Assembly: GCF_000737315.1 (NCBI RefSeq)
Contig: NZ_JMCB01000023.1
Span: forward strand, 124,001-188,000
DNA from: Hyalangium minutum
GTDB lineage: Bacteria > Myxococcota > Myxococcia > Myxococcales > Myxococcaceae
Direction of reading: 5' to 3'
Length of the DNA: 64,000 nt
Shown here: positions 1 through 64,000 of the stretch, piece by piece
How the letters are laid out: each line of letters opens with the position of its first letter
How positions within the stretch are numbered: position 1 is the stretch's first letter
Translations under genes and position numbers: made by a program
Notes under the pieces: model-generated
Told to the model about the DNA's origin: nothing
The model's input: only the letters and a program-made list of their open reading frames with translations
Database searches by the model: none

Positions 1-1
1 G

Positions 2-694
2 CTGCTGGCGGCGCTTCCCGTGGCGCTCTGCGCGCTGGTGGCTGTGCCTCGGGCGTTGGAGGCTGGGGCGCCCGGCCGCGTGAGCGCCATGGCTGGCGGT
101 GTGGCCCTGCTCGCGGTGGTGGCCATGGCCATCGTCCCGCCCTTCAGTGCCGCTCGGCCTCAGCGGCTTCGGGTGGAGCAGCGGGACGAGGCGGGGCGCA
201 GCACGCTCTTGTTCAGGGGAGGTGGAGGCCAGGACCTGCAGGAGGCGATGAAGGGGTTGGCAGGAGCGCGGCGTGCCGAAGCGGGACAGTGGCGGCTCGA
301 CCTCGGTGAGGCGCAGTCTCTGGAGCAGGACGCGGAGATCACTCCGCAGGCCGCTCCGTCTGGTGCGGGCTTAAGGAAGGTCACGCTCCGGCTCCAAGCC
401 CGAGGCGCCCAGGAACTCAAGCTGAAGATCCCTCGTGAATCTCTGGTGGAGTGGTCCCTGGGCCCGCTGCCCGAGCTGCGCGCTGGAGACACCTTCTACC
501 GCGCGGGCCACGTCGAGCCTCCACCGGAGGGCTGGGAGGTCACCCTCACGCTGCGAGGCGAAGCCCCTGTGCCGGTGGAGTTCACGCAGGTGTTCAACAC
601 ACCCTCCCCTGAGGCCCAGACGGTGCTCGACCGACTGCCAGAGTGGGTGTCCTCGCATGCCCGGCGATACCGCTCCCGCATGCTCTCGCTCTGA
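2..694 (+). CDS. C-terminal part of a membrane protein, possibly M28-family peptidase (5' truncated by window)
   Basis: Open frame from window edge; hydrophobic helices then a soluble domain starting PFSAARPQRL, a layout seen at the C-terminus of membrane M28 peptidases; catalytic part not in window. Confidence 0.45.
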   Translation: MLAALPVALCALVAVPRALEAGAPGRVSAMAGGVALLAVVAMAIVPPFSAARPQRLRVEQRDEAGRSTLLFRGGGGQDLQEAMKGLAGARRAEAGQWRLDLGEAQSLEQDAEITPQAAPSGAGLRKVTLRLQARGAQELKLKIPRESLVEWSLGPLPELRAGDTFYRAGHVEPPPEGWEVTLTLRGEAPVPVEFTQVFNTPSPEAQTVLDRLPEWVSSHARRYRSRMLSL

Positions 695-782
695 TGAATA
701 AGCCCGCCTGGAGGAAGTCCAAGCCAGCGAGGCCCCGCCTCCATGGGGGCTGAGGATCTCTCAAGGTATGCTCCCGGCACCC

Positions 783-1820
783 ATGTCGCGTCTCCTTGCT
801 CTGCTGTCGACGCTGTTCCTCCCCCTGGTTGCGCTCGCGGGTTCTGGGGCTTTCGTCTCCTCCACCCGCGTGGAGGCCGTGGATCAGCCCGAGTCCAAGA
901 AGGTCGTCTTCACCGTCGAGCCCGACACCTCGTATCCCCTACTCAAGAAGGGCGGGCCTGACCGCAAGTGGTGCAAGCTCCAGGGCCCCAAGGGCGAAGG
1001 CTGGGTGCTCTGCGACGGCGCCGAAGAGACAGCGGTCCAGGCAGCTCCGAGCGCCACGGAGCTCGTGAAGGCGGACAAGCCTCAGAAGGCCGAAGTCATG
1101 CCCGCGGTGGCGAAGATGGCCTCGGGGTGCGCGACGAAGTGCAGCACCCCTCCCCTCTTCTCGAAGGCGCCGGAGCTGTCGGCGGTGGACCGGGAGATCC
1201 TCGCGCTCTGCCCCGCCCGGCCGGATGTATCGGTGAGCGCTGGGGATGTGCAGCGCTTCTTCTCCAACCATTATGATGATGCGCGCATCCAGCGGGCGCT
1301 CGCGGCGGCGGGACGCTCTCGGACAGGAGCGAGCGCGAAGCAGGCCAACATCGAGTGGCTCACCAGTCTCTGGGCGAGCACCGGGCCTCGCAATGCGTTC
1401 ACCCACGTCTTCTGCGGCGACGACTGGCTGAAGGGTCCCATCGGTGGACTGCACTACCAGGCTCGCTATGCGCAGCTCGAGGCCGAGGGGAAGCTCTGCT
1501 ACGACGGCCCGACTCGCGGCAACAAGGCGATCCAGGGCGACCAGTACCTCATCTCCTTCCACGGCGTGGCGCCTTGGTCCTGCGGGGAGAAGAAGGTCGG
1601 CGGGTTCTCGCGCTCGCAGGATGCGGTGAGCATCGCGGCCATCGGGACGCGGGCCTTCGTGCGCTGCTGCGCCCGGGACGGAGCGAAGAAGGAGGGCGGC
1701 GTCTACTCCGCGCCGGATCTCGGCGGCACCTCGTGGCAGATCTTCTGCGGTACCCGGAACGGCACCTACGGCATCGCCACGCTCTACCCCACCACCGATC
1801 GCCCCACCTGCTCCGAGTAG
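783..1820 (+). CDS. Secreted EndoU-family ribonuclease with N-terminal SH3-like domain
   Basis: Signal peptide MSRLLALL..ALA; SH3b-like segment (WCKLQ..EGWV); EndoU motifs NAFTHVFCGD, IGGLHY and KKVGGF. Confidence 0.75.
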   Translation: MSRLLALLSTLFLPLVALAGSGAFVSSTRVEAVDQPESKKVVFTVEPDTSYPLLKKGGPDRKWCKLQGPKGEGWVLCDGAEETAVQAAPSATELVKADKPQKAEVMPAVAKMASGCATKCSTPPLFSKAPELSAVDREILALCPARPDVSVSAGDVQRFFSNHYDDARIQRALAAAGRSRTGASAKQANIEWLTSLWASTGPRNAFTHVFCGDDWLKGPIGGLHYQARYAQLEAEGKLCYDGPTRGNKAIQGDQYLISFHGVAPWSCGEKKVGGFSRSQDAVSIAAIGTRAFVRCCARDGAKKEGGVYSAPDLGGTSWQIFCGTRNGTYGIATLYPTTDRPTCSE

Positions 1821-2015
1821 CTCCCAGGCTCCGCAGCCCAGGAGCCCCGCTCCCGGCACACCCGCTGTAGCGCAAAGAACAATTCCTCCGCCTCCCCCGT
1901 GCACCGCCTGACGCGTGCCGCGCCTGTGCCCGCTTGGACGTTGGCGCGGTCAACCCGGGCGGGCAGCCTCCGTGGACATTACCCGCATGCGCCCGCGCTG
2001 CTGGAGGCCCCGCAC

Positions 2016-3047
2016 ATGAACCGCAGAGAGTTTCTCGACGCCACGCTCGCCCTGCTGATCGCGCCCAGCGCCTTCGCCGCGGCGAACCCGTCCACAGCGG
2101 CGCAGTCCGTGCCCCGGCGGAAGCTGGGCCGCACGGGTGAGCAGATCTCCTGCGTCGGCGTGGGCGGCTTCCACATCGGCACGCAGAAGGAAGAGGCGGA
2201 GAGCATCGCCATCATCCGGCGGGCGCTCGACAACGGGATCAACTTCCTCGACAACTGCTGGGACTACAACGGGGGCCAGAGCGAGATCCGGATGGGCAAG
2301 GCGCTCCAGGACGGCTACCGCTCCAAGGCCTTCCTGATGACCAAGATCGACGGCCGGGACAAGAAGACCGCCGAGGCGCAGATCAGCGAGTCGCTCAAGC
2401 GCTTCCAGACCGATCACGTCGACCTGCTCCAGTTGCACGAGGTCATCCACACCAACGACCCGGAGCGCAGCTTCGCGCCGGGCGGCGTCATGGAGGCGAT
2501 GATCGAGGCGAAGAAGGCCGGCAAGGCGCGCTTCCTGGGCTTCACCGGCCACAAGTCGCCGGCCATCCACCTGAAGATGCTCGAGGCGGCCAAGAAGCAC
2601 GGGTTCCGCTTCGACGCGGTGCAGATGCCCCTCAACGTCATGGACGCCCACTACGACAGCTTCGAGAAGCGTGTCCTGCCCGTCCTCGTTCGCGAGGGCA
2701 TCGGCGTGCTGGGCATGAAGCCGATGGGAGGTAACGTCATCCTCGAGAGCAAGACGGTCACCGCGCCCGAATGCCTGCGCTACGCCCTCTCGCTACCGGT
2801 GAGCGTGGTCATCACCGGCATGGACTCGATGGAGCGGGTGGACCAGGCGCTCAAGGTCGCGCGCGAGTTCAAGCCCCTGTCCGAGAAGGAGGTCTCCGCT
2901 CTGCTCGCCAAGACCGAGAAGGCCGCCAAGGAGGGCACCTTCGAGAAGTACAAGGTCAGCGACCGCTTCGACGGCACCGTCCACAACCCGGAGTGGCTGG
3001 GCCCGGGCAATGCGCCCCAGCCTCCCGCGCCGCCGCAGAAGGGCTGA
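2016..3047 (+). CDS. Aldo/keto reductase with twin-arginine signal
   Basis: MNRREFL Tat motif; AKR motifs GINFLDNCWDY, FLMTK, DLLQLH, GFTGH. Confidence 0.9.
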   Translation: MNRREFLDATLALLIAPSAFAAANPSTAAQSVPRRKLGRTGEQISCVGVGGFHIGTQKEEAESIAIIRRALDNGINFLDNCWDYNGGQSEIRMGKALQDGYRSKAFLMTKIDGRDKKTAEAQISESLKRFQTDHVDLLQLHEVIHTNDPERSFAPGGVMEAMIEAKKAGKARFLGFTGHKSPAIHLKMLEAAKKHGFRFDAVQMPLNVMDAHYDSFEKRVLPVLVREGIGVLGMKPMGGNVILESKTVTAPECLRYALSLPVSVVITGMDSMERVDQALKVAREFKPLSEKEVSALLAKTEKAAKEGTFEKYKVSDRFDGTVHNPEWLGPGNAPQPPAPPQKG

Positions 3048-3053
3048 GCCCGC

Positions 3054-3662
3054 TCAAGGCGCAGCGGCCTTGAGGCGCAACCCGACCAGGTACACCTCCA
3101 TGCTCGCGCCACGCGTGGCCTCCGGGCGCACCACCTTCACGTCCTCGTAGTGCGCCCGCACCTGGCCGCGGAACTCCTCGAAGTCTCCGCCCATGAAGAG
3201 CTTGGCCACGAAGCTCGAGCCGGGCCGTCCCCGGCTCACGGCCACCTCCATCGCCTTGCCGGCCAGCCGCAGGCTGCGGGCCTCGTCCGTGGCCTTGATG
3301 CCGCTCGTCTTCGGGGCCATGTCCGAGATGACTGCGTCATACGGCCCGTCGTGCAGGGCGCGCAGCTTCGCGTCGAAGTCCTCCGCCAGCACGTCCAGCA
3401 CCGCCGTCGTCACGTGCTTCTGCGTGAACGGCCGGATGGCGACAATGTCCACGCCCACCACGCGCCCCGACGGCCCCACGCTGTCGGCCAGGATCTGCAG
3501 GAAGCCGCCCGGGGCTGCCCCGAGATCGAGAACCGTCGTACCTTTCCTCACAATGGGAAAACGCTTGAGGATCTCGTCCACCTTGAAGGCCGAGCGGGCG
3601 CGGAGCCCCTCTTGCTTGGCTTTCTGGAAATAATGGTCTTTCGGCCGGTAGGGCTTGCCCAT
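3054..3662 (-). CDS. rlmE: 23S rRNA Um2552 2'-O-methyltransferase RlmE/FtsJ
   Basis: DHYFQKAKQEGLRARSAFK, VLDLGAAPGG, VISDMAP, FVAKLF, SMEVYLVG. Confidence 0.95.
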   Translation of the reverse strand: MGKPYRPKDHYFQKAKQEGLRARSAFKVDEILKRFPIVRKGTTVLDLGAAPGGFLQILADSVGPSGRVVGVDIVAIRPFTQKHVTTAVLDVLAEDFDAKLRALHDGPYDAVISDMAPKTSGIKATDEARSLRLAGKAMEVAVSRGRPGSSFVAKLFMGGDFEEFRGQVRAHYEDVKVVRPEATRGASMEVYLVGLRLKAAAP

Positions 3663-3758
3663 GGCGATCGGCGTCCCTACCATTGCGAACTGTCCTGGGG
3701 AAAGTGGCGTGCAGTCGCGGGTGTTGGAAACTCGCGGCAGTGGCGGCATGGAGGGTCC

Positions 3759-4181
3759 ATGGGTTCCCGTAGCGTCACAGCAGCAATCTGTGTCGCCGTC
3801 CTTTCGGCCGGTGGTGCGGGGTATTGCTACACGCGAGCGGCGGAGCTGCAGTCCCAGGCGCGCTGGCTGATGGAGCGAGGCAACGCGCAGGCGCTCGAGT
3901 ACGCCGAGCGGCTGGACAACTCGGTGGCGGACGCGCAGCTGAAGACGTTCGCCGAGCGGCGCACGGTGATGGAGAAGGCGCACCTGTGGCAGCGCGGGCA
4001 GATGCTCGGGCTGATGGCGGGGGTGCTCTCGGCACTGGCGGCGTACATGCTGCACCTGCTGCGGCGGCTGGACTCGCAGCTGGATGACGCGTCCGTGGAG
4101 GCTCCGGAGCTGCTCGCGGCGCCGATCGCCTCCTCGAAGGCCGAGCCGACGTCGCGGCTGGTGCCCACGCCGCACCGCTGA
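3759..4181 (+). CDS. Hypothetical small membrane protein
   Basis: Two hydrophobic segments flanking a helical region; GC3-rich codon use; fills the gap between rlmE and the next gene. Confidence 0.7.
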   Translation: MGSRSVTAAICVAVLSAGGAGYCYTRAAELQSQARWLMERGNAQALEYAERLDNSVADAQLKTFAERRTVMEKAHLWQRGQMLGLMAGVLSALAAYMLHLLRRLDSQLDDASVEAPELLAAPIASSKAEPTSRLVPTPHR

Positions 4182-4237
4182 GCGCTCGCCGCTTCTTGCA
4201 CAGCCCTGGCAAGATGGCGCCCTCTCAGGGAGGAGCC

Positions 4238-4525
4238 ATGACCGGCTGCGCGCACTGCGGGAAGCGGCTCGACATCGTCGGCAACCAGGTGGGGCGGAGG
4301 GACGAGTGTCCGCACTGCGGCGAGGAGCTGCGCTCGTGCCGCAACTGCCGCCACTTCGACCCGAGCGTGGCCAAGGAGTGCAAGGAGCCGTTCGCGGACG
4401 TGCCCTCGGACAAGGATGGGGCGAACTTCTGCGAGCTGTTCCAGATTGGAGAGGGTGGCCTGCACGCCAAGGAGAGCAAGGACCAACTGCTCTCGGCCGC
4501 AGAGGCCCTGTTCCGCAAGAAGTAA
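4238..4525 (+). CDS. Small Cys-rich (Zn-ribbon-like) conserved hypothetical protein
   Basis: AGGAG RBS; CAHC, CPHC, CRNC plus two further Cys (ECKE, NFC). Confidence 0.8.
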   Translation: MTGCAHCGKRLDIVGNQVGRRDECPHCGEELRSCRNCRHFDPSVAKECKEPFADVPSDKDGANFCELFQIGEGGLHAKESKDQLLSAAEALFRKK

Positions 4526-4559
4526 GGCGCAGGGGAGATGTCCACAGAGTGGAGGGGCC

Positions 4560-5108
4560 CTACGTCCAGAGAAGAGCCAGGTCCAGCCCCAGCGCTTCGA
4601 ACGGCTCCGCCTGTACGAGTGCCCCGTCCCGATGGAGTGCAAGCTGGACGTAGCGCCCCTCATCGAGCCGGTAGATCTCCAACGTGCGTGAGTCCGGATT
4701 CACGAGCCACACATGGCCCACGCCCTCCTGCGCATACACAGGAAGCTTGACCTCACGATCCAGAACCTGCGTCGAGGACGAGAGCACCTCACAGACCCAG
4801 TCGGGGGGCAGAGTGAAAGCAGCGGTTCGCGGGTACACCGGCATCCGATGACGCCTCCACCCCGCCAAGTCCGGCACGAGAACGTTCTCACCCAGTCACA
4901 GCTCCGGTTCATCCACGATGAACCAACCACTGGGCCCCGGTTCTCCCAGATCGAAACGGTTCAAGAGCAACGCGCCCAGTCGAGAGGCCGTCATCGCATG
5001 AGGCGATGACGGGCGAGGGCTGACGAACAGCTCTCCAGCGACGAGCTCGCCCACGACATTCTCGGGAAGCGCCTCAAGATCCGCGACTGTGGCGGGCTTC
5101 CGTCCCAT
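4560..5108 (-). pseudogene. Uma2/DUF820 family endonuclease interrupted by an in-frame TGA
   Basis: ELVAGELFVSPRP...EPEL*LGENVLVPDLAGWRR...PDWVCEVLSSST..DR..KL..YA; both halves in one frame, stop at 4896-4898. Confidence 0.85.
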
Positions 5109-5143
5109 TCCCTCACCATACTCCCCAACCCCCGTTCCCATGT

Positions 5144-5362
5144 TCATGAGAACGGGTCTAACACTCCGGTCTGACATCCTGGGTAGCCTCCCTTCATCCT
5201 ACCCAACTGGTAGCGTCGACGACAAGTTGGTGCCCGACGTTGCGTCTGCGCGAGCCCCTGCGGTGGCGGAATCATCTGGGAACCTGTCTGACAAGTAGAC
5301 CGGTCTGGGAAGGCGACGACCGGAGCGAGCACGTACGTCCGGGGTGGTACAGACCGAGCCAA
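5144..5362 (-). repeat. Relic of GntR-tail-type repeat (two CQTG-encoding cores)
   Basis: Reverse complement of 5284-5303 CCGGTCTACTTGTCAGACAG matches 40909-40928 at 18/20; second core TGTCAGACCGG at 5166-5176; frame reads DRSTCQTG and YPGCQTG. Confidence 0.65.
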
Positions 5363-5389
5363 TCCCTGCTCCTACCGTGCTCCTCCCGC

Positions 5390-6256
5390 ATGTCACGGTC
5401 CATTGAGCACGCGTCGTTCCCGCAGCACGGTCACGCCCATTCATGGCGCGGGCTCCTCCTGGGGCTCGCGCTTTGCTTGTTGCCAGTGAGCGCTCGAGCC
5501 GCCCCGCTGGGGGATGCCCAGACCTATCTGCTCTCTGCCAAGCGCCTCTACGAGGGCCTCGATTACGAGGCCGCACTCACCCAAATTCAGCTTGCGAGAC
5601 AGGTGCCCCGCAACCGGGACCAGGAACTTACCCTGCTCCTCTACGAAGGCATCCTGCTATCGGAGTTGAACCGATGGGACGAGGGTGCCGCCTCGTTCAA
5701 AACCGCTTTGGAGTTGGATACTGCGGCGAAACTGCCAGTGCAAGTGCCGCCCAAGGTCAGTGCTCGCTTCGAGTCCCTGCGCGAAAAAAAGAAGAGGGAA
5801 CTCGCTGCCCAGGTGACACCAGCCCCGGCTCTTCCCTCCCCTACAGAGAACCCCAGCCCGCCAACAGAAGCGGCTTCACCTGCGTCTCTGCCACCTTCCA
5901 TCGTGACAGTCACTGACAGCCCTTCACCCGAGAAGGAACTGCACAGCTATTCGCTGATCCCAGCGATTGCCGGAGGCAGCCTGGTAGTGGCAGGTGGGGT
6001 CTCCTGGGCTCTCTCTCGTGGCGAACTCAACCGTTTGCGTACGGCTTCCCCCAGCCTCACGAGCGAGGAAGATGTGCGACACAGCGTCTCGCGCGGACGT
6101 ACCTTGCAGACGCTTGGGATGGGCCTGCTGGGAGCGGGAACAGCGGGCCTGCTGACAGCAGCGGGCATGTACATGCTCGGAGGGCCTTCTCGGCCCACAA
6201 CAATTGGCGTGGGGACGACTGGGCAAGCCGTCATCCTTTATGGAGACTGGCCATGA
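5390..6256 (+). CDS. Secreted TPR-like protein with Pro/Ser linker and C-terminal hydrophobic anchor
   Basis: Signal peptide; LYEGLDYEAAL...LLYEGILL...LPVQVPPKV; homologous to 62132 and 63008 ORFs; ATGA overlap with next gene. Confidence 0.8.
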   Translation: MSRSIEHASFPQHGHAHSWRGLLLGLALCLLPVSARAAPLGDAQTYLLSAKRLYEGLDYEAALTQIQLARQVPRNRDQELTLLLYEGILLSELNRWDEGAASFKTALELDTAAKLPVQVPPKVSARFESLREKKKRELAAQVTPAPALPSPTENPSPPTEAASPASLPPSIVTVTDSPSPEKELHSYSLIPAIAGGSLVVAGGVSWALSRGELNRLRTASPSLTSEEDVRHSVSRGRTLQTLGMGLLGAGTAGLLTAAGMYMLGGPSRPTTIGVGTTGQAVILYGDWP

Positions 6257-9003
6257 GCCGGGGCGCCATAAGCAGAAGCCTGCCTCATACAGCATTCGCC
6301 GTCATCCTGGCAGCCCTCAGTGGCTGCGCCGACTTCGAGCAGGCGGGTGAATCTTTTTGCCAACAGAACCTCTCGCGCTGTGGCCGAGCCACGGAGCCCG
6401 AGCCCTCTTCCAATGAAACCATTCCCGACGCTGGGGAGCCCAGTTCCAGCGATTCAGGCCCAGGCACTCCAAACGCGGGGGGATCTGATGCGGGAGTCAT
6501 GGATTCAGGGGTTCCAGACGTGGCAGCTCCTGACTCGGGCACTCCGGACGCGGGCAGGCCCGATGCAGGAACTTCTCAAGACGCAGGGCTCCCGGACGCA
6601 GGTCCACCGCCCAATACACCTCCCACCATTACCGTAAGCTCCCAGTCCGCCTCTCAGGTGGCTGCGCACGGAACTGTCACCTTCTCAGTGGTGGCTCAAG
6701 ATAATGAGAGCAGTTCACTCCAGTTCTCCTGGAGCGCCAGTACAGGAGCTTTCGGAAGCCCTCAGAGTACTAGCAACTCCAGTATCGTCACTTGGTCCGC
6801 CGGGGGTTGTGCAGCCGGTGGCACTGTGACCATCACCGTCAAAGTCTCCGACGCACAAGCTGACTTCTCGACCAAAGCTTTCAGCGTCTCAATGGCTCGC
6901 TGTCTACCCACGTCCATTGCAAGTGGGAGTAGACACTCTATTGCCTTGCTTGCGGATGGCACTGTTTGGGCCTGGGGAGACAATACCGCTGGTCAGCTTG
7001 GCGACGGTACCTCTACCCTGCGCTACATCCCTTCCCAGGTCTCGGGACTCTCCGGCATCACCGCCCTGGCTGCTGGAGGCTACCACTCTCTGGCCTTGCG
7101 CAACGACGGCACTGTCTGGGCCTGGGGCGAAAACTCCTATGGCCAACTGGGTGATGGGACCACCACCGATCGTCTTACCCCCGTCCAAGTACCGGGACTC
7201 TCGGGCATCACCACCCTGGCCGCTGGCATCTACCACTCTCTGGCCCTGCGCAACGACGGCACTGTTTGGGCCTGGGGCTATAACAGCGTTGGCCAACTCG
7301 GCGATGGAACCACTACCAATCGCCTCACCCCCGTCCAAGTACCGGGGCTCTCGGGCACTACGACTCTGAACGCTGGAGGCGCCCACTCTCTGGCCTTGCG
7401 CAACGACGGCACTGTCTGGGCTTGGGGCTACAACGGCTATGGCCAGCTAGGAGCTGGGACCACCACCGATCGTCTCACTCCCCTCCAGATTCCAGGACTT
7501 TTAGGCATCACGGCCCTGGCCACTGGAATCTCCCACTCCCTGGCCCTGAGTAACAACGGCACTGTCTGGGCCTGGGGTTTCAACCTCTACGGCCAGTTGG
7601 GCGATGGGACGACCACCAATCGCCTTACCCCCGTCCAGGTACCAGGGCTCTCGGGAACTACGACTCTAAACGCTGGAGGCTCCCACTCTCTGGCCTTACG
7701 CAACGACGGCACTGTCTGGGCTTGGGGCTACAACAACTATGGCCAAGTGGGCGATGGGAGCACCATCAATCGCCGCACCCCAGTCCAGGTCTCCGGCCTC
7801 ACGGGCATTACGGTCATGGCCGCTGCAGAATCCCACACTCTGGCTTTGCGCAACGACGGCACTGTCTGGGCTTGGGGCCACAACGGCTATGGCAAGCTGG
7901 GCGATGGAACTAGCGCGGAGCGCCTCACCGCTGTCCGAGTCTTAGGCATTTCGGGCATCACAGCCCTAGCAGCTAGAGGCTACCACACTCTGGCCTTGCG
8001 CAACGACGGCACTGTCTGGGCTTGGGGCTACAACAACTATGGCCAAGTGGGCGATGGGACCACCACCAATCGCCCCACCCCTTTCCAGCTCTCCGGCCTC
8101 TCGGGCATCACGGCCCTGGCCGCTGGAGAATCCCACTCTCTGGCTCTGCGCAATGACGGCACTGTTTGGGCCTGGGGCTATAACGTCGCTGGCCAACTCG
8201 GCGATGGGACGACCACCAATCGCCTTACCCCCTTCCAGGTCCCTGGCCTCTCAGGCATTACGGCCCTGGCCGCAGGAGACTTTCACTCTCTGGCGTTGCG
8301 CAACGACGGCACTGTCTGGGCCTGGGGCTCCAACGGCGCTGGCCAACTCGGCGATGGGACGACCACCAATCGCCTCACCCCCTTCCAGGTTCCAGGACTT
8401 TTAGGCATCACGACCCTGTCTGCTGGAATCTCCCACTCTCTAGCCCTGCGCAGCGACGGCACCGTCTGGGCCTGGGGTTCCAACCTCTACGGCCAACTGG
8501 GCGATGGGACCACCACCAATCGCCCCACCCCCTTCCAGGTCTTAGGACTCTTGGGCATCAACGCCCTGGCCGCTGGAGGCTACCACTCTCTGGCCTCGCG
8601 CAACGACGGCACTACTTGGGTCTGGGGCTACAATTACTATCGTCAACTGGGCGATGGGACGACCACCGATCGCCCCACCCCTTTCCAGCTCTCCAGCCTC
8701 TCAGGCATCACGACCCTGTCGGCTAACATCTTCCACTCTCTGGCCCTTCGCAACGATGGCACTATTCGGTCGTGGGGCAGCAACAGCCTGGGCCGACTCG
8801 GCGACGGGACTCTTATTCATCGAGCTACCCCCGTCCAGGTCTCCGGCCTCTCAAACATTACGGCCCTAGCCGCTGGAGTCGCCCACTCTCTGGCCCTTCG
8901 CAACAACGGCACCGTCTGGGCCTGGGGTTCAAACTTCTACGACCAGATTGGCGACGGAACTCCTGCAATCTTCCCGGTACCTATACAGACCCAGCTTCCG
9001 TAA
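6253..9003 (+). CDS. RCC1-repeat lipoprotein (14 blades, probably two 7-bladed propellers) with PDAG linker and Ig/PKD-like domain
   Basis: Lipobox LSGC; PDAG/DSG repeats; 14 copies of HSLAL.NDGTVWAWG.N..GQLGDG. Confidence 0.92.
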   Translation: MSRGAISRSLPHTAFAVILAALSGCADFEQAGESFCQQNLSRCGRATEPEPSSNETIPDAGEPSSSDSGPGTPNAGGSDAGVMDSGVPDVAAPDSGTPDAGRPDAGTSQDAGLPDAGPPPNTPPTITVSSQSASQVAAHGTVTFSVVAQDNESSSLQFSWSASTGAFGSPQSTSNSSIVTWSAGGCAAGGTVTITVKVSDAQADFSTKAFSVSMARCLPTSIASGSRHSIALLADGTVWAWGDNTAGQLGDGTSTLRYIPSQVSGLSGITALAAGGYHSLALRNDGTVWAWGENSYGQLGDGTTTDRLTPVQVPGLSGITTLAAGIYHSLALRNDGTVWAWGYNSVGQLGDGTTTNRLTPVQVPGLSGTTTLNAGGAHSLALRNDGTVWAWGYNGYGQLGAGTTTDRLTPLQIPGLLGITALATGISHSLALSNNGTVWAWGFNLYGQLGDGTTTNRLTPVQVPGLSGTTTLNAGGSHSLALRNDGTVWAWGYNNYGQVGDGSTINRRTPVQVSGLTGITVMAAAESHTLALRNDGTVWAWGHNGYGKLGDGTSAERLTAVRVLGISGITALAARGYHTLALRNDGTVWAWGYNNYGQVGDGTTTNRPTPFQLSGLSGITALAAGESHSLALRNDGTVWAWGYNVAGQLGDGTTTNRLTPFQVPGLSGITALAAGDFHSLALRNDGTVWAWGSNGAGQLGDGTTTNRLTPFQVPGLLGITTLSAGISHSLALRSDGTVWAWGSNLYGQLGDGTTTNRPTPFQVLGLLGINALAAGGYHSLASRNDGTTWVWGYNYYRQLGDGTTTDRPTPFQLSSLSGITTLSANIFHSLALRNDGTIRSWGSNSLGRLGDGTLIHRATPVQVSGLSNITALAAGVAHSLALRNNGTVWAWGSNFYDQIGDGTPAIFPVPIQTQLP
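6911..8995 (+). repeat. 14 x 150-bp coding tandem repeat (RCC1 blades)
   Basis: ACTGTCTGGGCCTGGGG-type core recurs at exactly 150-bp steps from 6961 to 8911. Confidence 0.95.
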
Positions 9004-9095
9004 CACCAAACGCCGTCTTCACCACGTCTCGTGTACGGCAGCTCCACTTCTTCATCATGAGCTGTTGAGGTAGATGCCGGGGACATGACTCCCGC

Positions 9096-10235
9096 TCAGA
9101 GCCCGTACAGCTTGGAGATGATCTCCTTCATGATCTCCGAAGTACCACCGCCGATGGTGATGAGGCGCACGTCACGCCACGCCCGCGCCACCGGCGTCTC
9201 CTCGATGTAGCCCATGCCTCCGAAGAACTGCTGGCAGTCGTAGGCCACCTTCTGCGCCAGATCCCCAGCGAATAGCTTCGCCATGGAGATCTCCTTCACC
9301 GGGTTCTCCTTCGCGTCGTATAGCGCCACCGCGTGGTACGTCAGCCGCTTCGCCGCCTCGATCGCCGTCAGGTGCTCCACGAACTTGTGCCGCCACACCT
9401 GGAACTTGATCAGCGGCTTCCCAAACGCCTCGCGCTCGTTGCCGTACCGGATCGAGTCCTCCACCATTCGCTCCATCCCCGACACCGCCGTGATCGCTCC
9501 CACCAGGCGCTCGCCCTGGAAGTTCGTCATGATGTGGTAGAAGCCCTCGTTCTCCTCCCCAATCACATACCGGCGAGGAATCCGGCAGTCCTCGAAGTAC
9601 AGGATCGCCGTGTCCGAAGACAGGTTGCCCACCTTGTCCAGCTTCTTCGACACCGAGAAGCCCTTCACATCCGTCGGGAACGTCACCAGGGAAATACCGC
9701 CGTACCCCGCCTCGCCCGTGCGCACTCCCAGCGTGATGAAGTCCGCCCGCGTCCCGTTCGTGATCCACATCTTCGAGCCGTTGATGACGTAGTCATCCCC
9801 GTCCCGCCGCGCCGTCGTCTTGATGTTCGCCACGTCCGAGCCCGCGCCCGGCTCGCTCACACCCAGCGCCGCGATCCGCTCGCCCTTCAGCGCCGGCTCG
9901 AGGAACTCTCGCTTCTGCTCGTCCGTCCCCAGCTCGTTGATGATCGGCGTCGCCATCTGGCTCTGCACCAGCAGCGCCATGTTCACGCCCGCGTTCTGGC
10001 TCCGCGTCAGCTCCTCCGAGAACGCCGTCACGAACCAGTAGTCCAGCCCGCTCCCGCCGTACTTCGGATCGTGGTTGATCCCCAGGAACCCCAGCTCCCC
10101 CGCCTGCTTGAAGATCTCCCGCGGGAAGATGCCCGCTCGATCCCACTCCAGCGAGTGCGGCGTCAGCTCCTTCTCGACCCAGGCTCGCACCGTCTTGCGA
10201 AAGGCCTCATGCTCCTCGGTGAACGGGTTGATCAT
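9096..10235 (-). CDS. Acyl-CoA dehydrogenase
   Basis: [51 protein letters not shown]. Confidence 0.95.
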
Positions 10236-10316
10236 TCGCGGGCTCCTCCAAAGGATTGATTTTCCAGTCAATAGCAGGCGTCCCGCGCGTGAACAAGCAT
10301 CCTTCCCCGCCCTTCC

Positions 10317-11402
10317 ATGCCCACCAGCGCTCCCCTCCTCCTGCTTCTCGGGCTGACGGCCGCCGCCCCGCCCGCGCCCCCCTCCACCGCCGAGCAGCTG
10401 CGCACCGTCTGCCGCACCCAGGGAGGAGATCCTCGCAACCCTTGGGCCCTGGCCCACGGCATCGTCCTGGAGGGGCGAAACTTCCGAGCCCGTGACGGCC
10501 GGCTGGCAGCGGAGGTCATCGTCTCGGACTTCCTGCGCCGCGATGGCTCCCCGGGAGGCCGGGGGCTGTACTTCGAGCCCTTCGCCGCCGACGGCACACC
10601 CGTGGAGCCCCACCCCGCCCTGCAGGTGAAGACGCTGCTGCTGGCGGGCTTCTCCGCGAGCCGGAAGTTCCAGGCCTCGGGCGGCTCCGTGACGCTGGGG
10701 GCGCTCGTGGAGGAGCTGAAGCGGGACTTCCGTCCGGAGCTGGCCTCCTCACCCGAGGGCGCCTGGACGCTCGACGCTCTGGCGCAGGTGCTCCCCCCCG
10801 GAGCGGCCTTCCGCACCGGCTCCGGGGAGACGGTCCGCATCGACGCGATGATGGACGAGGCACTCGCCACGCTGGAGCGCGCGCACGAGGACCTGGCCGC
10901 CGGCATGAGGGCCGGGCTGCCTCAAGTCCCCAAGCAGAAGCAGGGCATCTACACACACCCGTGCGGAGGCTTGCACTTCTTCCAAGCCGTCACGAGCTGG
11001 GCCCGTCACCCCGCTGTCCGCAAAGCGTGGGGAGCACGGCTGGACACGCAGGTGGACGTGCTCGTGTACCGGCTCGGCTCGGAGGCCCGCCAGTACGAGG
11101 CCGCGCTCTCGGAAGCCCCGAGCACGTACCGGCTCCCTCTGCTCTCCCAGTCCCTCAAGTTCTATGGCCACTTCCTGGAGACGCTCGGCCGCTACCGGCG
11201 CGAGACCGGCTGGAGCCCCACGCCTCCTCAGCGGCAGGCGGTGACGCGGGCGCATCAGCTCCTCGAAGCCACGGTCCGCAGGCTCGGCGAGGCCGGTGCC
11301 TGGCGCGAGCTGGAGACGCTCCAAAAGGAGCAGCCCCAGCTCTACCTGGACCTCGTGGGCGACGCATGCCACGCGGCACACGGGCTCGCCGAGTGGAAGT
11401 GA
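10317..11402 (+). CDS. Hypothetical secreted protein
   Basis: Signal peptide; 361 aa with GC3-biased codons; motifs [32 protein letters not shown]. Confidence 0.8.
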
Positions 11403-11440
11403 GCAACCTGTCCCCGCTCACTCACCCGCCCCCTCCCAGC

Positions 11441-13189
11441 TCAGGACGAAGGAGGCGATTGGCCTCCCGGCTCCCCTCGGGACCGTCCAGCCCTGAACCG
11501 ATGCAGCATTTCGAGCCAACGGCTCCCACGCCGGCGGACCTCGAACAGCGAGCCATAGAAGAGCCGCTCCGCACGCAGGCGCAGCAGATCCGCGCGCAGT
11601 TCCAGAGGCGAGGCGACGCGGATCCGTCCCTGCTCGAAGGCCTCGGTCATGGCGCGGCGCTGGAGCTTGCCGCTGCTCGTCTTCAGGATCTGCCCGTAGC
11701 GGATGAACAGCACGTCCTGCAGCGCCACCGTGACGCCCACAGCCTCCAGGATCGCCGAGCACACCTGCTGCTGGCTCTGAGCCCGCCGCTCCAGCACCGA
11801 GGGAGAGTGGACCTCGGCCAGCACCACCATCCTTCCCTGCGTTTGGATCACCACCGACCGGCCAGGGCGGATGAACGGCAGCCGCTCGATGGCCTGCTCG
11901 AAGTCACTGGAGAAGTAGCTCTGCCCGTTGATCTTGATCCGATCGTTGACGCGGCCGGTGATGAACAGCTCCCCGCCGTCCACGAAGCCCAGATCGCCCG
12001 TGGCGTAGAAGCCCTCCTCGCCCCGCAGCGGGCGCTCGTCGGCGTAGTACGCGTCCGCGAGGCTTCCCCCTCGCAGCTCGATCTCGCCCAGCTCGCGCTC
12101 GCCGCACACGCGCCCGTCCTCGGTGCGCAGCCGCAGCTGGAACTCGCTCAGCGGCGGCCCGAGCGAGATGGCTGACTGGCCATTGGGAGCCGTGACGACC
12201 CGGCCGCCCTCGGGGCCCGCGCAGGAGACCATCAGCACGGCCTCGGCCATGCCGTAGCAGGGCTTGATCGCGCTGCGCCGCAGCCCCCGAGGCCCCATCA
12301 ACGCCATGAAGCGCTCCAGGTTGGGGATGTTGATGGGCTCGCTGCCCAGGTAGATGGCCCGCAGCGAGCTCAGCTCCAGGCGCGCCAGCTCCTCCTCGTC
12401 CAGCTCGGCCAGGTACTTCAGCGAGTAGTCGATCGCGAAGTTGGGGATGACGGCCAGCGTGCCGCGGTTCCGCGACATGAACTCCAGCCAGCCCATCGGG
12501 TCCAAAAGAAATGACGAGGGCTGCGAGATGTGGATGTCACAGCCGCCGTACACGCAAGCCAGCAGCCCGCCCACCAGCCCCATGTCGTGGTACAGCGGCA
12601 GCCAGCTGCACCCGCGATCGGCCGAGCTGAAGCCCATGTGGCCGGTGATCATCCGCAGGTTGGCGGTCAGGTTCCCCCAGGTAATGGGCACGCCCTTCGG
12701 GAACGCCGTGGAGCCCGAGGAGAACTGCACGAAGGCCAGCTCTTGCGGAGCAGGCTCTCGCAGCCGCCCTCCCTCCGCCCGGACTCCCGTCGGAGGAAGC
12801 GCCACACGCCGCAGCGGCAGCTCCAGCCCCTTCAAGCTCGGTGAATCCAACAGCAGGGACACGCCATGGCGCTCGGAGATCCGCGAGAGAAAGTCCCGGT
12901 AGGCCTGCTTCGGAGTGCTGAGGATGTAGGGCTTCACCGAGAGCGGCAGCGCCCCCAGCTCCAGCAACCCCAGGAAGGAGAGGACCACCGCCTCCGAGGT
13001 CTCGAACGGAAAGAGGATCTTGTCCCCGGGCTTCACGCCCTGCTGCCGAAAGTGCTCCGCGCAGCCCACGATCCGGGCGGGCAGCTCTCCATACGTGAGG
13101 GCCACAGGAGGATCCGCGAAGTCCTCAGAGAGGTACACGCCCCGCGAGGCCTCGGCCGTGGAGATGCGCGTGAAGAGGCTGTCGGACAT
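11441..13189 (-). CDS. Fatty acyl-AMP ligase (FAAL)
   Basis: FVQFSSGSTAFPKGV, SWLPLYHDMGL, CYGMAEA, ATGDLGF, KTSSGKLQR; in operon with an ACP. Confidence 0.9.
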   Translation of the reverse strand: MSDSLFTRISTAEASRGVYLSEDFADPPVALTYGELPARIVGCAEHFRQQGVKPGDKILFPFETSEAVVLSFLGLLELGALPLSVKPYILSTPKQAYRDFLSRISERHGVSLLLDSPSLKGLELPLRRVALPPTGVRAEGGRLREPAPQELAFVQFSSGSTAFPKGVPITWGNLTANLRMITGHMGFSSADRGCSWLPLYHDMGLVGGLLACVYGGCDIHISQPSSFLLDPMGWLEFMSRNRGTLAVIPNFAIDYSLKYLAELDEEELARLELSSLRAIYLGSEPINIPNLERFMALMGPRGLRRSAIKPCYGMAEAVLMVSCAGPEGGRVVTAPNGQSAISLGPPLSEFQLRLRTEDGRVCGERELGEIELRGGSLADAYYADERPLRGEEGFYATGDLGFVDGGELFITGRVNDRIKINGQSYFSSDFEQAIERLPFIRPGRSVVIQTQGRMVVLAEVHSPSVLERRAQSQQQVCSAILEAVGVTVALQDVLFIRYGQILKTSSGKLQRRAMTEAFEQGRIRVASPLELRADLLRLRAERLFYGSLFEVRRRGSRWLEMLHRFRAGRSRGEPGGQSPPSS

Positions 13190-13204
13190 GGTGCCAGCTC
13201 CTCC

Positions 13205-13633
13205 TCAGGACTTCGGAAGGCGCGCCGCCTCCAGGAACTCCTGCACGGAGCACAGGGAGCGATCCGCCGCGCGCACGAACCCGGCCTGGACATGCGCCTC
13301 CACCGCCACCTGGCGCGCGGTCCCCACCAGGATCTTCTGGTGGAAGCGCACGCGGTAGTTCACCGCCTCCGCGTCGCCCAGCTCCTCCGGCGTGGGCTCC
13401 TCCAGGTGCGTCCAGATCACCACGTCCGGCGGTGAGATCTCCTTGAGGTAGTCCACCTCGACGCGCAGCGTGAGCCCAATGACCGCAGCGCCCTGGCGCA
13501 TGCCATTCTGCTCCAGCCACGCCCAGCGTCCGGTCTCCAAGTACTCGAGCACCGTCGCGTTGTTCACGTGCCCCAGGCTGTCCAGATCGTTGGGGCGCAC
13601 GCGCAGCGTCAGGGAGGAGTCTTCAAGGCGCAC
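13205..13633 (-). CDS. Hotdog-fold acyl-thioesterase (4HBT family)
   Basis: VRPNDLDSLGHVNNATVLEYLETGRW. Confidence 0.9.
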   Translation of the reverse strand: MRLEDSSLTLRVRPNDLDSLGHVNNATVLEYLETGRWAWLEQNGMRQGAAVIGLTLRVEVDYLKEISPPDVVIWTHLEEPTPEELGDAEAVNYRVRFHQKILVGTARQVAVEAHVQAGFVRAADRSLCSVQEFLEAARLPKS

Positions 13634-13636
13634 GGT

Positions 13637-13999
13637 TCAGCTCGTGGAGACGATGACAACGGTGGAGACGAAGCCACCGCTGTGGGAGATGGAGAGCAGC
13701 GCCTGCCAGCCGCGCTGTTCCAGGTGCTCGTGCAGCGGGCCGTGGAAGCGAAAACGGGGCGCGTGACGCTCGTCGTGGACGACCTCGGCGTCCGTCCAGT
13801 GCCAGCCCTCGATGGCCGGCAGCGCCTTGAACAGGGCCTCCTTGCAGGAGAAGCCCGCCGCGAGGCTCTCGATCGGAGCCACGCTCTGACGGAAGCGCTC
13901 CGTCTCCTGCTCCGTGAAGAACACGCCCGGCGTCCACAGGTGCTCCACGTCCTTCAACTCGTAGAGCGCCTGCAGATCGTGCCCCAGGCCCATCAGCAC
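13637..13999 (-). CDS. acpS: AcpS-type 4'-phosphopantetheinyl transferase
   Basis: GLGHDL, FT..E, FSCKEALFKAL, LSISHSGG; start overlaps upstream stop. Confidence 0.85.
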   Translation of the reverse strand: MLMGLGHDLQALYELKDVEHLWTPGVFFTEQETERFRQSVAPIESLAAGFSCKEALFKALPAIEGWHWTDAEVVHDERHAPRFRFHGPLHEHLEQRGWQALLSISHSGGFVSTVVIVSTS

Positions 14000-14994
14000 C
14001 CGACCAGCTCCATCCACTGATCCTCAACCTGCTCGGCGGAAGCACAGGAGATGCCGGTGATGCGCTTGAGGGAGTGGAGGATGAGCGAGCGCTTGCGCTC
14101 GATCATCTCGGGGGCCACCGCGGCCTCGCCCGCCACGGCGTCCAGGTGATCCCACCAGTTGGTGTGCGTGGTGCGCGTCTCCACGTGCGCGCGCGCGCTG
14201 CCGTAGAGCTCGCCCCCGTCCCGCAGGAAGAAGTGGGCCACCGCGAAGCACTCCTTCATCGCGTACGCCCCGCTGTCCACCAGCGCCTTGGCGAACGAGG
14301 TGAAGTACTGCATGTGCTGCACCTCGTCCGCCCCCACGTGCTTGAGCAGCAGCTTGAGCCCCGGATCCTTCGCCCGCCGCCCATATTGGCCGTAGTTCAC
14401 CGCCGCGATGCCCTCGGAGAACGACAGCATCGTCACCGTGCGCAGCAGATCATCGTCCGGGAACACCTTGCGCTGGTCGATGACCGTCGCGTCATCGAAC
14501 GGCGCGAAGCCCAGCATCCGCGCCAGCTGGCTGAACCCCATCTCGTGGTGGCTCTCCTCCTCGTTCCAGTAGCGCGTCCACGTGCCCAGCGACTGGATGA
14601 TGGAGGCCACCACCGGATCCTTCTCCAGGAAGCGCCGGCACTCACTGTCCGCCAAGCGGCTCATGCGATCCGCGCTCGGCTTGGCCGTCATCTCCGCCCG
14701 CCCCGCGCTCCACACCACGAACCGATCCTGCTCGGTGAGCTGATCCAGCTGCACCGCCGACAGCAGTTCCACCGCGCTCCAGCGCCGTGATTCGTGGAGC
14801 CGGTGCTGCTCCCAGGTGATGTCCATCAGCGTCCGGCCCTCTTCCTTGAAGGCCCGGTACAGATCCCGGATCACCCCGGGACGAGACGGCCCGAGCGGCT
14901 CCGAGCTGTCCGCCTCGAGCGGGGGCACTTCGTACAGCCGCGGCTCGGGCCGGGCGACAGCGGGCATCGAGGTACGGCTCACGACGGAACTCAT
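13993..14994 (-). CDS. Ferritin-like diiron enzyme, soluble acyl-ACP desaturase family
   Basis: WTRYWNEEESHHE and HVGADEVQHM parallel the two EXXH boxes of acyl-ACP desaturases (WTRAWTAEENRHG, IAADEKRHE); TGATG coupling to ACP. Confidence 0.75.
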   Translation of the reverse strand: MSSVVSRTSMPAVARPEPRLYEVPPLEADSSEPLGPSRPGVIRDLYRAFKEEGRTLMDITWEQHRLHESRRWSAVELLSAVQLDQLTEQDRFVVWSAGRAEMTAKPSADRMSRLADSECRRFLEKDPVVASIIQSLGTWTRYWNEEESHHEMGFSQLARMLGFAPFDDATVIDQRKVFPDDDLLRTVTMLSFSEGIAAVNYGQYGRRAKDPGLKLLLKHVGADEVQHMQYFTSFAKALVDSGAYAMKECFAVAHFFLRDGGELYGSARAHVETRTTHTNWWDHLDAVAGEAAVAPEMIERKRSLILHSLKRITGISCASAEQVEDQWMELVGC

Positions 14995-15284
14995 CAGGCG
15001 ACCCTCCCCTGCTGGCACTCCTGTACGAACAACTCGACGACCCGCGAGATCGGCGTCTCCAGCGACAGCGCGGGAAGCCGGACCCGAACTCCGTACTGCT
15101 TCCGCAGCGCATTGGAGGCCTTCGCGAACGCCTCCATCAGATCCACGCTGTTGTGCATTTTCTCAGAGCGTGAGATCACTTCCGCCAGGGACAGGTCCTG
15201 TCCGAATAATTCGTCAGGCGATAGAGCCACGTTCTCGCAGAACTTCCGGCAAATGAAGTCCTTCAGATCAGCGACCTCTGCCAT
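14994..15284 (-). CDS. Acyl carrier protein (divergent)
   Basis: 96 aa, helical; NSVDLME resembles the DSLD phosphopantetheine site; first gene of operon with PPTase and FAAL. Confidence 0.75.
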   Translation of the reverse strand: MAEVADLKDFICRKFCENVALSPDELFGQDLSLAEVISRSEKMHNSVDLMEAFAKASNALRKQYGVRVRLPALSLETPISRVVELFVQECQQGRVA

Positions 15285-15336
15285 GGGGGGTCCTCCGCCG
15301 ATGTTCACGACTTCTATGTAGTTTCCGCTAGTTTAA

Positions 15337-15355
15337 GAGGATTGCCAAGATCCTC
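15337..15355. promoter_or_regulatory. Inverted repeat GAGGAT-N7-ATCCTC upstream of the ACP operon
   Basis: Seen in AT-rich intergenic region about 50 bp upstream of the ACP start. Confidence 0.35.
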
Positions 15356-15426
15356 CCCACCTCCTGGGTTCGAACAAAGGGACCCGCCTCTCAGAGTTAT
15401 GAGCTGAACGGGCCCCTCCGAGAGAC

Positions 15427-16599
15427 CTACAACCCCAGCTTCGCCAGCGCATCAGAGGCGAAACCCGCCTCGGAGAGAATCTCCCGGGAGTGCTGCCCAA
15501 GCGTTGGCGGAGGCCTCAAAGGCGTCTCTCCCATGCGCAGGGGTGTGAGCAGGTGCGTCACCTTGAGGCCTCGCTGGGGGTCCTCCACCTCGGCGAAGAG
15601 GCCCCGGGCGCGGTGCTGCGCGTCGGCCAGCACCTCGTCGCCCTCCAGCACGGGCTCGATGCACAAGTCCGTGCCCGCGAAGAGCTGCTGCCAGTGAGCC
15701 AGCGGGTGCTCCGCGAACAGGCGCGCCAGCTCCGCCTTCACCCGCTCGGCGCCCCCGTTCACGTCGTACCCGGACTCGAAGAGGTCCATGCGCCCCAGGC
15801 GCTCGCACAGGCCGGAGAAGAACTTGGGCTCCAGCGCGCCCACCGCCAGCCACCGGTCGTCCTTCGTGCGGTAGAGGCCGTAGCACGCATAGCCGCCGTT
15901 GAGCGCCTCGCGCCCGCGCTGGAGCGGCTGCCCCTGCTCGCCCATGAAGAGCCGCGCGGCCAGGTGCATGTGGAGGAAAGCCATGGAGCCCTCCGTCATG
16001 GACACGTCCACGAAGCGGCCGCGCCCGGTGCGCTCGCGCTCGTGCAGCGCCGCGAGGATGCCCACCAGCGCGAAGAGGCTCCCTCCGCCAATGTCGCCGA
16101 TCTGCACGCCCGGGAAGGCCGGCGCCCCGCCCGCCACTCCGCCGTAGCCGAGCGCCCCCGCACGGGCCACGTAGTTGATGTCATGCCCCGCCTTGAGCCG
16201 GTCCGGCCCCGTCTGCCCGTAGCCGGAGATGGCGCAGTAAATGAGGCGCGGGTTCTCCGCGCGCAGGGCCGCCTCCCCCACCCCGAGCTTGTCCATCACC
16301 CCGGGCCGGAAGCTCTCCACCAGCACGTCGTAGCCGCGCACCAGGCGCTTGAGCGCGTCACGGCCCTCGGGGGACTTGAGGTTGAGCGTGAGGGAGCGCT
16401 TGTTGCGGTTGAGCCCGTAGAAGAGCGCGCTCTCGTCGTCGCGCAGGGGCGGCATCTGGCGGATGTAGTCGCCTCCGTCGGGCTCCTCCACCTTGTCCAC
16501 GGTGGCGCCCAGGTCCGCGAGGACGAGCGTGGCGTAGGGGCCCGGCAGCAGGCGGGACAGATCCAGCACCTTGAGGCCGGTGAGCGGCAGCGAGTTCAT
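15427..16599 (-). CDS. CaiB/BaiF family III CoA-transferase / alpha-methylacyl-CoA racemase
   Basis: LKVLDLSRLLPGPYAT, LNRNKRSL, ESFRPGVMDKLG, GHDINY, GDIGGG. Confidence 0.93.
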   Translation of the reverse strand: MNSLPLTGLKVLDLSRLLPGPYATLVLADLGATVDKVEEPDGGDYIRQMPPLRDDESALFYGLNRNKRSLTLNLKSPEGRDALKRLVRGYDVLVESFRPGVMDKLGVGEAALRAENPRLIYCAISGYGQTGPDRLKAGHDINYVARAGALGYGGVAGGAPAFPGVQIGDIGGGSLFALVGILAALHERERTGRGRFVDVSMTEGSMAFLHMHLAARLFMGEQGQPLQRGREALNGGYACYGLYRTKDDRWLAVGALEPKFFSGLCERLGRMDLFESGYDVNGGAERVKAELARLFAEHPLAHWQQLFAGTDLCIEPVLEGDEVLADAQHRARGLFAEVEDPQRGLKVTHLLTPLRMGETPLRPPPTLGQHSREILSEAGFASDALAKLGL

Positions 16600-16700
16600 G
16601 GTGTTCTCGGGGGGCGGACACGACAGCGGCGCGGCCCCCGGTGGGAGGTCGCGCCGCGGTGAAGGCACCCACGCGGGGCGCCCGAAAGAAACGGAGCGGA

Positions 16701-17027
16701 CTAGCCGAGCAGCTTGGCCAGCTTCATCGCCAAGCCCATGTCCATCGGCTTGAACTTGAGCTTGCCGGACATGGCCGCCATCTGGGCGTTCATCTTCTTC
16801 TCACGGATGGCCACGAAGTCGCCGTTGCTCACCGAGATGGTCATCTTCGGCGTGCCGTTGTGGCCCGAGGACACCCAGTCGGAGGGCTTCGTCAGATCCA
16901 GCGTCCAGTTGCCGCCGCCATCACCCGAGATGTTGAAGTGGATGATCGAATTGATGTCCTTGGCCAGCTCCGGCTTCGCCTGGAGCGCAGCCGGAATCTC
17001 CGTCTCGATGATGTCCTTCGACGTCAT
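16701..17027 (-). CDS. SCP2 sterol/lipid-binding domain protein
   Basis: IHFNISGDGGGNWTLDL, NAQMAAMSGKLKFK..MGLAMKL. Confidence 0.9.
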   Translation of the reverse strand: MTSKDIIETEIPAALQAKPELAKDINSIIHFNISGDGGGNWTLDLTKPSDWVSSGHNGTPKMTISVSNGDFVAIREKKMNAQMAAMSGKLKFKPMDMGLAMKLAKLLG

Positions 17028-17106
17028 GGGTTCCTCCTGGTTGACTTCAGAATCAACGACGGCGGGACCGTAGTGTCGCCCCCACGGGAGGTCAAGCCCC
17101 AGAGGA

Positions 17107-17559
17107 CTACTTCGGCGGCGGAGTCTCTGCCGAAGGCCCCTTGAGGGCGCGGCGCACCATCTCGAGCAGATCGTTGAGCTCGAAGGGCTTGGCCAGGTGG
17201 CCCACGGCGCCAATGTCCTGCGCCTTGGGGCCTACGTTGCGATCGGCGCTCAGGACGATGATGGGGATCTTCGAGAACTCAGGGCGCTGGCGCATGCGCT
17301 GGGCGAACTCCCAGCCGTCCATCACCGGCATCATCAGGTCCAGGAGGATGAGCCGCGGGGGATCCGGCTCCAGCCGGTCCAGCGCCTCCTTGCCGTTGCG
17401 CGCACGGCGGATCTCAAAGCCCTCGGCCTCCAGGATCTCCGAAAGGGCCTCCAGAATGTCCGGGTCGTCGTCCACGACCAGGATGACAGCCGAACCGGTG
17501 TGAGGTGTGTTGTGCGCGGCCAGAAAGTCGTCTCCCGTCGAGGCGCCAGGATTCTCCAT
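17107..17559 (-). CDS. Single-domain response regulator
   Basis: ILVVDDD, LILLDLMMPVMDG, LSA, LAKPF. Confidence 0.92.
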   Translation of the reverse strand: MENPGASTGDDFLAAHNTPHTGSAVILVVDDDPDILEALSEILEAEGFEIRRARNGKEALDRLEPDPPRLILLDLMMPVMDGWEFAQRMRQRPEFSKIPIIVLSADRNVGPKAQDIGAVGHLAKPFELNDLLEMVRRALKGPSAETPPPK

Positions 17560-17677
17560 CAATTCAGCCACTTGGGGCGGAAGAAAATGGCGCCGCTGCC
17601 GTGCGGGCAGGGGCCCGTTGCAAAACCGACAGTCGCTCCCCACTCTTTCCCGTGATCCGTTGGATAGGAGGGAGACG

Positions 17678-18436
17678 ATGGGCCAGGGAGACCACGGAGC
17701 GGACGATACGCCGGAAACCGAGGACATCCTGAGCCAGGTCCGCTACCTGTCGCTGGCCTCGCACGATCTGCGCGGCGCGCTGGCCAACATCCGTTCCTAC
17801 GCGGCCATGCTCCTGGGGGGCCGGATTCCGCTGGACCCCAAGGCCAAGCGCGGCCTGGAGACCATCCTTCGCAACGCGGACCGGGCCCTGTCCTTCGCCC
17901 AGGACTTCTTCGACACCAGCCGCGCTCAGCTGGGCTCGCTGGCCTTCGAGCGGGAGCGCCAGGCGCTCGAGCCCCTGCTCGCTGCCGCCGTGGAGCGCCA
18001 CCGGGCGGCGGCCCAGGCGGCGGAAGTGGCGGTCATACTCGATGGCCATGCGCCCCTGCCGCTGGTGGAGCTGGACGCGGGCCGCATCCAGCATGCGGTG
18101 GAGTCCTTCATCCAGCACCACCTGCTGCGGGCCCAGCCCGGGGAGCGGATCCTCGTGCATGCCATCCCCGAGGGGGATCAGGTGCGGGTGGAGGTGCGCC
18201 GCGAGGGCCTGCCCCTGTCCGAGGAGGACATGGCCCTGGTCTTCTCCCACCAGGAGCGGGCCTTCCGGGAGAAGAAGCTAGAAGACGCGCTGCGCATCCA
18301 CTTGGCCCGCCTGGAGGTGGAGGTGCACGGGGGAAATGTTGGGGTGGAGACGGATGCCACCGGTACCACCCTCTTCTTCACCCTGCCTTCGGTGCTCTCC
18401 GAGGAGCTTGCTCCCCCTGCGAGCGCCCAGCCCTGA
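17678..18436 (+). CDS. Histidine-kinase-like protein with intact H-box and degenerate ATPase domain
   Basis: ASHDLRGALANI H-box; N box reads AVESFIQHH, G1 box reads VRREGLPL, G2 missing. Confidence 0.75.
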   Translation: MGQGDHGADDTPETEDILSQVRYLSLASHDLRGALANIRSYAAMLLGGRIPLDPKAKRGLETILRNADRALSFAQDFFDTSRAQLGSLAFERERQALEPLLAAAVERHRAAAQAAEVAVILDGHAPLPLVELDAGRIQHAVESFIQHHLLRAQPGERILVHAIPEGDQVRVEVRREGLPLSEEDMALVFSHQERAFREKKLEDALRIHLARLEVEVHGGNVGVETDATGTTLFFTLPSVLSEELAPPASAQP

Positions 18437-18510
18437 GGGCCCGTGCCGAGTCACTGGCAACCCGCGCCTTGGGCCGGTATGCTGCTCCGGGTTTCTTTCA
18501 GGAGTGGTCC

Positions 18511-18762
18511 ATGGGCGGTTTGAGAATGCCGGAGCTGTTGCTGATCTTCGGGGCGCTGCTGCTGCTGTTCGGCGGCTCGCGGCTGCCGCAGCTGGGCGCG
18601 TCGCTGGGAAGCGCCATCCGCAACTTCAAGCGCGGCTTCGGCGGTGAGAACAACGAGCAGGCTCCCGCGGAGCAGAAGCCCCAGGGCCAGCCGGGCACGC
18701 TCGCCAGCGCCACCACGGTGGATCCGAACGCCCAGGCGAAGACGCCCAGCCACCAGGGCTGA
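18511..18762 (+). CDS. tatA: Twin-arginine translocase TatA/E
   Basis: ELLLIFGALLLLFGGSRLPQLGASLGSAIRNFK. Confidence 0.95.
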   Translation: MGGLRMPELLLIFGALLLLFGGSRLPQLGASLGSAIRNFKRGFGGENNEQAPAEQKPQGQPGTLASATTVDPNAQAKTPSHQG

Positions 18763-18889
18763 GCCTCTCCCCAGCTTCAGAAGCACAAACGCCCGGCCAC
18801 CTCTCAACAGGTGGGCACGGGCGTCGTTGTTTCCAGGTGCCGGGACTCGGCCCCCCTCTCCGGGGAGGGAGGCCGCCCGCTGCCGCGCC

Positions 18890-20746
18890 TCAGTCGCCGC
18901 CCTTGCCCTCGTACAGCTTGTCGAGCGTGGCCGCGTACTTCTGGCTGCAGAACTTCCGCTTCACCTTCAGCGTCGGCGTCAGCTCGCCGCTCTCCTGGGT
19001 GAAGTCCGCGGGCATGATCTCGAACTTCTTGAGGCTGCTGTAGGGCGGCTGCTCCTCGTTCACCTTGGCGATGATCTCCTGGACGGCGGCGCGGATCTCC
19101 GGGCGCTTGCCCAGCTCCGCGTATGAGCCCACCTGGACGCCCTTGTCGGACAGGAGCTTCTTGGCCGCGTCCTCCGTCACCGTAATCAGCACCACCAGGT
19201 ACGGCCGCTTGTCGCCGTAGACCATGGCCTGGCTGATGAGCGGGAACGTCTTGAGGGTGTTCTCGATGTTCTGCGGCGCCACGTTCTTGCCGCCCGCGGT
19301 GACGATGATGTCCTTCTTGCGGTCGGTGATGCGCAGGCAGCCATCCGCGTCCAGCTCGCCGATGTCGCCCGTGTGGAACCAGCCGTCCTGCTCCAGCACC
19401 TCGGCGGTGGCGGTGGGGTTCTTGTAGTAGCCCTTCATCACGCAGGGGCCGCGCACCAGGATCTCCCCGTCCGAGGCGATCTTGATCTCGGTGCCGGGCA
19501 GCGCCGGACCCACTGTGCCGATCTTGATCTTCTCCGGCCGGTTGCAGTTGCAGGGCGCCGAGGTCTCCGTCAGGCCGTAGCCCTCCAGCACCTTGAAGCC
19601 GAGCAGATCGAAGAAGTAGGCGATCTTCTTGGACAGCGGCGCGCCGCCCGAGACGAACAGGCGCATGTTGCCGCCCAGCTTCTCGTCCAGCGTGGCGCGC
19701 ACCTTCTTGAACACCAGCGCCTGCGCCAGGGTGAAGCCGAGCGAGCTGTACTCGCGGCCCTGCATCTTCGCCTCGACGTACTCGTCGAAGAGCTTGAAGG
19801 CCCAGCGGAACAGCTTGCCCTTGAGGCCCGGGGCCGCCGAGCCGTTGGACACCACGTTGTTGTAGACCTTCTCGAAGACGCGCGGCACCGCCGGCAGCAC
19901 CGAGGGCTTGGCCTCGGCGAGGTTGGGCAGCAGCTTGTCCACGGACTCGGCGAACTGGAGCTTGAAGCCCATGCCCAGCCACGCTGCCTTCACCACCTGC
20001 GCGAACGAGTGCGCCAGCGGCAGGAACAGCATCACCCCATCCTTCGGATCCATCAGGCCGACGGAGCGGCACGACTCCGCCTGGTACGCCCAGTTGCCGT
20101 GCGTGAGGATCACGCCCTTGGGATCGCCCGTGGTGCCCGAGGTGTAGATGAAGCCCCAGGTGTCATCCGGCTTCACCGCGTGGGCCCGGTCCGCGAACGC
20201 ATTCGGCGGGGCCTGCCGGCCCTTGGCCAGCAGGTCCGCCAGCGACATCTCCTTGTCGCCGGAGACGGGGCCTTCGAAGACCACCAGCTGCTTCACGCTG
20301 GGACAGTCCGCCAGCCGCTGCCGCACGCGGGTAAGGCGGCCAGCCTGCTTGGCGTCCTTCTCGTCGTTGTCGACGAAGAGCAGCGAGGCCTCGGAGTGGT
20401 TGAGGATGTAGCGGACCTCATCCGGCGTATTCGAGTTGTAGATGGGCACCGTGATGGCGTGCGCGGCGGAGATCGCCATGTCGCACACCACCCAGTTCAG
20501 CGTGGTGTTGGCGAAGATGGCCACGCGATCGCCCGGCTGGATGCCCTGAGCCACCAGCGCGTTGGAGAGCGTCTTCACCTGCTCGAGCACCTGGCTCCAC
20601 GAGACGTCCACCCACTTGCCCTCCTGCTTGTACGTAACAGCAGCCTTCGAGGGGCCCTGCTCAGCCTGGTGCATCAACAGCTCGATCAGGTTCTTGGTCC
20701 CCGCCGCGGCGGGGGCAGGCACTGGCATCTGACTCTCCGCTCTCAT
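18890..20746 (-). CDS. fadD: Long-chain fatty-acid--CoA ligase
   Basis: IYTSGTTGDPKGV, FLPLAHSF, EGYGLTET, FHTGDIG, ITDRKKD. Confidence 0.92.
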   Translation of the reverse strand: MRAESQMPVPAPAAAGTKNLIELLMHQAEQGPSKAAVTYKQEGKWVDVSWSQVLEQVKTLSNALVAQGIQPGDRVAIFANTTLNWVVCDMAISAAHAITVPIYNSNTPDEVRYILNHSEASLLFVDNDEKDAKQAGRLTRVRQRLADCPSVKQLVVFEGPVSGDKEMSLADLLAKGRQAPPNAFADRAHAVKPDDTWGFIYTSGTTGDPKGVILTHGNWAYQAESCRSVGLMDPKDGVMLFLPLAHSFAQVVKAAWLGMGFKLQFAESVDKLLPNLAEAKPSVLPAVPRVFEKVYNNVVSNGSAAPGLKGKLFRWAFKLFDEYVEAKMQGREYSSLGFTLAQALVFKKVRATLDEKLGGNMRLFVSGGAPLSKKIAYFFDLLGFKVLEGYGLTETSAPCNCNRPEKIKIGTVGPALPGTEIKIASDGEILVRGPCVMKGYYKNPTATAEVLEQDGWFHTGDIGELDADGCLRITDRKKDIIVTAGGKNVAPQNIENTLKTFPLISQAMVYGDKRPYLVVLITVTEDAAKKLLSDKGVQVGSYAELGKRPEIRAAVQEIIAKVNEEQPPYSSLKKFEIMPADFTQESGELTPTLKVKRKFCSQKYAATLDKLYEGKGGD

Positions 20747-20895
20747 TCCAGATCCTCCGAGATCTTCGCTTGGGCCCACGACTGCCTCCGCCGGCCCCCT
20801 GGCGGGCAAAGGGCGAGCAAAATCAGGCGCATGGGGCGGCGGTGTTAACACGCGCACTCGCCGGGCAGCAACCCGACCTGACATGTAGGGCCGCT

Positions 20896-20939
20896 AAAAC
20901 GAAAGGGCGGCCCCCCGGCATCTGCCCGGGGAACCGCCC
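20896..20939 (-). terminator. Intrinsic terminator after sigma factor gene
   Basis: GGGCGG/CCGCCC stem with inner CCCCGG/CCGGGG, followed on the minus strand by TTTCGTTTT. Confidence 0.7.
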
Positions 20940-20978
20940 TGAAGAAGGAACAACCTCGGAAGAGAGGGTCAACCGGAA

Positions 20979-21722
20979 CTAGGCAGCGTCCGCTGCCAGC
21001 TCATCCAGCTCCTCGTCCTGGTTGAAGGCCGAGAGGTAGCGCTCGAGGAAGCTCTTCGTCTTCAGCTCCACCTGACGCACGCGCTCACGCGACACGCCCC
21101 AGCGCTGGCCCAGCTCCTCCAGCGTCAACGGCTTGTCCTGGGTGAGCCGCTCCTGGAGGATGTCCCACCCCAGGTCGCCAATGCGCTTGCGCACCTTGGC
21201 CAGCGCCTCCTGCACCTCCGAGTTCTGCTCGTGGGACAGGAAGACGTCCTGCGGAGACGGCCCCGAGTCCTCCAGCCGGTCCAGGAACGTCGTCTCGCCC
21301 TCCTCGTCGATCGAGGCGTCCAGCGAGAAGTCCACCATGCTGCCCCGCTCGGACTCACCTCCGCGTACCTGGCTGCGGTTATCCTTCAGGTAGCGGGTGA
21401 TGTAGGCGCGAATCCACCACACCGCGTAGGTGGCGAAGCGGACGTTCTTCTTGGGGTCAAAGTGCTCGATCGCCTTCATCAAACCGACATTGCCCTCCTG
21501 GATGAGGTCATCCAGCCGAGAGCCACGGTTGGCGAACTTCTTGGCGACCGCCACCACGAACGCGAGGTTCGAGGTCGCCAGGGTCTGCCGGGCAGACTCG
21601 TCACCCTTGCGAGCCCGTCTCGCAAGGTCGTACTCCTGCTCACGCGTCAGTTGCTGGTGCCCGCCCAGGTGACGCAGATAGTGCGACAGGCCCTCTGCCG
21701 CGTACTTCGTCGCGTTGGCCAT
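20979..21722 (-). CDS. Sigma-70 family sigma factor (RpoH-like, short region 3)
   Basis: LDDLIQEGNVGLMKAIEHFDP..RFATYAVWWIRA; LTLEELGQRWGVSRERVRQVE. Confidence 0.92.
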   Translation of the reverse strand: MANATKYAAEGLSHYLRHLGGHQQLTREQEYDLARRARKGDESARQTLATSNLAFVVAVAKKFANRGSRLDDLIQEGNVGLMKAIEHFDPKKNVRFATYAVWWIRAYITRYLKDNRSQVRGGESERGSMVDFSLDASIDEEGETTFLDRLEDSGPSPQDVFLSHEQNSEVQEALAKVRKRIGDLGWDILQERLTQDKPLTLEELGQRWGVSRERVRQVELKTKSFLERYLSAFNQDEELDELAADAA

Positions 21723-21920
21723 GATTCCCAACCTCCGTTCCGAGATGGTCCCGGCTCTCCACGCTCTCGGCCGGGCCCGACTTGCTTCCTTGCGTTTAAG
21801 ACGCGCAACGGGCGAAAGGGTTTCTCATTCCAAGACGGGGAATTTTTCGTCCGCCTGGAGATGTGACAGGGAAGTCACGGAACAGGCCGTCAGAGCCGTC
21901 CGAGAGCGCCTGCTGCGTTC

Positions 21921-23351
21921 CTAGAAACGCTTGGGATCGGGAAACATTTTCTCGGGGTTGAGCAGGCCTGATGGGTCGAAGAAGGCCTTCAAGCGGCGCT
22001 GGAGCGCGAGCACTTCGGGGGGTTGCTCGAGGGCCAAATAGTCCCGCTTGGCGTGTCCTACCCCATGCTCGCCGGTGATCGTGCCACCCATCTGCACCGT
22101 CATTTCGAGCATGCGTCGGATAGCCGTCTCTACGAGTGGGCGCTGGTGAGGCCCTTCGTAGAGGATGTTGGCGTGGAGGTTGCCGTCCCCGGCGTGCCCG
22201 TAGGTGGCCACCATGAGGCCCAGCTCGGTCCCCATGGCCTTGAGCTTCTCGATGATGTCCGGGATACGGGAGCGCGGGACGACGATGTCCTCGGAGATCT
22301 TGTGGGGCTTCAGGGCTCTCAGGGCGGTGGAGACGCCGCGCCGGGCGGCCCAGAGCTTCTCTCGCTGCTCCTCGTTCTGGGCGACGAGCGTCTGAGTGGC
22401 CCCCTGGCGCTCGCAGATCTCTCCCGCTCGGGCCAGTTCGGCGAGCAGGCCCTCCTCCACGCTGCCGTCCACCTCGATGATAACGGCCGAGCCGGACCCG
22501 GGCGGGAAGTGGAAGCCCCGGCCGTCCACGGCCTTCAGCGCCACGTCGTCGATGAGCTCCAGGGTGCGCGGTAGCACGCCCGAGGCGAGCACCGCTGTCA
22601 CCGCGCGCGCCGCCGCGAGCACCGAGTCGAAGATGACCAGCGCCGTCATCACGTGCCGGGGCTTGGGGATGAGCTGGAGGGTGATCTCCGTGGCCACCCC
22701 GAGCGTGCCCTCGGAGCCGACGAAGAGCCCCACGAGATCGTATCCCGCGACGCCTTTGATGGTGCGCCGGCCCACTCGGATGATCTCTCCGCTGGGCAGC
22801 ACCCACTCCAGGCCGATGACATAGTCCTTCGTGACGCCGTACTTGAGCGCCCGGGGACCGCCCGCGTTCTCCGCGATGTTGCCGCCCATCGTGCAGAACT
22901 GCCACGAGTTGGGATCCGGCGGATAGAAGAGGCCCCCCTCCTCCACCGCCTTCATGAGATCGCCGGTGATGACGCCGGGCTCCACCACCGCCGTGAGATC
23001 CTCCACGGAGATGGAGCGGATGCGGTTCATGCGCTCCAGGCTCACCGCCACCCCCCCCATCAACGCCAGCGAGCCACCGCTCTTGCCACTGCGCGCGCCG
23101 CACGGGGTGAACGGCACGCCCAGCGCCTGGCACGTCTTGAAGACGGCGGAGACCTGCTCGGCGCTCTCGGGGAAGACGATGATGTCCGGTGGGTAGATGC
23201 CGCTGTCGGACTCGTCCTTCGAGTACTCCGTCCGGGTGTCCTCGTCGCGGCGGACTTGGCCTGGAGAGAGCACCTCCTGAAGTGCCGTCCACGCGCGCTC
23301 GAGCAGCTCGGGTGCCACGCGCGGGAACGTCTTCTCGAACGGCATCGTCAT
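21921..23351 (-). CDS. FAD-linked oxidase, GlcD / D-2-hydroxyacid dehydrogenase family
   Basis: YPPDPNS..CTMGGNIAENAGG, GSEGTLG, HAGDGNLH, ITGEHGVG, LNPEK. Confidence 0.92.
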   Translation of the reverse strand: MTMPFEKTFPRVAPELLERAWTALQEVLSPGQVRRDEDTRTEYSKDESDSGIYPPDIIVFPESAEQVSAVFKTCQALGVPFTPCGARSGKSGGSLALMGGVAVSLERMNRIRSISVEDLTAVVEPGVITGDLMKAVEEGGLFYPPDPNSWQFCTMGGNIAENAGGPRALKYGVTKDYVIGLEWVLPSGEIIRVGRRTIKGVAGYDLVGLFVGSEGTLGVATEITLQLIPKPRHVMTALVIFDSVLAAARAVTAVLASGVLPRTLELIDDVALKAVDGRGFHFPPGSGSAVIIEVDGSVEEGLLAELARAGEICERQGATQTLVAQNEEQREKLWAARRGVSTALRALKPHKISEDIVVPRSRIPDIIEKLKAMGTELGLMVATYGHAGDGNLHANILYEGPHQRPLVETAIRRMLEMTVQMGGTITGEHGVGHAKRDYLALEQPPEVLALQRRLKAFFDPSGLLNPEKMFPDPKRF

Positions 23352-23974
23352 CTCGGCATCCCCAGCCGGGCCCACAGCTCGCGGCGCAGGGCGCCGTCCT
23401 TGCGCAGGCGGCCCTCGTAGGCCTCCGAGTGCGTGATGGCATCGCGCTGCTGATCCCCCCGGAGGCGCAGGCAGGACTGCTTCGCCTCGATGATGCAAGC
23501 GGTGGCGGGGCTGCCCAGCACCCGGGCCAGTGAGCTGGCCACCTGCCGGGCAAGCTCCTCCTGGAGAATGAGCCGGTGCGCGAAGCAGTCCACCAGCGCC
23601 GCCATCCGCCCGAAGCCCACCACCCGCTTGCCGGGCACGTAGGCCACGTGCGCGCGGCCCTCGAACGGCAGCAGGTGGTGCGGGCACATGGAGTGGAACC
23701 GCAGGTCCGTCACCACCACCAGTTCCCCCGCCGAGTGCGGAGGCGCGGGGTACGTCTTCCCGAGCACCTCCTCGGGGGTGCGCTGGTAGCCGTCGAGGAA
23801 CTCGCTCATCCAGGCCTGCGTCACCCGATCTGGCGTGTTCACCAGGTTCTCATCCGTGAGCGGCAGTCCCGCGGCGCGCAGGAAGTCCCTCACCGCGTTG
23901 GCCATGGCGGCCGCGTCCGGCACAGAGGGCTGGACGTCTCGGGGCGGGCGCTGGGGGGCTCGGCGGTTTCCCAC
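23348..23974 (-). CDS. folE: GTP cyclohydrolase I family protein (divergent active site)
   Basis: TPDRV, SMCPHHLLPF.G.AHVAYVP, LQE, SC..LRG; AAGGAG RBS before GTG. Confidence 0.8.
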   Translation of the reverse strand: MGNRRAPQRPPRDVQPSVPDAAAMANAVRDFLRAAGLPLTDENLVNTPDRVTQAWMSEFLDGYQRTPEEVLGKTYPAPPHSAGELVVVTDLRFHSMCPHHLLPFEGRAHVAYVPGKRVVGFGRMAALVDCFAHRLILQEELARQVASSLARVLGSPATACIIEAKQSCLRLRGDQQRDAITHSEAYEGRLRKDGALRRELWARLGMPR

Positions 23975-23999
23975 GGGCGGTGCTCCTTGCAGTGACAGT

Positions 24000-24344
24000 T
24001 CAGGGGGCCGACACCCTACCCGAGAAAGGGGCGACCTGAATCTCCTCACCTACCACCCGGACAGGATAGGTCCGGATCCGCGCCCCTCGGATGATCGGGC
24101 ACAGGCCCGAGCGCACATCGAACGGCCAGGCGTGCAACGGGCAGTGAAGAACGTAACCCTCCAGGTCGCCCTCCGAGAGCGGCCCTCCACGATGCGGACA
24201 GGTGTCCTGCACCGCGAACACCTCGCCCTCGATGCGCACGAGCGCCACCCGCTCCCCCTCGACGGTGACCACCGCGCGCCCACGCGGATCCAGATCCGAC
24301 AGGCGGGCCACTGGAATGAACTGACTCGGAGGCTGTCTCTCCAT
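24000..24344 (-). CDS. Rieske [2Fe-2S] ferredoxin
   Basis: CPHRGGPL...CPLH. Confidence 0.92.
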   Translation of the reverse strand: MERQPPSQFIPVARLSDLDPRGRAVVTVEGERVALVRIEGEVFAVQDTCPHRGGPLSEGDLEGYVLHCPLHAWPFDVRSGLCPIIRGARIRTYPVRVVGEEIQVAPFSGRVSAP

Positions 24345-24370
24345 ACAATGGACCTCGCCATACGGTCGCC

Positions 24371-24400
24371 TTGACACTTCCAGGCGCCCGCCAGTAGAGC
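24371..24400 (+). promoter_or_regulatory. Putative sigma70 promoter for leader/metal-uptake operon
   Basis: TTGACA (24371) - N18 - TAGAGC (24395), 21 bp before the leader ATG. Confidence 0.5.
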
Positions 24401-24421
24401 AGTCAGGCTGCCTTTTCTCCG

Positions 24422-24844
24422 ATGACCGACCGCCTCTCCACCCTCCAAAGCTACACCACGGCGCTGCTCGTCGCGCTGTGGGCTTTGCACCCGGTGGTCA
24501 CGGTCCTCCACGCCCAAGAGCACGCGCACCGCTACTGCCCGGAGCATCAGACCTTCGAGGAGACAGTGCGCGGCTCGGGACAGTGGCAGTCCCGGCACAC
24601 CCAGAGTGCTCCGGTGCTCACGGCCCTTCGCGGGGACACCGGGCGGGACTCGCTGCGCTCCACCCACGAGGCCTGCCCGCTGCAGACGGCCGGCACCCGG
24701 GGGGAGATGCACGTCGCGGAGATCGTGTGCGAAGTGGCCGAGTGCCTCGGCACGAGCCTGTGCGCCACAGCGCCGCCGGGCTCGCGGTGCTCCGTCCCCA
24801 TCCTCGCCACTGCTCCCAAGTCATCGCCCCCGGCGCGCGCTTAG
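24422..24844 (+). CDS. His/Cys-rich membrane-anchored leader ORF (DUF2946-like architecture) ending APKSSPP
   Basis: N-terminal TM helix, HxxEHxHxxCxEH, HEAC, C-terminal APKSSPP; paralog at 34569-35009. Confidence 0.75.
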   Translation: MTDRLSTLQSYTTALLVALWALHPVVTVLHAQEHAHRYCPEHQTFEETVRGSGQWQSRHTQSAPVLTALRGDTGRDSLRSTHEACPLQTAGTRGEMHVAEIVCEVAECLGTSLCATAPPGSRCSVPILATAPKSSPPARA

Positions 24845-24869
24845 CGTCCCGAAGCGGTAGCTGTGGGTC

Positions 24870-24890
24870 GACGTCCGTCCACCGGACGTC
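24870..24890 (+). promoter_or_regulatory. Hairpin between leader ORF and RBS of OM protein
   Basis: GACGTCCG-TCCAC-CGGACGTC perfect 8-bp stem, 8 nt before GAGGAG. Confidence 0.55.
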
Positions 24891-24912
24891 TGGTTCCTGA
24901 GGAGTTCCAAGC

Positions 24913-26256
<1,344 letters not shown>

Positions 26257-26280
26257 ACCGTTTCCTTGGGAGACCCTCTG

Positions 26281-27198
26281 ATGAACTCCATCCGTCGTCT
26301 GGCGGTCCTCTGCACCGCCCTCTGCAGTCTCTTCGCTCTGCCCGCTCGCGCGGACCTCAATGTCGTCACCACCGTGTCGGATCTGGCCGCCATCTCCAAG
26401 GCCATCGCCGGTGACAAGGGCACGGTCACCGCCCTCTCGCTGCCCTCGCAGGATCCCCACTTCGTCGATGCCAAGCCCAACCTCGCCCTGGCGCTCAACA
26501 AGGCGGATCTGCTCATTGCCATCGGGCTGGATCTCGAGATCGGCTGGCTGCCCACGCTCCAGCTCGGCGCGCGCAACTCCAAGATCCAGACCGGCAATCC
26601 CGGCTACCTGGATGCCTCCCAGTTCGTGAAGGTGCTCGAGGCCCCCGCCGTCAAGGTGGACCGCAGCCAGGGCGATGTGCACCCGGGCGGCAACCCCCAC
26701 TACCTCCATGATCCGCGCATGGCTGTGGCCGTGGCGCGCGGCATCCAGGAGCGCATGGCGCAACTCGATCCGAAGAACGCCGCCACCTACAAGGCGAACA
26801 CGGACAAGTTCGTCGCCGACGTCGAGGCCGCGCGGGCGGGTTGGGAGAAGCGCCTGGCCGCGGCAAAGGGCGTGCCCGTCATCTCGTACCACAAGACGAC
26901 GGCGTACCTGGCCGACTGGCTCGGGTTCCAGACCATCGAATACCTCGAGCCCAAGCCGGGCATCCCGCCCACCCCCTCGCATGTGGCGAAGGTGCTCGGG
27001 CTGGGCCGGCAGCAGAAGGTGAAGCTCGTGGTCCAGGAGGAGTACTACCCGGACTCCACCTCCAAGCTCGTGGCCTCCAAGATCCCCGCCGGGATCGTCA
27101 TCTTCCCCAGCGGCGCGAAGTTCAACGAGGGTGAGACGTACCTGCAGCGCATGGAGCGGCTGACGGAGCGGCTCGAGAAGGGCCTCGGGGCCAAGTGA
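26281..27198 (+). CDS. Zn/Mn ABC transporter substrate-binding protein (cluster A-I)
   Basis: QDPHFV, DVHPGGNPHY, SYHKT, EPKPGIPPTPSH. Confidence 0.92.
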   Translation: MNSIRRLAVLCTALCSLFALPARADLNVVTTVSDLAAISKAIAGDKGTVTALSLPSQDPHFVDAKPNLALALNKADLLIAIGLDLEIGWLPTLQLGARNSKIQTGNPGYLDASQFVKVLEAPAVKVDRSQGDVHPGGNPHYLHDPRMAVAVARGIQERMAQLDPKNAATYKANTDKFVADVEAARAGWEKRLAAAKGVPVISYHKTTAYLADWLGFQTIEYLEPKPGIPPTPSHVAKVLGLGRQQKVKLVVQEEYYPDSTSKLVASKIPAGIVIFPSGAKFNEGETYLQRMERLTERLEKGLGAK

Positions 27199-27200
27199 GG

Positions 27201-28046
27201 ATGAGCATGCGCGTCCGTCTCCTGTTCCCGCTGCTGCTCGCCACGGGCTGCGCCTTCGATGCGGGCGAGGGCTTCGCCGTGCTCGAGCCCACCGTGAGGG
27301 CCGCGTACACCTCCCCTGCCGCCCGCGAGGTGGGGGATGGCTACCAGCGCCTCAGCTCCGACTTCCAGGTGCGGCTGACCACCGCCCGGGTGCGGCTGGA
27401 GAAGATCGACCTGCTCGGCAGCTCGGGCGGAGGCGGCCCCACGGCCTTCGATCCCGCCAACCCGCCCCCGGGCTACAGCATCTGCCACAACGGGCACTGC
27501 GACCGGGACGACGGCGCGCAAGTGTCTTATGAGGACGTCGCCGCCGAGCTGGCCGGTGGAGGCGCCACGGCGACCACGGTTGCCACCCTCCCCGTGGGCG
27601 AGTTGGACCTGCTGGCTCCGGAGACTCGCACGCTGGAGTGCCAGCCCGACTGCGAGCTGCCACAGACGACCGTCTCCAACGCCCGCTGGACGCTGACGTC
27701 CGTGCGGCTCGAGGGCAACGTGCGCGACTCGCGCGCCACGCCCCGGTTCCCCGGTGAGCGCCCCTTCCGGTTCGAACTCACCTCCTCCGGTACCCAGGCC
27801 GAACCGGCCGCGGTCATTACGGGGGCGCTCGATGTGCCCTCGGATCGCGAGCATGCGCCGCGCGTCCGGCTGGACCTGACGCTGGAGCTCACCCCCGTCA
27901 GCTTCGATCCCATCGACTGGGCCGCGGCCGAGCCCGGATTAGACGGGGTCGTGGACCTCAACTCCAACACCACCACCCGAGCCCAGATCCTCAAGACGAT
28001 CTCCGAGCTGGCCCCCAAGGCCGAGGTGCAGCGTGAAGACCGATGA
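27201..28046 (+). CDS. Putative metal-binding lipoprotein
   Basis: Lipobox LATGC; CHNGHC motif; inside the ABC operon. Confidence 0.75.
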   Translation: MSMRVRLLFPLLLATGCAFDAGEGFAVLEPTVRAAYTSPAAREVGDGYQRLSSDFQVRLTTARVRLEKIDLLGSSGGGGPTAFDPANPPPGYSICHNGHCDRDDGAQVSYEDVAAELAGGGATATTVATLPVGELDLLAPETRTLECQPDCELPQTTVSNARWTLTSVRLEGNVRDSRATPRFPGERPFRFELTSSGTQAEPAAVITGALDVPSDREHAPRVRLDLTLELTPVSFDPIDWAAAEPGLDGVVDLNSNTTTRAQILKTISELAPKAEVQREDR

Positions 28047-28863
28047 TCCTCCCAAGCCGGGTGAAGCCCCCCCGGCCGCCGCTCCCGCGCAGAAGGGCGA
28101 TCTGCTCATCTCCTGCGAGGACCTCGCCGTGGGCTACGGCGAGACGCCCATCCTGCCCGCCTTCAACCTGAAGATTCACAAGGGAAGCTTCATCTCCGTC
28201 GTAGGCCGCAACGGCTCGGGCAAGAGCACCTGGTTCAAGACGCTGCTGGGGATGATCCCGCCGGTGTCCGGCCGGGTCATCCGCCACCGCCCGGACCTGA
28301 AGTGGTCCTATGTGCCGCAGACGATCGGCATCGACGCCGTGCTGCCCATGCGCCCCAACGAGATGGTGATCTGGGGACGTCTGCGGGGCTGGAACTTCCT
28401 GCGGCCCTTCTCCACCGGGGAGGAGAGAAAGATCGCCGAGGCGGCCATCGACACGGCGGGCGCGCGCTCCTTCGCCCAGCGCCCCTACCGCGAGCTGTCC
28501 GAGGGCCAGAAGCAGCGCGCCCTGCTGGCGCGGGTCATCGCCAGCGAGGCGGAGTTCGTCCTGCTGGACGAGCCCACCGCCGCCATGGACGCTGTTGCCG
28601 AGCAGCAGACCATGGAGCGGCTCGTGCGGCTGGCGCGCGAGCAGAACATGGCCGTGGTGGTGGTGAGCCACGATCTGAGCCTGGCCGCCAGGCACGCCGA
28701 CGTCATGGTGTTCCTGGACCGCGAGACGCCCTCCATCATCGTGGGAGACAGCCAGACCGTCTTCTGCTCCCCCGCCTTCCGTCACCAATACGGCGACGAG
28801 TACTGCGCTCAAGCCAAGTCAGGAGCCCCCCCTGGATCCCACCATGGACACAGCCATCACTGA
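28033..28863 (+). CDS. Metal ABC transporter ATP-binding protein (ZnuC-like)
   Basis: GRNGSGKS, LSEGQKQR, LLDEP, VSHD; His-rich tail HHGHSHH. Confidence 0.93.
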   Translation: MKTDDPPKPGEAPPAAAPAQKGDLLISCEDLAVGYGETPILPAFNLKIHKGSFISVVGRNGSGKSTWFKTLLGMIPPVSGRVIRHRPDLKWSYVPQTIGIDAVLPMRPNEMVIWGRLRGWNFLRPFSTGEERKIAEAAIDTAGARSFAQRPYRELSEGQKQRALLARVIASEAEFVLLDEPTAAMDAVAEQQTMERLVRLAREQNMAVVVVSHDLSLAARHADVMVFLDRETPSIIVGDSQTVFCSPAFRHQYGDEYCAQAKSGAPPGSHHGHSHH

Positions 28864-29716
28864 GATCTCGAAGTGGCAGCAGTTCCAGGACAGCTGGGAT
28901 CTGTTCCGCGATCCCATCCTCTGCGCCCTGATCGCCGGAGGCGTGCTCGGCTTCCTGAGCGTCTACGTGGTGCTGCGGCGCATGGTGTTCGTCAGCGCCG
29001 CCGTCACCCACGCGGCCGGTCTGGGCGTGGCCCTGGCGTTCTTCGCGCAGATCCACCTGGGCATGCACGTGGACCCCATGGTGGGCGCCACCGCCCTGTC
29101 CGTTCTGGCCACGCTGCTGCTGATGCTGGATCCCGCCCGGCTCAAGCTCACCCGCGAGAGCATGCTCGGCCTGGCCTTCGCGTTCGCCGGAGGCGCGGCC
29201 GTGCTGGTGGGCGACCGCATCGCCCAGGAGGCCCATGACATCCAGGGCATCCTCTTCGGCACCGCGGTGCTCGTGACGCCAGAGAACTTCTACACCGTGG
29301 CGGGCGTGGGCGGCGCCATCCTCGTCCTCCAGTTGTGGTGGTACCGGGGCTTCACCTTCGTCAGCTTCGACCGGGTGGGCGCCACCGTGCAGGGGCTCCC
29401 CGTGCGCATCCTGGACGCGACGTTGATGATGTCCATTGGCGTCATGGTGGGCGTGTCGGCGCGGGCCCTGGGCTCGCTGCCCGTGTTCGCCTTCTCCACC
29501 CTGTCGGCCATCGCCGCGCTGGTGCTGGACTTCCGGCTCCGGTGGACGTTCCTGCTGGCCACCCTCTTCGGGTGCATCTCGGGCTTCGGCGGCTACCTGT
29601 TCGCCTTCTTCTATGACTACCCGGTCGGCGGCTCGCAGACGGTGGCCGCGAGCCTGCTCGTGGCGATCGCCGCGCTCATCCGTGGCTTCTTGGATCTGCT
29701 CGATCCCACACGCTGA
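28844..29716 (+). CDS. Metal ABC transporter permease (ZnuB-like)
   Basis: VVLRRMVFVSAAVTHAA, ILFG, SFD...A..G; multiple TM helices. Confidence 0.92.
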   Translation: MDTAITEISKWQQFQDSWDLFRDPILCALIAGGVLGFLSVYVVLRRMVFVSAAVTHAAGLGVALAFFAQIHLGMHVDPMVGATALSVLATLLLMLDPARLKLTRESMLGLAFAFAGGAAVLVGDRIAQEAHDIQGILFGTAVLVTPENFYTVAGVGGAILVLQLWWYRGFTFVSFDRVGATVQGLPVRILDATLMMSIGVMVGVSARALGSLPVFAFSTLSAIAALVLDFRLRWTFLLATLFGCISGFGGYLFAFFYDYPVGGSQTVAASLLVAIAALIRGFLDLLDPTR

Positions 29717-29817
29717 GTGAGCCCCGGCGTGCTCCGCAGCGGGGCACGCCGGTTCAGCCGATATGAGGGCGCGCGTGGTGCGTTGTGGGAGTGTTGCCCC
29801 ACCGCTCCGGAGCATCC

Positions 29818-31302
29818 ATGGCCTCGCGCGTCCTCCTGTCCTCCTGCCTCGCCGTCTGGGTGGCCGGCTGTGCCTCCCAGAGCCCCCGGCCCACCGTCGC
29901 CGAGCCGTCCACCCCACGCTACGAGCACGTCTACCTGAAGCCGCTCGAGGAGGCCCTGGCGGAGACGCGCAAGCTGCTGGCCGAGAAGGGCTACGGCTTC
30001 GAGCCCACCGAGGACGAGACAGTGCTGCTCACCACCTGGCAGCAGCCGCAGCGTCCAGAAGAGCAGTGGGGCAACCAGAGCCAGTACCGCTACCTGGTGT
30101 CCGGGCTGCGCGTGGGGCCCCGGCAGTCCGTGGTCCGCATCTACCGGATGTGGCGCACGGTGATCAGCAACAACAGCGAGCAGCGGCCCAACCTCTACAA
30201 GTTCATGCAGTACGAGTTCGCCGAGCTCGAGGCGAAGGATCACACCTCGCTCGAGAAGAAGAACCAGGACCGCGAGACGACCACCGGCCTGCGAGACATG
30301 CCGCTGGAGAAGGAGCTCACCACGCGGCTGGAGTCGGGCGCCGGCATCGAGGTGGTGGCCCGCAACGTGACGCCCGAGCCGGACCGTCCCCAGCTGCGCG
30401 AGCCCGAGTTCTACCTGGAGCGCTGGAAGCAGGAGGGCACCGCGCAGCCCCAGGTGGTGCAGCCCTGCCCCCAGGAAGTCCGAGGGCTGACCGCCCTGCT
30501 CAAGCCCGGCCAGGCACTGCTCATCGGCGAGCAGCTCGGCACGCGTGAGGCTCCCGCAGTCGTGGGGGACATGGTGTGCCAGGCCTCGGCGGCGGGGCTC
30601 TCCGTGGTGCTGGGCCTGTCCATCCCCCGCACGGAGCAAGAGCGCCTCAACCGCTACCTGGCCAGCCCGGGTGCGCCCTCGGACCAGGACGAGCTGCTGC
30701 GCGGCCTGTTCTGGCGCCGGCCCTACCAGGATGGCCGCAGCAGCCGCGCCATCATGGATCTGATCGACCGCGTCCGCTCGCTGCGCAACTACGGCCTGTT
30801 CATCACCCTGGTGGCCTATGACACGGAGGAGGCCATCGGAACTCAGCGCGACGCGCTCCTGGCCAAGGTCTGGCAGGATCGCCGCAAGGCCCACCCGGAT
30901 GAGCTCTTCGTCATCCTCGCGGGCAACACACACACACGCACGGTGCAGGGCACGCAGTGGGATCCAGACTTCGTTCCCATGGCGAAGCGGCTGGTGGGCA
31001 CCGATTCCTCGCTGATGGCGCTCGACCTCAGCTACGCCCAGGGCAAGCGCTGGGGGTGTGATCTGAACCGGGATGCGAAGCTGGTGTGCACTGTCGTCGG
31101 CGCCACCCCGAGCGAGCGGGTGGCCGCGGCTCCGGGGCAGACGCCGTACGTCAGGATGTTCAACGAGCGCTCCCTGGAGGGCTACCACGGCCTGCTCTAC
31201 GTAGGCGCCCTGTCGCCCTCACTGCCCGCCACCTCGCTGGAGGGCCATGAGCCGCCGCCCAGCTCGGGAGCCCCAAGGCCCCCGGAGCGCATGAGCCGCT
31301 GA
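29818..31302 (+). CDS. Two-domain lipoprotein with C-terminal ChaN/Tiki/erythromycin-esterase-like domain
   Basis: Lipobox VAGC; LIGEQLGTREAP, DGRSS, LVAYD, LAGNTH. Confidence 0.6.
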   Translation: MASRVLLSSCLAVWVAGCASQSPRPTVAEPSTPRYEHVYLKPLEEALAETRKLLAEKGYGFEPTEDETVLLTTWQQPQRPEEQWGNQSQYRYLVSGLRVGPRQSVVRIYRMWRTVISNNSEQRPNLYKFMQYEFAELEAKDHTSLEKKNQDRETTTGLRDMPLEKELTTRLESGAGIEVVARNVTPEPDRPQLREPEFYLERWKQEGTAQPQVVQPCPQEVRGLTALLKPGQALLIGEQLGTREAPAVVGDMVCQASAAGLSVVLGLSIPRTEQERLNRYLASPGAPSDQDELLRGLFWRRPYQDGRSSRAIMDLIDRVRSLRNYGLFITLVAYDTEEAIGTQRDALLAKVWQDRRKAHPDELFVILAGNTHTRTVQGTQWDPDFVPMAKRLVGTDSSLMALDLSYAQGKRWGCDLNRDAKLVCTVVGATPSERVAAAPGQTPYVRMFNERSLEGYHGLLYVGALSPSLPATSLEGHEPPPSSGAPRPPERMSR

Positions 31303-31314
31303 GCCGGCCGCGGC

Positions 31315-31863
31315 CTACTTCACCGCGGCGGAGATGAGCTTGAACTCCGGGGAGCCCGCGCGCCCGAGCATGTCGAAGAGCGCGGACTCCACCGTGGTCA
31401 CCCGGGCGCCCACCTCCTTGCACAGCTCGAAGCCCACGCGCCGATCCTCGGCCGAGCGGGACAGCACGGCGTCCGCCAGGAGGAAGACTTCGAAGCCCTT
31501 CTCCAAGAGATCCCTCGCCGTCTGGAAGACGCAGATGTGCGTCTCCATCCCCGCGAGCAGGACCTGCTTGCGGCCCTTCAGCGACGTGAGCACGTCCGCC
31601 GTGGCGGCGCTGAACTCCAGCTTCTCCACCGCCTTGAACTCCCCGAGATGCTCGCACAGCTGATGGTGCGTGGGCCCGAGCCCCTTCGGGTACTGCTCGG
31701 TGACGAGGATGGGAAGATGGAGCGCCTTGGCGCCCTCGATGGCGGCACCGGCGCGCTTGAGCACGCGCTCCAAGGGCTCCTTCTCCATCGCCGCGCACAG
31801 GCGCTCCTGGATGTCCACGACGAGCAGCGCGGCGTTGCCGGAGTGAATACGGAAGGGGGACAT
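31315..31863 (-). CDS. Isochorismatase-family hydrolase
   Basis: LLVVDIQERL, TEQYPKGLG, EKLEFS, GMETHICVFQT. Confidence 0.93.
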   Translation of the reverse strand: MSPFRIHSGNAALLVVDIQERLCAAMEKEPLERVLKRAGAAIEGAKALHLPILVTEQYPKGLGPTHHQLCEHLGEFKAVEKLEFSAATADVLTSLKGRKQVLLAGMETHICVFQTARDLLEKGFEVFLLADAVLSRSAEDRRVGFELCKEVGARVTTVESALFDMLGRAGSPEFKLISAAVK

Positions 31864-31955
31864 GAGCTCCTCGGGGGATGAAGGTTCGAGGCTCACGCAT
31901 TCCCGAACCCACCTCCACCGTCAAGAGGATGTCCCGATCTCCCTGCGGGCAGTGC

Positions 31956-33677
31956 TCACCCCAGAACCTTCGCGCGGGCCCGGACGATCTTGAGCGGCGG
32001 AACCTTCGACGCCTCGCCGCCCACGACGCGCAGGTAGCGCCCACGCCCCGCCATGAACGCCTGGGCACGCTGCAGCTCCGGCAGGTGCGGATCCGCCTGA
32101 CGCCAGCGCTCGAGGAAGGAGGCGAAGTCCAGCACCGCCTCCGGGAAGCTCCCCTGCGCCACCCGGGTCTCCGCGACGAGGAAGCGCGCGTGGCCGCTTC
32201 CCGGCCGCTCCGCCGCGAGCTCTAGCGCCAACTCGAGCGCCTTCTCAACCCTCCCGAAGCGGAGGCGCGCGCGGGCCAGCGACTCTCGCGCGGGCCGGGA
32301 GAACGGAGCGGGCCCCGCAGTGCGCAGGCGGCGCTCCAGTCGGACGGCGCGGATGAAGGTGGCCTCCGCGCGGGCGGCGTCTCCGCGGCGGGCCTCCAGC
32401 GAGCCTCGCAGCTCATCGGCCGCGACCTCCACGACACGGGCCACATCACGCGGGCAGAGGGCCTGTCCCTCGGCGCGGCGCCCCTCGGCCAGCATCTGCT
32501 GCAGGGCTTCGAGCGACGCACACGCCTTTTCCACCTCCCCTATCCTGCCCGCCTCCAGGGCCGCCAGGGCCCGGGTGTAGCAGCGAAGGCCCTCGAGCAA
32601 GCCTCTCTCCGCGGCAGGGGCCTCCGCGTCCAGTTCCACGCGGACATCCGCCGCGGCGCGCCCGAAGCCAAAGCGCAGATGCAGTCCGGCGAGGGCACAC
32701 GCCACGAGCACCACCGCTTGTCCCTGCCCTGCCGCCTCCACATGGGTCCGGAGGCGGCGGGCCCAGGCTTGCCCCTCGGTGTAGCGCCCCGCCTCGGCGC
32801 AGGTGCTGACGAGCAGCCGCATCGCCTCGGCGGCGGCCGGCGCGGCAGTCACGGGCAGCTTCTCCTGGGCCAGCCAGGCCTCATCGGCCTCGATCGCCCC
32901 CTGGAAGGCCTCGCGGGCCTGTTCCGTCAGCCCGATCCGCTGCAGCAGCCGCCCCGCCCCCAGCAGACACGGACTGGCCCTCGCCGCGAGCGACAGCAGC
33001 CAGAGCGCGCTGTCCTTGGCCGCCTCGGGGCGCCCGCTGCCGAGCATCGCCGCCACCCAGGCGAAGTGGACGCCCTCGTGGTGCGGGTGCGTGCGCAGCA
33101 ACTCTCGCAGGAGCGCCTGCGCGTACGGCTGGCCCGAGCCGGGGCGCCCATCAGGCTCGTACCCGTCCATCAGGAAGCCGGCGAGCAGCAGCCGCGCCTC
33201 GGCATCCTCCGGGTGCCGGTCGATGTGGTGCTCCATCTCCCGGATGAACGCCTGCCGCCCATTGGCGGGCCCCTTGTCGGCCAGGAGGCTCGCCGCGACG
33301 ATGTAGCGCTGCTCCCGGTCCGTCACGCCCTCGGCGAGCGCGAGTGCCTTGTGGATGGCCTGGGCGCGATCGGCGGAGAACCGGCCTCCGGCGCCGCGCG
33401 TGAGGGCCAGCCCCCACCACGCCATGGCGAGGGAGGGATCCTGCCGCGCGGCCTCGGCGAAGGCGCGGCGGGCCTCGGGGCCCCACCCCAGGTGCAGCAG
33501 GTTCAGCCCCTGATCAAAGTAGGCCTGCGCGAGCGGCACGTGCGTGCTCACCCGCAGGTGAGCGTGTCCCAGCCCCTCGCGCAGCGGCGGCGTGGGCAGC
33601 TCGGCATCCGGGACGTCATCCCAAGGCCCACGGGTGAAGAGGGAGGGTTCTTCGGCTCGCAGCAGTCGCGCCAGCAT
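31956..33677 (-). CDS. TPR-repeat protein
   Basis: GHAHLRVST..AQAYFDQGL...DPSLAMAWWGLAL; helical repeats throughout. Confidence 0.82.
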   Translation of the reverse strand: MLARLLRAEEPSLFTRGPWDDVPDAELPTPPLREGLGHAHLRVSTHVPLAQAYFDQGLNLLHLGWGPEARRAFAEAARQDPSLAMAWWGLALTRGAGGRFSADRAQAIHKALALAEGVTDREQRYIVAASLLADKGPANGRQAFIREMEHHIDRHPEDAEARLLLAGFLMDGYEPDGRPGSGQPYAQALLRELLRTHPHHEGVHFAWVAAMLGSGRPEAAKDSALWLLSLAARASPCLLGAGRLLQRIGLTEQAREAFQGAIEADEAWLAQEKLPVTAAPAAAEAMRLLVSTCAEAGRYTEGQAWARRLRTHVEAAGQGQAVVLVACALAGLHLRFGFGRAAADVRVELDAEAPAAERGLLEGLRCYTRALAALEAGRIGEVEKACASLEALQQMLAEGRRAEGQALCPRDVARVVEVAADELRGSLEARRGDAARAEATFIRAVRLERRLRTAGPAPFSRPARESLARARLRFGRVEKALELALELAAERPGSGHARFLVAETRVAQGSFPEAVLDFASFLERWRQADPHLPELQRAQAFMAGRGRYLRVVGGEASKVPPLKIVRARAKVLG

Positions 33678-33794
33678 GGGCACCTCACAAGCTCGGGCCC
33701 CAGGGGGCCTCAAATGGTTCACTCCGGTTGCTGCGCGGGCGCGTGCCGTGCTCCCTCACGCGCCCGCTCGTGACTCCGCGGGTGTCGAGCGGGC

Positions 33795-34274
33795 TCAGTG
33801 CTCGTGATCGGTCCCGGACTCCTCGATGACGAGCGAGACGGTCGTCGCCGTGGTGGGACCGAACGTGAGCGTGTACGTGCCCACATTCAGCGGGAACGTG
33901 TGGCGGCCCTTGATCTCCGTGCACTCGGAGGAGCTCTTCACGCTCTCCTCTGCCGCGACGGTCTGGCCGTTTCCGTCCTTCACCGTCACCGGCACGTCCG
34001 CGCTGGTGAAGAGGATGTAGTCGACAGCCTCGGAAGCGGCGAAGGAGACAGAGCCGCCCTTGCCGCCGGTGACGTCGGCCAGGGTGATGTCGTAGCGGCG
34101 GTGATCATTGCTCACGGCGGGCGCGGCCGTGCCGGAAGCGGAGGCGTTGATGGAGGAGGCCGGGCCTGCCTGGAGGTGCTCGCACCCCTCGGTGTCGGCG
34201 GTCTCCTCGTCGCCTCCACACCCGAAGACCAAGGAGGTGGACAGCAGAACAGCGGAAAAGAGCTTCAGCTTCAT
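33795..34274 (-). CDS. Putative metal-binding lipoprotein
   Basis: Lipobox VFGC; GCEHL, HRRYD, CTEIKGRH, terminal DHEH. Confidence 0.8.
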   Translation of the reverse strand: MKLKLFSAVLLSTSLVFGCGGDEETADTEGCEHLQAGPASSINASASGTAAPAVSNDHRRYDITLADVTGGKGGSVSFAASEAVDYILFTSADVPVTVKDGNGQTVAAEESVKSSSECTEIKGRHTFPLNVGTYTLTFGPTTATTVSLVIEESGTDHEH

Positions 34275-34513
34275 GGTTTTGACTCCACAAGGTGGAAAGG
34301 TGGGAACTTCGGTACGGCATCAGCGCGGGCTGTGCACCGGGCTCCCCGCTGGGGGAACACGGCGCACGGCACGCGAAGTTGGGCATAGAGGAGGAATGGG
34401 CCTCTCGCGCGAGGCAACAGCCCACGCGCGCGGGAGCCAGGCGTCAGCCAGGGGTGACACACGGGCCGCGACTCACGGGCACAGGCAGCCAGCGGACGTG
34501 CGCGGGCGTTCAG

Positions 34514-34552
34514 CCGCCATCACCCGCACGGCACACGGGTGCCGTACGGCGG
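34514..34552 (-). promoter_or_regulatory. Hairpin immediately downstream of second leader ORF
   Basis: Minus strand GTACGGCAC-CCGT-GTGCCGTGC 9-bp stem inside outer CCGCC/GGCGG, 16 nt after the stop. Confidence 0.5.
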
Positions 34553-34568
34553 ACGCGCTCCGAGAGAC

Positions 34569-35009
34569 TCAGGACAGTGGAGGAGACGATTTGGGCGCCA
34601 GCCGCAGCCGCGCCACGGGCTCTGGGAGGAGCAGATCCTGCGCGGGCCCCCGGCCGGACTCGGCTTGGAGAGCCAGCGCGGCGAGCCACCACGCCGCGGG
34701 AAGCAGCGACTCACGGCGCAGCGAGGCGTGCGAGCAGTGCGCCTCGGCACCGTGGCCGATCCGGGCTCGCAGACGCGCGCTGGTGATGCGCTCGTCCGTG
34801 AAGGAGGCCTCGGATCGCTGAGACGGCTCGGATCCTCCGTCCTCTTCGAGGTGGAGGATCTCGCCGTGCTCCAGGCAGGTGGAGTGCTGGACGAGGGCGA
34901 AGTGCGCCGCGCTGCCCAGGTAGACCACCGCGCACAGAGCCACGAGCGGCAGCGCCAGGAGGCGCGGCCGGGGGGCACTGCGTTGCGAGCGGTAGGAGGA
35001 GCGGCTCAC
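34569..35009 (-). CDS. Second His/Cys-rich leader ORF ending APKSSPP
   Basis: TM helix, HxxxxxHxxCxEH, HxxEAHC, APKSSPPLS; GTG start. Confidence 0.72.
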   Translation of the reverse strand: MSRSSYRSQRSAPRPRLLALPLVALCAVVYLGSAAHFALVQHSTCLEHGEILHLEEDGGSEPSQRSEASFTDERITSARLRARIGHGAEAHCSHASLRRESLLPAAWWLAALALQAESGRGPAQDLLLPEPVARLRLAPKSSPPLS

Positions 35010-35027
35010 GTCCACGAAGTCCAGATG

Positions 35028-35046
35028 AACAACAGTTGCGTTTGTT
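35028..35046. promoter_or_regulatory. AT-rich palindrome (CAAC-A-GTTG; AACAA-N9-TTGTT), possible Fur-family box
   Basis: AT-rich island about 20 bp upstream of the second leader start. Confidence 0.35.
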
Positions 35047-35091
35047 TGTAGGCCAAGAGGCCCCGCCGCGCAAGCAGGGGAAACCTCCGCG

Positions 35092-36744
35092 CTACACGGC
35101 GTACCCCATCGCACCCGCCTTCATGGGCGCCTCGGGATCGAGCATGACGTTCACGCAGGCCACCGTGCCGCTGGCCACGGCGCGCTCCAGTGCGGGGCGG
35201 ATCTGCGAGGGCTCGGTGACGTGCTCGCCGTGGCCGCCGAGCGCCTCCACCACCTTGTCGTAGCGAGTGGGTGCCAGCAGCGTGGCGGGAGACTTGTCCT
35301 CGCCGAACATGCCCACCTGCGGCAGGCGGATCTGCCCCCAGGCCGCGTCATTGCCCACCACGCAGACCATGGGCAGCTTGAAGCGCACAGCCGTCTCGAA
35401 GTCCATGCCGTTGAGGCCGAACGAGCCATCGCCCTGGATGATCCAGTGGGTGCGCTCGGGGTGCAGCACCTTGGAGGCAATGGCGAACGGCGCGCCCACG
35501 CCCAGACACCCGAGCGGCCCGGGATCCAGCCAGCGGCCCGGCTTGCGCAGCTCGATGACCTTGGCGGCCATGGCCACCCAGTTGCCACCGTCCGCGATGA
35601 ACACCGGATCCTGGCCCGCCGCGTTCGCCACGTCGGACATCTCCTTGGCGAGCCGGTAGTGGTGGATGGGGACGCTGTCGTCCTGGGTCCACTGCTCCAG
35701 GTCCTTCAGCCGCTTGTCCTCCTTGGCGCGCAAGCCGGAGATGAACGTGTCGCGCTTCACGCGGGGCGCCGCGGCCGCGAAGGCCTCGAGCGCGCTGAAG
35801 CTGTCGGCGATGATGCCCACCTCCACCGCGCGGTTGCGGCCGATCTCCACGGGATCAATGTCCACCTGGACGATCTTCGTCTCCGAGCTGAAGGTGGGCT
35901 CGGAGCCGTAGTTGAGGCGGAAGTCGAACGGCGTGCCGATGACGAACACCACGTCCGCGCCGGTGAGGGCCTCCTTGCGCGTGTGCTGGAAGAAGAGCGG
36001 GTGGCCGGCGGGGAGGCAGCCTCGGCCCGCGCCATTGAGGAACACGGGCACCTGCGCCGTCTCGCAGAAGCGGCGCAGCGCATCCCAGGCCCCGTCCCAA
36101 TAAATGGAGGAGCCGGCGATAACGGCGGGGCGCTCGGCGGCCTGGAGCAGCGCCATGGCGGCGTCCACCTTGCGCGGATCCGGCGGCTGGCGCGCATCCG
36201 TGCGGTACTGGCGCGGCATGTTCAGCGTCTCCTCGTCCGCGCCGTTGGAGAGCACGTCCCACGCCAGCTCGAGGAAGACGGGCCCGGGGCGGCCCGTGGC
36301 CGCCACGCGAAACGCCTTGGCCATGTACGAAGGCACCAGCTCCGGCGTGGGGACGCGATCCGACCACTTGGAGATGCGATGAAACAGATCCACCTGCTCC
36401 ATCTCCTGCAGCGAGCCACGGCTCTGGTTGAAGATGGGGGCCGCGCCGCCCAGGAGGATCATTGGCGAGCTGGCCGCGTAGGCGTTAGCCACGCCCGTGA
36501 GCGCGTCCGTCACGCCCGGCCCCGCCGTCACCACCGCCACCCCCACCCCGCGGGTCACCCGGGCGTACGCGTCCGCGGCGTGCGCGGCGGCCTGCTCGTG
36601 GCGCGTGTCGATGACGTGGATGCCCTCCTCCACGCACCCGGCGTAGATGGGGGCCACGTGCAGGCCCGACAGTGTGAAGATGTGCCGGACCCCCTCCTTC
36701 TTCAGCATCCGTGCAACGAGCTGCCCTCCAGTCAGCGAAGCCAT
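35092..36744 (-). CDS. ThDP-dependent enzyme (acetolactate synthase-like / 2-hydroxyacyl-CoA lyase-like)
   Basis: DTRHEQAAAHAADAYAR, TAGPG, GDGSFGLNG...VGND. Confidence 0.9.
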   Translation of the reverse strand: MASLTGGQLVARMLKKEGVRHIFTLSGLHVAPIYAGCVEEGIHVIDTRHEQAAAHAADAYARVTRGVGVAVVTAGPGVTDALTGVANAYAASSPMILLGGAAPIFNQSRGSLQEMEQVDLFHRISKWSDRVPTPELVPSYMAKAFRVAATGRPGPVFLELAWDVLSNGADEETLNMPRQYRTDARQPPDPRKVDAAMALLQAAERPAVIAGSSIYWDGAWDALRRFCETAQVPVFLNGAGRGCLPAGHPLFFQHTRKEALTGADVVFVIGTPFDFRLNYGSEPTFSSETKIVQVDIDPVEIGRNRAVEVGIIADSFSALEAFAAAAPRVKRDTFISGLRAKEDKRLKDLEQWTQDDSVPIHHYRLAKEMSDVANAAGQDPVFIADGGNWVAMAAKVIELRKPGRWLDPGPLGCLGVGAPFAIASKVLHPERTHWIIQGDGSFGLNGMDFETAVRFKLPMVCVVGNDAAWGQIRLPQVGMFGEDKSPATLLAPTRYDKVVEALGGHGEHVTEPSQIRPALERAVASGTVACVNVMLDPEAPMKAGAMGYAV

Positions 36745-36757
36745 GCCGTGTCTCCTC

Positions 36758-37351
36758 TCAGACTGCTTTCAGCGCCCGCTCGACGAACATCAGCCGATCA
36801 TTGCCGAAGAACATGCGCTCTCCCACGAAGAAGGTGGGAGCCCCGAAGGCCCCCCGGGCGACAGCCTCGTCCGTGTTGCGGCGCAGCGCGTCTTTGATCT
36901 CCTGGTTCTCCAGCCGCGCCAGCGCCTTCTCCGGATCCATGCCCACCTCGCGGACAAGCCCCGTGAGCACCTCCAGGTTGTTCAAGTCCCGGCCGTGAAC
37001 GAAGGCCGCGCGGAACACCGCAAGAGAGAACGGGACGATGAGGCCCTGCTCCGCCGCCACCAGCCCGAGCCGGTTGGCCTTGAGCGAGTTGATGGGGAAC
37101 TCGTCCGGCAGCCGGAACTTCGGCAGGCCCAGGTAGCCGGCCCAATCATCGAGATCCATGGCCAGATACACCCCCTTGCTCGGGGTGGTGATGGGTGGCA
37201 CGTTCCCCGTGGCCTTGAAGACGGCCCCTAGTAGAAAGGGGCGCCAGCGGACCTCCACTCCGGTACGTTGCACGATGGCTTCCAGCTGCTCCGAAGCCAG
37301 GTAGGAATAAGGGCTGGCATAGTCGAAAAAGAACTCGAGTGTCTTGGCCAT
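36758..37351 (-). CDS. 2-hydroxychromene-2-carboxylate isomerase / GST-kappa (DsbA-like)
   Basis: EFFFDYASPYSY, WRPFLLG, GAFGAPTFFV...FGNDRL. Confidence 0.92.
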   Translation of the reverse strand: MAKTLEFFFDYASPYSYLASEQLEAIVQRTGVEVRWRPFLLGAVFKATGNVPPITTPSKGVYLAMDLDDWAGYLGLPKFRLPDEFPINSLKANRLGLVAAEQGLIVPFSLAVFRAAFVHGRDLNNLEVLTGLVREVGMDPEKALARLENQEIKDALRRNTDEAVARGAFGAPTFFVGERMFFGNDRLMFVERALKAV

Positions 37352-37369
37352 GAAGAAGGGTTTACCCCC

Positions 37370-38842
37370 GTGAATGAACTTTTAGAAGTGCTGCGGTTCC
37401 AGGCCCCCAAGTTCGGCGCCGAGCTGGCCCAGACTGCCTACAAGCGAGGCCTGGCTGTGACGGCGAAAGACGGCACCACGCGTCCCATCCCCATCACCGG
37501 CACGGCCGTCATCTTGGACGCCGCGGAGATCCGCCGCCGCTCGGAGCTCGCCGCGAAGCTGTCCTCGGCCACGCTGAAGATGGCGGACGCGGTGCTCAAC
37601 GGCGGAACCCGGGACGTGCTGCTCGGGGCCCTGTCACCGCTGGAACGCTCCATTGCCGAGCGCACTTGGCAGCAGGTCTCCCGTTTGGCCACCACGCGCG
37701 TGGACTTCTTCGTGAACACGGCGAACCAGCCGCGCGCGCTGGAGATCAACACCACGATCCCGGCGATGCAGGGGTACTCGGACATCGCGGCCCGGACGTT
37801 CCTGGAGGTGGTGGCGCGTCACTTCGGCTATCCGGAGAAGGCCATCCACGCGCTGCTGACGCTCAACGGCAGCAACGCCCTGGCACTCTACCGCGCGCTG
37901 CTGGACGGGTACGCCATCGAGCGGAAGGGCCAGCAGCCCAACACGATCGCCCTGCTCTGCCGGCGCAACGACTCGCAGATCACGGAGCTGCGCTACCTGG
38001 CCGAGCGCTTCCGAGAGTTCGGCGCGGACGCGGACGTAGTCCACCCGGACGAAGTGTCGGGCGATGACGCCTTCATCGTGAACGGCAAGAAGTACGATCT
38101 GGTGTACCGGCACCTCTTCGTACGTCGGCTGGAGGAGACGCCCTCGCCGTGGGTGGAGGATTTCCTGGGGACGGTGCCCGGGAAGAAGGCCGTCTTCCTC
38201 AACCCGCCCACCTCGCAGATGGAGGTGAAGACGACGTTCGCGCTGCTCTCGCAGGCCCTGGCCGAGCCGGAGCTGGCCGAGGGCATAGGGCTGAGCGCCG
38301 ACGAGCTGGAGGCCATCCGGGCCTGCGTGCCGTGGACGCGGCGCTTCCGTCACGCGCCCACCCAGGGGCCGGGTGGAGAGAAGCTGGACGACATCGTGGC
38401 CGCCGTGGCCGCTGAGCCCCACCGCTACGTGCTCAAGCGCGCGTGGGACTACGGCGGGAAGGCCGTGTTCTTGGGACGCTCGGTAGGCACAGTGCCGTAC
38501 AACGAGCGTGCGCAGGCGCTCTACGGGGCGCCGCTGGGCTGGGCGGAGCTGTGCGAGCGCGCCGTCACGGACCCCACGGGTGGCGGCTACGTGGTGCAGG
38601 AGGTGGTGGAGACGCAGCCCGAGGACCACTTCGTGTGCACGGAGACAGGAGCACTGCCCTCGTCGTTCTACGTGGACTACTCGGCCTATGCCTCGGTGGG
38701 ACTGGCGAAGCAGCCCGCCTGGGGCGGCGTGTGCCGGGGCTCCATGGGGGAGATCGTCAACATCATGGGTGGCGGCGGAGTCATCCCCCTCATCACCACG
38801 GAGGTCGCCCACAAGCTGCTCATGGCGTGGAAGGCCATCTGA
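37370..38842 (+). CDS. Circularly permuted ATP-grasp amide ligase (glutathione synthetase / GspS superfamily)
   Basis: TRVDF, ALEINT, LVYRH, FLNPP, YVLKRAWDYGGKAV, YVVQE. Confidence 0.7.
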   Translation: MNELLEVLRFQAPKFGAELAQTAYKRGLAVTAKDGTTRPIPITGTAVILDAAEIRRRSELAAKLSSATLKMADAVLNGGTRDVLLGALSPLERSIAERTWQQVSRLATTRVDFFVNTANQPRALEINTTIPAMQGYSDIAARTFLEVVARHFGYPEKAIHALLTLNGSNALALYRALLDGYAIERKGQQPNTIALLCRRNDSQITELRYLAERFREFGADADVVHPDEVSGDDAFIVNGKKYDLVYRHLFVRRLEETPSPWVEDFLGTVPGKKAVFLNPPTSQMEVKTTFALLSQALAEPELAEGIGLSADELEAIRACVPWTRRFRHAPTQGPGGEKLDDIVAAVAAEPHRYVLKRAWDYGGKAVFLGRSVGTVPYNERAQALYGAPLGWAELCERAVTDPTGGGYVVQEVVETQPEDHFVCTETGALPSSFYVDYSAYASVGLAKQPAWGGVCRGSMGEIVNIMGGGGVIPLITTEVAHKLLMAWKAI

Positions 38843-38987
38843 ACCTGGGATTTCACGAGCAGCCAGACAGCCTCGGTCCTTTCCACTTTGGGCGGGCGGA
38901 GGGAGCACAGCACCCACCGCTTCGCGCTATATAAGGTAGGCGGATACCGCCGGGGTGCTCCCGGCGCAGGAAAGGACGAAGCAGACC

Positions 38988-39698
38988 ATGGGTTGGGAAA
39001 CCAATGGATGGCAGACGACCTCCAGCGAGGAGGTGAACGCCACCCTCGTGCAGGAGTCTCGGCGCGCGTTCATGTCGCGCGTGTATGGCTGGATGTTCGC
39101 CGGCCTGTGGATCACCGGTGTGATGGCGCTCTACACGGTGAGCAACCGGGCGCTGCTCGAGTTCACGTTCCAGTGGCGCATCCCGCTGCTGCTGGCGGAG
39201 CTGGGCCTGGTGTTCGTGCTCTCGCTGGCGGCGGCGCGGCTGCCGGGCGCATTGGCCGGCGCGCTGTTCGTGGGCTACGCGGCGCTCACAGGCATGACGC
39301 TGTCCATCTACTTCCTGATCTACACGGAGGGCTCCATCGGTCAGGCGTTCCTGATGACGGGCGGTACCTTCGGCGCGATGAGCCTCTACGGCACCTTCAC
39401 GAAGAAAGACCTGAGCGGCTGGGGCGCGTTCCTCTTCATGGGCTTGGTGGGCATCATCATCGCCAGCGTGGTGAACATCTTCATGGGCAGCGACATGATG
39501 GGCTTCGTCACCGCCTGCGCCTGCGTCGTGGTGTTCGCGGGTCTGACGGCCTATGACACCCAGAAGCTGCGCGAGATGCACGCGGCCACGGGCTACAGCA
39601 GCGCCGCGACTGTCAGCATCGTCGGCGCGCTCACGCTGTACCTGGACTTCATCAACCTCTTCCTGGCGCTGCTGCGGCTGTTCGGTCGCCGTCGCTAG
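38988..39698 (+). CDS. Bax inhibitor-1 / YccA family membrane protein
   Basis: FMSRVYGWM, TKKDLSGWG, TAYDTQKL, GALTLYLDFINLFL. Confidence 0.95.
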   Translation: MGWETNGWQTTSSEEVNATLVQESRRAFMSRVYGWMFAGLWITGVMALYTVSNRALLEFTFQWRIPLLLAELGLVFVLSLAAARLPGALAGALFVGYAALTGMTLSIYFLIYTEGSIGQAFLMTGGTFGAMSLYGTFTKKDLSGWGAFLFMGLVGIIIASVVNIFMGSDMMGFVTACACVVVFAGLTAYDTQKLREMHAATGYSSAATVSIVGALTLYLDFINLFLALLRLFGRRR

Positions 39699-39790
39699 CC
39701 ATCTGGCGGAGTGAGCCCGAGCATCGTGGCCCGGGCTCGCTCCCAGCGCTGGGCCTATACGCTCGAGCTTGAGCCCCAGAACCAAGCGGG

Positions 39791-39810
39791 TGTCCCCCTG
39801 CAGTGGGACA
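39791..39810. promoter_or_regulatory. 20-bp near-perfect palindrome upstream of GntR gene
   Basis: TGTCCCCCTGCAGTGGGACA, 18/20 positions self-complementary. Confidence 0.5.
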
Positions 39811-39889
39811 TTCCCCGAGGCCCGCTCAGCGCTCGTGTCAGACCCATCTGATGTGCTCCTGGCCCTTTGCAACGAGAAGGGTGGCGGGC

Positions 39890-41344
39890 ATGGAACGGAC
39901 GGGGCTCGTAGCGCACATCGAGCATGACCTCGAGCAAGTGATCTCCTGGGGCAAGCTGCCCAGGAATGGCTTTCTTCCCTCGGAGCAGGTGCTGGCAGAG
40001 CGCCACGGTGTCTCACGAGCCACGGCCCGGGTGGCATTGCTACGGCTCGAAGCGCGAGGACTGGTGGTGCAGCACCCTGGACGCCGGAGCCGCGCGGTGC
40101 CTTTGCAGGAGGCAGTGACGCTGGAGAACCTGAGCGTGGCACTCCACGCCGAAGGCCCCTCCCATCCAGAGAGACAGCGCCTGCTGGAAGGATTCCTCGA
40201 GCTCAAGCGAGAGCTGATGGTGGATTTGCTGGCCGCCTGCTGCGAGCGAGCCTCCGCGTCCAACTTGAGCCAGCTCCTAAACGTATGCTTCACGTTAGGA
40301 GAGGCGGCGCACTGGGAAGAGAGCAGCGTCTGGGCAAGACGGGAGTTCGAGCTGCTGCGGTTGGCCGCTGTGGCGGCGAACCGTCCTGGGCACTTCCTGC
40401 TCGTCCAGACGCTGGAGCGCTCTTTCTGGGCCATGGCCGCACGACTGCTCCCCGTTCTGGACTGCGCGGCCATCCGCCACTGGGGGCTCTGTGCCTTCCA
40501 CGCGTTGGGAGACAAAGACGCTCAAGCACTGAAGCGAGAGTTGCCGGCGCTGCTCCAGGCAAGCGATGAGCGCGTGCTCAGCTCGCTCGCATCAACCCGC
40601 CGTGAGTACACCCCACCGCCAAGACTCCACGGCTCGGCGCATCAAAGACCTGAGCGGAGTTCCAAGTCCAAGCCCACGGGAGACAAGGAAGTGGACGCGG
40701 ATCATCCTCACCGACCTGCTTGTCAGACCGGTTTACACGAGGAGCCGCCGGAAGATGCCCTTCCCTTCGAGCCCCTTCAGGGCAACCTGCCGGATACGGC
40801 AGTGCTCCGCGGGGCTGCTGGTCAGACCGGTTCGCGCGAAGGGCCATCGGAAGCTCCTGCTCCTTCTGCGACGCCGCCGCGCCAGTTGCCAGACGCAGCC
40901 GTGGCCTACCGGTCTGCTTGTCAGACACGTGCGTGCCAGACACCGCATGAGGAAACACCGCCCGCTGAGGGTGCTCAGCGCCAGTTACCAGACGCAGCCG
41001 TAGCCTACCGGTCTGCTTGTCAGACACGTGCGTGCCAGACACCACCGGAGGAAACACCGACCGACGAGGGTGCCCAGCGCCGCTTGTCCGAACTGACCGT
41101 GGCCAACCAGTCTGCTTGTCAGACACTTTCGGAGCAGGTGCGAAAGGCCTTCGGCTCCGAGTCTGAATCCTGGTTCACACGCTCCGGAAGCGATTCCGGC
41201 GGAAAGATGTTCGGGGCAGGCGAAGGCTCGGGCCTGGAAGCGCTCCGGGGCGCACAGGCGTGGTCGCCCATTCCATGGTCACGATGTGCCTGGGCCCGCC
41301 TACCGCTTCCCATGGCACCGGCGCTGAGGGTGGGTTCTGTATAG
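39890..41344 (+). CDS. GntR/FadR-family regulator with long repetitive C-terminal tail
   Basis: wHTH LPSEQVLAERHGVSRATARVAL..LEARGLV; FCD-like domain; about 240-aa low-complexity tail. Confidence 0.85.
   Translation: MERTGLVAHIEHDLEQVISWGKLPRNGFLPSEQVLAERHGVSRATARVALLRLEARGLVVQHPGRRSRAVPLQEAVTLENLSVALHAEGPSHPERQRLLEGFLELKRELMVDLLAACCERASASNLSQLLNVCFTLGEAAHWEESSVWARREFELLRLAAVAANRPGHFLLVQTLERSFWAMAARLLPVLDCAAIRHWGLCAFHALGDKDAQALKRELPALLQASDERVLSSLASTRREYTPPPRLHGSAHQRPERSSKSKPTGDKEVDADHPHRPACQTGLHEEPPEDALPFEPLQGNLPDTAVLRGAAGQTGSREGPSEAPAPSATPPRQLPDAAVAYRSACQTRACQTPHEETPPAEGAQRQLPDAAVAYRSACQTRACQTPPEETPTDEGAQRRLSELTVANQSACQTLSEQVRKAFGSESESWFTRSGSDSGGKMFGAGEGSGLEALRGAQAWSPIPWSRCAWARLPLPMAPALRVGSV
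40716..41126 (+). repeat. Five degenerate 99-bp tandem units with conserved CTGCT(T/G)GTCAGAC core
   Basis: Cores start at 40716, 40815, 40914, 41013, 41112. Confidence 0.9.
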
Positions 41345-41374
41345 CCCCCTCCCGTATCGATGCCCGAGGACTCG

Positions 41375-43402
41375 CTACTGGACTGTCACCACGACCAGTG
41401 CGGAGGTGGTGACGTTGCCCACCAAGTCGGTGGCCCGAGCCGTCAGCGTGTGCTGTCCCCTGGACACGAGCAGGAGGCCCCAGGTCACGCTGTAGGGCGC
41501 CGTGGTGTCTGTCCCGATCAGCTTGCTGCCATCGTAGAACGCCACCTGCGCCACTCCGTTGGTGTCGCTCGCGTTCGCCTGAATCGTTGTGCTCAGGGAC
41601 ACCTTGGCTCCATTCGCCGGCGAGGTGATGACCACGGTGGGGCTGGCGTTGTCCACGGTGATGCCGATGATCTCCGAATCCTGGTAGTTGCCAGCGATGT
41701 CAAAAGCCCTGGCAAACATACCGTGCTGGACGTTCGAGAACGCCAGGGTGTCCCAGGGCACGGAGTACGGCGCGGTGGTATCGGTCCCGATCAGCGCGGA
41801 GGCGTAATACCCGTACTCGTAGAACTCGACCCTCGTGACACCTCGGTCATCACTGGCGCTGGCCGTCAACTGGACGACGCCCCGAACCACCGAGGCACGG
41901 GCGGGAGCGGTGAGCGCCACTCCGGGCCGGTTCCTGTCCACGATCATCGAGAGCGGCGCAGAGGTACCCACATGGCCCACGGCGTCGTAAGCCTTCGCGG
42001 TGAGCGTGTGCGTGCCGTCGGCCGCGGTCTGAGTACCCCACGCCACGGCGAAGGGCGCCGTAGTGTCCGTCCCGATCAGCGTCTGGCCGTCATAGACCTC
42101 CACGCGCGTCACGTTGAAATCGTCCTCGGCCGCGACCTTCACTGTGAACGTGCCGGTGATCTGCTGATTGGCCACAGGCGCCGTGATGACCGCCGTGGGA
42201 GCTGCGACGTCCACCGCCTCCCCTACTCCGAAGACCAGATCGTCCCGATCATCGATGGGGCCGTTGCTACACGGCGTGGGGAACATCTCCCCGTAGTGAT
42301 AGTTGGCGCGCACAGCCTGCACACGCCCCTCGGGGAGCACGTACTCCGACGAGAACACCTGAAGGTCTCGCATGTTCCAGTCCAGCCGGTGCGTGGCCAG
42401 GTGCGTCCACACGGGCGCAGAGGCATCGGTCGCGGAGAAGAGCTCCACGACGTAGCCGGGGAAGAGGTCCGCCTCGACGGCGACATCGACCCGGACTCGT
42501 CGGCCTGCCGCGAAGGGGAGCCCATCCGACCGCGACACCCGAAGCCAGTGGATCTGCTCGTCTCGATAGGAGTTATCCGTGCCATCCGCACAGCTACCTC
42601 CGATCGTGTTCGGCGCGTGGGGCTCGGGGCCATAGAACCCGCGGCCCTGCACCAGCGCCGCAGTGTCACAGATCGAGGAGCCCTCTGGGCATGTCGGGAC
42701 GCCCCTGCCCAGGTCGTACTCGGCCGAGCCCGGCTGGGCCACCGTGACGGTCACCGGCACACTCAAGGTGCGATTGCCCTGTTCATCCCTGGCCTCTGCG
42801 GTCAGCGTGTGGGTACCGTTCGGGACCGCGTGGGAGTCCCAGGTCAGAACGAACGGCGCCGAGTACACCGCCTTGACGAAGGTGCCATCGGCGTAGAAGT
42901 ACACCGAACTCACGCTGCGGTCGTCGCTGGCGGACGCCTCGACCGAGACCATGCCCGCCAGAGAGGCTCCCTGCGCCGGCGAGATGATGCTCACCGCCGG
43001 AGGCACGTAGTCATTGTCCACGATGATGGAGACCGGAGCCGAGGTCGTCACGTGCCCATCGCCGTCGTAAGCCTTCGCCGTGAGCACATGGGGGCCGTTC
43101 GGGAAGTCATCGGTGAACCAGAAAGTGCTGTAGGTGGCCGAGGTCACCGACGTCATGTAGTTCCCATCCAGGAAGAACTCGACCCGGCTCACCGAGACGT
43201 CGTCCTTGGCGTCTGCCGTGATCCAATCCAAGCCGTGGACCCTGGCGCCCTGCACCGGAGAGGTAATCGCGACCGTGGGCTCGCCCAGAGCGCCGCGAAC
43301 CGTGCCGAAGACCGGAGCAAGGTCCTCCAGAGCGTTGTCATCCTGGGGCCCACAGGCCATCAACGCGAACCCCGCGATCAAGCAGAACTGGAAAAATCGC
43401 AT
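41375..43402 (-). CDS. Lipoprotein with multiple bacterial Ig-like domains and a Cys-containing myxobacterial module
   Basis: Lipobox LMAC; repeated PTVAITSP..G...ASD..GV.RVEF...APYS..W...HTLTA.AYD..G. Confidence 0.88.
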   Translation of the reverse strand: MRFFQFCLIAGFALMACGPQDDNALEDLAPVFGTVRGALGEPTVAITSPVQGARVHGLDWITADAKDDVSVSRVEFFLDGNYMTSVTSATYSTFWFTDDFPNGPHVLTAKAYDGDGHVTTSAPVSIIVDNDYVPPAVSIISPAQGASLAGMVSVEASASDDRSVSSVYFYADGTFVKAVYSAPFVLTWDSHAVPNGTHTLTAEARDEQGNRTLSVPVTVTVAQPGSAEYDLGRGVPTCPEGSSICDTAALVQGRGFYGPEPHAPNTIGGSCADGTDNSYRDEQIHWLRVSRSDGLPFAAGRRVRVDVAVEADLFPGYVVELFSATDASAPVWTHLATHRLDWNMRDLQVFSSEYVLPEGRVQAVRANYHYGEMFPTPCSNGPIDDRDDLVFGVGEAVDVAAPTAVITAPVANQQITGTFTVKVAAEDDFNVTRVEVYDGQTLIGTDTTAPFAVAWGTQTAADGTHTLTAKAYDAVGHVGTSAPLSMIVDRNRPGVALTAPARASVVRGVVQLTASASDDRGVTRVEFYEYGYYASALIGTDTTAPYSVPWDTLAFSNVQHGMFARAFDIAGNYQDSEIIGITVDNASPTVVITSPANGAKVSLSTTIQANASDTNGVAQVAFYDGSKLIGTDTTAPYSVTWGLLLVSRGQHTLTARATDLVGNVTTSALVVVTVQ

Positions 43403-43463
43403 ATCTCTATTTGCCGGAGAGGCATGCGACTGGATCCGCCAAGTTCACGTGGGGGCCGACCCG

Positions 43464-44580
43464 CTAATGGACCGTCACGACCACGGGTGCGGAGGTGGTG
43501 ACGTTGCCGGCCGAGTCCGTAGCCCGAGCGGTCAGCGTGTGCTGGCCCTTGGACACGAACAGCGTGCTCCAGTTCAGGCTGTAGGGCGCGGAGGTGTCCG
43601 TGCCGATAACGGTGGCTCCATCGTAGAAGACCACCTGGGTCACGGCGTTGTTGTCGGCCGCCGTCGCCTGGATCGCCGTGCTCAGGAACACGGACGATCC
43701 GTTGGCCGGAGAAGTGATGGCCACCGTGGGGCCCAAGTTGTCCACCGAGACGTCCCGGTAGACCTCCCGGAAGTTCCCCGTGGCGTCGTAGGCGCGAATG
43801 TAGAGTTGGCGGTATCCATTGGGCCCCCGCTGTGGTGTCCCACGTCGCGGAGTACGGCTCGGTGGTGTCGCCGTTGAGCAGCGTCGCGCCGAGAGAACTC
43901 CACCCGCGTCACGCCCCGGTTGTCGCTGGCGGCCGCGTTCACCTGGACCGACCCCCGGACGAGGGAGCCCTGAACAGGGCTGTGGATCAGCAGTGTGGGC
44001 GGCGTGTAGTCGATGATCACCGGCACCGCCGCAGAGACCGTGGCGTGGCCCGCGGAGTCGTAGGCCTTCGTGGTCAGCGAGTGGGTGCCCTCCGACAGAT
44101 CGTCGTGCTCGTCCAGGGTGCCGCTGGTGCAGGCCGCGATGTTGAGCGCGTCATGCCGCAGGGTGGCGCGCACCACCTGGAGACTCCCGGCCGGGAGAAC
44201 GTCATCCGCCGAGAGGCCTGGAAGCCCAGCGCCGTCCCTCGGACGGTGGTCACGTACGTCCACGAGGGGGCGTTGGCATCGCTGGCGTAGAAGAGATCCA
44301 CGGACTCGTTGGTGGTGCTGTTCACCTCCACCCCGACGTCAACCTGGACGCGGCGGCCCGTCGCGAAGGGAGCGCCGTCCGCCCAGGAGACCCGGCCCCA
44401 GTAGATCTGGTCGTCCTGCCACAACTGGCCGTACGGATCCGTGGTGTCCGTGCCGAGCAGCCGGGTGCCCGCGTAGAACTCTACCCGCGTCACTCCGCTC
44501 GGGTCCGAGGCCGTGGCCGACAGCGTCCCCCCACGAGCAGGGTTGCCCCCGCCGTGAGGCTGGTGATGATCGACGGTAAT
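43464..44580 (-). pseudogene. Frameshifted and deleted tandem paralog of the Ig-domain lipoprotein
   Basis: Homologous pieces in several frames (SATASDPSGVTRVEFY, DQIYWGRVS..DG.PFATGRRV.VDV, SVQVNAAASDNRGVTRVEF, intact last Ig domain 43464-43745); no signal peptide. Confidence 0.8.
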
Positions 44581-44681
44581 CTGAGCTGGCTCGCCGGCGG
44601 TCAGGGCCGATCCGTTCAACCGCGCCACCATCCGTATTTGTTGGGTATGCCTGAAATTGGATCGCCCGGGCTCTGGAAGGC

Positions 44682-45467
44682 TCAGCCTCGGAGTCCTTGG
44701 ATGTAGGCCGCTGTTACCGGGTTCTGAGGGGCCTCGAAGATCCGCGCCGTGGGACCGGACTCGAGCAGGTAACCGCGCCCCTCGCGGGTCCAGAACACGG
44801 CGGTCTCGTCCGCGATGCGGCGGGCCTGCGCCAGGTTGTGGGTGACGATGACGATTGTACAGCGCCTCCGGAGCTGGACGACGTGATCCTCCACCACCCC
44901 GCTGGAGATGGGATCCAAGGCGCTGCAGGGCTCGTCGAGCAGCAGCACCCGCGGCCGGAGCACCAGCGCCCGGGCAATGCACAGCCGCTGTTGCTGGCCT
45001 CCCGAGAGCGCATGGGCTGAGCGGTTGAGCCGATCCTTCACCTCGTCCCAGAGGCCCACGTCCCGGAGAGCCTGCTCGATGCGCTGCTGGCGCTCGGTGC
45101 GATCTCCGACGCCGTGCTCGCGCAGCGGCAGCTCCAGGTTCCTCCAGATGGAGAGCGGGAACGGGTTGGGGCGCTGGCTGATCATCCCCACCTGCCGCCG
45201 CAGCGCCAGCAAGTCGATTCCGCGCGCCAGGACGCTCTCTCCGCCCACGGTGAGCTGACCGGAGACGACACAGCCCTCGTAGAGATCGGTGAGCCGGTTG
45301 ATGCAGCTCAGGAAGCTCGTCTTGCCGCAGCCCGAGGGCCCCACGAGCGCGGTAATGGCACCACCCGAGACTTCCAGCGACACGTCCTCGAAGGCCAGCG
45401 CCTTCCCGTAGCGGACGCTCACCTTGTCCGCGCGGATGGCTGGGCAGTCCGCGACCGAGGCGCTCAT
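44682..45467 (-). CDS. pstB: Phosphate ABC transporter ATPase PstB
   Basis: GPSGCGKT, INRLTDL, PNPFPLSI, LSGGQQQRLCIARAL, LLDEPCSALDP. Confidence 0.9.
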   Translation of the reverse strand: MSASVADCPAIRADKVSVRYGKALAFEDVSLEVSGGAITALVGPSGCGKTSFLSCINRLTDLYEGCVVSGQLTVGGESVLARGIDLLALRRQVGMISQRPNPFPLSIWRNLELPLREHGVGDRTERQQRIEQALRDVGLWDEVKDRLNRSAHALSGGQQQRLCIARALVLRPRVLLLDEPCSALDPISSGVVEDHVVQLRRRCTIVIVTHNLAQARRIADETAVFWTREGRGYLLESGPTARIFEAPQNPVTAAYIQGLRG

Positions 45468-46318
45468 GAAGCCACCACCCTCTTCATGGACCACCTCCGG
45501 CTGACCCACATGGCGCTCCGGTTCAGCACGATGAGCAGAACCATGAGCACCAGGGCCGAGGAGTAGGCCATCCCATCCCCGCCGGAGACGTTCATGGCCA
45601 GATCATAGATATGGACCGAGAGCGTCCGGCCCGACTCGAAGAGGGACTCGGGCATGCGAGCCACATAGCCGCTGGTGAAAATGAGCGCCGCGGTCTCCGC
45701 CAGCGAGCGGGTCACGGCGAGGATGAATCCCGCCACCAGCCCCGGCATCGCCGAGGGAATCAGCACGTGGGCAATCGTCCCGGTCCGTGACAGCCCCAGG
45801 GCCGCGGCGGCGGTGCGGTAGTCCTGGGGCACGGCGCGCAGCCCCTCCTCCGCCGTCCGGGTGAAGTACGGCAGCACCATGCACGCCAGTGTGAGCCCGC
45901 CCGACAGCAGCGAGAACCCCAGCCCGAGCCGCTGGCAGAACAGCGCATTGCCAAAGAGGCCGAACACCACGGAGGGGACACCCGCCAGTACGTCGAGGCT
46001 TCTCCGCACGAAGCGCCCCTGACCACTCGAAGCTGGCAGGAACTCCGCCAGCAGAAGCGCCGTCCCCAACCCCAGAGGCACCGTCACGGTCATGCAGATC
46101 GCGACGATGATCAGCGTGGAGACGATGACGGGGGCAATGCCCCCTTCCCTTCCCGCGTCCTCTGGGTTGGCCGTGAGGAAGTCCAGGGACAGGTGAGCGA
46201 AGCCGTGCTGGAGCACATCCCCCACCAGCCACGCGAAGAGCGTCGCGACGAGCAGGGCCGCAGCCCAGAAGCCCACCATGGCCAGCCGATCCGCTCCACG
46301 AGGGACACGCTCACGCAT
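45464..46318 (-). CDS. pstA: Phosphate ABC permease PstA
   Basis: GGIAPVIVST, LAGVPSVVFGLFG, RSLAETAAL. Confidence 0.9.
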   Translation of the reverse strand: MRERVPRGADRLAMVGFWAAALLVATLFAWLVGDVLQHGFAHLSLDFLTANPEDAGREGGIAPVIVSTLIIVAICMTVTVPLGLGTALLLAEFLPASSGQGRFVRRSLDVLAGVPSVVFGLFGNALFCQRLGLGFSLLSGGLTLACMVLPYFTRTAEEGLRAVPQDYRTAAAALGLSRTGTIAHVLIPSAMPGLVAGFILAVTRSLAETAALIFTSGYVARMPESLFESGRTLSVHIYDLAMNVSGGDGMAYSSALVLMVLLIVLNRSAMWVSRRWSMKRVVAS

Positions 46319-47189
46319 CGGCCCGCTCCCGGCCCACGAGCTCCGCGCAGGCGACGATCACGAAGATCATCAAGAACAGCATCAAGCCGCTCGTGAAGAG
46401 CGCAGCCCGGTGGTTGCCCATGGCGTAGGCCATCTCGAGCGCGATGTTGGCCGTGAGGGTCCGCACCGGATCGGTCAGCCGGGCAGGCACCTGAACGACG
46501 TTGCCACAGACCATGAGGACAGCCATGGTCTCGCCCACGGCGCGTCCGGTCTGCAGCAGCGCTCCGGTGACGAGCCCACGCCGGGCCGCGGGGAGAGCCA
46601 CCTCCCGCACCGTGGTCCACCGCGAGAGCCCGAGCGCCGCCGCTCCCTGGAGGTACTCGCGCGGCACCCGGGCCAGGGCGGCGTCCGCCACCACCACCAT
46701 GGTGGGGAGGATCATCAGCGCCAGAACCAGAATCCCCGCTAGCACGCTCGCCCCGAGTGGCCGGATGCGCCCGATCAGCGGGACGACGACCATGAGCCCC
46801 CAGAGCCCGTACACGACCGAGGGGATCCCCGCCAGCAGCTCGATGATGACGCGGTAGCCGCGCGCCACCAGCGGAGGCGCATAGAAGTGACAGAAGACGG
46901 CCGAGGCGATGCCCAGCGGCGCGGAGATCAGCACCGCGCCCACGGAGACCAGCACCGTCCCCGCAAACATGGGCGCCAGGTTGTACGCGCCCTCCAGCGG
47001 GTTCCACGAGCGATCCGTGAAGAGCCGCAGCGGAGAGACGGTGCTCAGCAGCGGGAACGACTCCCGCGCGATGAACAAGGCAATGAGCAGCACGATGGCC
47101 GTGGAGATGACGGCCATGCCCCGCAGCCCCCACAGGAGCAGTGCGTCACTCCCCCATCGGGATGAAGTACTGCTTCTCCACGAGATCAT
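46311..47189 (-). CDS. pstC: Phosphate ABC permease PstC (start uncertain)
   Basis: ELLAGIPSVVYGLWG, GRAVGETMAV, TLTANIA. Confidence 0.88.
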   Translation of the reverse strand: MISWRSSTSSRWGSDALLLWGLRGMAVISTAIVLLIALFIARESFPLLSTVSPLRLFTDRSWNPLEGAYNLAPMFAGTVLVSVGAVLISAPLGIASAVFCHFYAPPLVARGYRVIIELLAGIPSVVYGLWGLMVVVPLIGRIRPLGASVLAGILVLALMILPTMVVVADAALARVPREYLQGAAALGLSRWTTVREVALPAARRGLVTGALLQTGRAVGETMAVLMVCGNVVQVPARLTDPVRTLTANIALEMAYAMGNHRAALFTSGLMLFLMIFVIVACAELVGRERADA

Positions 47190-47970
47190 GGGTCTCAGGC
47201 GACTGCGCGAAGGTGATGAACTTGCGGGCCAGCTCGTTCTGCTGGCCCTTCTTCGTCACGAGGTGAAGCGTCCGGGCCAGGGGGAACGTACCGTTATGCA
47301 GGTTCTCCAGGCTGGCGGCGACGCCCGCCATCGGCAACAGCTTGAGCGCCTCGCCGTGCTTCGCGGCGAACTCGGCGGCCCCAATCGACACGTAGCCGAT
47401 GGACTCGGGAGAGGTCTCGACCGTCTTGATGCCCTGTTGGTTGTCGCCGATGACGACCTGCGCCTTGATATCGGAGTTCTTCAGCTTGAAGTGGTACAGG
47501 AACAAGTCCAGCGTGGAGCGACCCTCCGCCTTGTTGACGACCACGATGGGCTTGTCCTCTCCACCCACATCCTTCCAGTTCGTGATCTTCCCCGTGAAGA
47601 TGGACACGAGCTGCTCATCGGTCAGCGAGGCAACCGGGTTGGTTTGGTGGACGATGATGCAGATCCCATCCCGGGCCACGGGGTGCGCGTCCAGATCCGT
47701 CTCGTCAGGCTTCAGGTCTCGCGAGACCATCCCGATATCGACGAGGCCCTGACGGGCATCCATGACGCCTCGCGAGGAGCCCCCCATCTGCACATCTACC
47801 CGGGTGCCAGGGTTCTTCTTCTCGAAGCGCTTGGCCACTTCAGAGACCAGGGGCGCGAGGGTGCTCGCGCCACTCAGCGTCAGCTTCGAAGCGGCCTGCT
47901 CGGACTTCTCGGACTTGCAGCCGGTAGCCAGCACCAGGGTGACAGCAGCCGCGATCCACGCTCGGGTCAT
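47146..47970 (-). CDS. pstS: Phosphate-binding lipoprotein PstS-like
   Basis: Lipobox ATGC; SGASTLAP, GGSSRG, DIGMVSR, IGYVS, PLARTL. Confidence 0.88.
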   Translation of the reverse strand: MTRAWIAAAVTLVLATGCKSEKSEQAASKLTLSGASTLAPLVSEVAKRFEKKNPGTRVDVQMGGSSRGVMDARQGLVDIGMVSRDLKPDETDLDAHPVARDGICIIVHQTNPVASLTDEQLVSIFTGKITNWKDVGGEDKPIVVVNKAEGRSTLDLFLYHFKLKNSDIKAQVVIGDNQQGIKTVETSPESIGYVSIGAAEFAAKHGEALKLLPMAGVAASLENLHNGTFPLARTLHLVTKKGQQNELARKFITFAQSPETHDLVEKQYFIPMGE

Positions 47971-48099
47971 GCGGTGCCTCTTTAGCACCTCCGCGTTTGG
48001 ACTTCCCAATCGCGGGGTACCTCCCATCAGCCCTCTGGCCGAAAACGACTCCCCGGGCGCGTCCAGCGAAGCCACCCGGGGTCCATCTTTGCCTCCTTC

Positions 48100-49710
48100 T
48101 CAGGAGGCCAGCGCCTGCGGGGGCGGCGCGTGGGCGTCCTCCGCGGGCACGTGGGCCTCCGCGTCCTTCGCCTTGGCCATGCGCTCGTCCAGTTCTGTGG
48201 TGAGGTGCTCAAAAACCTCCTTATTGAGCGTGCCCTGCTGGTAGGCACTAAAGAGGGCGTCCTTCTCCACGATGAGAACGCGGCGGATGGCCTCCTGCTG
48301 CTCCTCCTCGTGGAAGCGGTTGGACTGCTGCTTGAGCGTGGTCAGCTCCTGCTCCACCGCCTGGGCCTTCTGCTGGTAGTCGCGCTCCATGGGCTCCAGC
48401 ACATCCACGGGAATCTCACGCCTGCGGCGCATGGCCTCCAGCGCCGCCAGCGCCGCGTGGATGGCACCCAGCCGGCCCCGGGCCAGCTCATACTGCTCCT
48501 GGTACACGTCCTTGAGACCGGTGATGCCCAGCTTCTTGAGCACCGGCGCCATGGTGAGGCCCTGGAAGATGATGGACAGCACCACCACGCCGAACGTCAT
48601 GTTCACCAGCAGCTCGCGGTGGGCGAAGTCGTCCGGAAGGCCCAGCACCAGCACCATGGACACCGCGCCGCGCAGGCCGCTCCAGGTGAGCACCGCGCTC
48701 CACCTCCACGGCATGCGCTCCGACGTGAGCCGCAGCAAGCCCGACACGCCGTAGACGACCACCGCGCGGCCCAGCACCACCGCCGCGTACGCCAGCAAGA
48801 TGGGCAGCCACGATGCGAGCAGCGACGAGAGCTGCACCTCCAGGCCGATGAGCAGGAACACCACCGAGTTGAGCGCGAACGCCAGATACTCCCAGAAGCT
48901 CTCCACCGCGATGCGCGTCGTGGGCCCCATGCCCTGCTGCGCCGCCCAGTTGCCGCACAGCATGCCGGCCACCACCGTCGCGATGACGCCCGAGTAGTGG
49001 AAGTGCTCCGCCACCACGAAGGACCCGTATGCGGCGATGACCGTGCAGGTGATCTCCACCATGGCGTCCTCCACACGCAGGATGACCTTCCCCACCGCGA
49101 AGCCCACCGCCACGCCGATGAAGGCGCCCATGCCGGCGACCTTGATGAAGTCCAGCACCGCGCTGCCCACCGTGAACTCCTTGCCGCCGACCACGCCCAC
49201 CACCAGCGTGAACAGCACCACGGAGGTGCCGTCATTGAGCAGGCTCTCCCCCTCCACCAGGATGGCCAGCCGCTTGGGCGCCCCCAGGGCCTTGAACAGG
49301 CCCACCACCGCGATGGGGTCCGTGGACACGATGAGCGATGCGAACACCATCGCGTGGATAAGGCCAAAGCCCTCCAGCGCGTTCATCCCCCGCATCACCG
49401 GGGAGAGCAGCAGCGCCGTGAGCCCCATGGACGCCACCACACCCGGAATCGCCAGCGAGGTGATGGCCAGCTTGTTCTTCCAGAACTTGCGGAAGTCGAC
49501 ATGGAAGGCCGCCTCGAACAGCAGGCCCGGCAGGATGACCGCGAACAGCAGCTCCTTCGTCAGGTGTGGCGGCTCGAAGGCTTGCACGATGCCCAGGCCC
49601 AGGCCCGCCAACACCAACGCCACTGTGTACGGAAACTTGAAGTAGCGCGCCGCGATCGCCACCGCCGTCGCGATGGAGAAGAGCAGCACGAAGGCCAACT
49701 CGAAATGCAT
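48100..49710 (-). CDS. CPA1 (NhaP-type) Na+/H+ antiporter
   Basis: LPGLLFEAA, STDPIAV, EGESLLNDG, WSGLRGAVS. Confidence 0.93.
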   Translation of the reverse strand: MHFELAFVLLFSIATAVAIAARYFKFPYTVALVLAGLGLGIVQAFEPPHLTKELLFAVILPGLLFEAAFHVDFRKFWKNKLAITSLAIPGVVASMGLTALLLSPVMRGMNALEGFGLIHAMVFASLIVSTDPIAVVGLFKALGAPKRLAILVEGESLLNDGTSVVLFTLVVGVVGGKEFTVGSAVLDFIKVAGMGAFIGVAVGFAVGKVILRVEDAMVEITCTVIAAYGSFVVAEHFHYSGVIATVVAGMLCGNWAAQQGMGPTTRIAVESFWEYLAFALNSVVFLLIGLEVQLSSLLASWLPILLAYAAVVLGRAVVVYGVSGLLRLTSERMPWRWSAVLTWSGLRGAVSMVLVLGLPDDFAHRELLVNMTFGVVVLSIIFQGLTMAPVLKKLGITGLKDVYQEQYELARGRLGAIHAALAALEAMRRRREIPVDVLEPMERDYQQKAQAVEQELTTLKQQSNRFHEEEQQEAIRRVLIVEKDALFSAYQQGTLNKEVFEHLTTELDERMAKAKDAEAHVPAEDAHAPPPQALAS

Positions 49711-49788
49711 GGTGCCCCAATCTGGTTTGAACTCAAAGAGCACCAGAATGCCATGCGCGACGGGCGGTGGGGCAACCCCCTCCGGATG

Positions 49789-49830
49789 AAAAAAAGGGAC
49801 GGGCCCCGCTGTCTAGAGGGCCCAGCCTTC
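49789..49830 (-). terminator. Intrinsic terminator after arsC
   Basis: GGGCCC/GGGCCC stem followed on the minus strand by a T7 tract. Confidence 0.55.
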
Positions 49831-50220
49831 GCGCTCCAAGAGCTTCGCGACACGGGTCCGCACGTCATCGCGGATGCGGCGCACTTGCTCGACAGGCTTT
49901 CCCTTGGGGTCCTCCAGCGGCCAGTCGTCGCGCTTCAGGCCCGGCACAGAGGGACACGCGTCCCCACAGCCCAGGGTGATCAACCACTGAGCCCCCTGCG
50001 CCAGCTCGTCCGTGAGCTTCTGGGGCTTCGTGCCCGACAGATCGATCCCCAGCTCGCCCATCGCCGCCTGGACTTCAGGGTGGACGCGCTCACCGGGCTG
50101 CGTTCCCGCGGAGACGGCCCTCGCCTTCTGGGAATCGGCCAGCGCGTTGAAGAACGACGCCGCCATCTGCGAGCGCCCCGCGTTGTGCACGCACGCGAAG
50201 ATGACCGTCTTCACCGTCAC
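49813..50220 (-). CDS. arsC: Arsenate reductase, LMW-PTP/thioredoxin-coupled type
   Basis: FACVHNAGRSQMA P-loop; GCGDACP redox Cys pair; DWPLEDP. Confidence 0.88.
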   Translation of the reverse strand: MTVKTVIFACVHNAGRSQMAASFFNALADSQKARAVSAGTQPGERVHPEVQAAMGELGIDLSGTKPQKLTDELAQGAQWLITLGCGDACPSVPGLKRDDWPLEDPKGKPVEQVRRIRDDVRTRVAKLLEREGWAL

Positions 50221-50597
50221 GGAGTGCCCGGAGGCTTCGTGTCCGCCGGCTTCGCCTCACCGGGCTTCGCTTCCTTCTTCGCGAACTTCATCAGCAGCCG
50301 CTCCACCGGGCGCCCGCCGATGAGGTGCTCCTCGACGATGACGGGCACGTCCTCCAGCTTCACGCCGCCGTACCACACCCCCTCGGGGTACACGACGACC
50401 GACGGCCCGAACGCACAGGTGTCCAGACACCCTGCCGCGTTCGCCCGCATCGTCCCCTTGATGCCGCGCTTGTCCAGCTCGGTCTTGAAGGCCGCCCGGA
50501 TCTCCTCGCTGCCCTTGGTGGCGCAGTCCCCCTTGGGGTGACCGTCCGGGCGACGGTTCGTACACACGAAGATGTGGCGCTGGAAGGGAGGTGCCAT
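50217..50597 (-). CDS. Thioredoxin-like [2Fe-2S] ferredoxin
   Basis: HIFVCTN...C...GCLDTC..GPSVVVYPEGVWY. Confidence 0.93.
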   Translation of the reverse strand: MAPPFQRHIFVCTNRRPDGHPKGDCATKGSEEIRAAFKTELDKRGIKGTMRANAAGCLDTCAFGPSVVVYPEGVWYGGVKLEDVPVIVEEHLIGGRPVERLLMKFAKKEAKPGEAKPADTKPPGTP

Positions 50598-50893
50598 GAC
50601 GTCCTCCTCCTAACGTAGGCCTTGCCCGAAAGCGACCACCGCGCGCGCAAGCCCCCTCCCCATTCGCAGCCGGGGGACTAGGCAACCCATCGGGTCGTGA
50701 CCAGACTCCCAGCAAATATCACTGGGTGATCAGTCTGATATCCATAGTGTGACCATACATGACGTGTCATATAAGGACTTCCCATGCGACGCACCTTGAC
50801 GTTTTTTGTCAGTCGGGGCTACAAACGCGCCCCCTGCTCGCCCCGGCCGGTCCCTGGCCAGCCGAGCGTCGCAGGCGGATAACCAGGTAACGC

Positions 50894-50940
50894 CCCCCAT
50901 CCATAGGGTGTGGGATAGCGAGGGATACAGGATATGGGGT
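50894..50940 (+). promoter_or_regulatory. Tandem NrdR boxes upstream of nrdJ
   Basis: CCCCCATCCATAGGGT (50894) and ATACAGGATATGGGGT (50925), 31 bp apart, resembling consensus ACACTATATATAGTGT. Confidence 0.7.
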
Positions 50941-51149
50941 TCGCAGTTCGAACCGGGTGGGTCTTCCGCGCGGGCTCCTGTCTCCGCTCTCGGGCGTTGG
51001 TTTTCCGGTCCAGCAGTCCCCTGCTCATCCGCTCGGCGCTGTCTGCCGCTGATCATTGATCCCTCAGGGATCTCGCGGGCTTAGGGACTTTTGCAAAATT
51101 TTGCATCCACACTTTGAGTGAAATCCAGCGCAGCAGCGGAGGACGGTCC

Positions 51150-53927
<2,778 letters not shown>

Positions 53928-53951
53928 GCCGCCCCTGAGCCGTTGAAGTAA

Positions 53952-53987
53952 GGGCTCCGGAGCTTGGCTCCGGGGCCCTTCTGCTTT
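53952..53987. terminator. Hairpin terminator between convergent genes
   Basis: GGGCTCCGGAGC-TTG-GCTCCGGGGCCC then TTCTGCTTT. Confidence 0.75.
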
Positions 53988-56900
53988 CAGGACTTGTGGC
54001 CCGCGTCATCCTTGGACTTGGAGGCCGCCGGTGCTCCGGCCGAGGCCCTCGCGGCCTCTTCGGCCTCGAACGCGGCGAAGGGATCGGCCTCGGGCTCCTG
54101 CGGCGCAGAGAGCGTCGCGGAGTCAGGGAACTCGGGCTCGGCGGAGGAGATCAGCTGATTCCAACTCGACTCCAGCCCTGCTCCTTCCGGCTCGCCCACG
54201 GACACCACCGGTGTCCCCGGGCCCACGCCGAACTTCCCTGTGGCCGTCTGATCCGGCAGCGCGACGCCGTACTTGCTCGGAGGCACCGGCTGCCCTGTCG
54301 CGATCCCGTATTTGGCCGTCGACACGGCGGAATCCACCGCTGCGCTCCCCTGCCCTCCCGGCTTCGTGGGCACCGCGAGCGCAGGATTGCTCTCGACCGG
54401 AGCCTCCAGTTCGGCACGCACGACTCCGAAGATGCCGGTCTTCTCGGGCGCTTCGTCCTCGGGCTCGGCGCCCAGCGGGGGCTCGGGCTCCTTGCTCACG
54501 ATGCCGTACTTGCCCGTCGTCGTGGGCTGCATGCTCGCGATCGAGAACTTCCCTGTGGCCGTCAGATCCGGCGCGGATGCGGGCGCGGGGATCGTGGGGA
54601 TGGGGGCTTCGGGAGCTGCAGGCTCGGCGGAGGCGCTGGGCTCGGCCTTCTGGGCCTCGTCCTCGGGCTTCCACTGCGGCACGAAGTCCCAGGTCGGCGC
54701 CAGCGCGACCTCGTCGTCCGTACTCCCCGTCTCCTTGAGCTGCGGTGCCTCCGAGGTGTCGAGCTCGAGCCCTCGTTCGGTGCTCGGAGGCGCCTCGGGC
54801 TCATGGCCCGTCTGGGCCATGGACATGAACTCCCAGGTCGCCGCGAGCTGCATGGGCTCCTCGGGAGCCGGGGGCAGCTCGCCCAGATCGATCGGAGCCC
54901 TCGGCGCCTGCGCGACCTGCTCTCCGACCTTCGCGACCTGCGCCTCCGCGACCACCTCTTCCGCCGGCATGACCCGCGCTTCCGCAGGTACCTCCTCGGC
55001 CGGCGCGGAGACCTTCGCGGCAGGAGCAACCCGCTCCTGAGGCGGTGCGGCCCGCTCCTGCGGGGCGATGACAGCGGCGGAAGGTGCTGGCGCTTTCTCA
55101 GCCACGTCCTTGGCCGGCATGCCTATGTCCAGGGCATCCGCGACATCGAACGGGTTCGGAGGCGGTTCCTCGGACACCGGCTCAGCGGTGAGCACGGGCA
55201 GTTCCGCCGACACTGGCTCGGCGGTGAGCACGGGCACTTCCGCGGACACCGGCTCAGGCGTCAGCACGGGCGCTTCCGCAGACACCGGCTCGAGGGAGAG
55301 CACAGGCGCTTCCGCGGATACCGGCTCGGCCGTCAGCACAGGCACTTCCGCGGACACCGGCTCGGCCGTCAGCACAGGCACTTCCGCGGACACCGGCTCG
55401 GCCGTCAGCACAGGCACTTCCGCGGACACCGGCTCGGGGGAGAGCACGGGGGCTTCCGCGGACATCGGCTCAGCCGTGAGCACGGGCAGTTCCGCTGACA
55501 CTGGCTCGGCGGTGAGCACAGGCACTTCTGCGGACACCGGCTCAGCCATCAGCAGCGGCGCTTCCTCGGACGCTGGCTCGGCGGTGAGCACGGGCAGTTC
55601 CGCCGACACCGGCTCGGCGGTGAGCACAGGCACTTCCGCAGACACCGGCTCGGCCGTCAGCACCGGCGCTTCCGCAGACACCTCTTCGTCCAGCGAGACG
55701 GGCAGCTCTTCGGCAACCTCTTCGATCGGCTCGAGGGCCTCGGCCTCTGCGTCGGCCACTTGCGAGGGCTTCTCGGACTGAGGCCCTGCCTCCTGGGCCG
55801 CAGCCTTCTCCACCGCCTCCTCGGACTTCAGCGGAGACATGTCCCAGTCATCGGGAACAGGAGGCACTGTGGTGGCCTTCTCTTCGATCTTGCCGAGCTC
55901 CGGCTCGGGCTCGAAGACGTCCTCAACGTCGACGGGCTCGCTCTCCTCGGAGGGAGCCAGTTCCTCCAGCGAGGCGGCTTCATCGACCGCGATCTCCACG
56001 GCAGCCGAGGCGTCCGCCTGCTCCGCGTCGTGGGCTCCCGCCTTCGCCGCCCCAGGAGCGCCAGCTTGCGCGGAAGCACCCGAGACTGCGGGAATCATGG
56101 AGGGAGCCTGCGCACCGGGCCGCTGCGCGGATGTGCCGGCAGGAGTCATACCGGGAGGAACCGCGACCGCAGCCTGCTGCCCCGGGAGCCCCGCGATGGA
56201 AGGCAGCGTGGGGGGACGCGCACTGGCGGACGGCGCGCTGGGGACCGGAATCGGAGGACGCGTGCCCATCGCCACGGGCGGCACTTCAGGCAGGGACGGC
56301 ACGGGAGGCGCCGGAGGAACCGGCGGGGAGGCCATGGCGGGCGGTGCCCCGACGGCAGGAATGGCCGAGCTGCTGGGGCGCTCACTGCGCGCAACGGCCG
56401 CTACAGGCGGTACCCCAACGGCGGCCCCCCCCGCGCTGCTGGGGCGCTCGCTGCGAGCAGCGGGGGCCACAGCCGGTGCGCCGACGGCGGGCAGAGCCGC
56501 GCTGCTGGGGCGCTCATGGCGAGACGCAGACACGGGATGAGGAGCCGCCTGGGGATGCGCCCCCACGGGAGTTCCTGCAGGGGCTGCCACCCCGGGCGAC
56601 GGTACGGGAACAGGCGGCCGGGTCGCTCCAGGCGGCATCGTCGGCATGGGAGGCCCAGCCACCGACGCAGGGCTGTGCGCGAACGCCGCGACAGGCGGGC
56701 TCGTCACGGCTGGAATTCCCGCGGACGTGGGCCGTGCGGAGGGAACCGGCGGGGACGCAGGCGGCAAAGGCACTGCAGGGAGTGTCGGAGGCCGCTGCAC
56801 CGCGACCTGGGGCGCCCGAGGAATCGCACCGGGGACGGCGCCCTGGGCCGCTCCAGCGGGAGGCGGCTGAGGCGCCAGCGTGTGCGGAGCTCCTGTCGCC

Positions 56901-59131
56901 TGAGGACGAGGCGCCGCCTGAGCCCCATGGGGTGCCTGCGCGATCGGCGCGGGCGCATGCTGCACCCCCGGAGGCATCGGGACATGCGGCCCCCCTGCCG
57001 GGGCGGGATGAGCACCCGGAGGCACAGGGACAGGATGGGCTCCCGGCTGCGCCGGATAGGTCCCCGACGGCGCTGCGGCGTGGGGGATTCCCGACTGCGT
57101 GGGATGGACCCCTGGCGCCCCGGCGGCGCGAGGCGCTCCGGCCTGCGCAGGATGAGTTCCCGGAGGAACTGCAGCGGGGTGTGCACCGGTCTGAGGCGGA
57201 TGAGCCGCCGGTACCGGAGCGTGGGTTCCCGGCTGGGCCGGATGCGTTCCCGATGGCGCTGGAACGGGATGAGCACCCGCCTGCGCCGGATGAACTCCCG
57301 ACGGCGCTGAGACGGGATGCGCTCCGGCCTGAGCTGGATGCGTTCCCGGCAGAGCCTGGGGCGCTGGCATCTGCGCATGGGGCGCGCCGGGAGGCACTCC
57401 CGCCAGCGTCGGCCGGGCCGGCTGAGCACCCGCAGGAGGAGGGGCCTGTGGCGGCCGCGCACCCGGCGGAACAGGAGCGACTGTATGGAACTGCCCAGGC
57501 ATGGGCACGGCCGTCGGAGGCCGAGGAGCCGCTGCGGCAGGTGGTTGAGGCCCCGCAGCCACGGGCGCCCTCGGAAGCTGCCCGGCGGGGGCAGCGGGCG
57601 GAGCCGCGGGGTGCAGCCCCGGGCCTGTTCCCGTCAACGTCGGAGGCCCCGGGCGGGCTCCAGGGGCCTGCGGGTGAGCCGCCATGACGGGAGCGGTGCC
57701 TGCGATCGGCATCTGCGCGTGGGCAGGAGGAACAGGAGCCATCGTCGGCGATGACCCCGTCCCCGTACGAGCCCCCATCACGGGAGGAGAACCCGCCCCC
57801 GGCACTGCACCCGCCGGAGGCTGCCCCGCAGCTGAGGGATGCGTGCCTGCGGCAGGATGCGCGCCAGAGGGATGCGCCGCCGCAGGATGCGCTGCGGGCT
57901 GGGCCGCAGGATGCGCTGCGGGCTGGGCCGCAGGATGCGCTGCGGGCTGGGCCGCAGGATGCGCTGCGGGCTGGGCCGCAGGATGCGCCACTGCCGCCGG
58001 ATGCGCCGCCGGATGCATCGCGGGCGCCGTGCTCGGAACCATGGGAGCCCCCTGCGGCGTGCCCTGCTGAGGCATCCCCGGTCGCGACGCCGCGCCGGGC
58101 TGCGCTGCGGCAGCCAACGGCGTCGGAGCATGCGCGGGGCCAGGAGCACTGGGAGCCGCCTGCGGAGCCCCCGTATTGAGCATGGACGCCCAGGCTGCAG
58201 GCGGTAGCCCTGAACGCACGGCCCCCGCTGCCGGAGCCGCCGGGGGAGGAGGCGCTGCGGGCGCACCAGGAGGCCTGGCCTGCATCGGAGCCGGGGGCGC
58301 GGCAGGCGCGGCAGGCGCGGCAGGCATGGCGAGGGCTGCAGGCGCGGCACCCAGAGCATCTTGCTCGTCATCCTCCGCGCTCAGGTACTGCCCAGGCGCG
58401 AGCCCTCCGAGCGATCCAATGCCCTCAGGCAGCTCGAGCGGCTGAACCCCATTGTCATCGGGCGCAGGCTCGTCGGGGAGCGGCGCGTTGTCACTGTCCC
58501 CCGAGTCCTCGCTGAGGAACTGGCCCGGCTCGAGCCCACCGAACATCCCCGCCTTCTGCCCCGCACCGGCCGCGGGAGGCTTGGCAGTCTGCGGACCTCC
58601 CGGAGGCCCCGGGGGCGCCGTCATGGGAGCCCCCGCCGCGTTGCGCGCGCCCGCTCCCGACTTCGTCGCCTCGGGATCCAGCTTGATGTACCGCTCGGGC
58701 CGGACGATGCCGAGGCGCTTCTCCAGGTAGGCGTAGAGCCGCAGCTCGGGGACGACGCACGGAATGACGCGCAGCCCCGTGGTGAAGGAGATCTCATCCA
58801 CCGCGTCCATGTCGAAGGGGCTCGCCATCGCCACCTTGATGCGGCGCCCGTCCACCGCGAGCGGGAACACGTAGTGTTTCTCGATCAGCGCCACCGGGAT
58901 CGTCCCGAGCGTGGCCGACGTCACGGCCTCGAACTCGGCGATGGTCGCCTGCGGATAGCGCATCTGCTCCGCGAGCACCGCGCCCAACGTCTCGATGTCC
59001 AGGTACTCCAACTCGACGAGGTTCGTGCCGAGCCGGCCCCCGTAGATCATCTGGGCCTTCAGGGCTTCGTCGAGCTGCCCTGGGTTGATGAGGCCCTTGC
59101 GGACCAGAAGCGCACCGAGCTTTTCAGCCAT
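53987..59131 (-). CDS. MshEN/T2SSE_N-domain protein with very long Pro/Ala-rich and acidic disordered tail (about 1714 aa)
   Basis: KLGALLVRKGLI...LDEALKAQ.....RLGTNL tandem MshEN motif; no ATPase motifs downstream. Confidence 0.85.
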   Translation of the reverse strand: MAEKLGALLVRKGLINPGQLDEALKAQMIYGGRLGTNLVELEYLDIETLGAVLAEQMRYPQATIAEFEAVTSATLGTIPVALIEKHYVFPLAVDGRRIKVAMASPFDMDAVDEISFTTGLRVIPCVVPELRLYAYLEKRLGIVRPERYIKLDPEATKSGAGARNAAGAPMTAPPGPPGGPQTAKPPAAGAGQKAGMFGGLEPGQFLSEDSGDSDNAPLPDEPAPDDNGVQPLELPEGIGSLGGLAPGQYLSAEDDEQDALGAAPAALAMPAAPAAPAAPPAPMQARPPGAPAAPPPPAAPAAGAVRSGLPPAAWASMLNTGAPQAAPSAPGPAHAPTPLAAAAQPGAASRPGMPQQGTPQGAPMVPSTAPAMHPAAHPAAVAHPAAQPAAHPAAQPAAHPAAQPAAHPAAQPAAHPAAAHPSGAHPAAGTHPSAAGQPPAGAVPGAGSPPVMGARTGTGSSPTMAPVPPAHAQMPIAGTAPVMAAHPQAPGARPGPPTLTGTGPGLHPAAPPAAPAGQLPRAPVAAGPQPPAAAAPRPPTAVPMPGQFHTVAPVPPGARPPQAPPPAGAQPARPTLAGVPPGAPHAQMPAPQALPGTHPAQAGAHPVSAPSGVHPAQAGAHPVPAPSGTHPAQPGTHAPVPAAHPPQTGAHPAAVPPGTHPAQAGAPRAAGAPGVHPTQSGIPHAAAPSGTYPAQPGAHPVPVPPGAHPAPAGGPHVPMPPGVQHAPAPIAQAPHGAQAAPRPQATGAPHTLAPQPPPAGAAQGAVPGAIPRAPQVAVQRPPTLPAVPLPPASPPVPSARPTSAGIPAVTSPPVAAFAHSPASVAGPPMPTMPPGATRPPVPVPSPGVAAPAGTPVGAHPQAAPHPVSASRHERPSSAALPAVGAPAVAPAARSERPSSAGGAAVGVPPVAAVARSERPSSSAIPAVGAPPAMASPPVPPAPPVPSLPEVPPVAMGTRPPIPVPSAPSASARPPTLPSIAGLPGQQAAVAVPPGMTPAGTSAQRPGAQAPSMIPAVSGASAQAGAPGAAKAGAHDAEQADASAAVEIAVDEAASLEELAPSEESEPVDVEDVFEPEPELGKIEEKATTVPPVPDDWDMSPLKSEEAVEKAAAQEAGPQSEKPSQVADAEAEALEPIEEVAEELPVSLDEEVSAEAPVLTAEPVSAEVPVLTAEPVSAELPVLTAEPASEEAPLLMAEPVSAEVPVLTAEPVSAELPVLTAEPMSAEAPVLSPEPVSAEVPVLTAEPVSAEVPVLTAEPVSAEVPVLTAEPVSAEAPVLSLEPVSAEAPVLTPEPVSAEVPVLTAEPVSAELPVLTAEPVSEEPPPNPFDVADALDIGMPAKDVAEKAPAPSAAVIAPQERAAPPQERVAPAAKVSAPAEEVPAEARVMPAEEVVAEAQVAKVGEQVAQAPRAPIDLGELPPAPEEPMQLAATWEFMSMAQTGHEPEAPPSTERGLELDTSEAPQLKETGSTDDEVALAPTWDFVPQWKPEDEAQKAEPSASAEPAAPEAPIPTIPAPASAPDLTATGKFSIASMQPTTTGKYGIVSKEPEPPLGAEPEDEAPEKTGIFGVVRAELEAPVESNPALAVPTKPGGQGSAAVDSAVSTAKYGIATGQPVPPSKYGVALPDQTATGKFGVGPGTPVVSVGEPEGAGLESSWNQLISSAEPEFPDSATLSAPQEPEADPFAAFEAEEAARASAGAPAASKSKDDAGHKS
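55170..55687 (-). repeat. About 14 x 36-bp coding repeat (EPVSAEVPVLTA)
   Basis: Read directly in DNA and translation. Confidence 0.95.
57891..57986 (-). repeat. 4 perfect 24-bp coding repeats (AAHPAAQP)
   Basis: GCTGCGGGCTGGGCCGCAGGATGC x4. Confidence 0.95.
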
Positions 59132-59278
59132 GGAGGCCGATTCTAGACGCTTCAATGACGATGCGCGGCACTCGTTCGCCTTCGCAGCGCTTCGCCCCTG
59201 ATGCAAAGTTCCAGGTGGCCTGGGACTTCACCGTCTGTCAGAGCGGGCAACGATGACAGTGTGCGCCTGAAAGCGCGC

Positions 59279-60673
59279 TCAGTAAGCGTTCTTCGACAGG
59301 AAGCCGCCCAGGGCGGTGCGCACGAGGATCTTCAGGTCCATCAAGAGCGACCAGTTCTCGATGTAGTACAGGTCGTACTCGATGCGCTTCTGGATGGACG
59401 TCTGTCCGCGCAGGCCGTTGATCTGGGCCCAGCCGGTGATGCCGGCCTTCACCTTGTGGCGCAGGTGGTAGCGAGGAATCTGCCGCTTGAACTCCTCGAT
59501 GAAGACGGGGCGCTCGGGGCGCGGGCCCACGAGGCTCATGTCGCCCACCAGCACATTGAAGAACTGGGGCAGCTCGTCGATGGAGTACTTGCGCAGGAAG
59601 GTACCGATGGGCGTGCGGCGGGTATCCTCGGCACTGGCCATCTTCGCGCCCGAGGCCTCGGCGTCGGTGCGCATGGTGCGGAACTTGAGGATGTGGAACG
59701 TGCGCCCGTCCATCCCCATGCGCTCCTGCTGATAGAGGATGGGGCCGCGGCTGGTGAGCTTCACCATGAGGGCCGTGACCCACATGATGGGCGCCGTCAG
59801 CACGATGGCGACCAGCGAGAAGAGGATGTCGAAGACGCGCTTGCCGACCCGGCTCCAGCCGTCCATGGGATCGCCCTGGAGGCTGATGATGGGCAGGCCG
59901 CCGAACTCCTCGAGCCCGCCGTACAGGGTGATGTACTGGTACAGGTCCGGCACCACCTTCACGTCCACGGTGCGCAGCGCCAGCCGCTCCATGAGGTCCT
60001 TCACCACGAGCTGCTGCTCGAGCGGCAGGGCGATGATGACCTGATCCACGGGCTGCTCATCCAACACGCGCTCGACGTCCTCGATGCGGCCAATGACCGG
60101 AGCGCCGCGCACCTTGCGGCGGGCCTTCTCCAGGTCCTGCGCGAGCACGCCGATCACGCGGAAGCCCAGCTCGCGGTGATCGCGAACGGTCTCCACGACG
60201 CGCCGGCCGAGCTCGCCCTCGCCAATGACGAGAATGGTCTTCAGGTTGAAGCCACGGCGGCGCACCTCGGCGAGCGCGATGCGGAGCACCAGGCGGGTGA
60301 TGGACACGAGCACCAGCGCGTAGCCGAGGAAGAGCGCGAGCGTGAGGCGCGAGTAGCGCTCGCGGGTGAAGTACGTGAGCGCCACGAGGATGAGGGTGGC
60401 GGTGATGGAGGCCTTGAAGACGGCGAACAGCTCGCCAATGTGCGTGCGCGAGCGGTTGGTCGTGTAGAGGTGGCCCTGGTGGAAGGTGATGGGGAAGATG
60501 AAGAGCGCCATCACCAGCGAGACGAGCGTCTCGTCCAGCGGAGGGATGCCATCCGTGATGGGGATGAGGCCGATGAAGCGCGTGGCGTACGCGAGCCCGA
60601 AGGCCACCGCGAGCATGAAGACGTCGGTGGCGATCTTGATGGACGTGTAGAAGCGCTGAAGACGACTGAACAC
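59279..60673 (-). CDS. wbaP: Undecaprenyl-phosphate hexose-1-phosphate transferase (WbaP/WcaJ family)
   Basis: KRVFDI, ILKFRTM, SIDELPQFFNVL.GDMSLVGPRP, KAGITGWAQING, DLYYIENWS. Confidence 0.9.
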   Translation of the reverse strand: MFSRLQRFYTSIKIATDVFMLAVAFGLAYATRFIGLIPITDGIPPLDETLVSLVMALFIFPITFHQGHLYTTNRSRTHIGELFAVFKASITATLILVALTYFTRERYSRLTLALFLGYALVLVSITRLVLRIALAEVRRRGFNLKTILVIGEGELGRRVVETVRDHRELGFRVIGVLAQDLEKARRKVRGAPVIGRIEDVERVLDEQPVDQVIIALPLEQQLVVKDLMERLALRTVDVKVVPDLYQYITLYGGLEEFGGLPIISLQGDPMDGWSRVGKRVFDILFSLVAIVLTAPIMWVTALMVKLTSRGPILYQQERMGMDGRTFHILKFRTMRTDAEASGAKMASAEDTRRTPIGTFLRKYSIDELPQFFNVLVGDMSLVGPRPERPVFIEEFKRQIPRYHLRHKVKAGITGWAQINGLRGQTSIQKRIEYDLYYIENWSLLMDLKILVRTALGGFLSKNAY

Positions 60674-60890
60674 GCCAAGACTCCTGTGGCCTGCCGGAAG
60701 GACGGCCCCACCGCTGCAATTCTCGCACCCTTTGGCAGAGAGGTGTTCTCCCCCGGACAGCCTGGGCGCCAGGGCCTCCTAGCACGGAAAGACTCGTAAA
60801 ACCAAGGGCTTGCCCGGAGCCTGGGGGGGACCCGGTGTAGGCCTGGCGTGGCGGCCCTCTGAAAAACCGGTGGGCCCTCTGGCACGAATG

Positions 60891-62024
60891 TCAGGGCTGG
60901 GTGGAGCCCGAGGAACCAGGCGAGCGGAGCAAGGACTCCACCTCGGCGAGGATGGCGCGGTGGAAGGCCGCCTTGGAGAAGCGGCGGGCCTGGACGCGGG
61001 CCTCTTCGGGACGGAAGCCGGTCTCCCAGGCATCGAACTGGCGCACGGCGGCGGCGAGCGCGGTGGGAGTCTGCTCGGAGAAGAAGAGGCCGGTACGCTC
61101 GGTGACGGTCTCCAGGACGCCGCCCTTGGCGTAGGCAATCACGGGACGGCCCGTGGCCTGGGACTCCAGGGGCGTGAGGCCAAAGTCCTCCTCGCCGGTG
61201 AAGAGGAGCGCACGAGCGTTGCGATAGAGGGCGGGCACTTCGGAGTCCGGCACGTTGCCGAGGAACCGGATGTGGGGCGGCAGCGGCCCGGAGGTGAGGC
61301 GTGCGGCGTCCTGGCCGGAGCCGACGACCCAGAGGGGGACATCCAGGGTGCGGAAGGCCTCCAGGGCGATGTCGAGCCGCTTGTAGGGAGCGAAGGCGCC
61401 GAGCCACAGGAAGTAGCCGCCCTGGCCGGTGCCCTCGAGGGACGAGGCACAGAAGCGCTCGAGATCCACGGGGGGGTGGACTACGCCCGCATCGCGATCC
61501 CAGAAGCGGTGGATCTTCGCGGCGATGTTGCGGCTGTTGGCGATGAAGCGATCGACACCGGCGGAGGAGTCGCGATCCCAGCGCTGGAGCCAAGGGCGCA
61601 CGGCGCTGGCAGCGAGGCGCACGGGCCGCGAGGCGCGTCCGGGGCCGAAGTAGTCATCGAAGAGATCCCACATGTAGCGCATGGGCGCGTGCACATAGGA
61701 GAGGTGCTTGGCGCCGGGCGGCTTGCGGATGCCCTTGGCGACACAGTGGCTGGAGGAGAGGACGAGCTCGTAGCCCTGAAGGTGGAAGGACTCGATGGCG
61801 CGCGGGAAGAGCGGGAGGAAGTGGCGGTAGCGGGAGTGGATGCCGGGGATGTGCTGGAGAAACGAGGTGTAGATGCGCCGGTTCTCGATGGCCGGAGGCA
61901 TCGTGCCGGGCTGATGGATAAGGGTGTAGACGTCCGCGTCGGGGAACAGCTCGCAGAGGGCTTCGAGGACGCGCTCCCCACCGCGCAGGGTGACGAGCCA
62001 GTCATGAACGAGGGCGACCTTCAC
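60891..62024 (-). CDS. GT4 glycosyltransferase (mannosyltransferase-like)
   Basis: VALVHDWL...GGERVL, YVHAPMRY, EDFGLTPLESQA.GRPVIAY. Confidence 0.92.
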   Translation of the reverse strand: MKVALVHDWLVTLRGGERVLEALCELFPDADVYTLIHQPGTMPPAIENRRIYTSFLQHIPGIHSRYRHFLPLFPRAIESFHLQGYELVLSSSHCVAKGIRKPPGAKHLSYVHAPMRYMWDLFDDYFGPGRASRPVRLAASAVRPWLQRWDRDSSAGVDRFIANSRNIAAKIHRFWDRDAGVVHPPVDLERFCASSLEGTGQGGYFLWLGAFAPYKRLDIALEAFRTLDVPLWVVGSGQDAARLTSGPLPPHIRFLGNVPDSEVPALYRNARALLFTGEEDFGLTPLESQATGRPVIAYAKGGVLETVTERTGLFFSEQTPTALAAAVRQFDAWETGFRPEEARVQARRFSKAAFHRAILAEVESLLRSPGSSGSTQP

Positions 62025-62131
62025 GGGCGACCTTCTACCATGAAGACGTACTCCTTAAGTGGCATCGTCTGGCGTCCCGTGCCCTCCCTAACCTGCTCCC
62101 TCGGCATGAACCACCGAGTGGTATCGGGAAC

Positions 62132-63001
62132 ATGATATTTTTCAGGAAGTCCGGCCACGTCGTGGCACTTCTCGCTTGCTCCATGGCGTGGGGGCATGCG
62201 CCTCGCGCCGAGGCACAGACTGCGCATATACGTCTGGCCAAGGCTGCGGATACCCAACGTCCTACCGTGCCGATGCGACTCCCACCAGAGTTTGCGGCAG
62301 CACTCCAGCTCTACGAACAGCTCGAGTATGAGGCAGCGTTGGAACAACTGGCTCGCGTGCGATCGGCCGCCGTAGACACGGAGGTACGGGCCCTCACATG
62401 GCTCTATGAAGGGATCATCCTCGCCAACCTCGGCCAGACGCACCGTTCGCGCGAGGCTTTTCGCGAGGGGATTCGCCTCCAACCCGCTTCCGTTCTGCCG
62501 ATCGAGGTTTCGCCCAAGGTCGCCCAGCTCTTCCAGGACATTCGCAAGGAGGAGCATCGCAGGCCCAGCCCCAGCCCTTCGAAGCTCGTTGCGCTTGAGG
62601 CCCCCCAACCTTCCCCTTCTGAGGTCCCCTCCACGCCTCTCGTTGGTACCGCACCACCCACGTCATCTCAGGCAGAGGATGCGGTTTCTAAGACAGAGGT
62701 GCTGCCTTGGGTGCCGTCAGCGTCGCCACCGCTCGACAAGATCACCCCCGTGAACCCTTATCATGTGGTCTTTGCCGTCGGCAGCGGCATGGCCATCACA
62801 GGCATCGCTCTCTATGCAGTCCTGGACGCATCAAGTCCGACGAAGCACGGCAACCTCAAATTCGCAGCGGGAGTGAGCGGGCTCTGGGGGCTCGGACTCG
62901 CCGCCTTCGGAGGCGTTGGCTCGTGGGGGCAACAAGAACCTAAACCTGTCGGCTCGCTCCAAAGTCGGCGAGTCTTTGCCAGTGCACAATTTTCCTTCTG
63001 A
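62132..63001 (+). CDS. Secreted TPR-like protein with C-terminal hydrophobic anchor
   Basis: LYEQLEYEAALEQL...WLYEGIILANLG...LPIEVSPKV; ends SAQFSF. Confidence 0.78.
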   Translation: MIFFRKSGHVVALLACSMAWGHAPRAEAQTAHIRLAKAADTQRPTVPMRLPPEFAAALQLYEQLEYEAALEQLARVRSAAVDTEVRALTWLYEGIILANLGQTHRSREAFREGIRLQPASVLPIEVSPKVAQLFQDIRKEEHRRPSPSPSKLVALEAPQPSPSEVPSTPLVGTAPPTSSQAEDAVSKTEVLPWVPSASPPLDKITPVNPYHVVFAVGSGMAITGIALYAVLDASSPTKHGNLKFAAGVSGLWGLGLAAFGGVGSWGQQEPKPVGSLQSRRVFASAQFSF

Positions 63002-63007
63002 TGGTTT

Positions 63008-63901
63008 GTGATAAGAATCATGGTACATTTCAGTAAGTCGGACCTTGCCATGGCATTTCTCACCCTCTCCATGGTCTGGGGAACGGCTCCAAGAGCGGCT
63101 TCTCCCTCTTCGCGGATGCAACCGACGAGTACGGATTCCCACAGTCCCGATTCAACGAAGAAGCACCTTCCAACAGCGCTTGCTGTAGCGCTCCGCCTAT
63201 ACGAGCGCCTTGAATATGAACAAGCACTTGAGCAGTTAGCTCGCTCGAAATCGGCGACCTGGGACACCGATGTGCGTGTGCTCGCTTGGCTCTATGAGGG
63301 AATCATTCTTGCCAACCTCGGCTATGCAGACCGCTCTCGTGAAGCTTTTCGCGAGGGACTCCGCCTCCATCCATCCTCTGTCCTGCCCATCGAGGTCTCA
63401 CCTAAGATCGCCCAACTCTTCCAGGACGTTCGCCATGAAGTGCAACAAGAAACCTCAGCATCACCTCTACCGAAGGCGTTGGAACTCCCCTCTGTTCCTC
63501 CTGTCGATAAGCAAGCAGAGCAATCTCCGCCTTCGATTGAAAACCACAACCCCTCTCCTGAGCCACGTCAGGCGGAGGCTACAGACAGTAGTCCAAAGCT
63601 TGCTCCCTGGGCACCAACGTCTCCTTCCAAGCCAGAAGAAAGCCGCTTCGTGAAAAGCCACCACGTGGCGTTTGCCCTTGGGGGGCTCCTCGCATCTACC
63701 GGCATCGTGCTACTGGCGACCATGGGCTCCGCACATCCCGAGGACAAATCCACGCACCTGCTCACGGGCAGCATTGCTGTCGTGGGAGGACTGAATCTCA
63801 TTGCCTTTGGGGCAACCACTGCAATGGGACAACGCAGCCCCCAAACCGTGGGTCCTCTCCAGCGCCGGTATGCCTCTGTCGGTGCTCAGTTGTCCTTCTA
63901 G
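63008..63901 (+). CDS. Tandem paralog of the preceding TPR-like protein
   Basis: LYERLEYEQALEQL...WLYEGIILANLG...LPIEVSPKI; ends GAQLSF. Confidence 0.78.
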   Translation: MIRIMVHFSKSDLAMAFLTLSMVWGTAPRAASPSSRMQPTSTDSHSPDSTKKHLPTALAVALRLYERLEYEQALEQLARSKSATWDTDVRVLAWLYEGIILANLGYADRSREAFREGLRLHPSSVLPIEVSPKIAQLFQDVRHEVQQETSASPLPKALELPSVPPVDKQAEQSPPSIENHNPSPEPRQAEATDSSPKLAPWAPTSPSKPEESRFVKSHHVAFALGGLLASTGIVLLATMGSAHPEDKSTHLLTGSIAVVGGLNLIAFGATTAMGQRSPQTVGPLQRRYASVGAQLSF

Positions 63902-63910
63902 TCCTCCGAA

Positions 63911-64000
63911 ATGAACATCGGACGCTACGAGGTCATTCGAAAGCTCGCCACGGGTGGCATGGCCGAGGTCTTCCTCGCCAAAGTGGCAGGCCCATTCGGC
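63911..64000 (+). CDS. Ser/Thr protein kinase (5' fragment, runs off window)
   Basis: [24 protein letters not shown]: Hanks-type Gly-rich loop. Confidence 0.85.

Follow-up and report, generated by a model that had tools for sequence, protein, structure and literature searches.

Introduction

The REP/BIME sequences and REPINs of Enterobacteria and Pseudomonas are short imperfect palindromes that occur in tens to hundreds of mostly intergenic copies. They are found single or clustered, in both orientations and as genome-specific variants, within convergent and co-directional spacers, and the classical REPs carry a conserved 5' GTAG and are linked to RAYT, a Y1 transposase. MITEs, such as the Correia elements of Neisseria and the ERIC/IRU sequences, are small non-autonomous dispersed elements with inverted repeats that can carry protein-binding sites or promoters. 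Rickettsia palindromic elements (RPEs), in turn, are reportedly palindromic, located in frame within protein genes and translated; they have a non-coding-like composition and are scattered over many unrelated genes. With respect to transcription factors, the operators of the FadR subfamily are built of TKGT/ACMA boxes with GT-N3-AC spacing around a free centre base, often accompanied by a further, weaker box at 7-12 nt from the centre (PMC4494728).

In this work we analyse a stretch of 64,000 nucleotides from Hyalangium minutum (hereafter, the window), in which a near full-length stand-alone repeat copy lies at 5253-5327 on the minus strand. With high confidence, this copy belongs to a dispersed palindromic repeat family of Archangiaceae and Myxococcaceae. 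The repeat resembles REP and REPIN sequences in copy number, mostly intergenic location, clustering and genome-specific variants, but differs from REPs in that it has no 5' GTAG, in that its conserved part is a core of 20-25 nt with a free centre base, and in its heavy enrichment as translated in-frame arrays within one transcription-factor gene family; at the loci examined, the FadR-like regulator alone was found associated with the repeat. With RPEs it shares a palindromic, in-frame, translated nature and a non-coding-like composition. In contrast to them, it belongs to another phylum and has another sequence, most copies outside the regulator tails are intergenic, and the coding copies are concentrated as tandem 99-bp units in the C-terminal tail of one FadR-like family. 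The core appears similar to the operators of the FadR subfamily in its TTGT-CNG-ACAG boxes and in the GGTC/TGTC located about 10 nt upstream (PMC4494728), but unlike those operators it is contained in a repeat of ~80 bp with GC-rich arms, is present in about 100 copies among the matches listed, and is found in all intergenic contexts as well as inside the regulator's own coding tail. It is also small, dispersed and of inverted-repeat character, as MITEs are, although no sharp terminal inverted repeats, target-site duplication or parent IS were found. As the element does not fully fit the definition of a REP/REPIN, an RPE or a FadR operator, we file it among the dispersed bacterial palindromic repeats as a variant of its own. 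By Rfam and the searchable literature, where neither a myxobacterial REP-like repeat nor the core sequence was found, it is a previously undescribed dispersed repeat.

Results

The initial annotation of this DNA reported a 20-nt match between the intergenic region and the 3' part of a GntR gene, and direct comparison bears it out: the reverse complement of 5284-5303, CCGGTCTACTTGTCAGACAG, has two differences from CCGGTCTGCTTGTCAGACAC at 40909-40928 (18/20). Allowing up to three mismatches, the 20-mer is found four times in the window versus 0.00 expected from shuffles, the 10-mer CTTGTCAGAC five times versus 0.13 expected, and the 8-mer TGTCAGAC seven times versus 1.84 expected, the sites of the latter being 5169-5176(-), 5286-5293(-), 39836-39843(+) and four positions in the GntR tail. 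The match is genuine and far above chance. The motif is nevertheless not restricted to the GntR gene, and its designation as a GntR-tail motif had to be abandoned: the repeat is genome-wide and the tail is one of its hosts.

A scan of public genomes, one per species, with the 20-nt GTCTRSTTGTCNGACAGGTT retrieved at least 120 loci. Among the matches listed, about 100 belong to Archangiaceae or Myxococcaceae, including a Hyalangium MAG (~40 contigs), an Archangium MAG (~34), an uncultured Archangiaceae MAG, Corallococcus exercitus and a Myxococcaceae MAG, and about 17 are scattered over unrelated phyla, which equals the chance expectation. Copy numbers come from few genomes and are lower bounds, the exact core being counted at least 43 times in one Hyalangium MAG and 36 times or more in one Archangium MAG. 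A GntR N-domain adjoins 8 of 120 loci among the matches listed. According to a crude GC3-based gene finder, ~77% of the copies among these matches are intergenic, and many of those apparently inside genes fall within 150 nt of the beginning of a stop-to-stop frame. The gene contexts of the copies, again among the matches listed, are co-directional (+E+ 27, -E- 20), convergent (21) and divergent (15). The family is thereby genome-wide and mostly intergenic in distribution. A test for enrichment at the borders of accessory islands had also been suggested; the scan confirmed the dispersal of the motif, and the G+C around copies, used as a proxy for such borders, was not significantly lower (0.687 vs 0.693, p 0.11).

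The consensus core of the family reads AACC(T/G)GTCTG(C/G)TTGTC-N-GACAGGTT, within a weaker flank consensus (..CCGGGCGCG..CT..CCGAACC, core, GGTTCGCGCC..GCGCCGCCGG..) that is self-complementary about the core. Including its GC-rich, self-complementary arms, the repeat is an imperfect palindrome of ~75-90 bp. Typical copies fold as long hairpins (z -7.1, -3.5, -3.1 and -2.6), and tandem clusters of copies show a spacing of 47-118 bp. Within the core, one base alone varies freely, the N in the very middle of TGTC-N-GACA, which a hairpin would place in its stem. Its identity is biased by genome: G in 13/13 copies of C. exercitus, T 29, A 13 and C 1 in the Hyalangium MAG, and A 27 and T 9 in the Archangium MAG. 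Within single genomes, the consensus fades gradually outward from the core and neither sharp element ends nor target-site duplications were found; GTAG is absent from the 111-copy consensus. RNAalifold on a MAFFT alignment of 113 copies, which is spoiled by indels in the arms, returned just three invariant core pairs. In swapped-arm folding, matched and mismatched arms gave 25.1 and 25.4 enclosing pairs, respectively, and since these counts are equal, copy-specific covariation is absent. Repeat arrays with a spacing of 117-118 bp, interleaved with a related motif (AAACCTGTCCGACAGTCGGACAGGTT), were observed in C. exercitus at L053 535-885 and L078 3299-3925, with no detectable GntR N-domain adjoining either of them.

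Searching the window by nhmmer with a profile built solely from 111 copies in other genomes, the copy at 5253-5327(-) (envelope 5248-5338) was recovered with an E-value of 8.6e-11 and 37.7 bits over model positions 12-86 of 90. It is the top profile match in the window, above every GntR-tail copy present there, and is consequently an independent family member that does not derive from the neighbouring GntR tail. The homologous stretch around this first core spans ~75 nt, far beyond the 20 nt of the original match. It contains, at 5281-5300(-), the invariant 20-nt core GTCTACTTGTCAGACAGGTT, which holds the palindrome TGTC-A-GACA (5285-5293) and, upstream of it, an additional half-site, GGTC. 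In the arms, by comparison, the long hairpin is gone: the folding z is +1.29 (+1.15 for the copy at L156, a close relative), as against -7.1 to -2.6 in typical copies, which defines the window copy as a decayed member of the family. Simple scans of 5050-5450 revealed no sigma-70 promoters or intrinsic terminators, and an Rfam search of the window region and of five loci with typical copies yielded nothing above noise. By eye, a possible CGACGAC direct repeat was seen close to the window copy.

The copy sits in the divergent intergenic spacer 5131-5389, between a Uma2-family gene and a TPR-like gene (5390-6256, +), and ends 63 nt before the ATG of the latter at 5390. The Uma2 gene (4560-5177, -), downstream of the repeat on the minus strand, is frameshifted into frames 4896-5177, which contains the N-terminal part, and 4560-4877 (Pfam Uma2, 4.7e-21). 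Its orthologues in two close relatives, L155 and L156, are intact and 205 aa long, and the split in the window is either a frameshift pseudogene or an assembly error. On the other side, the TPR-like gene is followed by an RCC1-repeat gene encoding 916 aa (6253-9003, +), which comprises 12.6 tandem 150-bp units (7035-8927). Both genes (5390-9003) have an atypical GC3 of 0.67-0.68, versus 0.85-0.93 for most window genes, and the pair keeps its synteny in relatives in spite of this composition. A small inverted repeat, CCTACC-N5-GGTAG, is present in the Uma2-TPR spacer at 5199-5214 and also upstream of the TPR homologue in a Hyalangium MAG (L157, ~5877-5892), at a locus that lacks the dispersed repeat, and may regulate the TPR gene as a site of its own.

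Among named organisms, Hyalangium species provide the closest relatives of the TPR protein as well as of the regulator. In L155 and L156, whose TPR proteins are 90% and 83% identical to that of the window, the gene order is FtsJ-like methyltransferase, two small genes, Uma2, spacer, TPR and RCC1, and the repeat is found at the orthologous place with 32.6 and 45.9 bits. The core stretch 5278-5309 is identical at 32/32 and 31/32 positions in the orthologous loci; in the arms the figures are 53/59 and 48/59. This is nevertheless a mild signal, and the invariance of the core counts as weak evidence, because the whole Uma2-TPR spacer (92.7% and 87.4% identical) is about as conserved as the TPR coding DNA (90.3% and 84.4%) in these two relatives. 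In L157 and L158, the gene that precedes TPR encodes a kinase. In the Hyalangium MAG, a more distant genome, the TPR homologue (64% identical) follows such a kinase gene and lacks the repeat upstream, and the final ~55 nt before its ATG are recognisably conserved; in a filled/empty comparison with L157 the element is absent and the alignment has diverged too far for an insertion point to be placed. A GntR gene was found at this position in none of L155, L156, L157 and L158. The locus holds no lost GntR gene. The Uma2, repeat and TPR order kept in relatives runs against the suggestion that such a gene was disrupted here, and nothing at the locus indicates that the motif marks a cassette's arrival.

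The initial annotation had further described a second core on the minus strand, at 5166-5177 (ATGTCAGACCGG). The observation itself stands: the two cores are 117 nt apart and both read CQTG in an open frame of 72 codons, 5144-5362(-). The second one is, on the other hand, a short match of 8-11 nt at 5169-5176, solely as TGTCAGAC(C)GG, that goes undetected by the repeat profile even when the 150-nt region is searched alone, and the idea of a decayed second copy of the repeat was rejected. The ATG within it (ATGTCAGAC) is the Uma2 start codon in the gene calls of the relatives, and the surrounding block 5143-5180 is identical at 37/38 positions in both of them. We judge the 72-codon frame to be non-coding, its GC1/GC2/GC3 of 0.63/0.62/0.59 being flat and non-coding-like versus a GC3 of 0.85-0.93 in ordinary window genes. 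It has no Pfam match, and its similarity to GntR tails is limited to ~20-23 residues (PVVAFPDRSTCQTGSQMIPPPQG), that is, one repeat unit.

For any trace of a further regulator gene, 120 family N-domains were compared with the window by tblastn, given that unfiltered whole GntR proteins were swamped by spurious low-complexity matches. Near 4000-8000 the best E-value was 0.07, and the expected strand and order never occurred. Close to the window end, at 63555-63832(+), there is weak tblastn similarity (E ~0.004) to the GntR wHTH region in two frames, which may be part of another GntR-family gene leaving the window, or noise.

The regulator of the window is a FadR-subfamily GntR protein of 484 aa (39890-41344, +; Pfam GntR), whose N-domain of ~240 aa has a FadR chimera, PdhR and NanR as nearest solved structures. 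It is followed by a tail of 245 aa containing five in-frame repeat copies with a 99-bp period and a flat codon-position GC (0.70/0.62/0.62). The profile matches these copies partially, at 40716-40761, 40815-40856, 40881-40927, 40981-41026 and 41083-41125 (8.5-25.5 bits), versus full-length matches of 39-62 bits for tail copies in homologues. Such homologues are numerous in Hyalangium, Stigmatella, Corallococcus and metagenomes, and many of their tails contain 33-aa repeats around PNRSAC-x-TGS (x = Q, P, H, L or R). What these 33-aa units represent is the same DNA repeat, copied in tandem and translated in frame, which explains why the window copy resembles a GntR tail. In 346 kb of GntR-centred loci, 29 of 32 profile matches lie inside regulator ORFs, an enrichment of ~100-fold over the flanking DNA.

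At the DNA level, the core CGGTCTGCTTGTC-N-GACAGGTTC hardly varies among 35 tails, from proteins whose N-domains are 45-65% identical to that of the window. Thirty-six of 37 forward tail copies share one frame, and the A/T-ending third positions of TCT GCT TGT .. ACA GGT are kept in 33-35 of 36 copies despite the high GC3 of these genomes. It is the second codon positions that vary most, among them the centre base N, with radical amino acid change. A pattern in which DNA is fixed and residues vary implies constraint or homogenisation acting on nucleotides, the opposite of purifying selection at the protein level. The tail repeats are conserved as DNA rather than as protein. An inverted copy was also found inside a tail at L003 (8460-8510(-), gene 7464-8753 +), where it is read in frame as NLSDKQTGSCQ; both orientations give similar peptides because the repeat is quasi-palindromic.

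Several other features of these tails were recorded. They (e.g., 40610-41344; 35 loci) remain open for 100-300 codons despite their flat GC, and tail length and repeat number differ widely among paralogues. A C-terminal WSPVPW motif with synonymous variation is found in the closest subgroup of regulators alone. Elsewhere in the window, tandem arrays are present at 55166-55682 (36 bp x 14.4), 56340-56523 (66 bp x 2.8), 57229-57355 (overlapping 21-bp and 48-bp arrays) and 57879-57988 (24 bp x 4.6, perfect copies), and the whole region 55166-57988 gives spurious low-complexity matches to GntR tails.

Upstream of the regulator gene, at 39835-39843(+) and 55 nt from its ATG, lies the leader motif GTGTCAGAC. 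In the form [A/G]TGTCAG(A/C)C, it is located ~55 nt upstream of the ATG in 30/30 non-redundant homologue genes (exactly 55 where counted) and, by eye, between -35-like and -10-like positions, followed by a Shine-Dalgarno block. The conserved leader as a whole extends over ~60 nt (39780-39890 in the window; ~30 loci, e.g., L003, L005 and L150), as [A/G]TGTCAG(A/C)C .. CTGAT.TCATGGC .. TGCAACGAGGAGGGTGGCGGACATGG with a fixed ATG spacing, and its [A/G]TG could open a short out-of-frame upstream ORF (MSD...). The motif and the core of the repeat share 8 nt only, and the centre base in the promoter does not track the genome-specific centre base of the repeat.

Compared with the consensus of the FadR subfamily, the core TTGT-CNG-ACAG agrees at 7 of 8 box positions, has the GT-N3-AC spacing and a free centre, and is accompanied by an extra box (GGTC/TGTC) ~10 nt upstream of that centre. 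In the window, it lies in the promoter region between two divergent genes, at 63-87 nt from the ATG of TPR and ~100 nt upstream of the likely Uma2 start; family-wide, its contexts are also convergent and co-directional.

Discussion

Our results clearly show that the copy at 5253-5327(-) is a member of a genome-wide, mostly intergenic repeat family, that no GntR remnant exists at the locus and that the tail copies of the FadR-like regulators are conserved at the nucleotide level. Taken as a whole, with moderate confidence, the locus is best explained as a stand-alone, partly decayed copy of a dispersed repeat of ~75-90 bp, the core of which would be a putative FadR-type operator. In such a model, double-stranded DNA would be the working form of the invariant core, a FadR-type operator made of TTGT-N3-ACAG and an auxiliary half-site, and a regulator bound there, 63-87 nt ahead of the TPR start, could influence the TPR-RCC1 genes or Uma2. 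As the arms no longer pair, any hairpin-dependent activity has probably been lost at 5253-5327.

The initial annotation offered two alternatives for this region, the first taking 5144-5362(-) for what is left of the 3' end of a second GntR gene, truncated by insertion of the TPR/RCC1 cassette. The open 72-codon frame and the alignment of ~20-23 of its residues with one tail unit speak for such an origin. That similarity amounts to exactly one repeat unit, which is also found about 100 times outside GntR genes among the matches listed, and in related genomes ~90% of the copies listed are far from any GntR gene. No remnant of the N-domain is present, the codon-position GC is flat and lacks a coding signature, the order of Uma2, repeat and TPR is kept in relatives devoid of a GntR gene, and the copy is closer to the consensus of the family than to the GntR tail of the window. 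We therefore regard a truncated gene as very improbable and the idea as already largely refuted. No more credible is a real small protein of 72 aa, or an N-terminal extension of Uma2, with CQTG motifs. The frame is open and contains two such motifs, and the gene calls of Uma2 in the relatives begin at the ATG of ATGTCAGAC; against this, coding signature and Pfam match are both lacking, the CQTG motifs lie in a frame other than that of Uma2, and the residue at the Q position of the tails changes radically (Q/P/R/L/H) over a fixed DNA sequence.

As the main rival we consider a REP/REPIN- or MITE-like repeat of purely selfish or structural nature, without a regulatory role, of which the window copy would be a functionless relic; we assign it a substantial probability, though one well short of even. 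The repeat would function, now or in the past, as a hairpin of single-stranded DNA or RNA, spread by some enzyme or by gene conversion, and the GntR tails would be a tolerant landing site inherited by the gene family. Several lines of evidence are in agreement with this proposal: the long GC-rich self-complementary arms with a significant folding z in typical copies, the genome-specific sub-families with very unequal copy numbers between genomes, the tandem clusters spaced by 47-118 bp, the occurrence in every intergenic context and in both orientations, the inverted in-frame copy in L003, the loss of the hairpin in the window copy (z +1.29), and the lack of the element upstream of the TPR homologue in the Hyalangium MAG. 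It accounts less well for the core, in which the loop bases TTGT are invariant and the one free base, the centre of TGTC-N-GACA, occupies a stem position that is mismatched with T or C in ~40% of copies. Neither sharp ends, nor target-site duplications, nor the GTAG motif of classical REPs were found, the core has been retained while the arms decayed in the window lineage, and the ~100-fold enrichment in the ORFs of one regulator family is hard to attribute to tolerance alone.

The second alternative was a dispersed operator through which the GntR protein would control accessory loci. Part of it agrees with our data, the motif being dispersed and its core plausible as an operator, given that it fits the FadR-type consensus and equals the conserved 8-mer of the GntR promoters. 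The part concerning accessory loci fared worse, with copies in every intergenic context and no compositional sign of island borders. An operator role is weakened as well by the presence of copies in convergent in addition to divergent spacers, which is not the classical placement of operators. The window copy may accordingly be described as a dispersed repeat copy that, judging from its sequence, may act as a dispersed operator.

As to the protein that would recognise it, the special link of the regulators to the repeat is real and consists of the tandem in-frame tail copies conserved at the nucleotide level. Binding of the core by these regulators is plausible in view of the enrichment in their ORFs, the conserved 8-mer in their leaders, the fit to the FadR consensus and the free centre base. 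The core may thus be proposed, tentatively and at less than even probability, as a candidate FadR-type operator bound by the tail-bearing FadR-like regulators.

A broader and more doubtful proposal is a partnership between transcription factor and repeat, in which the putative operator of the FadR-like regulators would have spread genome-wide on a palindromic repeat. The regulator genes would carry the operator twice, ~55 nt upstream of the start and as the translated tandem array of the tail, and the latter might act in cis via looping, roadblock or titration. The regulator, the tail of its gene and the ~100 dispersed sites would evolve in concert, with genome-specific repeat variants.

Conclusions

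The analysis presented here exposes a dispersed myxobacterial repeat and, in the tails of the FadR-like regulators, a clear bacterial case outside Rickettsia in which a palindromic repeat is translated in frame with the constraint acting on DNA and not on protein. For annotators, this means that a DNA element gives rise, as by-products, to the 33-aa 'PNRSACQTGSCQ' repeats and to small ORFs such as 5144-5362. Our findings also raise the idea of a FadR-like family that would recognise a repeat-borne operator also embedded in its own coding sequence. If such a partnership holds true, the dispersed copies, including the one upstream of the TPR/RCC1 genes, would wire unrelated genes into a regulon.

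Follow-up and report, generated by a model that had tools for sequence, protein, structure and literature searches.

The five co-oriented genes at 11441-15284 of the window (the whole 64,000-nucleotide stretch of Hyalangium minutum DNA analysed here) on balance appear to form a self-contained thiotemplated module for tailoring an acid, which would be loaded onto a carrier, oxidised there and released. The scheme itself is already known from bacterial polyynes, where experiments have shown that a stand-alone FAAL loads a dedicated ACP, that desaturation takes place on the ACP, and that a thioesterase frees the fatty acid (PMC9828172). The computation shows which genes the cassette has, how they are ordered and conserved, to which family or fold each component belongs, and the six ligands of the diiron site. 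The cassette is a widespread module and no myxobacterial peculiarity.

Organization and distribution of the cassette

All five reading frames lie on the minus strand, and their GC3 (0.84-0.92) matches the expectation for real genes at a genome GC of ~68%. The features are listed in the order in which they would be transcribed:

15285..15426, minus strand: upstream intergenic region of 142 bp, presumed promoter region, with a GGAGGA RBS at 15296-15291
14994..15284, minus strand: carrier protein gene (putative ACP), 96 aa
13993..14994, minus strand: ferritin-like diiron-carboxylate protein gene, 333 aa from ATG
13637..13993, minus strand: AcpS-type PPTase gene, 118 aa from ATG 13993, or 126 aa with GTG 14017
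13205..13633, minus strand: hotdog thioesterase gene of the 4HBT / YbgC-FadM class, 142 aa
11441..13189, minus strand: adenylate-forming ligase gene, FAAL clade, 582 aa

The common orientation and the overlapping or 3-15 nt junctions that had been noted before can be read from the sequence. The stop of the carrier gene and the start of the diiron gene share TGATG, a 1-nt overlap at 14994, and the same arrangement joins the diiron and PPTase genes (TGATG at 13993); with the alternative GTG at 14017, the PPTase gene would overlap the diiron gene by 25 nt. The thioesterase GTG comes 3 nt past the PPTase stop, and a 15-nt spacer that includes GGAGGAG separates the thioesterase stop from the ligase ATG. 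At the head of the cassette, the GGAGGA is 6 nt 5' of the carrier ATG at 15284. A search of the upstream region revealed neither a sigma-70 consensus nor a terminator, and the region has no match in Rfam. No PKS, NRPS or KS is found within ~10 kb of the cassette, in line with the original prediction. The flanking genes encode an RCC1-repeat protein, an acyl-CoA dehydrogenase, a hypothetical protein, a CoA-transferase III, an SCP2 protein, a response regulator, a histidine kinase, an acyl-CoA ligase, a sigma factor and an FAD-linked oxidase.

The cassette was found, in near-constant order, in 80 species-level genomes from at least six bacterial phyla, the hosts including Myxococcota, Actinomycetota, Cyanobacteriota, Acidobacteriota, Beta- and Gammaproteobacteria, and Eremiobacterota. 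When the proteins of the window were compared by tblastn with these 80 loci, each from a different species, the ACP was recovered in 78, the thioesterase in 78, the ligase in 77 and the PPTase in 62, and gene order and strand were nearly always kept. Conservation of this breadth indicates that the grouping is more than chance. The PPTase is absent from the other 18 loci, and an alpha/beta-hydrolase gene, not present in the window, accompanies the cassette in 36 of the 80. Only the cassette genes and this optional hydrolase are shared between phyla. Plasmid copies, in Nostoc sp. ATCC 53789 and Xenorhabdus sp. TH1, lie next to transposase or integrase genes, with the cassette alone between mobile-element genes. 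The limited sharing and the isolated plasmid copies both bear out the claim that the operon is self-contained. As to the claim that no myxobacterial example had been described, our literature search found no paper on the five-gene cassette, but its occurrence in so many phyla takes it beyond the myxobacteria.

The distribution bears on two other readings of the cassette. One is that it serves housekeeping or adaptive membrane homeostasis, converting free saturated to unsaturated fatty acids, for instance in adapting to cold or to micro-oxic conditions. In Myxococcaceae the cassette does hold a fixed chromosomal position amid CoA-transferase, SCP2, acyl-CoA ligase and acyl-CoA dehydrogenase genes, the diiron gene tree mostly tracks phyla, and the hosts are ecologically diverse, Gallionellaceae and Thiohalocapsa among them. 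However, phospholipid synthesis needs no private carrier, PPTase or releasing thioesterase, the spread is patchy (~90 matches among 185,579 species genomes, a count that rests on two peptide patterns as the query), some copies are plasmid-borne, and one MAG has three (L001, L017, L026); we therefore consider a homeostatic role improbable. The other reading is that the modified acyl chain is fed to a host acceptor (a membrane lipid, lipoprotein or lipopeptide) and no free acid is made, the hotdog protein only editing or proof-reading and the optional alpha/beta-hydrolase acting as the acyltransferase. The lipid-metabolism neighbourhood in Myxococcaceae, the actinobacterial neighbours (P450, MFS transporter, second FAAL, acyl-CoA dehydrogenases) and the frequency of the hydrolase speak for delivery to an acceptor, which is nonetheless unlikely, though worth keeping in mind: an acceptor-specific gene common to the phyla is absent, the plasmid copies stand isolated, and the thioesterase is conserved like the core genes.

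Putative carrier protein and proposed loading and release enzymes

The five functional assignments of the original prediction hold in outline, by matches in Pfam, NCBIfam and the PDB, with reservations for the carrier and the ligase. Predicted fold, motif and gene context support the 96-aa protein as a putative non-canonical ACP; in sequence it has no match in Pfam, NCBIfam or the PDB, even when its family profile is used, and the profile matches no PP-binding model. The AF2 model is a helical bundle (pLDDT 85) in which Ser46 occupies the N-terminus of a helix (46-64), and its best Foldseek matches are DltC, an anammox ACP, AntF and AcpM (TM 0.55-0.66, with weak E-values). Ser46 belongs to the motif NS(V/I/L)D(L/F)(M/I)E, present in 78 of 78 carrier homologues, and is proposed as the candidate phosphopantetheine site. 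The segment from this Ser to +25 has a median net charge of +2, as against -10 in E. coli AcpP, and the recognition helix is basic, not acidic. In the loci compared, the carrier gene is always directly 5' of the diiron gene, the two being always adjacent and translationally coupled, and in Hyalangium they have been duplicated as one pair.

The PPTase matches Pfam ACPS at 29.6 bits (cut-off 25) and NCBIfam holo-ACP synthase models at E = 4e-16, and in the PDB it best matches AcpS structures from Streptomyces coelicolor. The thioesterase matches Pfam 4HBT_2 at 54.1 bits (cut-off 25.5) and, in the PDB, 4HBT-class thioesterases, with which its N-terminal D-x-D-x-x-GHVNN stretch aligns. The usual substrate of YbgC/4HBT thioesterases is acyl-CoA.

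In the ligase, Pfam AMP-binding and a DIP2-like C-terminal domain were matched. Every one of its best matches in the PDB is a FAAL (7r7f, 3pbk, 3kxw and FadD32), and the NCBIfam matches likewise point to fatty acyl-AMP ligases. Membership in the FAAL clade, as predicted, is thus retained, but the FAAL-specific insertion seems to be missing: alignment with 7r7f leaves a 15-residue gap (and a 3-residue gap) directly past the YGMAE motif, and in 58 members of the family YGMAE and the VG(R/P)P that follows it are spaced 26-28 aa apart. Without the stretch that marks FAALs, the ligase could form acyl-CoA or activate an acid other than a fatty acid. Its basic C-terminal extension of ~50 aa is specific to Myxococcaceae and conserved in myxobacterial copies only.

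The diiron protein and its possible reactions

The diiron protein is a distant relative of the soluble acyl-ACP desaturases. The original prediction had sought its kin there rather than among membrane desaturases or CylC, and three comparisons agree. With the AF2 model (pLDDT 78.5), Foldseek places castor stearoyl-ACP desaturase at the top (TM ~0.49), followed by R2lox, RNR-R2 and ADO; the family profile matches M. tuberculosis DesA2 (E = 9e-5); and hhalign joins the family to its nearest outgroup at 99.6% probability with the six ligand positions aligned. The predicted ligands, E101, E147, H150, E194, E224 and H227, are invariant across the family and make up a 2-His/4-carboxylate site. The soluble-desaturase boxes foreseen earlier are borne out by these ligands, but the kinship is remote, Pfam FA_desaturase_2 reaching 17.4 bits, under its cut-off of 22.7, and identity to solved desaturases being 14-19%. 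Owing to this remoteness, the reaction cannot be read from the likeness to desaturases, and since the TM distance to desaturases is the same as that to R2lox, RNR-R2 and ADO, the reaction type is not fixed.

At 50% identity, the family falls into ~4 full-length clusters out of 1.84 billion representatives; it is tight and isolated from all characterised families. Other invariant residues (H67/E68, H149, E151 and a C-terminal THxNWWD motif) are unexplained by the desaturase model, and there is an extra conserved N-terminal segment, ITWEQQRLHESRRWS. An invariant Ala stands 3 residues past ligand E194, at the position that we take to be Thr199 of the castor desaturase. In the nearest relatives outside the family, the gene lies between PP-binding ACP and FAAL genes, which makes action on a ligase-loaded acyl-ACP look ancestral to the wider group; these relatives pair with FAALs and also with membrane fatty-acid desaturases.

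The substrate might instead be a non-fatty carboxylate (short, functionalised, amino or aryl), subject to some other oxidation such as N-oxygenation, epoxidation, C-C cleavage or decarboxylation. That would accord with the seemingly missing insertion in the ligase, the isolation of the diiron family, its additional invariant residues, and the many reaction types that ferritin-like enzymes catalyse (PMC12101540). It is rather unlikely in view of the ligase's best sequence matches, all to fatty acyl-AMP ligases, the long acyl-ACP substrates of the diiron protein's nearest structural relatives, and the partners of its outgroup relatives.

A CylC/NocO-type dimetal halogenase, with a chlorinated or brominated fatty acid as product, is suggested by the FAAL/ACP/ferritin-like triad, which resembles CylA/B/C and NocL/M/O in outline (PMC12101540, PMC8406957), but is very improbable. 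The motifs QExxH and HxxDExxH (PMC12101540) are absent from the diiron protein, the window having EEESHHE and (K)HVGADEVQH instead; the His upstream of DExxH is not conserved (family consensus KQVGADEIQH), the ligands are 2-His/4-carboxylate rather than 3-His/3-Glu, and Pfam AurF gives no match.

Proposed pathway and related systems

Returning to the load-oxidise-release reading, we infer the catalytic steps, substrate, type of oxidation and product fate as follows. The AcpS-type transferase of the cassette would convert the 96-aa carrier to its holo form at Ser46, and the FAAL-clade ligase would adenylate a free aliphatic (fatty) acid and pass it to the carrier. With O2 and reducing equivalents from the host, the diiron protein would oxidise the carrier-bound chain, most likely by desaturation or hydroxylation. 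The hotdog thioesterase would then cleave the modified acyl-carrier thioester to give a free modified acid, which might conceivably be the signal or antibiotic lipid originally suggested. In the many other genomes that have it, the alpha/beta-hydrolase may free the substrate from lipids or off-load the product. If this is correct, the odd basic carrier and the private PPTase would insulate the pathway from the host fatty-acid synthase, and such insulation would let the cassette function following horizontal transfer. Counting against the pathway are the undetectable homology of the carrier to ACPs, the loci that lack the PPTase, the acyl-CoA habit of 4HBT enzymes, and the fact that the cassette encodes no ferredoxin and no reductase.

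The core polyyne pathway (cay/pgn) consists of the FAAL CayA/PgnD, an ACP, a set of three desaturases, plus a thioesterase (PMC9828172). It shares with the cassette the thiotemplated logic and a compact layout without PKS or NRPS. However, its desaturases are membrane FA_desaturase proteins (JamB-like) that form a triad and have rubredoxin or ferritin as helpers, whereas the cassette relies on just one soluble diiron protein of the ferritin-like kind, next to a carrier not recognisable as PP-binding, a private AcpS and a hotdog thioesterase. The terminal-alkyne cassettes JamA/JamB/JamC and TtuA/B/C also combine a FAAL-type ligase, a short or medium fatty acid, a dedicated ACP and O2-dependent desaturation, but the desaturases JamB and TtuB are membrane proteins of the di-iron histidine-box type, with a fold unrelated to that of the ferritin-like protein (PMC11837247), and these cassettes are without thioesterase or PPTase.

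Soluble acyl-ACP desaturases (PF03405; castor delta-9, DesA2) have the ferritin-like fold together with a six-ligand site of the form E / ExxH / E / ExxH, and a carrier-bound acyl substrate is likewise expected for the diiron protein, which differs in being paired with a private carrier and not the housekeeping ACP. In the Cyl and Noc systems, a stand-alone FAAL and a dedicated ACP accompany a ferritin-like dimetal enzyme that acts on acyl-ACP; soluble CylC and NocO were obtained by co-expression with their ACP partners (PMC12101540, PMC8406957), a tight enzyme-carrier pairing like that in the cassette. Apart from the halogenase motifs, they differ in feeding PKS assembly lines, whereas a thioesterase and a PPTase are part of the cassette itself.

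The joint presence of an ACP, a soluble desaturase-like protein and a FAAL is less distinctive than had been thought, as such triads occur in other clusters, including afc (PMC12186527). The Burkholderia afc cluster (AFC-BC11) encodes the FAAL AfcA, the carrier AfcK and two putative acyl-ACP desaturases, of which AfcN is essential and AfcD dispensable (PMC12186527). In the lipothrenin lit cluster, which has the FAAL LitD, the R2-like protein LitE and the ACP LitF, deletion of LitE has a minor effect (PMC10616846). By their descriptions, both bring together a FAAL, a carrier and a soluble ferritin-like protein (desaturase- or R2-like), but they are large clusters with many more enzymes, whereas the cassette is a stand-alone module of five genes.

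Organization of the cassette

The cassette occupies about 3.8 kb and consists of five genes on the minus strand. In order of transcription, with one further feature at the end of the last gene, they are:

15284-14994, minus: putative carrier protein, 96 aa, first gene
14994-13993, minus: diiron protein, 333 aa, second gene
13993-13637, minus: PPTase, 118 aa (126 aa if started at the GTG at 14017), third gene
13633-13205, minus: thioesterase, 142 aa, fourth gene
13189-11441, minus: ligase, 582 aa, last gene
11441-11600, minus: C-terminal extension of the ligase, about 50 aa, basic and probably helical

Direct reading of the sequence gave the same gene coordinates and junctions as the original prediction: two stop/start overlaps (TGATG), then spacers of 3 nt and of 15 nt, the latter with GGAGGAG. 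The motif GGAGGA is present 6 nt upstream of the carrier ATG, and all five frames show the codon bias of real genes (GC3 of 0.84-0.92). A bigger PKS/NRPS cluster around the cassette is ruled out, none being found within about 10 kb in the window. The upstream CoA-transferase gene and the downstream genes are likewise ruled out as general parts of the cassette, as their synteny is confined to Myxococcaceae. No riboswitch, sigma-70 promoter or terminator was found for the cassette, such searches being uninformative for a myxobacterium.

Identity of the five proteins

The enzymes predicted for carrier activation and product release were correctly named at the outset. The PPTase is of the AcpS type by its score against PF01648 (29.6 bits, cut-off 25), its AcpS-like length (118-126 aa) and its best PDB matches, which are S. 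coelicolor AcpS structures. The AcpS gene is present in the cassette operon in 62 of 80 loci from other genomes, which lends indirect support to phosphopantetheinylation of the carrier at its conserved Ser. The thioesterase is a hotdog protein of the 4HBT/YbgC class, scoring 54.1 bits against PF13279 (cut-off 25.5). Its NDLDSLGHVNN stretch aligns with 4HBT-class thioesterases at the N-terminal catalytic Asp region, and we infer a catalytic role for the Asp.

The ligase is an adenylate-forming enzyme with an AMP-binding domain and a DIP2-like C-terminal domain. Its best PDB matches are all FAALs (7r7f, E = 7e-58; 3pbk; 3kxw; FadD32/23/28), and the NCBIfam FAAL and MbtM models match it with E = 1e-53 to 1e-79, under their full-length cut-offs. 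When aligned with 7r7f, the ligase shows a 15-residue gap and a further 3-residue gap directly after YGMAE. In 58 cassette ligases, 26-28 aa separate YGMAE from the following VG(R/P)P; the distance is about 42 in 7r7f, and a second FAAL, encoded close to the cassette in a Streptomyces locus (L035), has about 48. By FAAL28 numbering, the gap probably falls at the site of the FAAL-specific insertion, and with the gap so placed the cassette ligase seems to be without that insertion. Since the N-terminal insertion is a defining feature of FAALs (PMC8460268), we use the name FAAL for the cassette ligase with reservation; the nearest solved relatives agree with the name, which was nevertheless over-specific. 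The basic tail of the ligase (consensus TPMELRADLLRMRAQRLFYGSL.EARKRGSRWL) is kept in myxobacterial cassettes and is absent from the actinobacterial, cyanobacterial and proteobacterial copies.

The first gene product is a different case. Its 96 homologues are all unnamed and none has a Pfam domain. Every attempt to prove from sequence that it is an ACP was negative: 16 members gave no Pfam match to PP-binding (PF00550) at E <= 10, the family profile matched no solved structure in the PDB, and hhalign of the family against E. coli AcpP or the canonical ACP of a related locus gave a probability of about 1% or less. The AlphaFold model (pLDDT 85) is a small helical bundle, in which a long helix (residues 46-64) begins at the invariant Ser46. 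The motif at this residue, NS(V/I/L)D(L/F)(M/I)E, is found in 78 of the 78 homologues derived from the loci. The best Foldseek matches are D-alanyl carrier protein, an anammox ACP, AntF and AcpM (TM 0.55-0.66, E 0.8-3), the weak E-values being expected at about 90 residues. We therefore accept the 96-aa protein as a putative carrier from its predicted fold, motif and context, not from sequence membership. In the original prediction it was called an ACP, which fits these features and claims too much in the face of the missing PP-binding match. The charge of the family is also unlike that of AcpP. The homologues have a net charge of about -3 versus -15 for E. coli AcpP, and the stretch from the Ser to +25 has a net charge of +2 versus -10. 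The recognition helix of the putative carrier is thus charge-inverted, which, together with the private PPTase, suggests that the cassette may be insulated from the ACP-dependent enzymes of the host.

The diiron protein scores 17.4 bits against FA_desaturase_2 (PF03405; E = 0.0021), below the gathering threshold of 22.7, and some other members of its family also give a weak match. A homologue search returned 277 proteins, named in the databases as 'ferritin-like domain-containing protein', 'hypothetical protein' or, occasionally, 'acyl-ACP desaturase'. Seventeen diverse members, 53-82% identical to the window protein, have in common the invariant blocks WNEEExHHE, SE, ADExQH and THxNWWD. The predicted ligands E101, E147, H150, E194, E224 and H227, which form the pattern E ... 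ExxH ... E ... ExxH, are invariant in all of them. When the family is compared by hhalign with its outgroup, the nearest sequence relatives beyond the family, which are FA_desaturase_2-like (99.6% probability), the six ligands fall on the E / EExxH / E / DExxH positions that those relatives conserve. They also align with M. tuberculosis DesA2, which the family profile reaches at E = 9e-5. The AlphaFold model (pLDDT 78.5) is a soluble, all-helical ferritin-like bundle, and its top 14 Foldseek matches are stearoyl- or palmitoyl-ACP desaturases, with castor stearoyl-ACP desaturase first. The same matches are weak (TM 0.44-0.50, E ~1e-3, identity 14-19%), and R2lox, RNR-R2 and ADO follow close behind. 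The family forms only about four full-length clusters among 1.84 billion representatives at 50% identity. The next relatives in that library are at E ~1e-10 or weaker, and lie just above or near the FA_desaturase_2 threshold. From the ligand alignment and this isolated clustering, the protein is predicted to be a diiron enzyme of the canonical 2-His/4-carboxylate kind, on a branch that lies near the soluble desaturases and is isolated and under strong constraint. The soluble acyl-ACP-desaturase boxes originally described are present as to the six ligand positions; as a class assignment they were too specific, PF03405 being sub-threshold.

Two other chemistries known from related gene sets were considered. 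CylC-type halogenases carry the motifs QExxH and HxxDExxH (PMC12101540). The consensus of the present family reads WNEEEAHHE and KQVGADEIQH, in which the first ExxH is not preceded by Gln and no His is conserved three residues ahead of DExxH; on the absence of both motifs, a halogenase of this type was rejected. The AurF Pfam domain also has no match in the protein. An alkyne-forming membrane desaturase of the JamB, TtuB or polyyne kind was rejected on the soluble predicted fold and on Pfam, in which the membrane FA_desaturase model (PF00487) has no match.

The substrate of the cassette's diiron protein may be approached through the outgroup. Genes for three of the nearest outgroup ferritin-like proteins were placed on contigs, and two of the three have a canonical PP-binding ACP gene on one side and a FAAL gene on the other (L085, 4668-8566; L086, 3010-8438). 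Genes for membrane desaturases, KASIII, KS, an amidase and an Asp/Arg-hydroxylase are found near these two sets; the third gene adjoins PKS/NRPS. From these contexts, the action of a ferritin-like enzyme on acyl-ACP loaded by a FAAL seems likely to have been ancestral in the wider group, and this arrangement is the best, if indirect, evidence for the substrate class of the cassette. The L085 and L086 clusters also look uncharacterised, and NCBIfam has no match naming the outgroup family.

Distribution, mobility and relation to known systems

Two family-specific peptide patterns were used to scan one genome per species from 185,579 species. The scan confirmed 90 loci, and 80 of them were retrieved for comparison. 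The hosts are:

Myxococcota: Hyalangium, Corallococcus, Citreicoccus, Nannocystaceae, Sorangium, Polyangiaceae MAGs
Actinomycetota: Streptomyces, Kitasatospora, Frankia, Catellatospora, Saccharothrix, Solwaraspora
Cyanobacteriota: Nostoc, Desmonostoc, Oscillatoria, Symploca, others
Other hosts: a Pyrinomonadaceae acidobacterium, Oxalobacteraceae, Noviherbaspirillum, Gallionellaceae, Thiohalocapsa, an Eremiobacterota MAG

Many of the hosts have large genomes, and several of these differentiate (myxobacteria, Streptomyces, Frankia and Nostoc). By tblastn with the window proteins, the gene order carrier, diiron protein, PPTase, thioesterase, ligase holds in almost all of the 80 loci, the ligase being shifted to the front in a few. 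An alpha/beta-hydrolase gene (Hydrolase_4, ~300 aa) lies between those for the thioesterase and the ligase in 36 of the 80, and is absent from the window. Clustering of all flanking ORFs of the loci found no further genes common to the phyla.

Two copies are on plasmids. In the conjugative plasmid pNsp_b of Nostoc sp. ATCC 53789 (L083, 8424-12613), the cassette adjoins integrase, transposase and XisH/XisI genes, and in a 252-kb plasmid of Xenorhabdus sp. TH1 (L082, 8742-13749) genes for IS110 and Tn3 transposases lie upstream of it. Both records give the carrier gene as 'hypothetical protein'. The Xenorhabdus record has no annotated PPTase gene, which is apparently missing. The plasmid copies, together with the lack of any other gene common to the phyla, strongly support the cassette as a stand-alone functional module. 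Its spread across phyla and plasmids suggests that it can work in unrelated hosts. To treat the operon as a local oddity, as was done at first, was wrong.

The closest functional analogue of the cassette is the core of bacterial polyyne biosynthesis, where a FAAL, a designated ACP, three membrane desaturases and a thioesterase are necessary and sufficient, and the chemistry takes place on the ACP (PMC9828172). The alkyne cassettes of the JamABC type and the CylABC and NocLMO halogenase triads have the ligase-carrier-oxidase idea in common with the cassette, but their oxidative enzymes are unrelated to its diiron protein or differently liganded. In the afc cluster of Burkholderia (PMC12186527), FAAL and carrier genes are accompanied by genes for soluble desaturase-like proteins, and in the lipothrenin (lit) cluster (PMC10616846) by one for an R2-like protein. 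None of these systems equals the five-gene cassette, afc and lit having been compared by description. A search of the full-text literature, including recent FAAL surveys, found no published account of the cassette, in keeping with the original statement that no described myxobacterial example was known.

In all, the original prediction was right in outline and over-specific on the desaturase boxes, the ACP and the FAAL. We rate the cassette as probable thiotemplated fatty-acid tailoring by an uncharacterised diiron family and a putative carrier family that current models miss. In the proposed scheme, the ligase would load an acid on the carrier, the diiron protein would oxidise it, and the thioesterase would release the modified acid; if so, the cassette would be a very compact pathway of oxidative lipid tailoring. 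A more far-reaching reading, which we consider rather unlikely, would make the cassette an 'orthogonal' acyl-carrier system, so far undescribed and horizontally portable. A new charge-inverted carrier family with its own PPTase would then serve new carrier-dependent diiron oxidases that do not carry out simple delta-x desaturation, making a discrete oxidised signal or antibiotic lipid in many large-genome bacteria. If the load-oxidise-release scheme is right, the cassette would contribute ferritin-like diiron enzymes of a new branch, with substrates bound to a carrier, as well as a carrier-protein family overlooked by current domain models and a natural insulated carrier/PPTase pair useful in pathway engineering. 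Because the carrier family is invisible to PP-binding models, genome-mining tools that use them may overlook cassette loci. On that scheme the cassette would also point to an unknown lipid from several well-studied natural-product producers, and its interest rests on its wide spread, mobility and experimental tractability.

The window copy and its neighbourhood

Three flanking genes of the window copy (CoA-transferase, hypothetical protein, acyl-CoA dehydrogenase) match those of a Hyalangium MAG locus (L001) at 88-97% identity, which makes the source of the window a close Hyalangium relative. Tandem carrier-diiron pairs precede a single PPTase, thioesterase, hydrolase and ligase in Hyalangium versicolor, a Hyalangium sp. 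MAG and an uncultured deltaproteobacterial MAG (L002, 7678-10405; L003, 7696-10414; L004, 7672-10488). In a neighbour-joining tree, the window diiron protein lies on a long branch with L001, L063, L005 and the first tandem copies of L002-L004, and the second tandem copies group with the ordinary myxobacterial type. From this grouping, the window copy is the divergent paralogue, without the ancestral carrier-diiron pair and without the hydrolase. An altered regio- or chemoselectivity of its diiron protein is plausible. Three separate cassettes (L001, L017, L026) occur in a single Hyalangium MAG.

The cassette of the window lies in a lipid-metabolism neighbourhood, all of it on the minus strand, with two plus-strand genes close by:

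6253-9003, plus: 916-aa protein, almost all RCC1 repeats (13-14; WD40_RLD 833 bits), just past the acyl-CoA dehydrogenase gene that flanks the cassette
9096-10250, minus: acyl-CoA dehydrogenase
10317-11402, plus: 361-aa hypothetical protein with a signal-peptide-like N-terminus, convergent with the ligase gene
15427-16599, minus: family III CoA-transferase
16701-17213, minus: SCP2 lipid-transfer protein
18890-20884, minus: 664-aa acyl-CoA ligase-like protein
21921-23849, minus: 642-aa FAD-linked oxidase (FAD_binding_4 and FAD-oxidase_C)

The FAD-linked oxidase resembles alkyl-DHAP synthase, an enzyme that makes ether lipids. Flanking CoA-transferase and dehydrogenase genes are found again at Myxococcaceae cassette loci, and ORF clusters that resemble the acyl-CoA ligase, SCP2, response regulator, histidine kinase and sigma factor are seen at 17-19 myxobacterial loci. 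The 361-aa protein, which has no Pfam or NCBIfam match, adjoins the cassette in 19 myxobacterial loci with 62-88% identity.

Actinobacterial loci have surroundings of their own. An enoyl-CoA hydratase-like gene follows the ligase gene in 13 of them. In Streptomyces sp. NBS 14/10 (L035, 1-7935), genes for a cytochrome P450 and an MFS transporter come before the cassette, and a divergent set after it encodes the second, ordinary FAAL, an 88-aa protein that ends in GG and is ThiS/MoaD-like, a 278-aa protein and an acyl-CoA dehydrogenase. Similar patterns are found at 15-18 other actinobacterial loci, and this type of gene set loosely recalls parts of the lipothrenin cluster.

Follow-up and report, generated by a model that had tools for sequence, protein, structure and literature searches.

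The window analysed here, a stretch of 64,000 nt from Hyalangium minutum with a G+C content of 67.5%, has its nearest matching loci in Hyalangium and contains two short reading frames that end in the same motif, APKSSPP. One of them, ORF1, stands at the head of a set of metal-uptake genes on the forward strand, and the other, ORF2, precedes a lipoprotein gene and a gene for a TPR protein on the reverse strand (Table 1).

Table 1. Positions of the two leader genes, their proposed functional elements and the neighbouring genes within the window
Feature	Position	Strand	Description and basis
Sigma-70-like promoter	24371..24400	+	TTGACA (24371-24376), 18-nt spacer, TAGAGC (24395-24400); conserved upstream of ORF1
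Leader ORF1	24422..24844	+	140 aa, putative membrane-anchored His/Cys peptide, ending in APKSSPP-ARA-TAG
Codons of N-terminal hydrophobic helix	24452..24508	+	residues ~11-29, putative N-in/C-out signal anchor; AlphaFold2 helix and charge pattern
Putative metal site 1	24509..24547	+	H30-x5-H36-R-Y-C39-P-E41-H42; invariant His/Cys
Putative metal site 2	24665..24676	+	H82-E-A-C85; 45 residues upstream of APKSSPP
Candidate Rho-loading (rut) region	24752..24842	+	C-rich, G-poor tract; composition, 50 loci
Anti-SD stretch	24801..24811	+	TCCTCG..AC(C/T), I-L-A-T codons; complementary to the next gene's RBS region
APKSSPP codons	24812..24832	+	proposed arrest motif, stall expected at Pro136/Pro137; invariant throughout the superfamily
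Intergenic hairpin H2	24870..24890	+	8-bp stem, 5-nt loop, ends 8 nt before the SD; covariation
SD and start of first structural gene	24899..24915	+	GAGGAG (24899-24904), GTG start (24913); sequence read
Operon downstream of ORF1	24913..29716	+	447-aa outer-membrane protein, ZnuA (26266-27198), 283-aa lipoprotein, ZnuC (28033-28863), ZnuB (28844-29716); Pfam, conserved order
Genes downstream of ORF2	31956..34568	-	294-nt intergenic region, 159-aa lipoprotein (33795-34274), 588-aa TPR protein (31956-33722); order conserved
Leader ORF2	34569..35009	-	GTG start at 35009, 146 aa, ending in APKSSPP-LS-TGA; motif codons 34598-34578

A preliminary description of this DNA had reported that the two ORFs share a transmembrane helix, an H..H..CxEH motif, a later H..C pair and then, after 45 residues, APKSSPP, and every one of these features was found in the sequence of both. 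In ORF1 exactly 45 residues intervene between C85 and A131 of the motif, and in ORF2 the order is AAHFALVQHSTCLEH, then HGAEAHC, then 45 residues to APKSSPP. Reading the codons of the motif, which are GCT CCC AAG TCA TCG CCC CCG in ORF1 and GCG CCC AAA TCG TCT CCT CCA in ORF2, also agreed with the claim that six of the seven differ synonymously. That either frame is a chance or non-coding ORF is ruled out by a gene-like GC3 (0.887 in ORF1 and 0.85 in ORF2, typical of genes in this genome), by hundreds of homologs and by the motif itself, since APK.SPP occurs twice in the six-frame translation of the window, both times 2-3 codons before a stop, versus 0.022 occurrences expected from composition.

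Homology searches returned 92 homologs of ORF1, almost all of exactly 140 aa, and 171 of ORF2, and in many genomes homologs of both are annotated as ordinary hypothetical proteins. Positions H30, H36, C39, H42, H82, A117, L128, A131, P132, K133, S135, P136 and P137 are invariant in the ORF1 alignment, and C85, found in at least 90% of that alignment, is invariant in wider family alignments. The middle of the protein is free to vary in both families, and the putative His/Cys ligands and APKxSPP are invariant in both. The proposal that selection acts on the peptide extended well beyond the two ORFs, the motif being invariant and its codons synonymously variable in 52 genomic loci and in over 300 representatives of the family. 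What had to be corrected is the statement that the ORFs are otherwise dissimilar: their family profiles align with an hhalign probability of 94.7% (E = 6e-8, 128 columns, after removal of a cross-contaminating row), and since the alignment extends across those 128 columns, ORF1 and ORF2 are, judged by profile comparison, remote paralogs and not convergent look-alikes.

A profile built jointly from ORF1 and ORF2 was searched against 1.84 billion representatives and retrieved 3139 clusters (50% identity) with E <= 1e-3, of which 634 have E <= 1e-10. In the best 150 of the 3139 clusters, which were inspected, nearly all proteins are 120-160 aa long and are matched almost end to end. Members, of about 130-150 aa, begin with an N-terminal helix, which is followed by H...H..C.EH, further on by H..C and at the end by LAPKxSPP. 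An alignment of 63 diverse members shows no variation at H30, H36, C39, H42, C85, P132, S135, P136 and P137, and at least 90% of them have H82. The terminal motif takes the form [AS]P[KN]xSPP in 365 of 369 collected proteins and APKxSPP without exception in the 52 genomic loci. From the second Cys to APK there are 44-47 residues in 358 of 363 proteins, the mode being 45 (254 proteins), and in the same 363 proteins the distance between the two Cys residues ranges from 31 to 59 and PP is followed by only 1-4 residues before the stop in 343. The linker between the second Cys and APK is hypervariable in sequence and near-constant in length, and such a linker beside an invariant C-terminal Pro motif is the signature reported for the copper-responsive leader CruR. 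The family gave no above-threshold match to Pfam or NCBIfam, including their models of myxobacterial C-terminal sorting signals, and neither ORF of the window matched any model of these two collections. We found no published description of the family or of its motif, and searching the literature text for the motif, or for its connection with zinc, yielded nothing relevant.

ORF1 had been placed ahead of a metal-uptake operon, and it is indeed the first gene of a conserved Znu-type operon, the Pfam matches of which are ZnuA (6e-48), ABC_tran and ABC-3. The order ORF1, 447-aa outer-membrane protein, ZnuA, 283-aa lipoprotein, ZnuC, ZnuB is fixed in about 45 genomes, belonging to Hyalangium, Myxococcus, Corallococcus, Pyxidicoccus, Archangium, Vitiosangium and Citreicoccus as well as to a metagenome-assembled genome of the Haliangiales. 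On the opposite strand, the conserved order has genes for a Rieske protein and folE before ORF1. A promoter of the form CCTTGACA-N17/18-CAGTAGAGCA is kept upstream of ORF1 in about 30 aligned genomes of several genera, and because this conserved promoter lies directly upstream, ORF1 heads the transcript. The ATG of ORF1 has no Shine-Dalgarno sequence before it, and the promoter alignment contains no recognisable conserved AT-rich palindrome that could be a Zur box.

A search of genomes for APKxSPP-ending ORFs upstream of metal transporters had been suggested as a check, and distant members of the family do precede such genes. They are found directly upstream of TonB-dependent receptors (at one further locus, probably), directly upstream of a CobW/COG0523 gene that adjoins a TonB-dependent receptor cluster, and directly upstream of the orthologous outer-membrane protein gene, close to which are ZnuA and ABC-3 genes. 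Among proteins of solved structure, the best relatives of the ZnuA encoded in the window are the zinc-binding 2ov1/1pq4 and YcdH, with manganese- and iron-binding relatives scoring close behind, and zinc would be the most likely, though not a proven, metal.

The 3' end of ORF1 and the intergenic region that follows it, which measures 64-105 nt in 45 loci and 68 nt here, are clearly under selection at the level of the RNA. A hairpin after each stop, at ORF1 8 nt before the next ribosome-binding site, formed part of the preliminary description; hairpin H2 is located at that very place, with GACGTCCG (24870-24877) and CGGACGTC (24883-24890) enclosing the loop TCCAC, and the intergenic fold of ORF2 also has a hairpin after the stop. 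Across 33 aligned loci 93.9% of the alignment cells of H2 are paired and four pairs show compensatory changes, a result matched by none of 500 shuffles, and controls in which the stem was slid along the alignment reached at most 62%. Just before APK, the codons for [IV]-L-[AD]-T read (A/G)UC CUC GMC ACC, the complement of CGGUU.CGAGGA around the SD. When all 15-nt segments along the ORF are compared, the duplex of this anti-SD stretch stands out as a single sharp peak of -14.1 kcal/mol versus about -7 to -11 elsewhere, and minimum-free-energy folds pair the stretch with the SD.

Codon usage in the anti-SD stretch is strongly skewed. Its Leu codon is CTC in 50 of 52 loci (background 34.5%), Val is encoded by GTC or GTT in 27 cases and by GTG in two against a background of 69% GTG, and Thr by ACC in 44 and ACG in one where the background is about even. 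In the motif itself, 41 of 52 loci encode the first Pro of PP by one of the rare codons CCT and CCA, compared with 10.7% in the background, and the codons otherwise vary among GCT, GCC and GCG for Ala, CCT, CCA, CCC and CCG for the first Pro, and CCC, CCG and CCA for the second. In 50 loci the tract between about -60 and +30, counted from the APK codons, averages 52-56% C and 19-22% G (C/G 2.4-2.8) and is the strongest of its kind in an 800-nt span; this is what a Rho-loading site looks like, and we regard the tract as a candidate rut region.

The SD is slightly less accessible than expected, with a value of 0.171 in the natural sequences versus 0.215 when the upstream sequence is dinucleotide-shuffled, and 32 of 45 loci show the lower value (Wilcoxon p = 0.004, the loci being non-independent), which amounts to a weak evolved masking effect. 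In the thermodynamic model, masking a 30-nt footprint at the PP codons moved the predicted SD accessibility from 0.17 to 0.20, so that the SD is not freed. The simple idea of a stalled ribosome melting a hairpin that covers the ribosome-binding site found no support, given this result and the position of H2, which does not cover the SD. An attenuator of the trp/his type was set aside, the ORF having 140 codons and the region between it and the next gene containing no U-tract or intrinsic terminator; the only terminator-like match lies upstream of the ORF. Searches of Rfam with either leader region found no known RNA family or riboswitch at E <= 1.

As for the protein, AlphaFold2 (run with a 63-sequence alignment) predicts a helix over residues 2-33 with pLDDT 84-98, a small hairpin at 36-47, and coil over residues 48-140 with pLDDT 47-73, the overall pTM being 0.34. 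The family consensus has Arg before the membrane helix and acidic residues after it. Such a predicted structure fits better with a threaded, transient peptide than with a folded domain.

We consider it reasonably probable that ORF1 and its paralog ORF2 are cis-acting, metal-released ribosome-arrest leader genes of the CruR/CutF kind. In the scheme that we infer, with its stall, membrane topology, metal, direction of response and output path (SD unmasking or Rho), the nascent peptide would be inserted co-translationally, its N-terminus remaining in the cytoplasm and the rest being threaded to the periplasm, until the ribosome pauses on the two Pro codons of APKxSPP. At that moment some 45-50 residues would separate the peptidyl-transferase centre from C85, and because this distance matches the span of tunnel plus translocon, site 2 would just have emerged into the periplasm, beside site 1. 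If a metal is available, most probably Zn(II), both sites would close on the ion, the resulting pull or compaction would free the arrest, and translation would terminate three codons further on, leaving the operon off. Without metal the stall would persist, the stalled ribosome and any ribosome queued behind it would cover the C-rich 3' end and the anti-SD stretch, and the operon would be on. The output could be SD unmasking, possibly by a queued second ribosome sitting on the anti-SD stretch, or Rho blocking as in CruR, or both.

The preliminary description had likewise read ORF1 as a metal-sensing arrest leader. The motif, the spacing, the position at the operon head and the predicted non-globular structure all speak for that reading, and no computational test capable of refuting a CruR-like leader went against it. 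Its standing as a mere analogue of known leaders has to be qualified (see below), and hairpin H2 does not itself cover the ribosome-binding site. To our knowledge, SPP is not a known strong arrest motif, and the length of 140 aa together with conservation over the full length would also fit a functional small membrane protein.

The closest known counterpart is the Bordetella pertussis protein CruR (Bp2923, DUF2946), which leads the operon of the TonB-dependent transporter gene bfrG. In CruR 45 residues, conserved within 1-2 residues, separate CXXC from a RAPP that stands three residues before the stop, and a stall when metal is lacking leaves the operon on, with Rho blocking as output (PMC9426467). 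ORF1 resembles CruR in its length of about 140 aa, its N-terminal export signal (predicted here), a Cys motif 45 residues before a C-terminal PP that again lies three residues before the stop, its place as first gene of a metal-uptake operon, and a weak collinear profile similarity; that a stall without metal keeps the operon on, as demonstrated for CruR, would be a further likeness. The two differ in that ORF1 has APKxSPP in place of RAPP, H-x5-H-x2-C-x-E-H plus H-x2-C in place of CXXC, Znu-type genes downstream and so probably zinc rather than copper, an intergenic region of 68 instead of 162 nt and an origin in Myxococcota, and in that its family does not reach the Pfam threshold.

CutF of Rhodobacter capsulatus, a small exported protein with CxxxC and PPP that acts only in cis (PMC9973294; 10.1101/2025.02.05.636593), is comparable to ORF1 in its Cys/His site, in PP lying within 15 residues of the C-terminus and in the structured intergenic RNA before the next ribosome-binding site. 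A stable CutF protein was not detected. In CutF, however, stalling is brought on by copper and the gene controlled encodes a detoxifying oxidase, and H2 of ORF1, unlike the structure in that system, does not itself cover the SD. CutF-like proteins form a class of 29 clusters that includes His-containing, non-copper ones (PMC9973294), and that survey does not mention Myxococcota, zinc or ZnuA.

Leader-type arrest is known from other bacteria as well. In Streptomyces, arrest peptides of the RAPP/RGPP type, SLIV_16130 and SLIV_18480, precede metal genes, their stalling has been shown, and conserved Cys/His residues have been proposed as metal sensors (PMC12992588). With these two, and with ApdA, ApdP and SecM, ORF1 shares a Pro-containing core near the C-terminus of a small secreted or membrane protein; it departs from the RAPP-type peptides in lacking Arg-Ala/Gly before PP, the cores R-A-P-P, R-G-P-P and R-A-G-P being absent and S-P-P following A-P-K-x instead. 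As in the tna leader, a ribosome that stalls where the leader ORF ends may conceal a C-rich site for Rho loading close by, although TnaC has only 24 aa, is a cytoplasmic peptide, responds to free tryptophan within the tunnel and has its stall at termination. APKxSPP is not mentioned in the papers on CruR, CutF and the Streptomyces peptides (PMC9426467, PMC9973294, 10.1101/2025.02.05.636593, PMC12992588), and although the principle is an established one, there appears to be novelty in the class of motif, in the set of ligands, in the link with uptake genes of the zinc type and in how large the family is.

It is in relation to DUF2946 (PF11162) that the word analogous, used for ORF1 in the preliminary description, has to be qualified: the CruR-like spacing, terminal PP and position at the operon head are all present, and sub-threshold collinear matches suggest a remote homolog of DUF2946 and not an independent analogue. 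ORF1 and ORF2 themselves do not match the Pfam DUF2946 model at E <= 0.1. Among the 63 distant members DUF2946 is nevertheless the commonest weak Pfam match (11 of 63, best E = 0.0021, sub-threshold), and three of ten individually scanned members score 11-18 bits, below the gathering score of 23.7 bits. Beginning at the membrane helix and continuing through to the C-terminus, these weak alignments stay collinear, running from profile positions 8-13 to 113-117 of a profile 117 positions long. One ORF2 homolog carries the UniRef name 'DUF2946 domain-containing', and no bona fide DUF2946 protein is among the matches listed in the homology search with the family profile.

Several properties that define the known leaders recur in the family. 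The distance from metal motif to arrest motif is close to 45 residues, the hydrophobic stretch of residues ~11-29 would provide an export signal with N-in/C-out topology, and ORF1 is the first gene of a metal-homeostasis operon, the next gene lying on the same strand. Since only 1-4 residues follow PP in the great majority of members, the motif also falls inside the 15 C-terminal residues by which CutF-like proteins are recognised. In contrast, the DUF2946 hallmarks CXXC (CruR) and CxxxC (CutF) are replaced by H30, H36, C39, H42 and H82/C85, and APKxSPP stands where RAPP would be. Because the hallmark CXXC and RAPP are absent, we do not file the family as a member of DUF2946, and we read it, from these profile comparisons, as a divergent sister branch that the Pfam model misses.

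One may also consider explanations other than a metal-released arrest. ORF1 could encode a stable small bitopic membrane protein acting in trans, for example a periplasmic metal-binding accessory protein or chaperone, or a partner in signalling for the outer-membrane protein and the Znu system, with APKxSPP as a C-terminal motif for protein-protein recognition or for processing. Such a protein would account for the conservation of length and sequence over 140 aa, including six invariant His/Cys ligands, for its annotation as a hypothetical protein in many genomes and for its constant presence in an operon with transport proteins, and the thermodynamic support for SD control is weak. We nevertheless think a protein of this kind unlikely. 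A hypervariable linker with a fixed length of 44-47 aa is hard to explain if the protein is folded or the motif serves for binding, and is what one would expect of a ruler made of tunnel plus translocon; the predicted structure has no globular fold, the ORF invariably opens the operon and is followed by a structured gap of 64-105 nt, there are nucleotide-level constraints near the motif, and known sorting-signal and family models give no match. At the other extreme, what is conserved might chiefly be an RNA element lying in the ORF's 3' end and the intergenic gap, for instance one that loads Rho and has a structured leader or one to which a protein or sRNA binds, with the motif in the peptide as a by-product. 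The strong synonymous-codon bias, the C-rich, G-poor tract and the covarying hairpin are all compatible with this, yet we hold it to be very improbable, as the peptide motif is invariant while its codons change and is kept in paralogs and distant members with wholly different flanking RNA (intergenic regions of 67 to ~400 nt), and as Rfam gives no match.

A more closely related alternative is an arrest leader of opposite, CutF-like polarity, in which metal would induce or prolong the stall and turn the operon on, for metal handling in times of plenty or for a metal other than zinc. There is precedent for this, copper inducing the stalling of CutF and unmasking the cutO ribosome-binding site (10.1101/2025.02.05.636593), the direction of response is not given by sequence alone, and the operon of ORF2 is of uncharacterised function and is adjoined by MerC in some genomes. 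On the other hand, ZnuABC, TonB-dependent receptors and COG0523 proteins have importer or starvation functions that would logically be on in scarcity, like CruR/BfrG (PMC9426467). Opposite polarity therefore appears to us quite improbable, and since the operon is an uptake operon, the CruR polarity, with metal switching it off, would fit best for the metal-released arrest leader that we favour.

Nearly all control of bacterial zinc uptake is generally attributed to Zur, acting on transcription. If true, a leader peptide that senses zinc in the periplasm while it is itself being synthesised would add a post-transcriptional layer to this control, carry the CruR/CutF principle over from copper to a different metal and into a different phylum, and offer structural studies a new, highly conserved arrest motif with a built-in ruler of 45 residues. 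Going further, APKxSPP might be a new arrest core that differs from RAPP in mechanism, borne by a family of more than 3000 clusters of co-translational, force-released zinc sensors that would be the first nascent-chain sensors of periplasmic zinc and would, in Myxococcota and related bacteria, govern ZnuABC, TonB-dependent receptors and COG0523 genes at the post-transcriptional level; we put this wider proposal forward tentatively, as possible but on balance somewhat doubtful. With a definition of this large and apparently unnamed family, thousands of 'hypothetical proteins' would be better annotated, and the operons that follow them would be marked as regulated by metal.

The ORF2 operon shows a conserved arrangement of its own. 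Its order is kept in Myxococcus, Corallococcus and Archangium, where a gap of 290-400 nt follows the leader ORF; after the gap come the 159-aa lipoprotein, sometimes two small genes, and the TPR protein of about 580 aa.

Of the structural genes that follow the 140-aa leader ORF (ORF1) in the Znu-type operon, the first encodes a 447-aa protein that probably represents an uncharacterised outer-membrane channel for metal. This gene is kept in every locus, and also in a distant one, L052; a Pfam search with its product gave nothing above threshold, only a weak match to the beta-barrel porin family BBP2, and no relatives were found in the PDB. The 283-aa predicted lipoprotein, for which no family match was found, is encoded by a gene that has kept its place in the operon in nearly all related loci.

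Features of the two leader-headed operons and of related loci
Feature	Location	Strand	Remarks
folE (GTP cyclohydrolase I) and 125-aa Rieske-type protein genes	window 23348-24377	-	
C-rich, G-poor tract, 3' end of ORF1	window 24752-24842	+	conserved; same region in 50 loci
447-aa protein gene	window 24913-26256	+	signal peptide
283-aa predicted lipoprotein gene	window 27195-28046	+	between znuA and znuC
505-aa protein gene	window 29785-31302	+	3' of znuB; weak ChaN/haem-binding (Tiki superfamily) match
Lipoprotein gene downstream of ORF2	window 33795-34274	-	also loci L056-L058
161-aa secreted protein gene	L053 6490-6975		immediately upstream of distant leader-family member

The 3' end of ORF1 has a biased composition, with a C/G ratio of about 2.4-2.8 in the window and in the same region of 50 loci, and G is avoided at the third codon positions within this tract, which resembles a Rho-loading site. 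The ORF1 orthologs (the window's, with its stop at 24842-24844, and those of L001-L051) end in TAG in 33 of 52 cases, in TGA in 17 and in TAA in two, a share of TAG that seems high for a high-GC genome.

The paralogous leader ORF (ORF2) heads an operon whose lipoprotein carries C-E-H close to its N-terminus and DHEH at its C-terminal end, and which in other genomes additionally contains a pair of small ORFs, MerC and a TPR protein roughly 580 aa long; together, these features suggest a second, uncharacterised metal-related system. The Ser-Pro-Pro of ORF2 is encoded in the window by the rare codons TCT CCT CCA (34578-34586, minus strand), and in the minimum-free-energy fold CUCCAC is paired with GUGGAG, the lipoprotein gene's Shine-Dalgarno (34283-34288, minus strand), about 290 nt downstream. 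Myxococcus stipitatus has a CUCCGC, which is wobble-compatible with the pairing; in Corallococcus and Archangium the pairing was not evident.

At L053, the secreted protein encoded beside the distant family member consists of His/Glu/Ala/Lys-rich repeats (HAKLEAEH-like), and it is possible that this is a periplasmic metal buffer. As for the genes flanking the Znu-type operon, the one encoding the 505-aa protein was found in some related loci only, and in nearly every genome examined folE and the Rieske-type gene are divergent from the leader promoter.

Follow-up and report, generated by a model that had tools for sequence, protein, structure and literature searches.

The window analysed here is a stretch of 64,000 nucleotides from Hyalangium minutum (contig NZ_JMCB01000023.1, positions 124,001 to 188,000 of the forward strand). 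It contains a gene for a GntR/FadR-type regulator with a long C-terminal tail, a conserved leader in front of this gene, an array of five repeat units within the tail and a second locus near 5.2 kb with related sequences. Their coordinates are collected in Table 1.

Table 1. Features of the regulator gene and of the related locus near 5.2 kb, in positions of the window
Feature	Position	Strand	Remarks
Second TGTCAGAC (TGTCAGACCGG)	5169..5176	-	57 nt before the ATG of a Uma2-like gene
Solo near-full-length element copy	5252..5328	-	divergent intergenic region; core ACCGGTCTACTTGTCAGACAGGT at 5282-5304
Family-conserved leader	39820..39889	+	TGTCAG near -54, followed by a block that ends with the ribosome-binding site (..TGCAACGAGAAGGGTGGCGGGC-ATG)
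Upstream GTGTCAGACC, GTC-A-GAC core	39835..39844	+	46-55 nt before the ATG at 39890
ORF, 484 aa, GntR/FadR-type regulator with long C-terminal tail	39890..41344	+	product identical to P0001
FadR-fold domain, aa 1-237	39890..40600	+	winged HTH and all-helical effector/dimerisation domain
C-terminal tail, aa 238-484	40601..41341	+	predicted disordered, low GC3, frame maintained
Unit 1	40680..40778	+	core CTGCTTGTCAGACC at 40716-40729; peptide PACQTG
Unit 2	40779..40877	+	core CTGCTGGTCAGACC at 40815-40828; peptide AAGQTG, Cys lost
Unit 3	40878..40976	+	core CTGCTTGTCAGACA at 40914-40927
Unit 4	40977..41075	+	core at 41013-41026; second TGCCAGAC at 41033-41040
Unit 5	41076..41174	+	core CTGCTTGTCAGACA at 41112-41125; peptide SACQTL
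WSPIPW	41261..41278	+	window version of the tail-closing WSPVPW of many paralogs

The assignment of the regulator to the FadR type, made earlier by a sequence-only reading, was examined by domain searches and structure prediction. The GntR HTH domain of Pfam (PF00392) was found at residues 8-66 (E = 3e-11), and a PDB profile search matched the HTH domains of PdhR, YvoA, NanR and FadR; the FCD domain of Pfam gave no match in the regulator. The AlphaFold model had pLDDT values of mostly 85-98 for residues 1-237, with seven helices at residues 78-237 above 90. The top Foldseek match of this model was the E. coli FadR-DNA complex 1hw1_A, with a TM score of 0.76 on the target (0.75-0.76 together with 1e2x, also E. 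coli FadR), in agreement with the earlier assignment. The modelled regulator hence combines the winged HTH of the GntR family with a predicted all-helical C-terminal domain of the FadR type. When the DNA-contact residues of FadR (R35, T44, R45, T46, T47, R49 and H65) were aligned by eye, four of the seven were identical in the regulator (R43, T45, R47 and H62) and a T44 to S exchange was seen. The putative recognition residues S42, R43, T45 and R47 are invariant across the paralogs.

The tail had pLDDT values below 50, apart from a predicted helix at residues 392-421 in the region of unit 5, and its GC3 was 0.52-0.63 compared with 0.73-0.83 in the FadR-fold domain. Its frame contains no stops and was open in just 41 of 20,000 composition-preserving shuffles. 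The closing WSPVPW is conserved as a peptide with synonymous variation (TCG/TCA/TCC, CCC/CCA and CCA/CCG), showing that the tail is read in the frame of the regulator.

Within the tail, five 99-bp units had been described in which only a core, CTGCT(T/G)GTCAGAC(A/C), is strongly conserved. This was confirmed, since CTGCTKGTCAGACM was found exactly at 40716, 40815, 40914, 41013 and 41112 on the forward strand with every spacing 99 bp, so that the cores span 40716-41125. With one mismatch allowed there were 6 matches where 0.15 were expected, and none of 100 shuffles contained as many. The cores are identical at 12-14 of 14 positions, whereas the 99-nt units otherwise agree at 29-51% in pairwise comparison, with the exception of units 3 and 4 (88%). 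Tandem Repeats Finder detected 2.5 copies only (40879-41126). The palindromes were also present as proposed, TGTC-A-GACA in units 3-5 and GGTC-A-GACC in unit 2. Unit 3 contains a second ACQT, written GCG TGC CAG ACA (TGCCAGAC at 40934-40941), and an additional TGCCAGAC at 40887-40894 in a different frame, where it reads LPD. The identity of 88-91% between units 3 and 4 indicates a recent tandem duplication. In the whole window the heptamer GTCAGAC is not over-represented (9 found, 10.4 expected); six of the nine copies are at the regulator gene and two more at the locus near 5.2 kb. A helical phasing of the array, which had also been suggested, was not observed: 99 bp correspond to 9.4 turns (99/10.5) and the sites are therefore out of phase. 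A CRISPR array was rejected, as the repeats lie inside a maintained ORF and have diverged beyond the 14-nt core, and as the would-be spacers agree at 88% between units 3 and 4. The contrast between core and flanks also ruled out plain chance and a neutral tandem duplication.

Operators of the FadR subfamily follow the consensus TKGT-N3-ACMA, with GT and AC 3 nt apart (PMC4494728). The cores agree with 7 of the 8 box positions; unit 2 reads TGGT-CAG-ACCG, and the other four units read TTGT-CAG-ACA(C/G). This consensus is loose, and a match by chance within a 25-nt element is estimated at about 1% for a uniform base composition. The sites probed with E. coli FadR are GCTGGTCCGAC (fadL/fadD), ACTGGTCTGAT and TCTGGTACGAC (fadBA) (PMC4259882). 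Unit 2, as GCTGGTCAGAC, agrees with the fadL/fadD site at 10 of 11 positions (PMC4259882, Table 2). By sequence, the core resembles a binding site for a FadR-type regulator. One GTCAGAC lies at -54 in the leader; the tail copies and most of the dispersed copies described below are away from promoters.

The copy upstream of the ATG, another element of the earlier description, agrees with tail unit 1 (TTGTCAGACC) at 9 of 10 positions. It belongs to a leader block of about 65 nt that is common to the upstream regions of 23 paralogs, with TGTCAG invariant in the alignment (A2). The motif occupies the same leader position in every paralog examined, as TGTCAGAC or, in about 40% of them, as TGTCAGCC, in which the AC box is broken. 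The base before the upstream TGTCAG is always A, G or T. This generates an NTG start-like triplet, so that the motif may owe its conservation to something else. That it begins a conserved upstream peptide was considered and rejected: the NTG is always there, but it stands in varying frames with respect to the main ORF (-52 to -65), and the resulting peptides, 3 to more than 200 residues long, have no consistent sequence. A consensus scan of the leader revealed no sigma-70-like promoter. In some leaders a sigma-54-like TGGCA..TGCA was noticed by eye; it was discarded for its wrong spacing and is absent from the window.

The family of the regulator was then compared. At E<=1e-3 there were 190 homologs, and the 120 listed are all tailed (273-588 aa); 92 of these 120 contain the motif S-A-C-x-T-G, with 164 instances in total. 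The 33-residue tail unit corresponds to one copy of a palindromic element of about 75 nt, which was found in nearly all of more than 100 paralogs from Hyalangium, Stigmatella and Corallococcus, with 1-7 copies per tail. Its consensus is ..CTGCCGGGCGC..AACCTGTCTG-CTTGT-CAGACAGGTT..GCGCCGCCGGCAG... Paralogs from several genera whose domains are 43-66% identical have all kept the core.

Conservation of the third codon positions across the paralogs had been named beforehand as a check, and the outcome was positive. The third positions in the core carry 1.2-2.0 bits and are conserved as much as the first and second positions, compared with 0.1-0.7 bits at third positions in the distal flank. The core uses TCT in 20 of 22, GCT in 18 of 20, TGT in 21 of 22 and ACA and GGT each in 22 of 22 cases, whereas elsewhere in those genes the same codons account for 11-24% of use (Fisher p 1e-11 to 1e-18). 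In 10 of 10 cases, the unit's second Cys is encoded by the common TGC. The tails of Stigmatella retain AAC CAG TCT GCT TGC CAG ACA GGT. The only core base that varies freely is the dyad centre, where CAG, CCG, CGG and CTG encode Q, P, R and L; with CAT (H), the base after it changes too. Some variants have G, H, F or S in place of the Cys of the tail motif.

Tolerance of frameshifts, the other check proposed across paralogs, was likewise seen, in that shifted and inverted copies hold the DNA sequence and lose the peptide. Inverted copies are found in the tails of L001 (5012-5038, reading NLSDKQTGS), L019 and L021, and copies with intact DNA in frame b or c in P0105, P0096 and P0067. Of about 169 instances, 164 are in frame 'a', which argues for some peptide- or frame-level constraint too. 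Selection of the core as DNA was thus substantiated by the silent-site constraint across paralogs and by its survival out of frame, inverted and in non-coding places. Judged by these sequence comparisons, the core of 13-14 nt is held by selection at the nucleic-acid level and not solely at the peptide level. A CQT peptide repeat, the alternative, does not by itself account for the array, although translation does run through the tail, with a strong preference for frame 'a'.

The element also occurs beyond the regulator gene, scattered through mostly intergenic DNA of related genomes. The solo copy in the window has two mismatches to the 23-mer (0 matches expected) and was recovered by nhmmer with E = 2.5e-8 over model positions 8-84. 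It lies outside any real ORF, with a stop 20 codons upstream in the 'CQT' frame; another non-coding copy is at L009 6777-6809. A scan with an exact 19-mer, which catches near-consensus copies only and in which about 26 of 86 matches were chance hits in unrelated phyla, yielded about 60 loci in 7 myxobacterial genomes. A GntR gene was within 8 kb at only 2 of them. The copies from the scan sit outside real genes, and none was found in Stigmatella with the exact pattern. By crude gene calls in the related genomes, 59 of 65 copies are intergenic. Among the 44 dispersed copies that could be classified with a crude gene finder, 12 lie in short gaps between convergent genes, where no promoter is located, and others after gene ends. 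Their orientation showed no clear bias. In C. exercitus they form clusters of mixed orientation with two subtypes, with 14 copies in 1 kb in L061. The centre base of the dispersed copies is T in 22 of 27 (Hyalangium sp.) and G in 13 of 13 (C. exercitus), and such genome-specific centre bases point to master-copy amplification, as in mobile repeats. Between tails and dispersed copies, the centre base agrees in C. exercitus (G) and in the window (A) and differs in 2 of 3 Hyalangium sp. paralogs.

Matches were enriched about 110-fold in GntR ORFs, with 35 in 31.5 kb compared with 2 in 202 kb of flanks. The element has inverted arms. Around the 65 copies no obvious direct repeats were seen that would represent the target-site duplications of a MITE, the element ends not being sharply defined. 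As a short imperfect palindrome in many, mostly extragenic copies it corresponds in the related genomes to the description of a REP/BIME. It does not occur in frame within unrelated genes as RPE-like elements do, but is in frame essentially in one regulator family. Read directly, the element is open in 5 of 6 frames. A literature search for a myxobacterial REP element found nothing relevant.

A canonical dispersed copy folds as a long hairpin (z = -3.85, 0/200 shuffles). None of the five units in the window folds better than shuffles (z -1.3 to +0.95), and in the tails the right half TGTCNGACAGGTT is near-invariant while the left arm decays, so that what is kept is a specific sequence and no hairpin. 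In 36 tail cores the arms covary: 83% of cells are paired, and 17 double changes were counted compared with 8.4 in shuffles (0/500). In the NWS..TS subfamily both arms changed together, AACTGGTC..GACCAGTT. The pair 5-21 is unpaired in 17 of the 36. No T-run follows the hairpin, none of the five cores or units held a terminator-like site in a terminator scan, and neither the region nor nine loci rich in the element matched a family in Rfam.

Taken together, the tail in the gene of this FadR-fold regulator very probably consists of five copies of a palindromic DNA element that is about 75 nt long and specific to the lineage; the copies are partly decayed and stand in tandem and in frame. The core GCT(T/G)GTC-N-GAC(A/C) would be a dyad-symmetric FadR-type recognition site bound by winged-HTH dimers of the paralog family, and each gene would therefore hold 1-7 sites of its own family in the 3' part of the coding sequence. 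In cis, the array might buffer the level of the regulator or feed back on it, acting as a sink, roadblock or looping partner, and the dispersed copies would spread the recognition site around the genome. We regard it as plausible, at somewhat less than an even chance, that the cores are recognition sites of these regulators and form a cis array for self-titration or autoregulation. Several observations stand against such an operator. The dispersed copies are placed like REPs, in convergent gaps and at gene ends and not at promoters, and their genome-specific centre base suggests amplification. Compensatory changes in the arms are not explained by an invariant recognition helix, the leaders with TGTCAGCC lose the AC box and their NTG triplet offers another cause of conservation. 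The loose consensus, the lack of helical phase and the preference for frame 'a' also speak against it. A wider version is rather doubtful, in which an operator has turned into a proliferating palindromic repeat, the paralogs titrate themselves and the dispersed copies wire their neighbours into a repeat-borne regulon. Repeat and regulator family would then co-evolve as a unit, somewhat like REPINs with RAYTs, with the regulator replacing the transposase.

The main competing explanation, which we consider unlikely, is a purely selfish REP/MITE-like element that multiplies by a transposase in trans or by template switching or gene conversion. The encoded peptide and the likeness to operators would be by-products, as with Rickettsia palindromic elements, and the regulator tails a landing or duplication site that is tolerated because they are disordered. 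The predominantly intergenic location, convergent gaps included, agrees with this, as do the mixed-orientation clusters with their subtypes, the genome-specific centre base, the long hairpin of the canonical copy with its five open frames and the recent duplication of units 3 and 4; in-frame palindromic elements have a precedent in Rickettsia (PMC10969869). It does not account for the old and nearly universal tie to one regulator family, nor for the enrichment in regulator ORFs. The synonymous sites of the core are kept while arms and flanks decay, which indicates selection in place and not a recent insertion, and the Stigmatella tails keep the core although the exact pattern was not found in that genus. 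Obvious target-site duplications were also missing.

Decidedly improbable is an element that acts by structure, where mRNA hairpins or DNA cruciforms terminate, stabilise or pause transcription or translation, tuning 3'-end expression in the regulator genes and serving as terminator or stabiliser hairpins between genes. The canonical GC-rich palindromes lie 30-100 nt past stop codons, often between convergent genes, and the covariation of the arms, including the joint change in the NWS..TS subfamily, is as expected for a stem. Against it, the units in the window fold like shuffles and pair 5-21 is often open, the left arm decays next to a near-invariant loop and right half, the loop CTTGT is conserved though a stem has no need of it, and T-run, terminator-like site and Rfam match were all lacking. 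We rate as very unlikely that the functional unit is the peptide ..LPxA..PNRSAC(Q/P/H)TGSCQ.., for example a Cys metal/redox motif or a modification site, with the conservation of the DNA being secondary. The open tail, the preference for frame 'a', the synonymous variation in WSPVPW and the second ACQT of units 3 and 4, which is built from other codons (GCG TGC), would fit a peptide. Rare codons are fixed at silent sites, however, and copies with identical DNA are also found inverted, in different frames and outside coding sequence. Many variants do without the Cys, AlphaFold predicts disorder and the most variable residue coincides exactly with the dyad centre.

Rickettsia palindromic elements are small palindromic repeats found between genes and in frame inside ORFs, where the host protein tolerates the added segment (PMC10969869). 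The element described here likewise is both intergenic and in frame, adding a peptide segment. It differs by its length of about 75 nt compared with 100-150 nt, by forming tandem arrays in the 3' ends of genes from one expanded regulator family instead of single insertions in many unrelated genes, and by the silent-site constraint on its core after decay of the palindrome. The REP, BIME and REPIN elements of proteobacteria are imperfect palindromes of small size that are largely extragenic and often follow gene ends or lie between convergent genes. Mixed-orientation clusters and genome-specific variants are shared with them, whereas a head of the GTAG/CGTC type was not identified, and we know of no REPs that form in-frame arrays within a transcription-factor gene. 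With the operators of E. coli FadR the core shares the TKGT/ACMA boxes, and the FadR-fold protein keeps four of seven contacts, but the candidate sites are in the regulator's own coding sequence and in a dispersed repeat instead of target promoters, and their flanks are GC-rich. The Correia element with its IHF site is a repeat that spreads a protein-binding site and can alter the expression of neighbouring genes (PMC10969869). Here, the presumed binder would be a specific regulator with many paralogs, whose own genes hold the densest arrays. Iteron and decoy arrays such as incA of plasmid P1 and datA of E. coli are direct repeats that titrate or handcuff an adjacently encoded protein. The present array would work in a similar way, but it is translated and its binding hypothetical, whereas incA and datA are non-coding arrays with demonstrated binding.

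REP/MITE-like elements are not usually tied to a single gene family in several genera, as this palindromic repeat is. Even if unbound, the locus shows silent-site selection in a translated repeat, and the annotation of long 'low-complexity' tails as protein features should allow for constraint at the DNA level. If the cores are bound by the regulators, nature would offer here a clear example of a transcription factor with an array of its own sites in its coding sequence. Such an array would represent a built-in decoy or feedback device and, for the mobile repeat, a route to spread an operator through the genome.

The regulator is the single real gene of the region 39500-41500, and its tail carries the five-unit array that the sequence-only reading had described. 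Exact CTGCTKGTCAGACM matches recur with a spacing of 99 bp throughout, and with one mismatch allowed six matches were found against 0.15 expected, a number equalled in 0 of 100 shuffles. The 14-nt core is identical at 12-14 of 14 positions among the five 99-nt units; outside it the pairwise identity is 29-51%, with the exception of units 3 and 4 (88%). Tandem Repeats Finder detected the last 2.5 units alone. The window contains 11 copies of TGYCAGAC, compared with 5.4 expected, of which 8 are at the regulator gene and 2 at the locus near 5.2 kb; one of the tail copies falls in a different frame and encodes LPD. The copy claimed to lie about 50 bp before the ATG is also present, as GTGTCAGACC.

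The protein was analysed with Pfam, which found a GntR winged HTH at residues 8-66 and no other domain, and with NCBIfam, which gave weak NanR-like and FadR-like matches only. In the AlphaFold model, for which 34 homologs were used, residues 1-237 were confidently predicted as the HTH and a seven-helix bundle, and nearly the whole tail had a pLDDT below 50, except for one helix. A Foldseek search against the PDB returned the E. coli FadR-DNA complex 1hw1_A as the top match (TM 0.76 on target, rmsd 3.7 Å), with further FadR entries ranking next, and the designation as FadR-type was therefore correct. GC3 drops from 0.73-0.83 in the domain to 0.52-0.63 in the tail. The tail frame has no stop over 247 codons (equally open in 41 of 20,000 shuffles) and closes with WSPIPW, where many paralogs have WSPVPW with synonymous variation. 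Because the frame is open and the closing motif varies synonymously, the tail is, as judged from these signs, translated.

A protein search with the regulator found 190 homologs; those with a named source come from Hyalangium, Stigmatella, Corallococcus and Aggregicoccus, each genome having several paralogs. Tails were present in all 120 homologs listed of the 190 (total lengths 273-588 aa), where a unit of about 33 residues is present 1-7 times, ..LP(G/D)A..PN(R/L)SAC(Q/P/H/R/L)TGS(C)Q.PP.G... In 28 metagenome loci, recovered using the conserved domain only and not the tail, the motif DNA is near-invariant (CCC AAC CGG TCT GCT TGT CNG ACA GGT TCG TGC CAG) and forms the palindrome AACC(G/T)GTCTG-CTTGT-CAGAC(A/C)GGTT. 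In some of the paralog loci other sequences precede the element in the tail, namely unrelated low-complexity PEVPT/PAAPT runs in L025 and EPSPAEQFxESHTEPEAARD repeats of about 20 residues in L004 and L006. Downstream of the related paralogs of L009 and L116 come genes for an alpha/beta hydrolase and an acyl-CoA dehydrogenase-like protein, and in L009 a solo element, a single copy outside the regulator gene, lies about 120 nt ahead of the hydrolase start. Other paralogs have different neighbours, so the family has no common operon.

In 234 kb (the window and the 28 loci), a profile of the core gave 35 hits within regulator ORFs and 2 outside, so that the density per base is about 110-fold higher in these ORFs; both outside hits are intergenic and belong to no real ORF. 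The link of the element with the FadR-fold family is old and strong. An exact scan with GTCTGCTTGTCNGACMGGT in one genome per species found 86 loci, about 26 in unrelated phyla, roughly the chance level, and about 60 in seven myxobacterial genomes (Hyalangium sp. SMAG_U11958, H. versicolor, Archangium sp., an Archangiaceae MAG, a Myxococcaceae MAG and two C. exercitus strains). A GntR domain is encoded within 8 kb of only 2 of these approximately 60, and the scanned copies sit in junk ORFs. The element is therefore not private to the regulator tail, since it is also dispersed, mostly between genes, in related genomes. The aligned copies give a palindrome of about 75 nt, in which an outer stem CTGCCGG.GCGC / GCGCCGCCGGCAG surrounds the inner stem; a canonical copy folds with z = -3.85, and translation of the palindrome gives the entire 'LPGA...APPAG' tail unit. 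The regulator tail is an in-frame array of this dispersed element.

By a crude GC3-based gene call, 59 of 65 copies are intergenic, with 25 in tandem, 12 in convergent and 7 in divergent settings and 16 at the edges of loci. Often they are 30-100 nt away from a stop codon, and relative to the adjacent gene the two orientations are about equally common (11 to 8, hand count). In C. exercitus the copies form dense clusters of mixed orientation. Two subtypes occur in L061, one with the loop CTTGT and one with the perfect palindrome AACCTGTCCGAC(A/T)GTCGGACAGGTT, which also builds the C. exercitus regulator tails and there reads NLSDCRTGW. This second subtype is found 100-270 nt upstream of regulator genes in this species too, where full elements occur. 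The centre base of dispersed copies (L029-L113) is genome-specific, T in 22/27 for Hyalangium sp., G in 13/13 for C. exercitus and T in 5/7 for Archangium sp., a pattern suggestive of bursts in which each genome amplified a master copy of its own. In its placement and apparent amplification the dispersed element is REP/MITE-like. No Rfam family matches it, and a literature search found no paper describing it.

Positions of the features in the window and in selected loci (L numbers)
Feature	Sequence	Position	Strand	Remark
Segment upstream of Uma2-like gene	window	5108-5195	-	ATG near 5119; TGTCAGACC at -57; weak likeness to regulator leader; adjoins solo element
Solo element	window	5252-5328	-
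Outside core-profile hit	window	5280-5307
ORF with many RCC1-like repeats (..GTVWAWGxNxxGQLGDGT..)	window	6253-9003	+	916 aa; adjoins gene downstream of solo element
BI-1/YccA-like membrane protein gene	window	38955-39698		upstream of regulator
24-bp unit, twice	window	39445-39492		79% match; inside BI-1/YccA-like gene
Leader	window	39820-39889
GTGTCAGACC	window	39835-39844		46-55 nt upstream of ATG
Regulator gene	window	39890-41344	+	ATG 39890, stop ends 41344; 484 aa
Exact CTGCTKGTCAGACM matches	window	40716, 40815, 40914, 41013, 41112
Predicted helix	window	41063-41152		residues 392-421; pLDDT 75-81; spans fifth unit and sequence beyond
Paralog and following genes	L009	5259-7817
Outside core-profile hit	L009	6777-6809
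Paralog and following genes	L116	4210-6733
Upstream element	L045	4531-4599		following segment resembles leader 3' part (..CAACGAGGACGG..)
Upstream element	L096	3443-3617		as L045; element and about 60 nt unit tandemly duplicated
Element cluster	L061 (C. exercitus SDU142)	3268-4254		14 copies within 1 kb; divergent intergenic; mixed orientation

The sequence-only reading had proposed that the tail may be selected as DNA rather than as protein. Across the paralogs the third codon positions are conserved in the core, with 1.2-2.0 bits versus 0.1-0.7 bits in the distal flank (30 units), and rare codons are fixed there (TCT 20/22, GCT 18/20, TGT 21/22, ACA 22/22 and GGT 22/22). The same codons have a usage of 11-24% elsewhere in the same genes (Fisher p 1e-11 to 1e-18 for 22 strictly defined instances, whose shared ancestry makes the p-values overstate independence); despite this ancestry, change has reached saturation in the flanks. 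At the unit's second Cys the common codon TGC is used in 10/10, and Stigmatella retains AAC CAG TCT GCT TGC CAG ACA GGT. The DNA also persists in places where the peptide is lost. The core Cys is replaced by G in window unit 2 and by H, F or S elsewhere. L001 has one inverted unit reading NLSDKQTGS, L019 and L021 are similar, and the homologous proteins P0105, P0096 and P0067 carry the intact element in other reading frames. The core is thus under constraint at the nucleic-acid level, and this part of the proposal stood. Against a purely DNA-level view, 164 of about 169 instances are in the frame that gives SACxTG, so frame or peptide is also not free.

The right half of the palindrome, TGTCNGACAGGTT, is nearly invariant and the left arm drifts in 28 tail and solo copies, 12 of which show a G·A mismatch at pair 5-21. 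Among 36 tail cores, 83% of the arm cells are paired, and both-sided changes were seen in 17 cells versus 8.4 in shuffles (0/500) and trace to few lineages; 17 of the 36 cores lack pairing at 5-21. Since no unit of the window's array gave a better fold than its shuffles (z -0.3, -0.6, +0.95, -0.06 and -1.3 for units 1-5), the window gene preserves a specific sequence and not a hairpin.

Sites of the FadR subfamily are palindromes of TKGT/ACMA boxes, with typically 3 nt from GT to AC (Suvorova et al., PMC4494728). The core TTGT-CNG-ACA(G/C) agrees with this pattern at 7 of 8 box positions. The consensus is loose, and by estimate an element of this kind has about a 1% chance of containing such a match. 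The sole freely varying core base (codons CAG/CCG/CGG/CTG for Q/P/R/L) is the dyad centre of GTC-N-GAC; the H codon CAT alters the following base too. The probe sites used for E. coli FadR are AGCTGGTCCGACC (fadL), GGCTGGTCCGCT (fadD) and ATCTGGTACGACCAG (fadBA), and the DNA is contacted by R35, T44, R45, T46, T47, R49 and H65 (PMC4259882). Window unit 2, GCTGGTCAGAC, shares 10 of 11 positions with fadL, and each other unit shares 9 of 11. When aligned by eye, the regulator has Q33, S42, R43, A44, T45, R47 and H62 at the contact positions, and S42, R43, T45 and R47 are invariant in 34/34 aligned paralogs. The match of the core to a FadR operator is suggestive.

An approximately 65-nt leader is common to all paralog loci examined (the window, L001-L027, L045, L096 and L116-L121). 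TGTCAG is invariant at about -54, and the conserved block continues into the ribosome-binding site; the motif is TGTCAGAC in about 60% of the loci and TGTCAGCC in the remainder. A scan for a sigma-70-type promoter at the leader found none. The base before TGTCAG is A, G or T in 29/29 leaders (ATG 25, GTG 3, TTG 1), and the ORF starting at this triplet varies in frame and in length from 3 to more than 200 codons, with MSA-stop in two loci. As the NTG triplet is always present and its frame and length vary, the leader motif could be conserved as an operator, as part of a promoter or transcript start, or as a very short upstream ORF.

The most economical mechanism, which we offer as a tentative possibility, takes the core as a putative protein recognition site, for which the family's own winged HTH is the best candidate binder; the tail array would then serve as a cis decoy, a roadblock or a looping partner. 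A purely selfish element would account for the dispersed copies being placed like REPs and amplified in a genome-specific way, but it does not easily explain that silent sites of the core are kept in paralogs of about 45% identity while the arms decay, and it leaves the enrichment in regulator ORFs unexplained. Because of this placement and amplification the element does also behave as a proliferating repeat, which is compatible with a recognition site. A purely structural role does not fit stems that have decayed around a conserved loop, and a purely peptide role fits neither the fixed codons nor the non-coding copies.

The closest known systems are the Rickettsia palindromic elements, which are also in-frame palindromic repeats (PMC10969869), the REP/BIME/REPIN elements, repeats with a protein-binding site, such as the Correia element with an IHF site (PMC10969869), and the FadR operators. 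Iteron or decoy arrays adjoining the gene of their binder are near to the regulator array by its proposed function. None of the compared systems combines a translated tandem array, the restriction to one regulator family and the likeness to the operator of that family.
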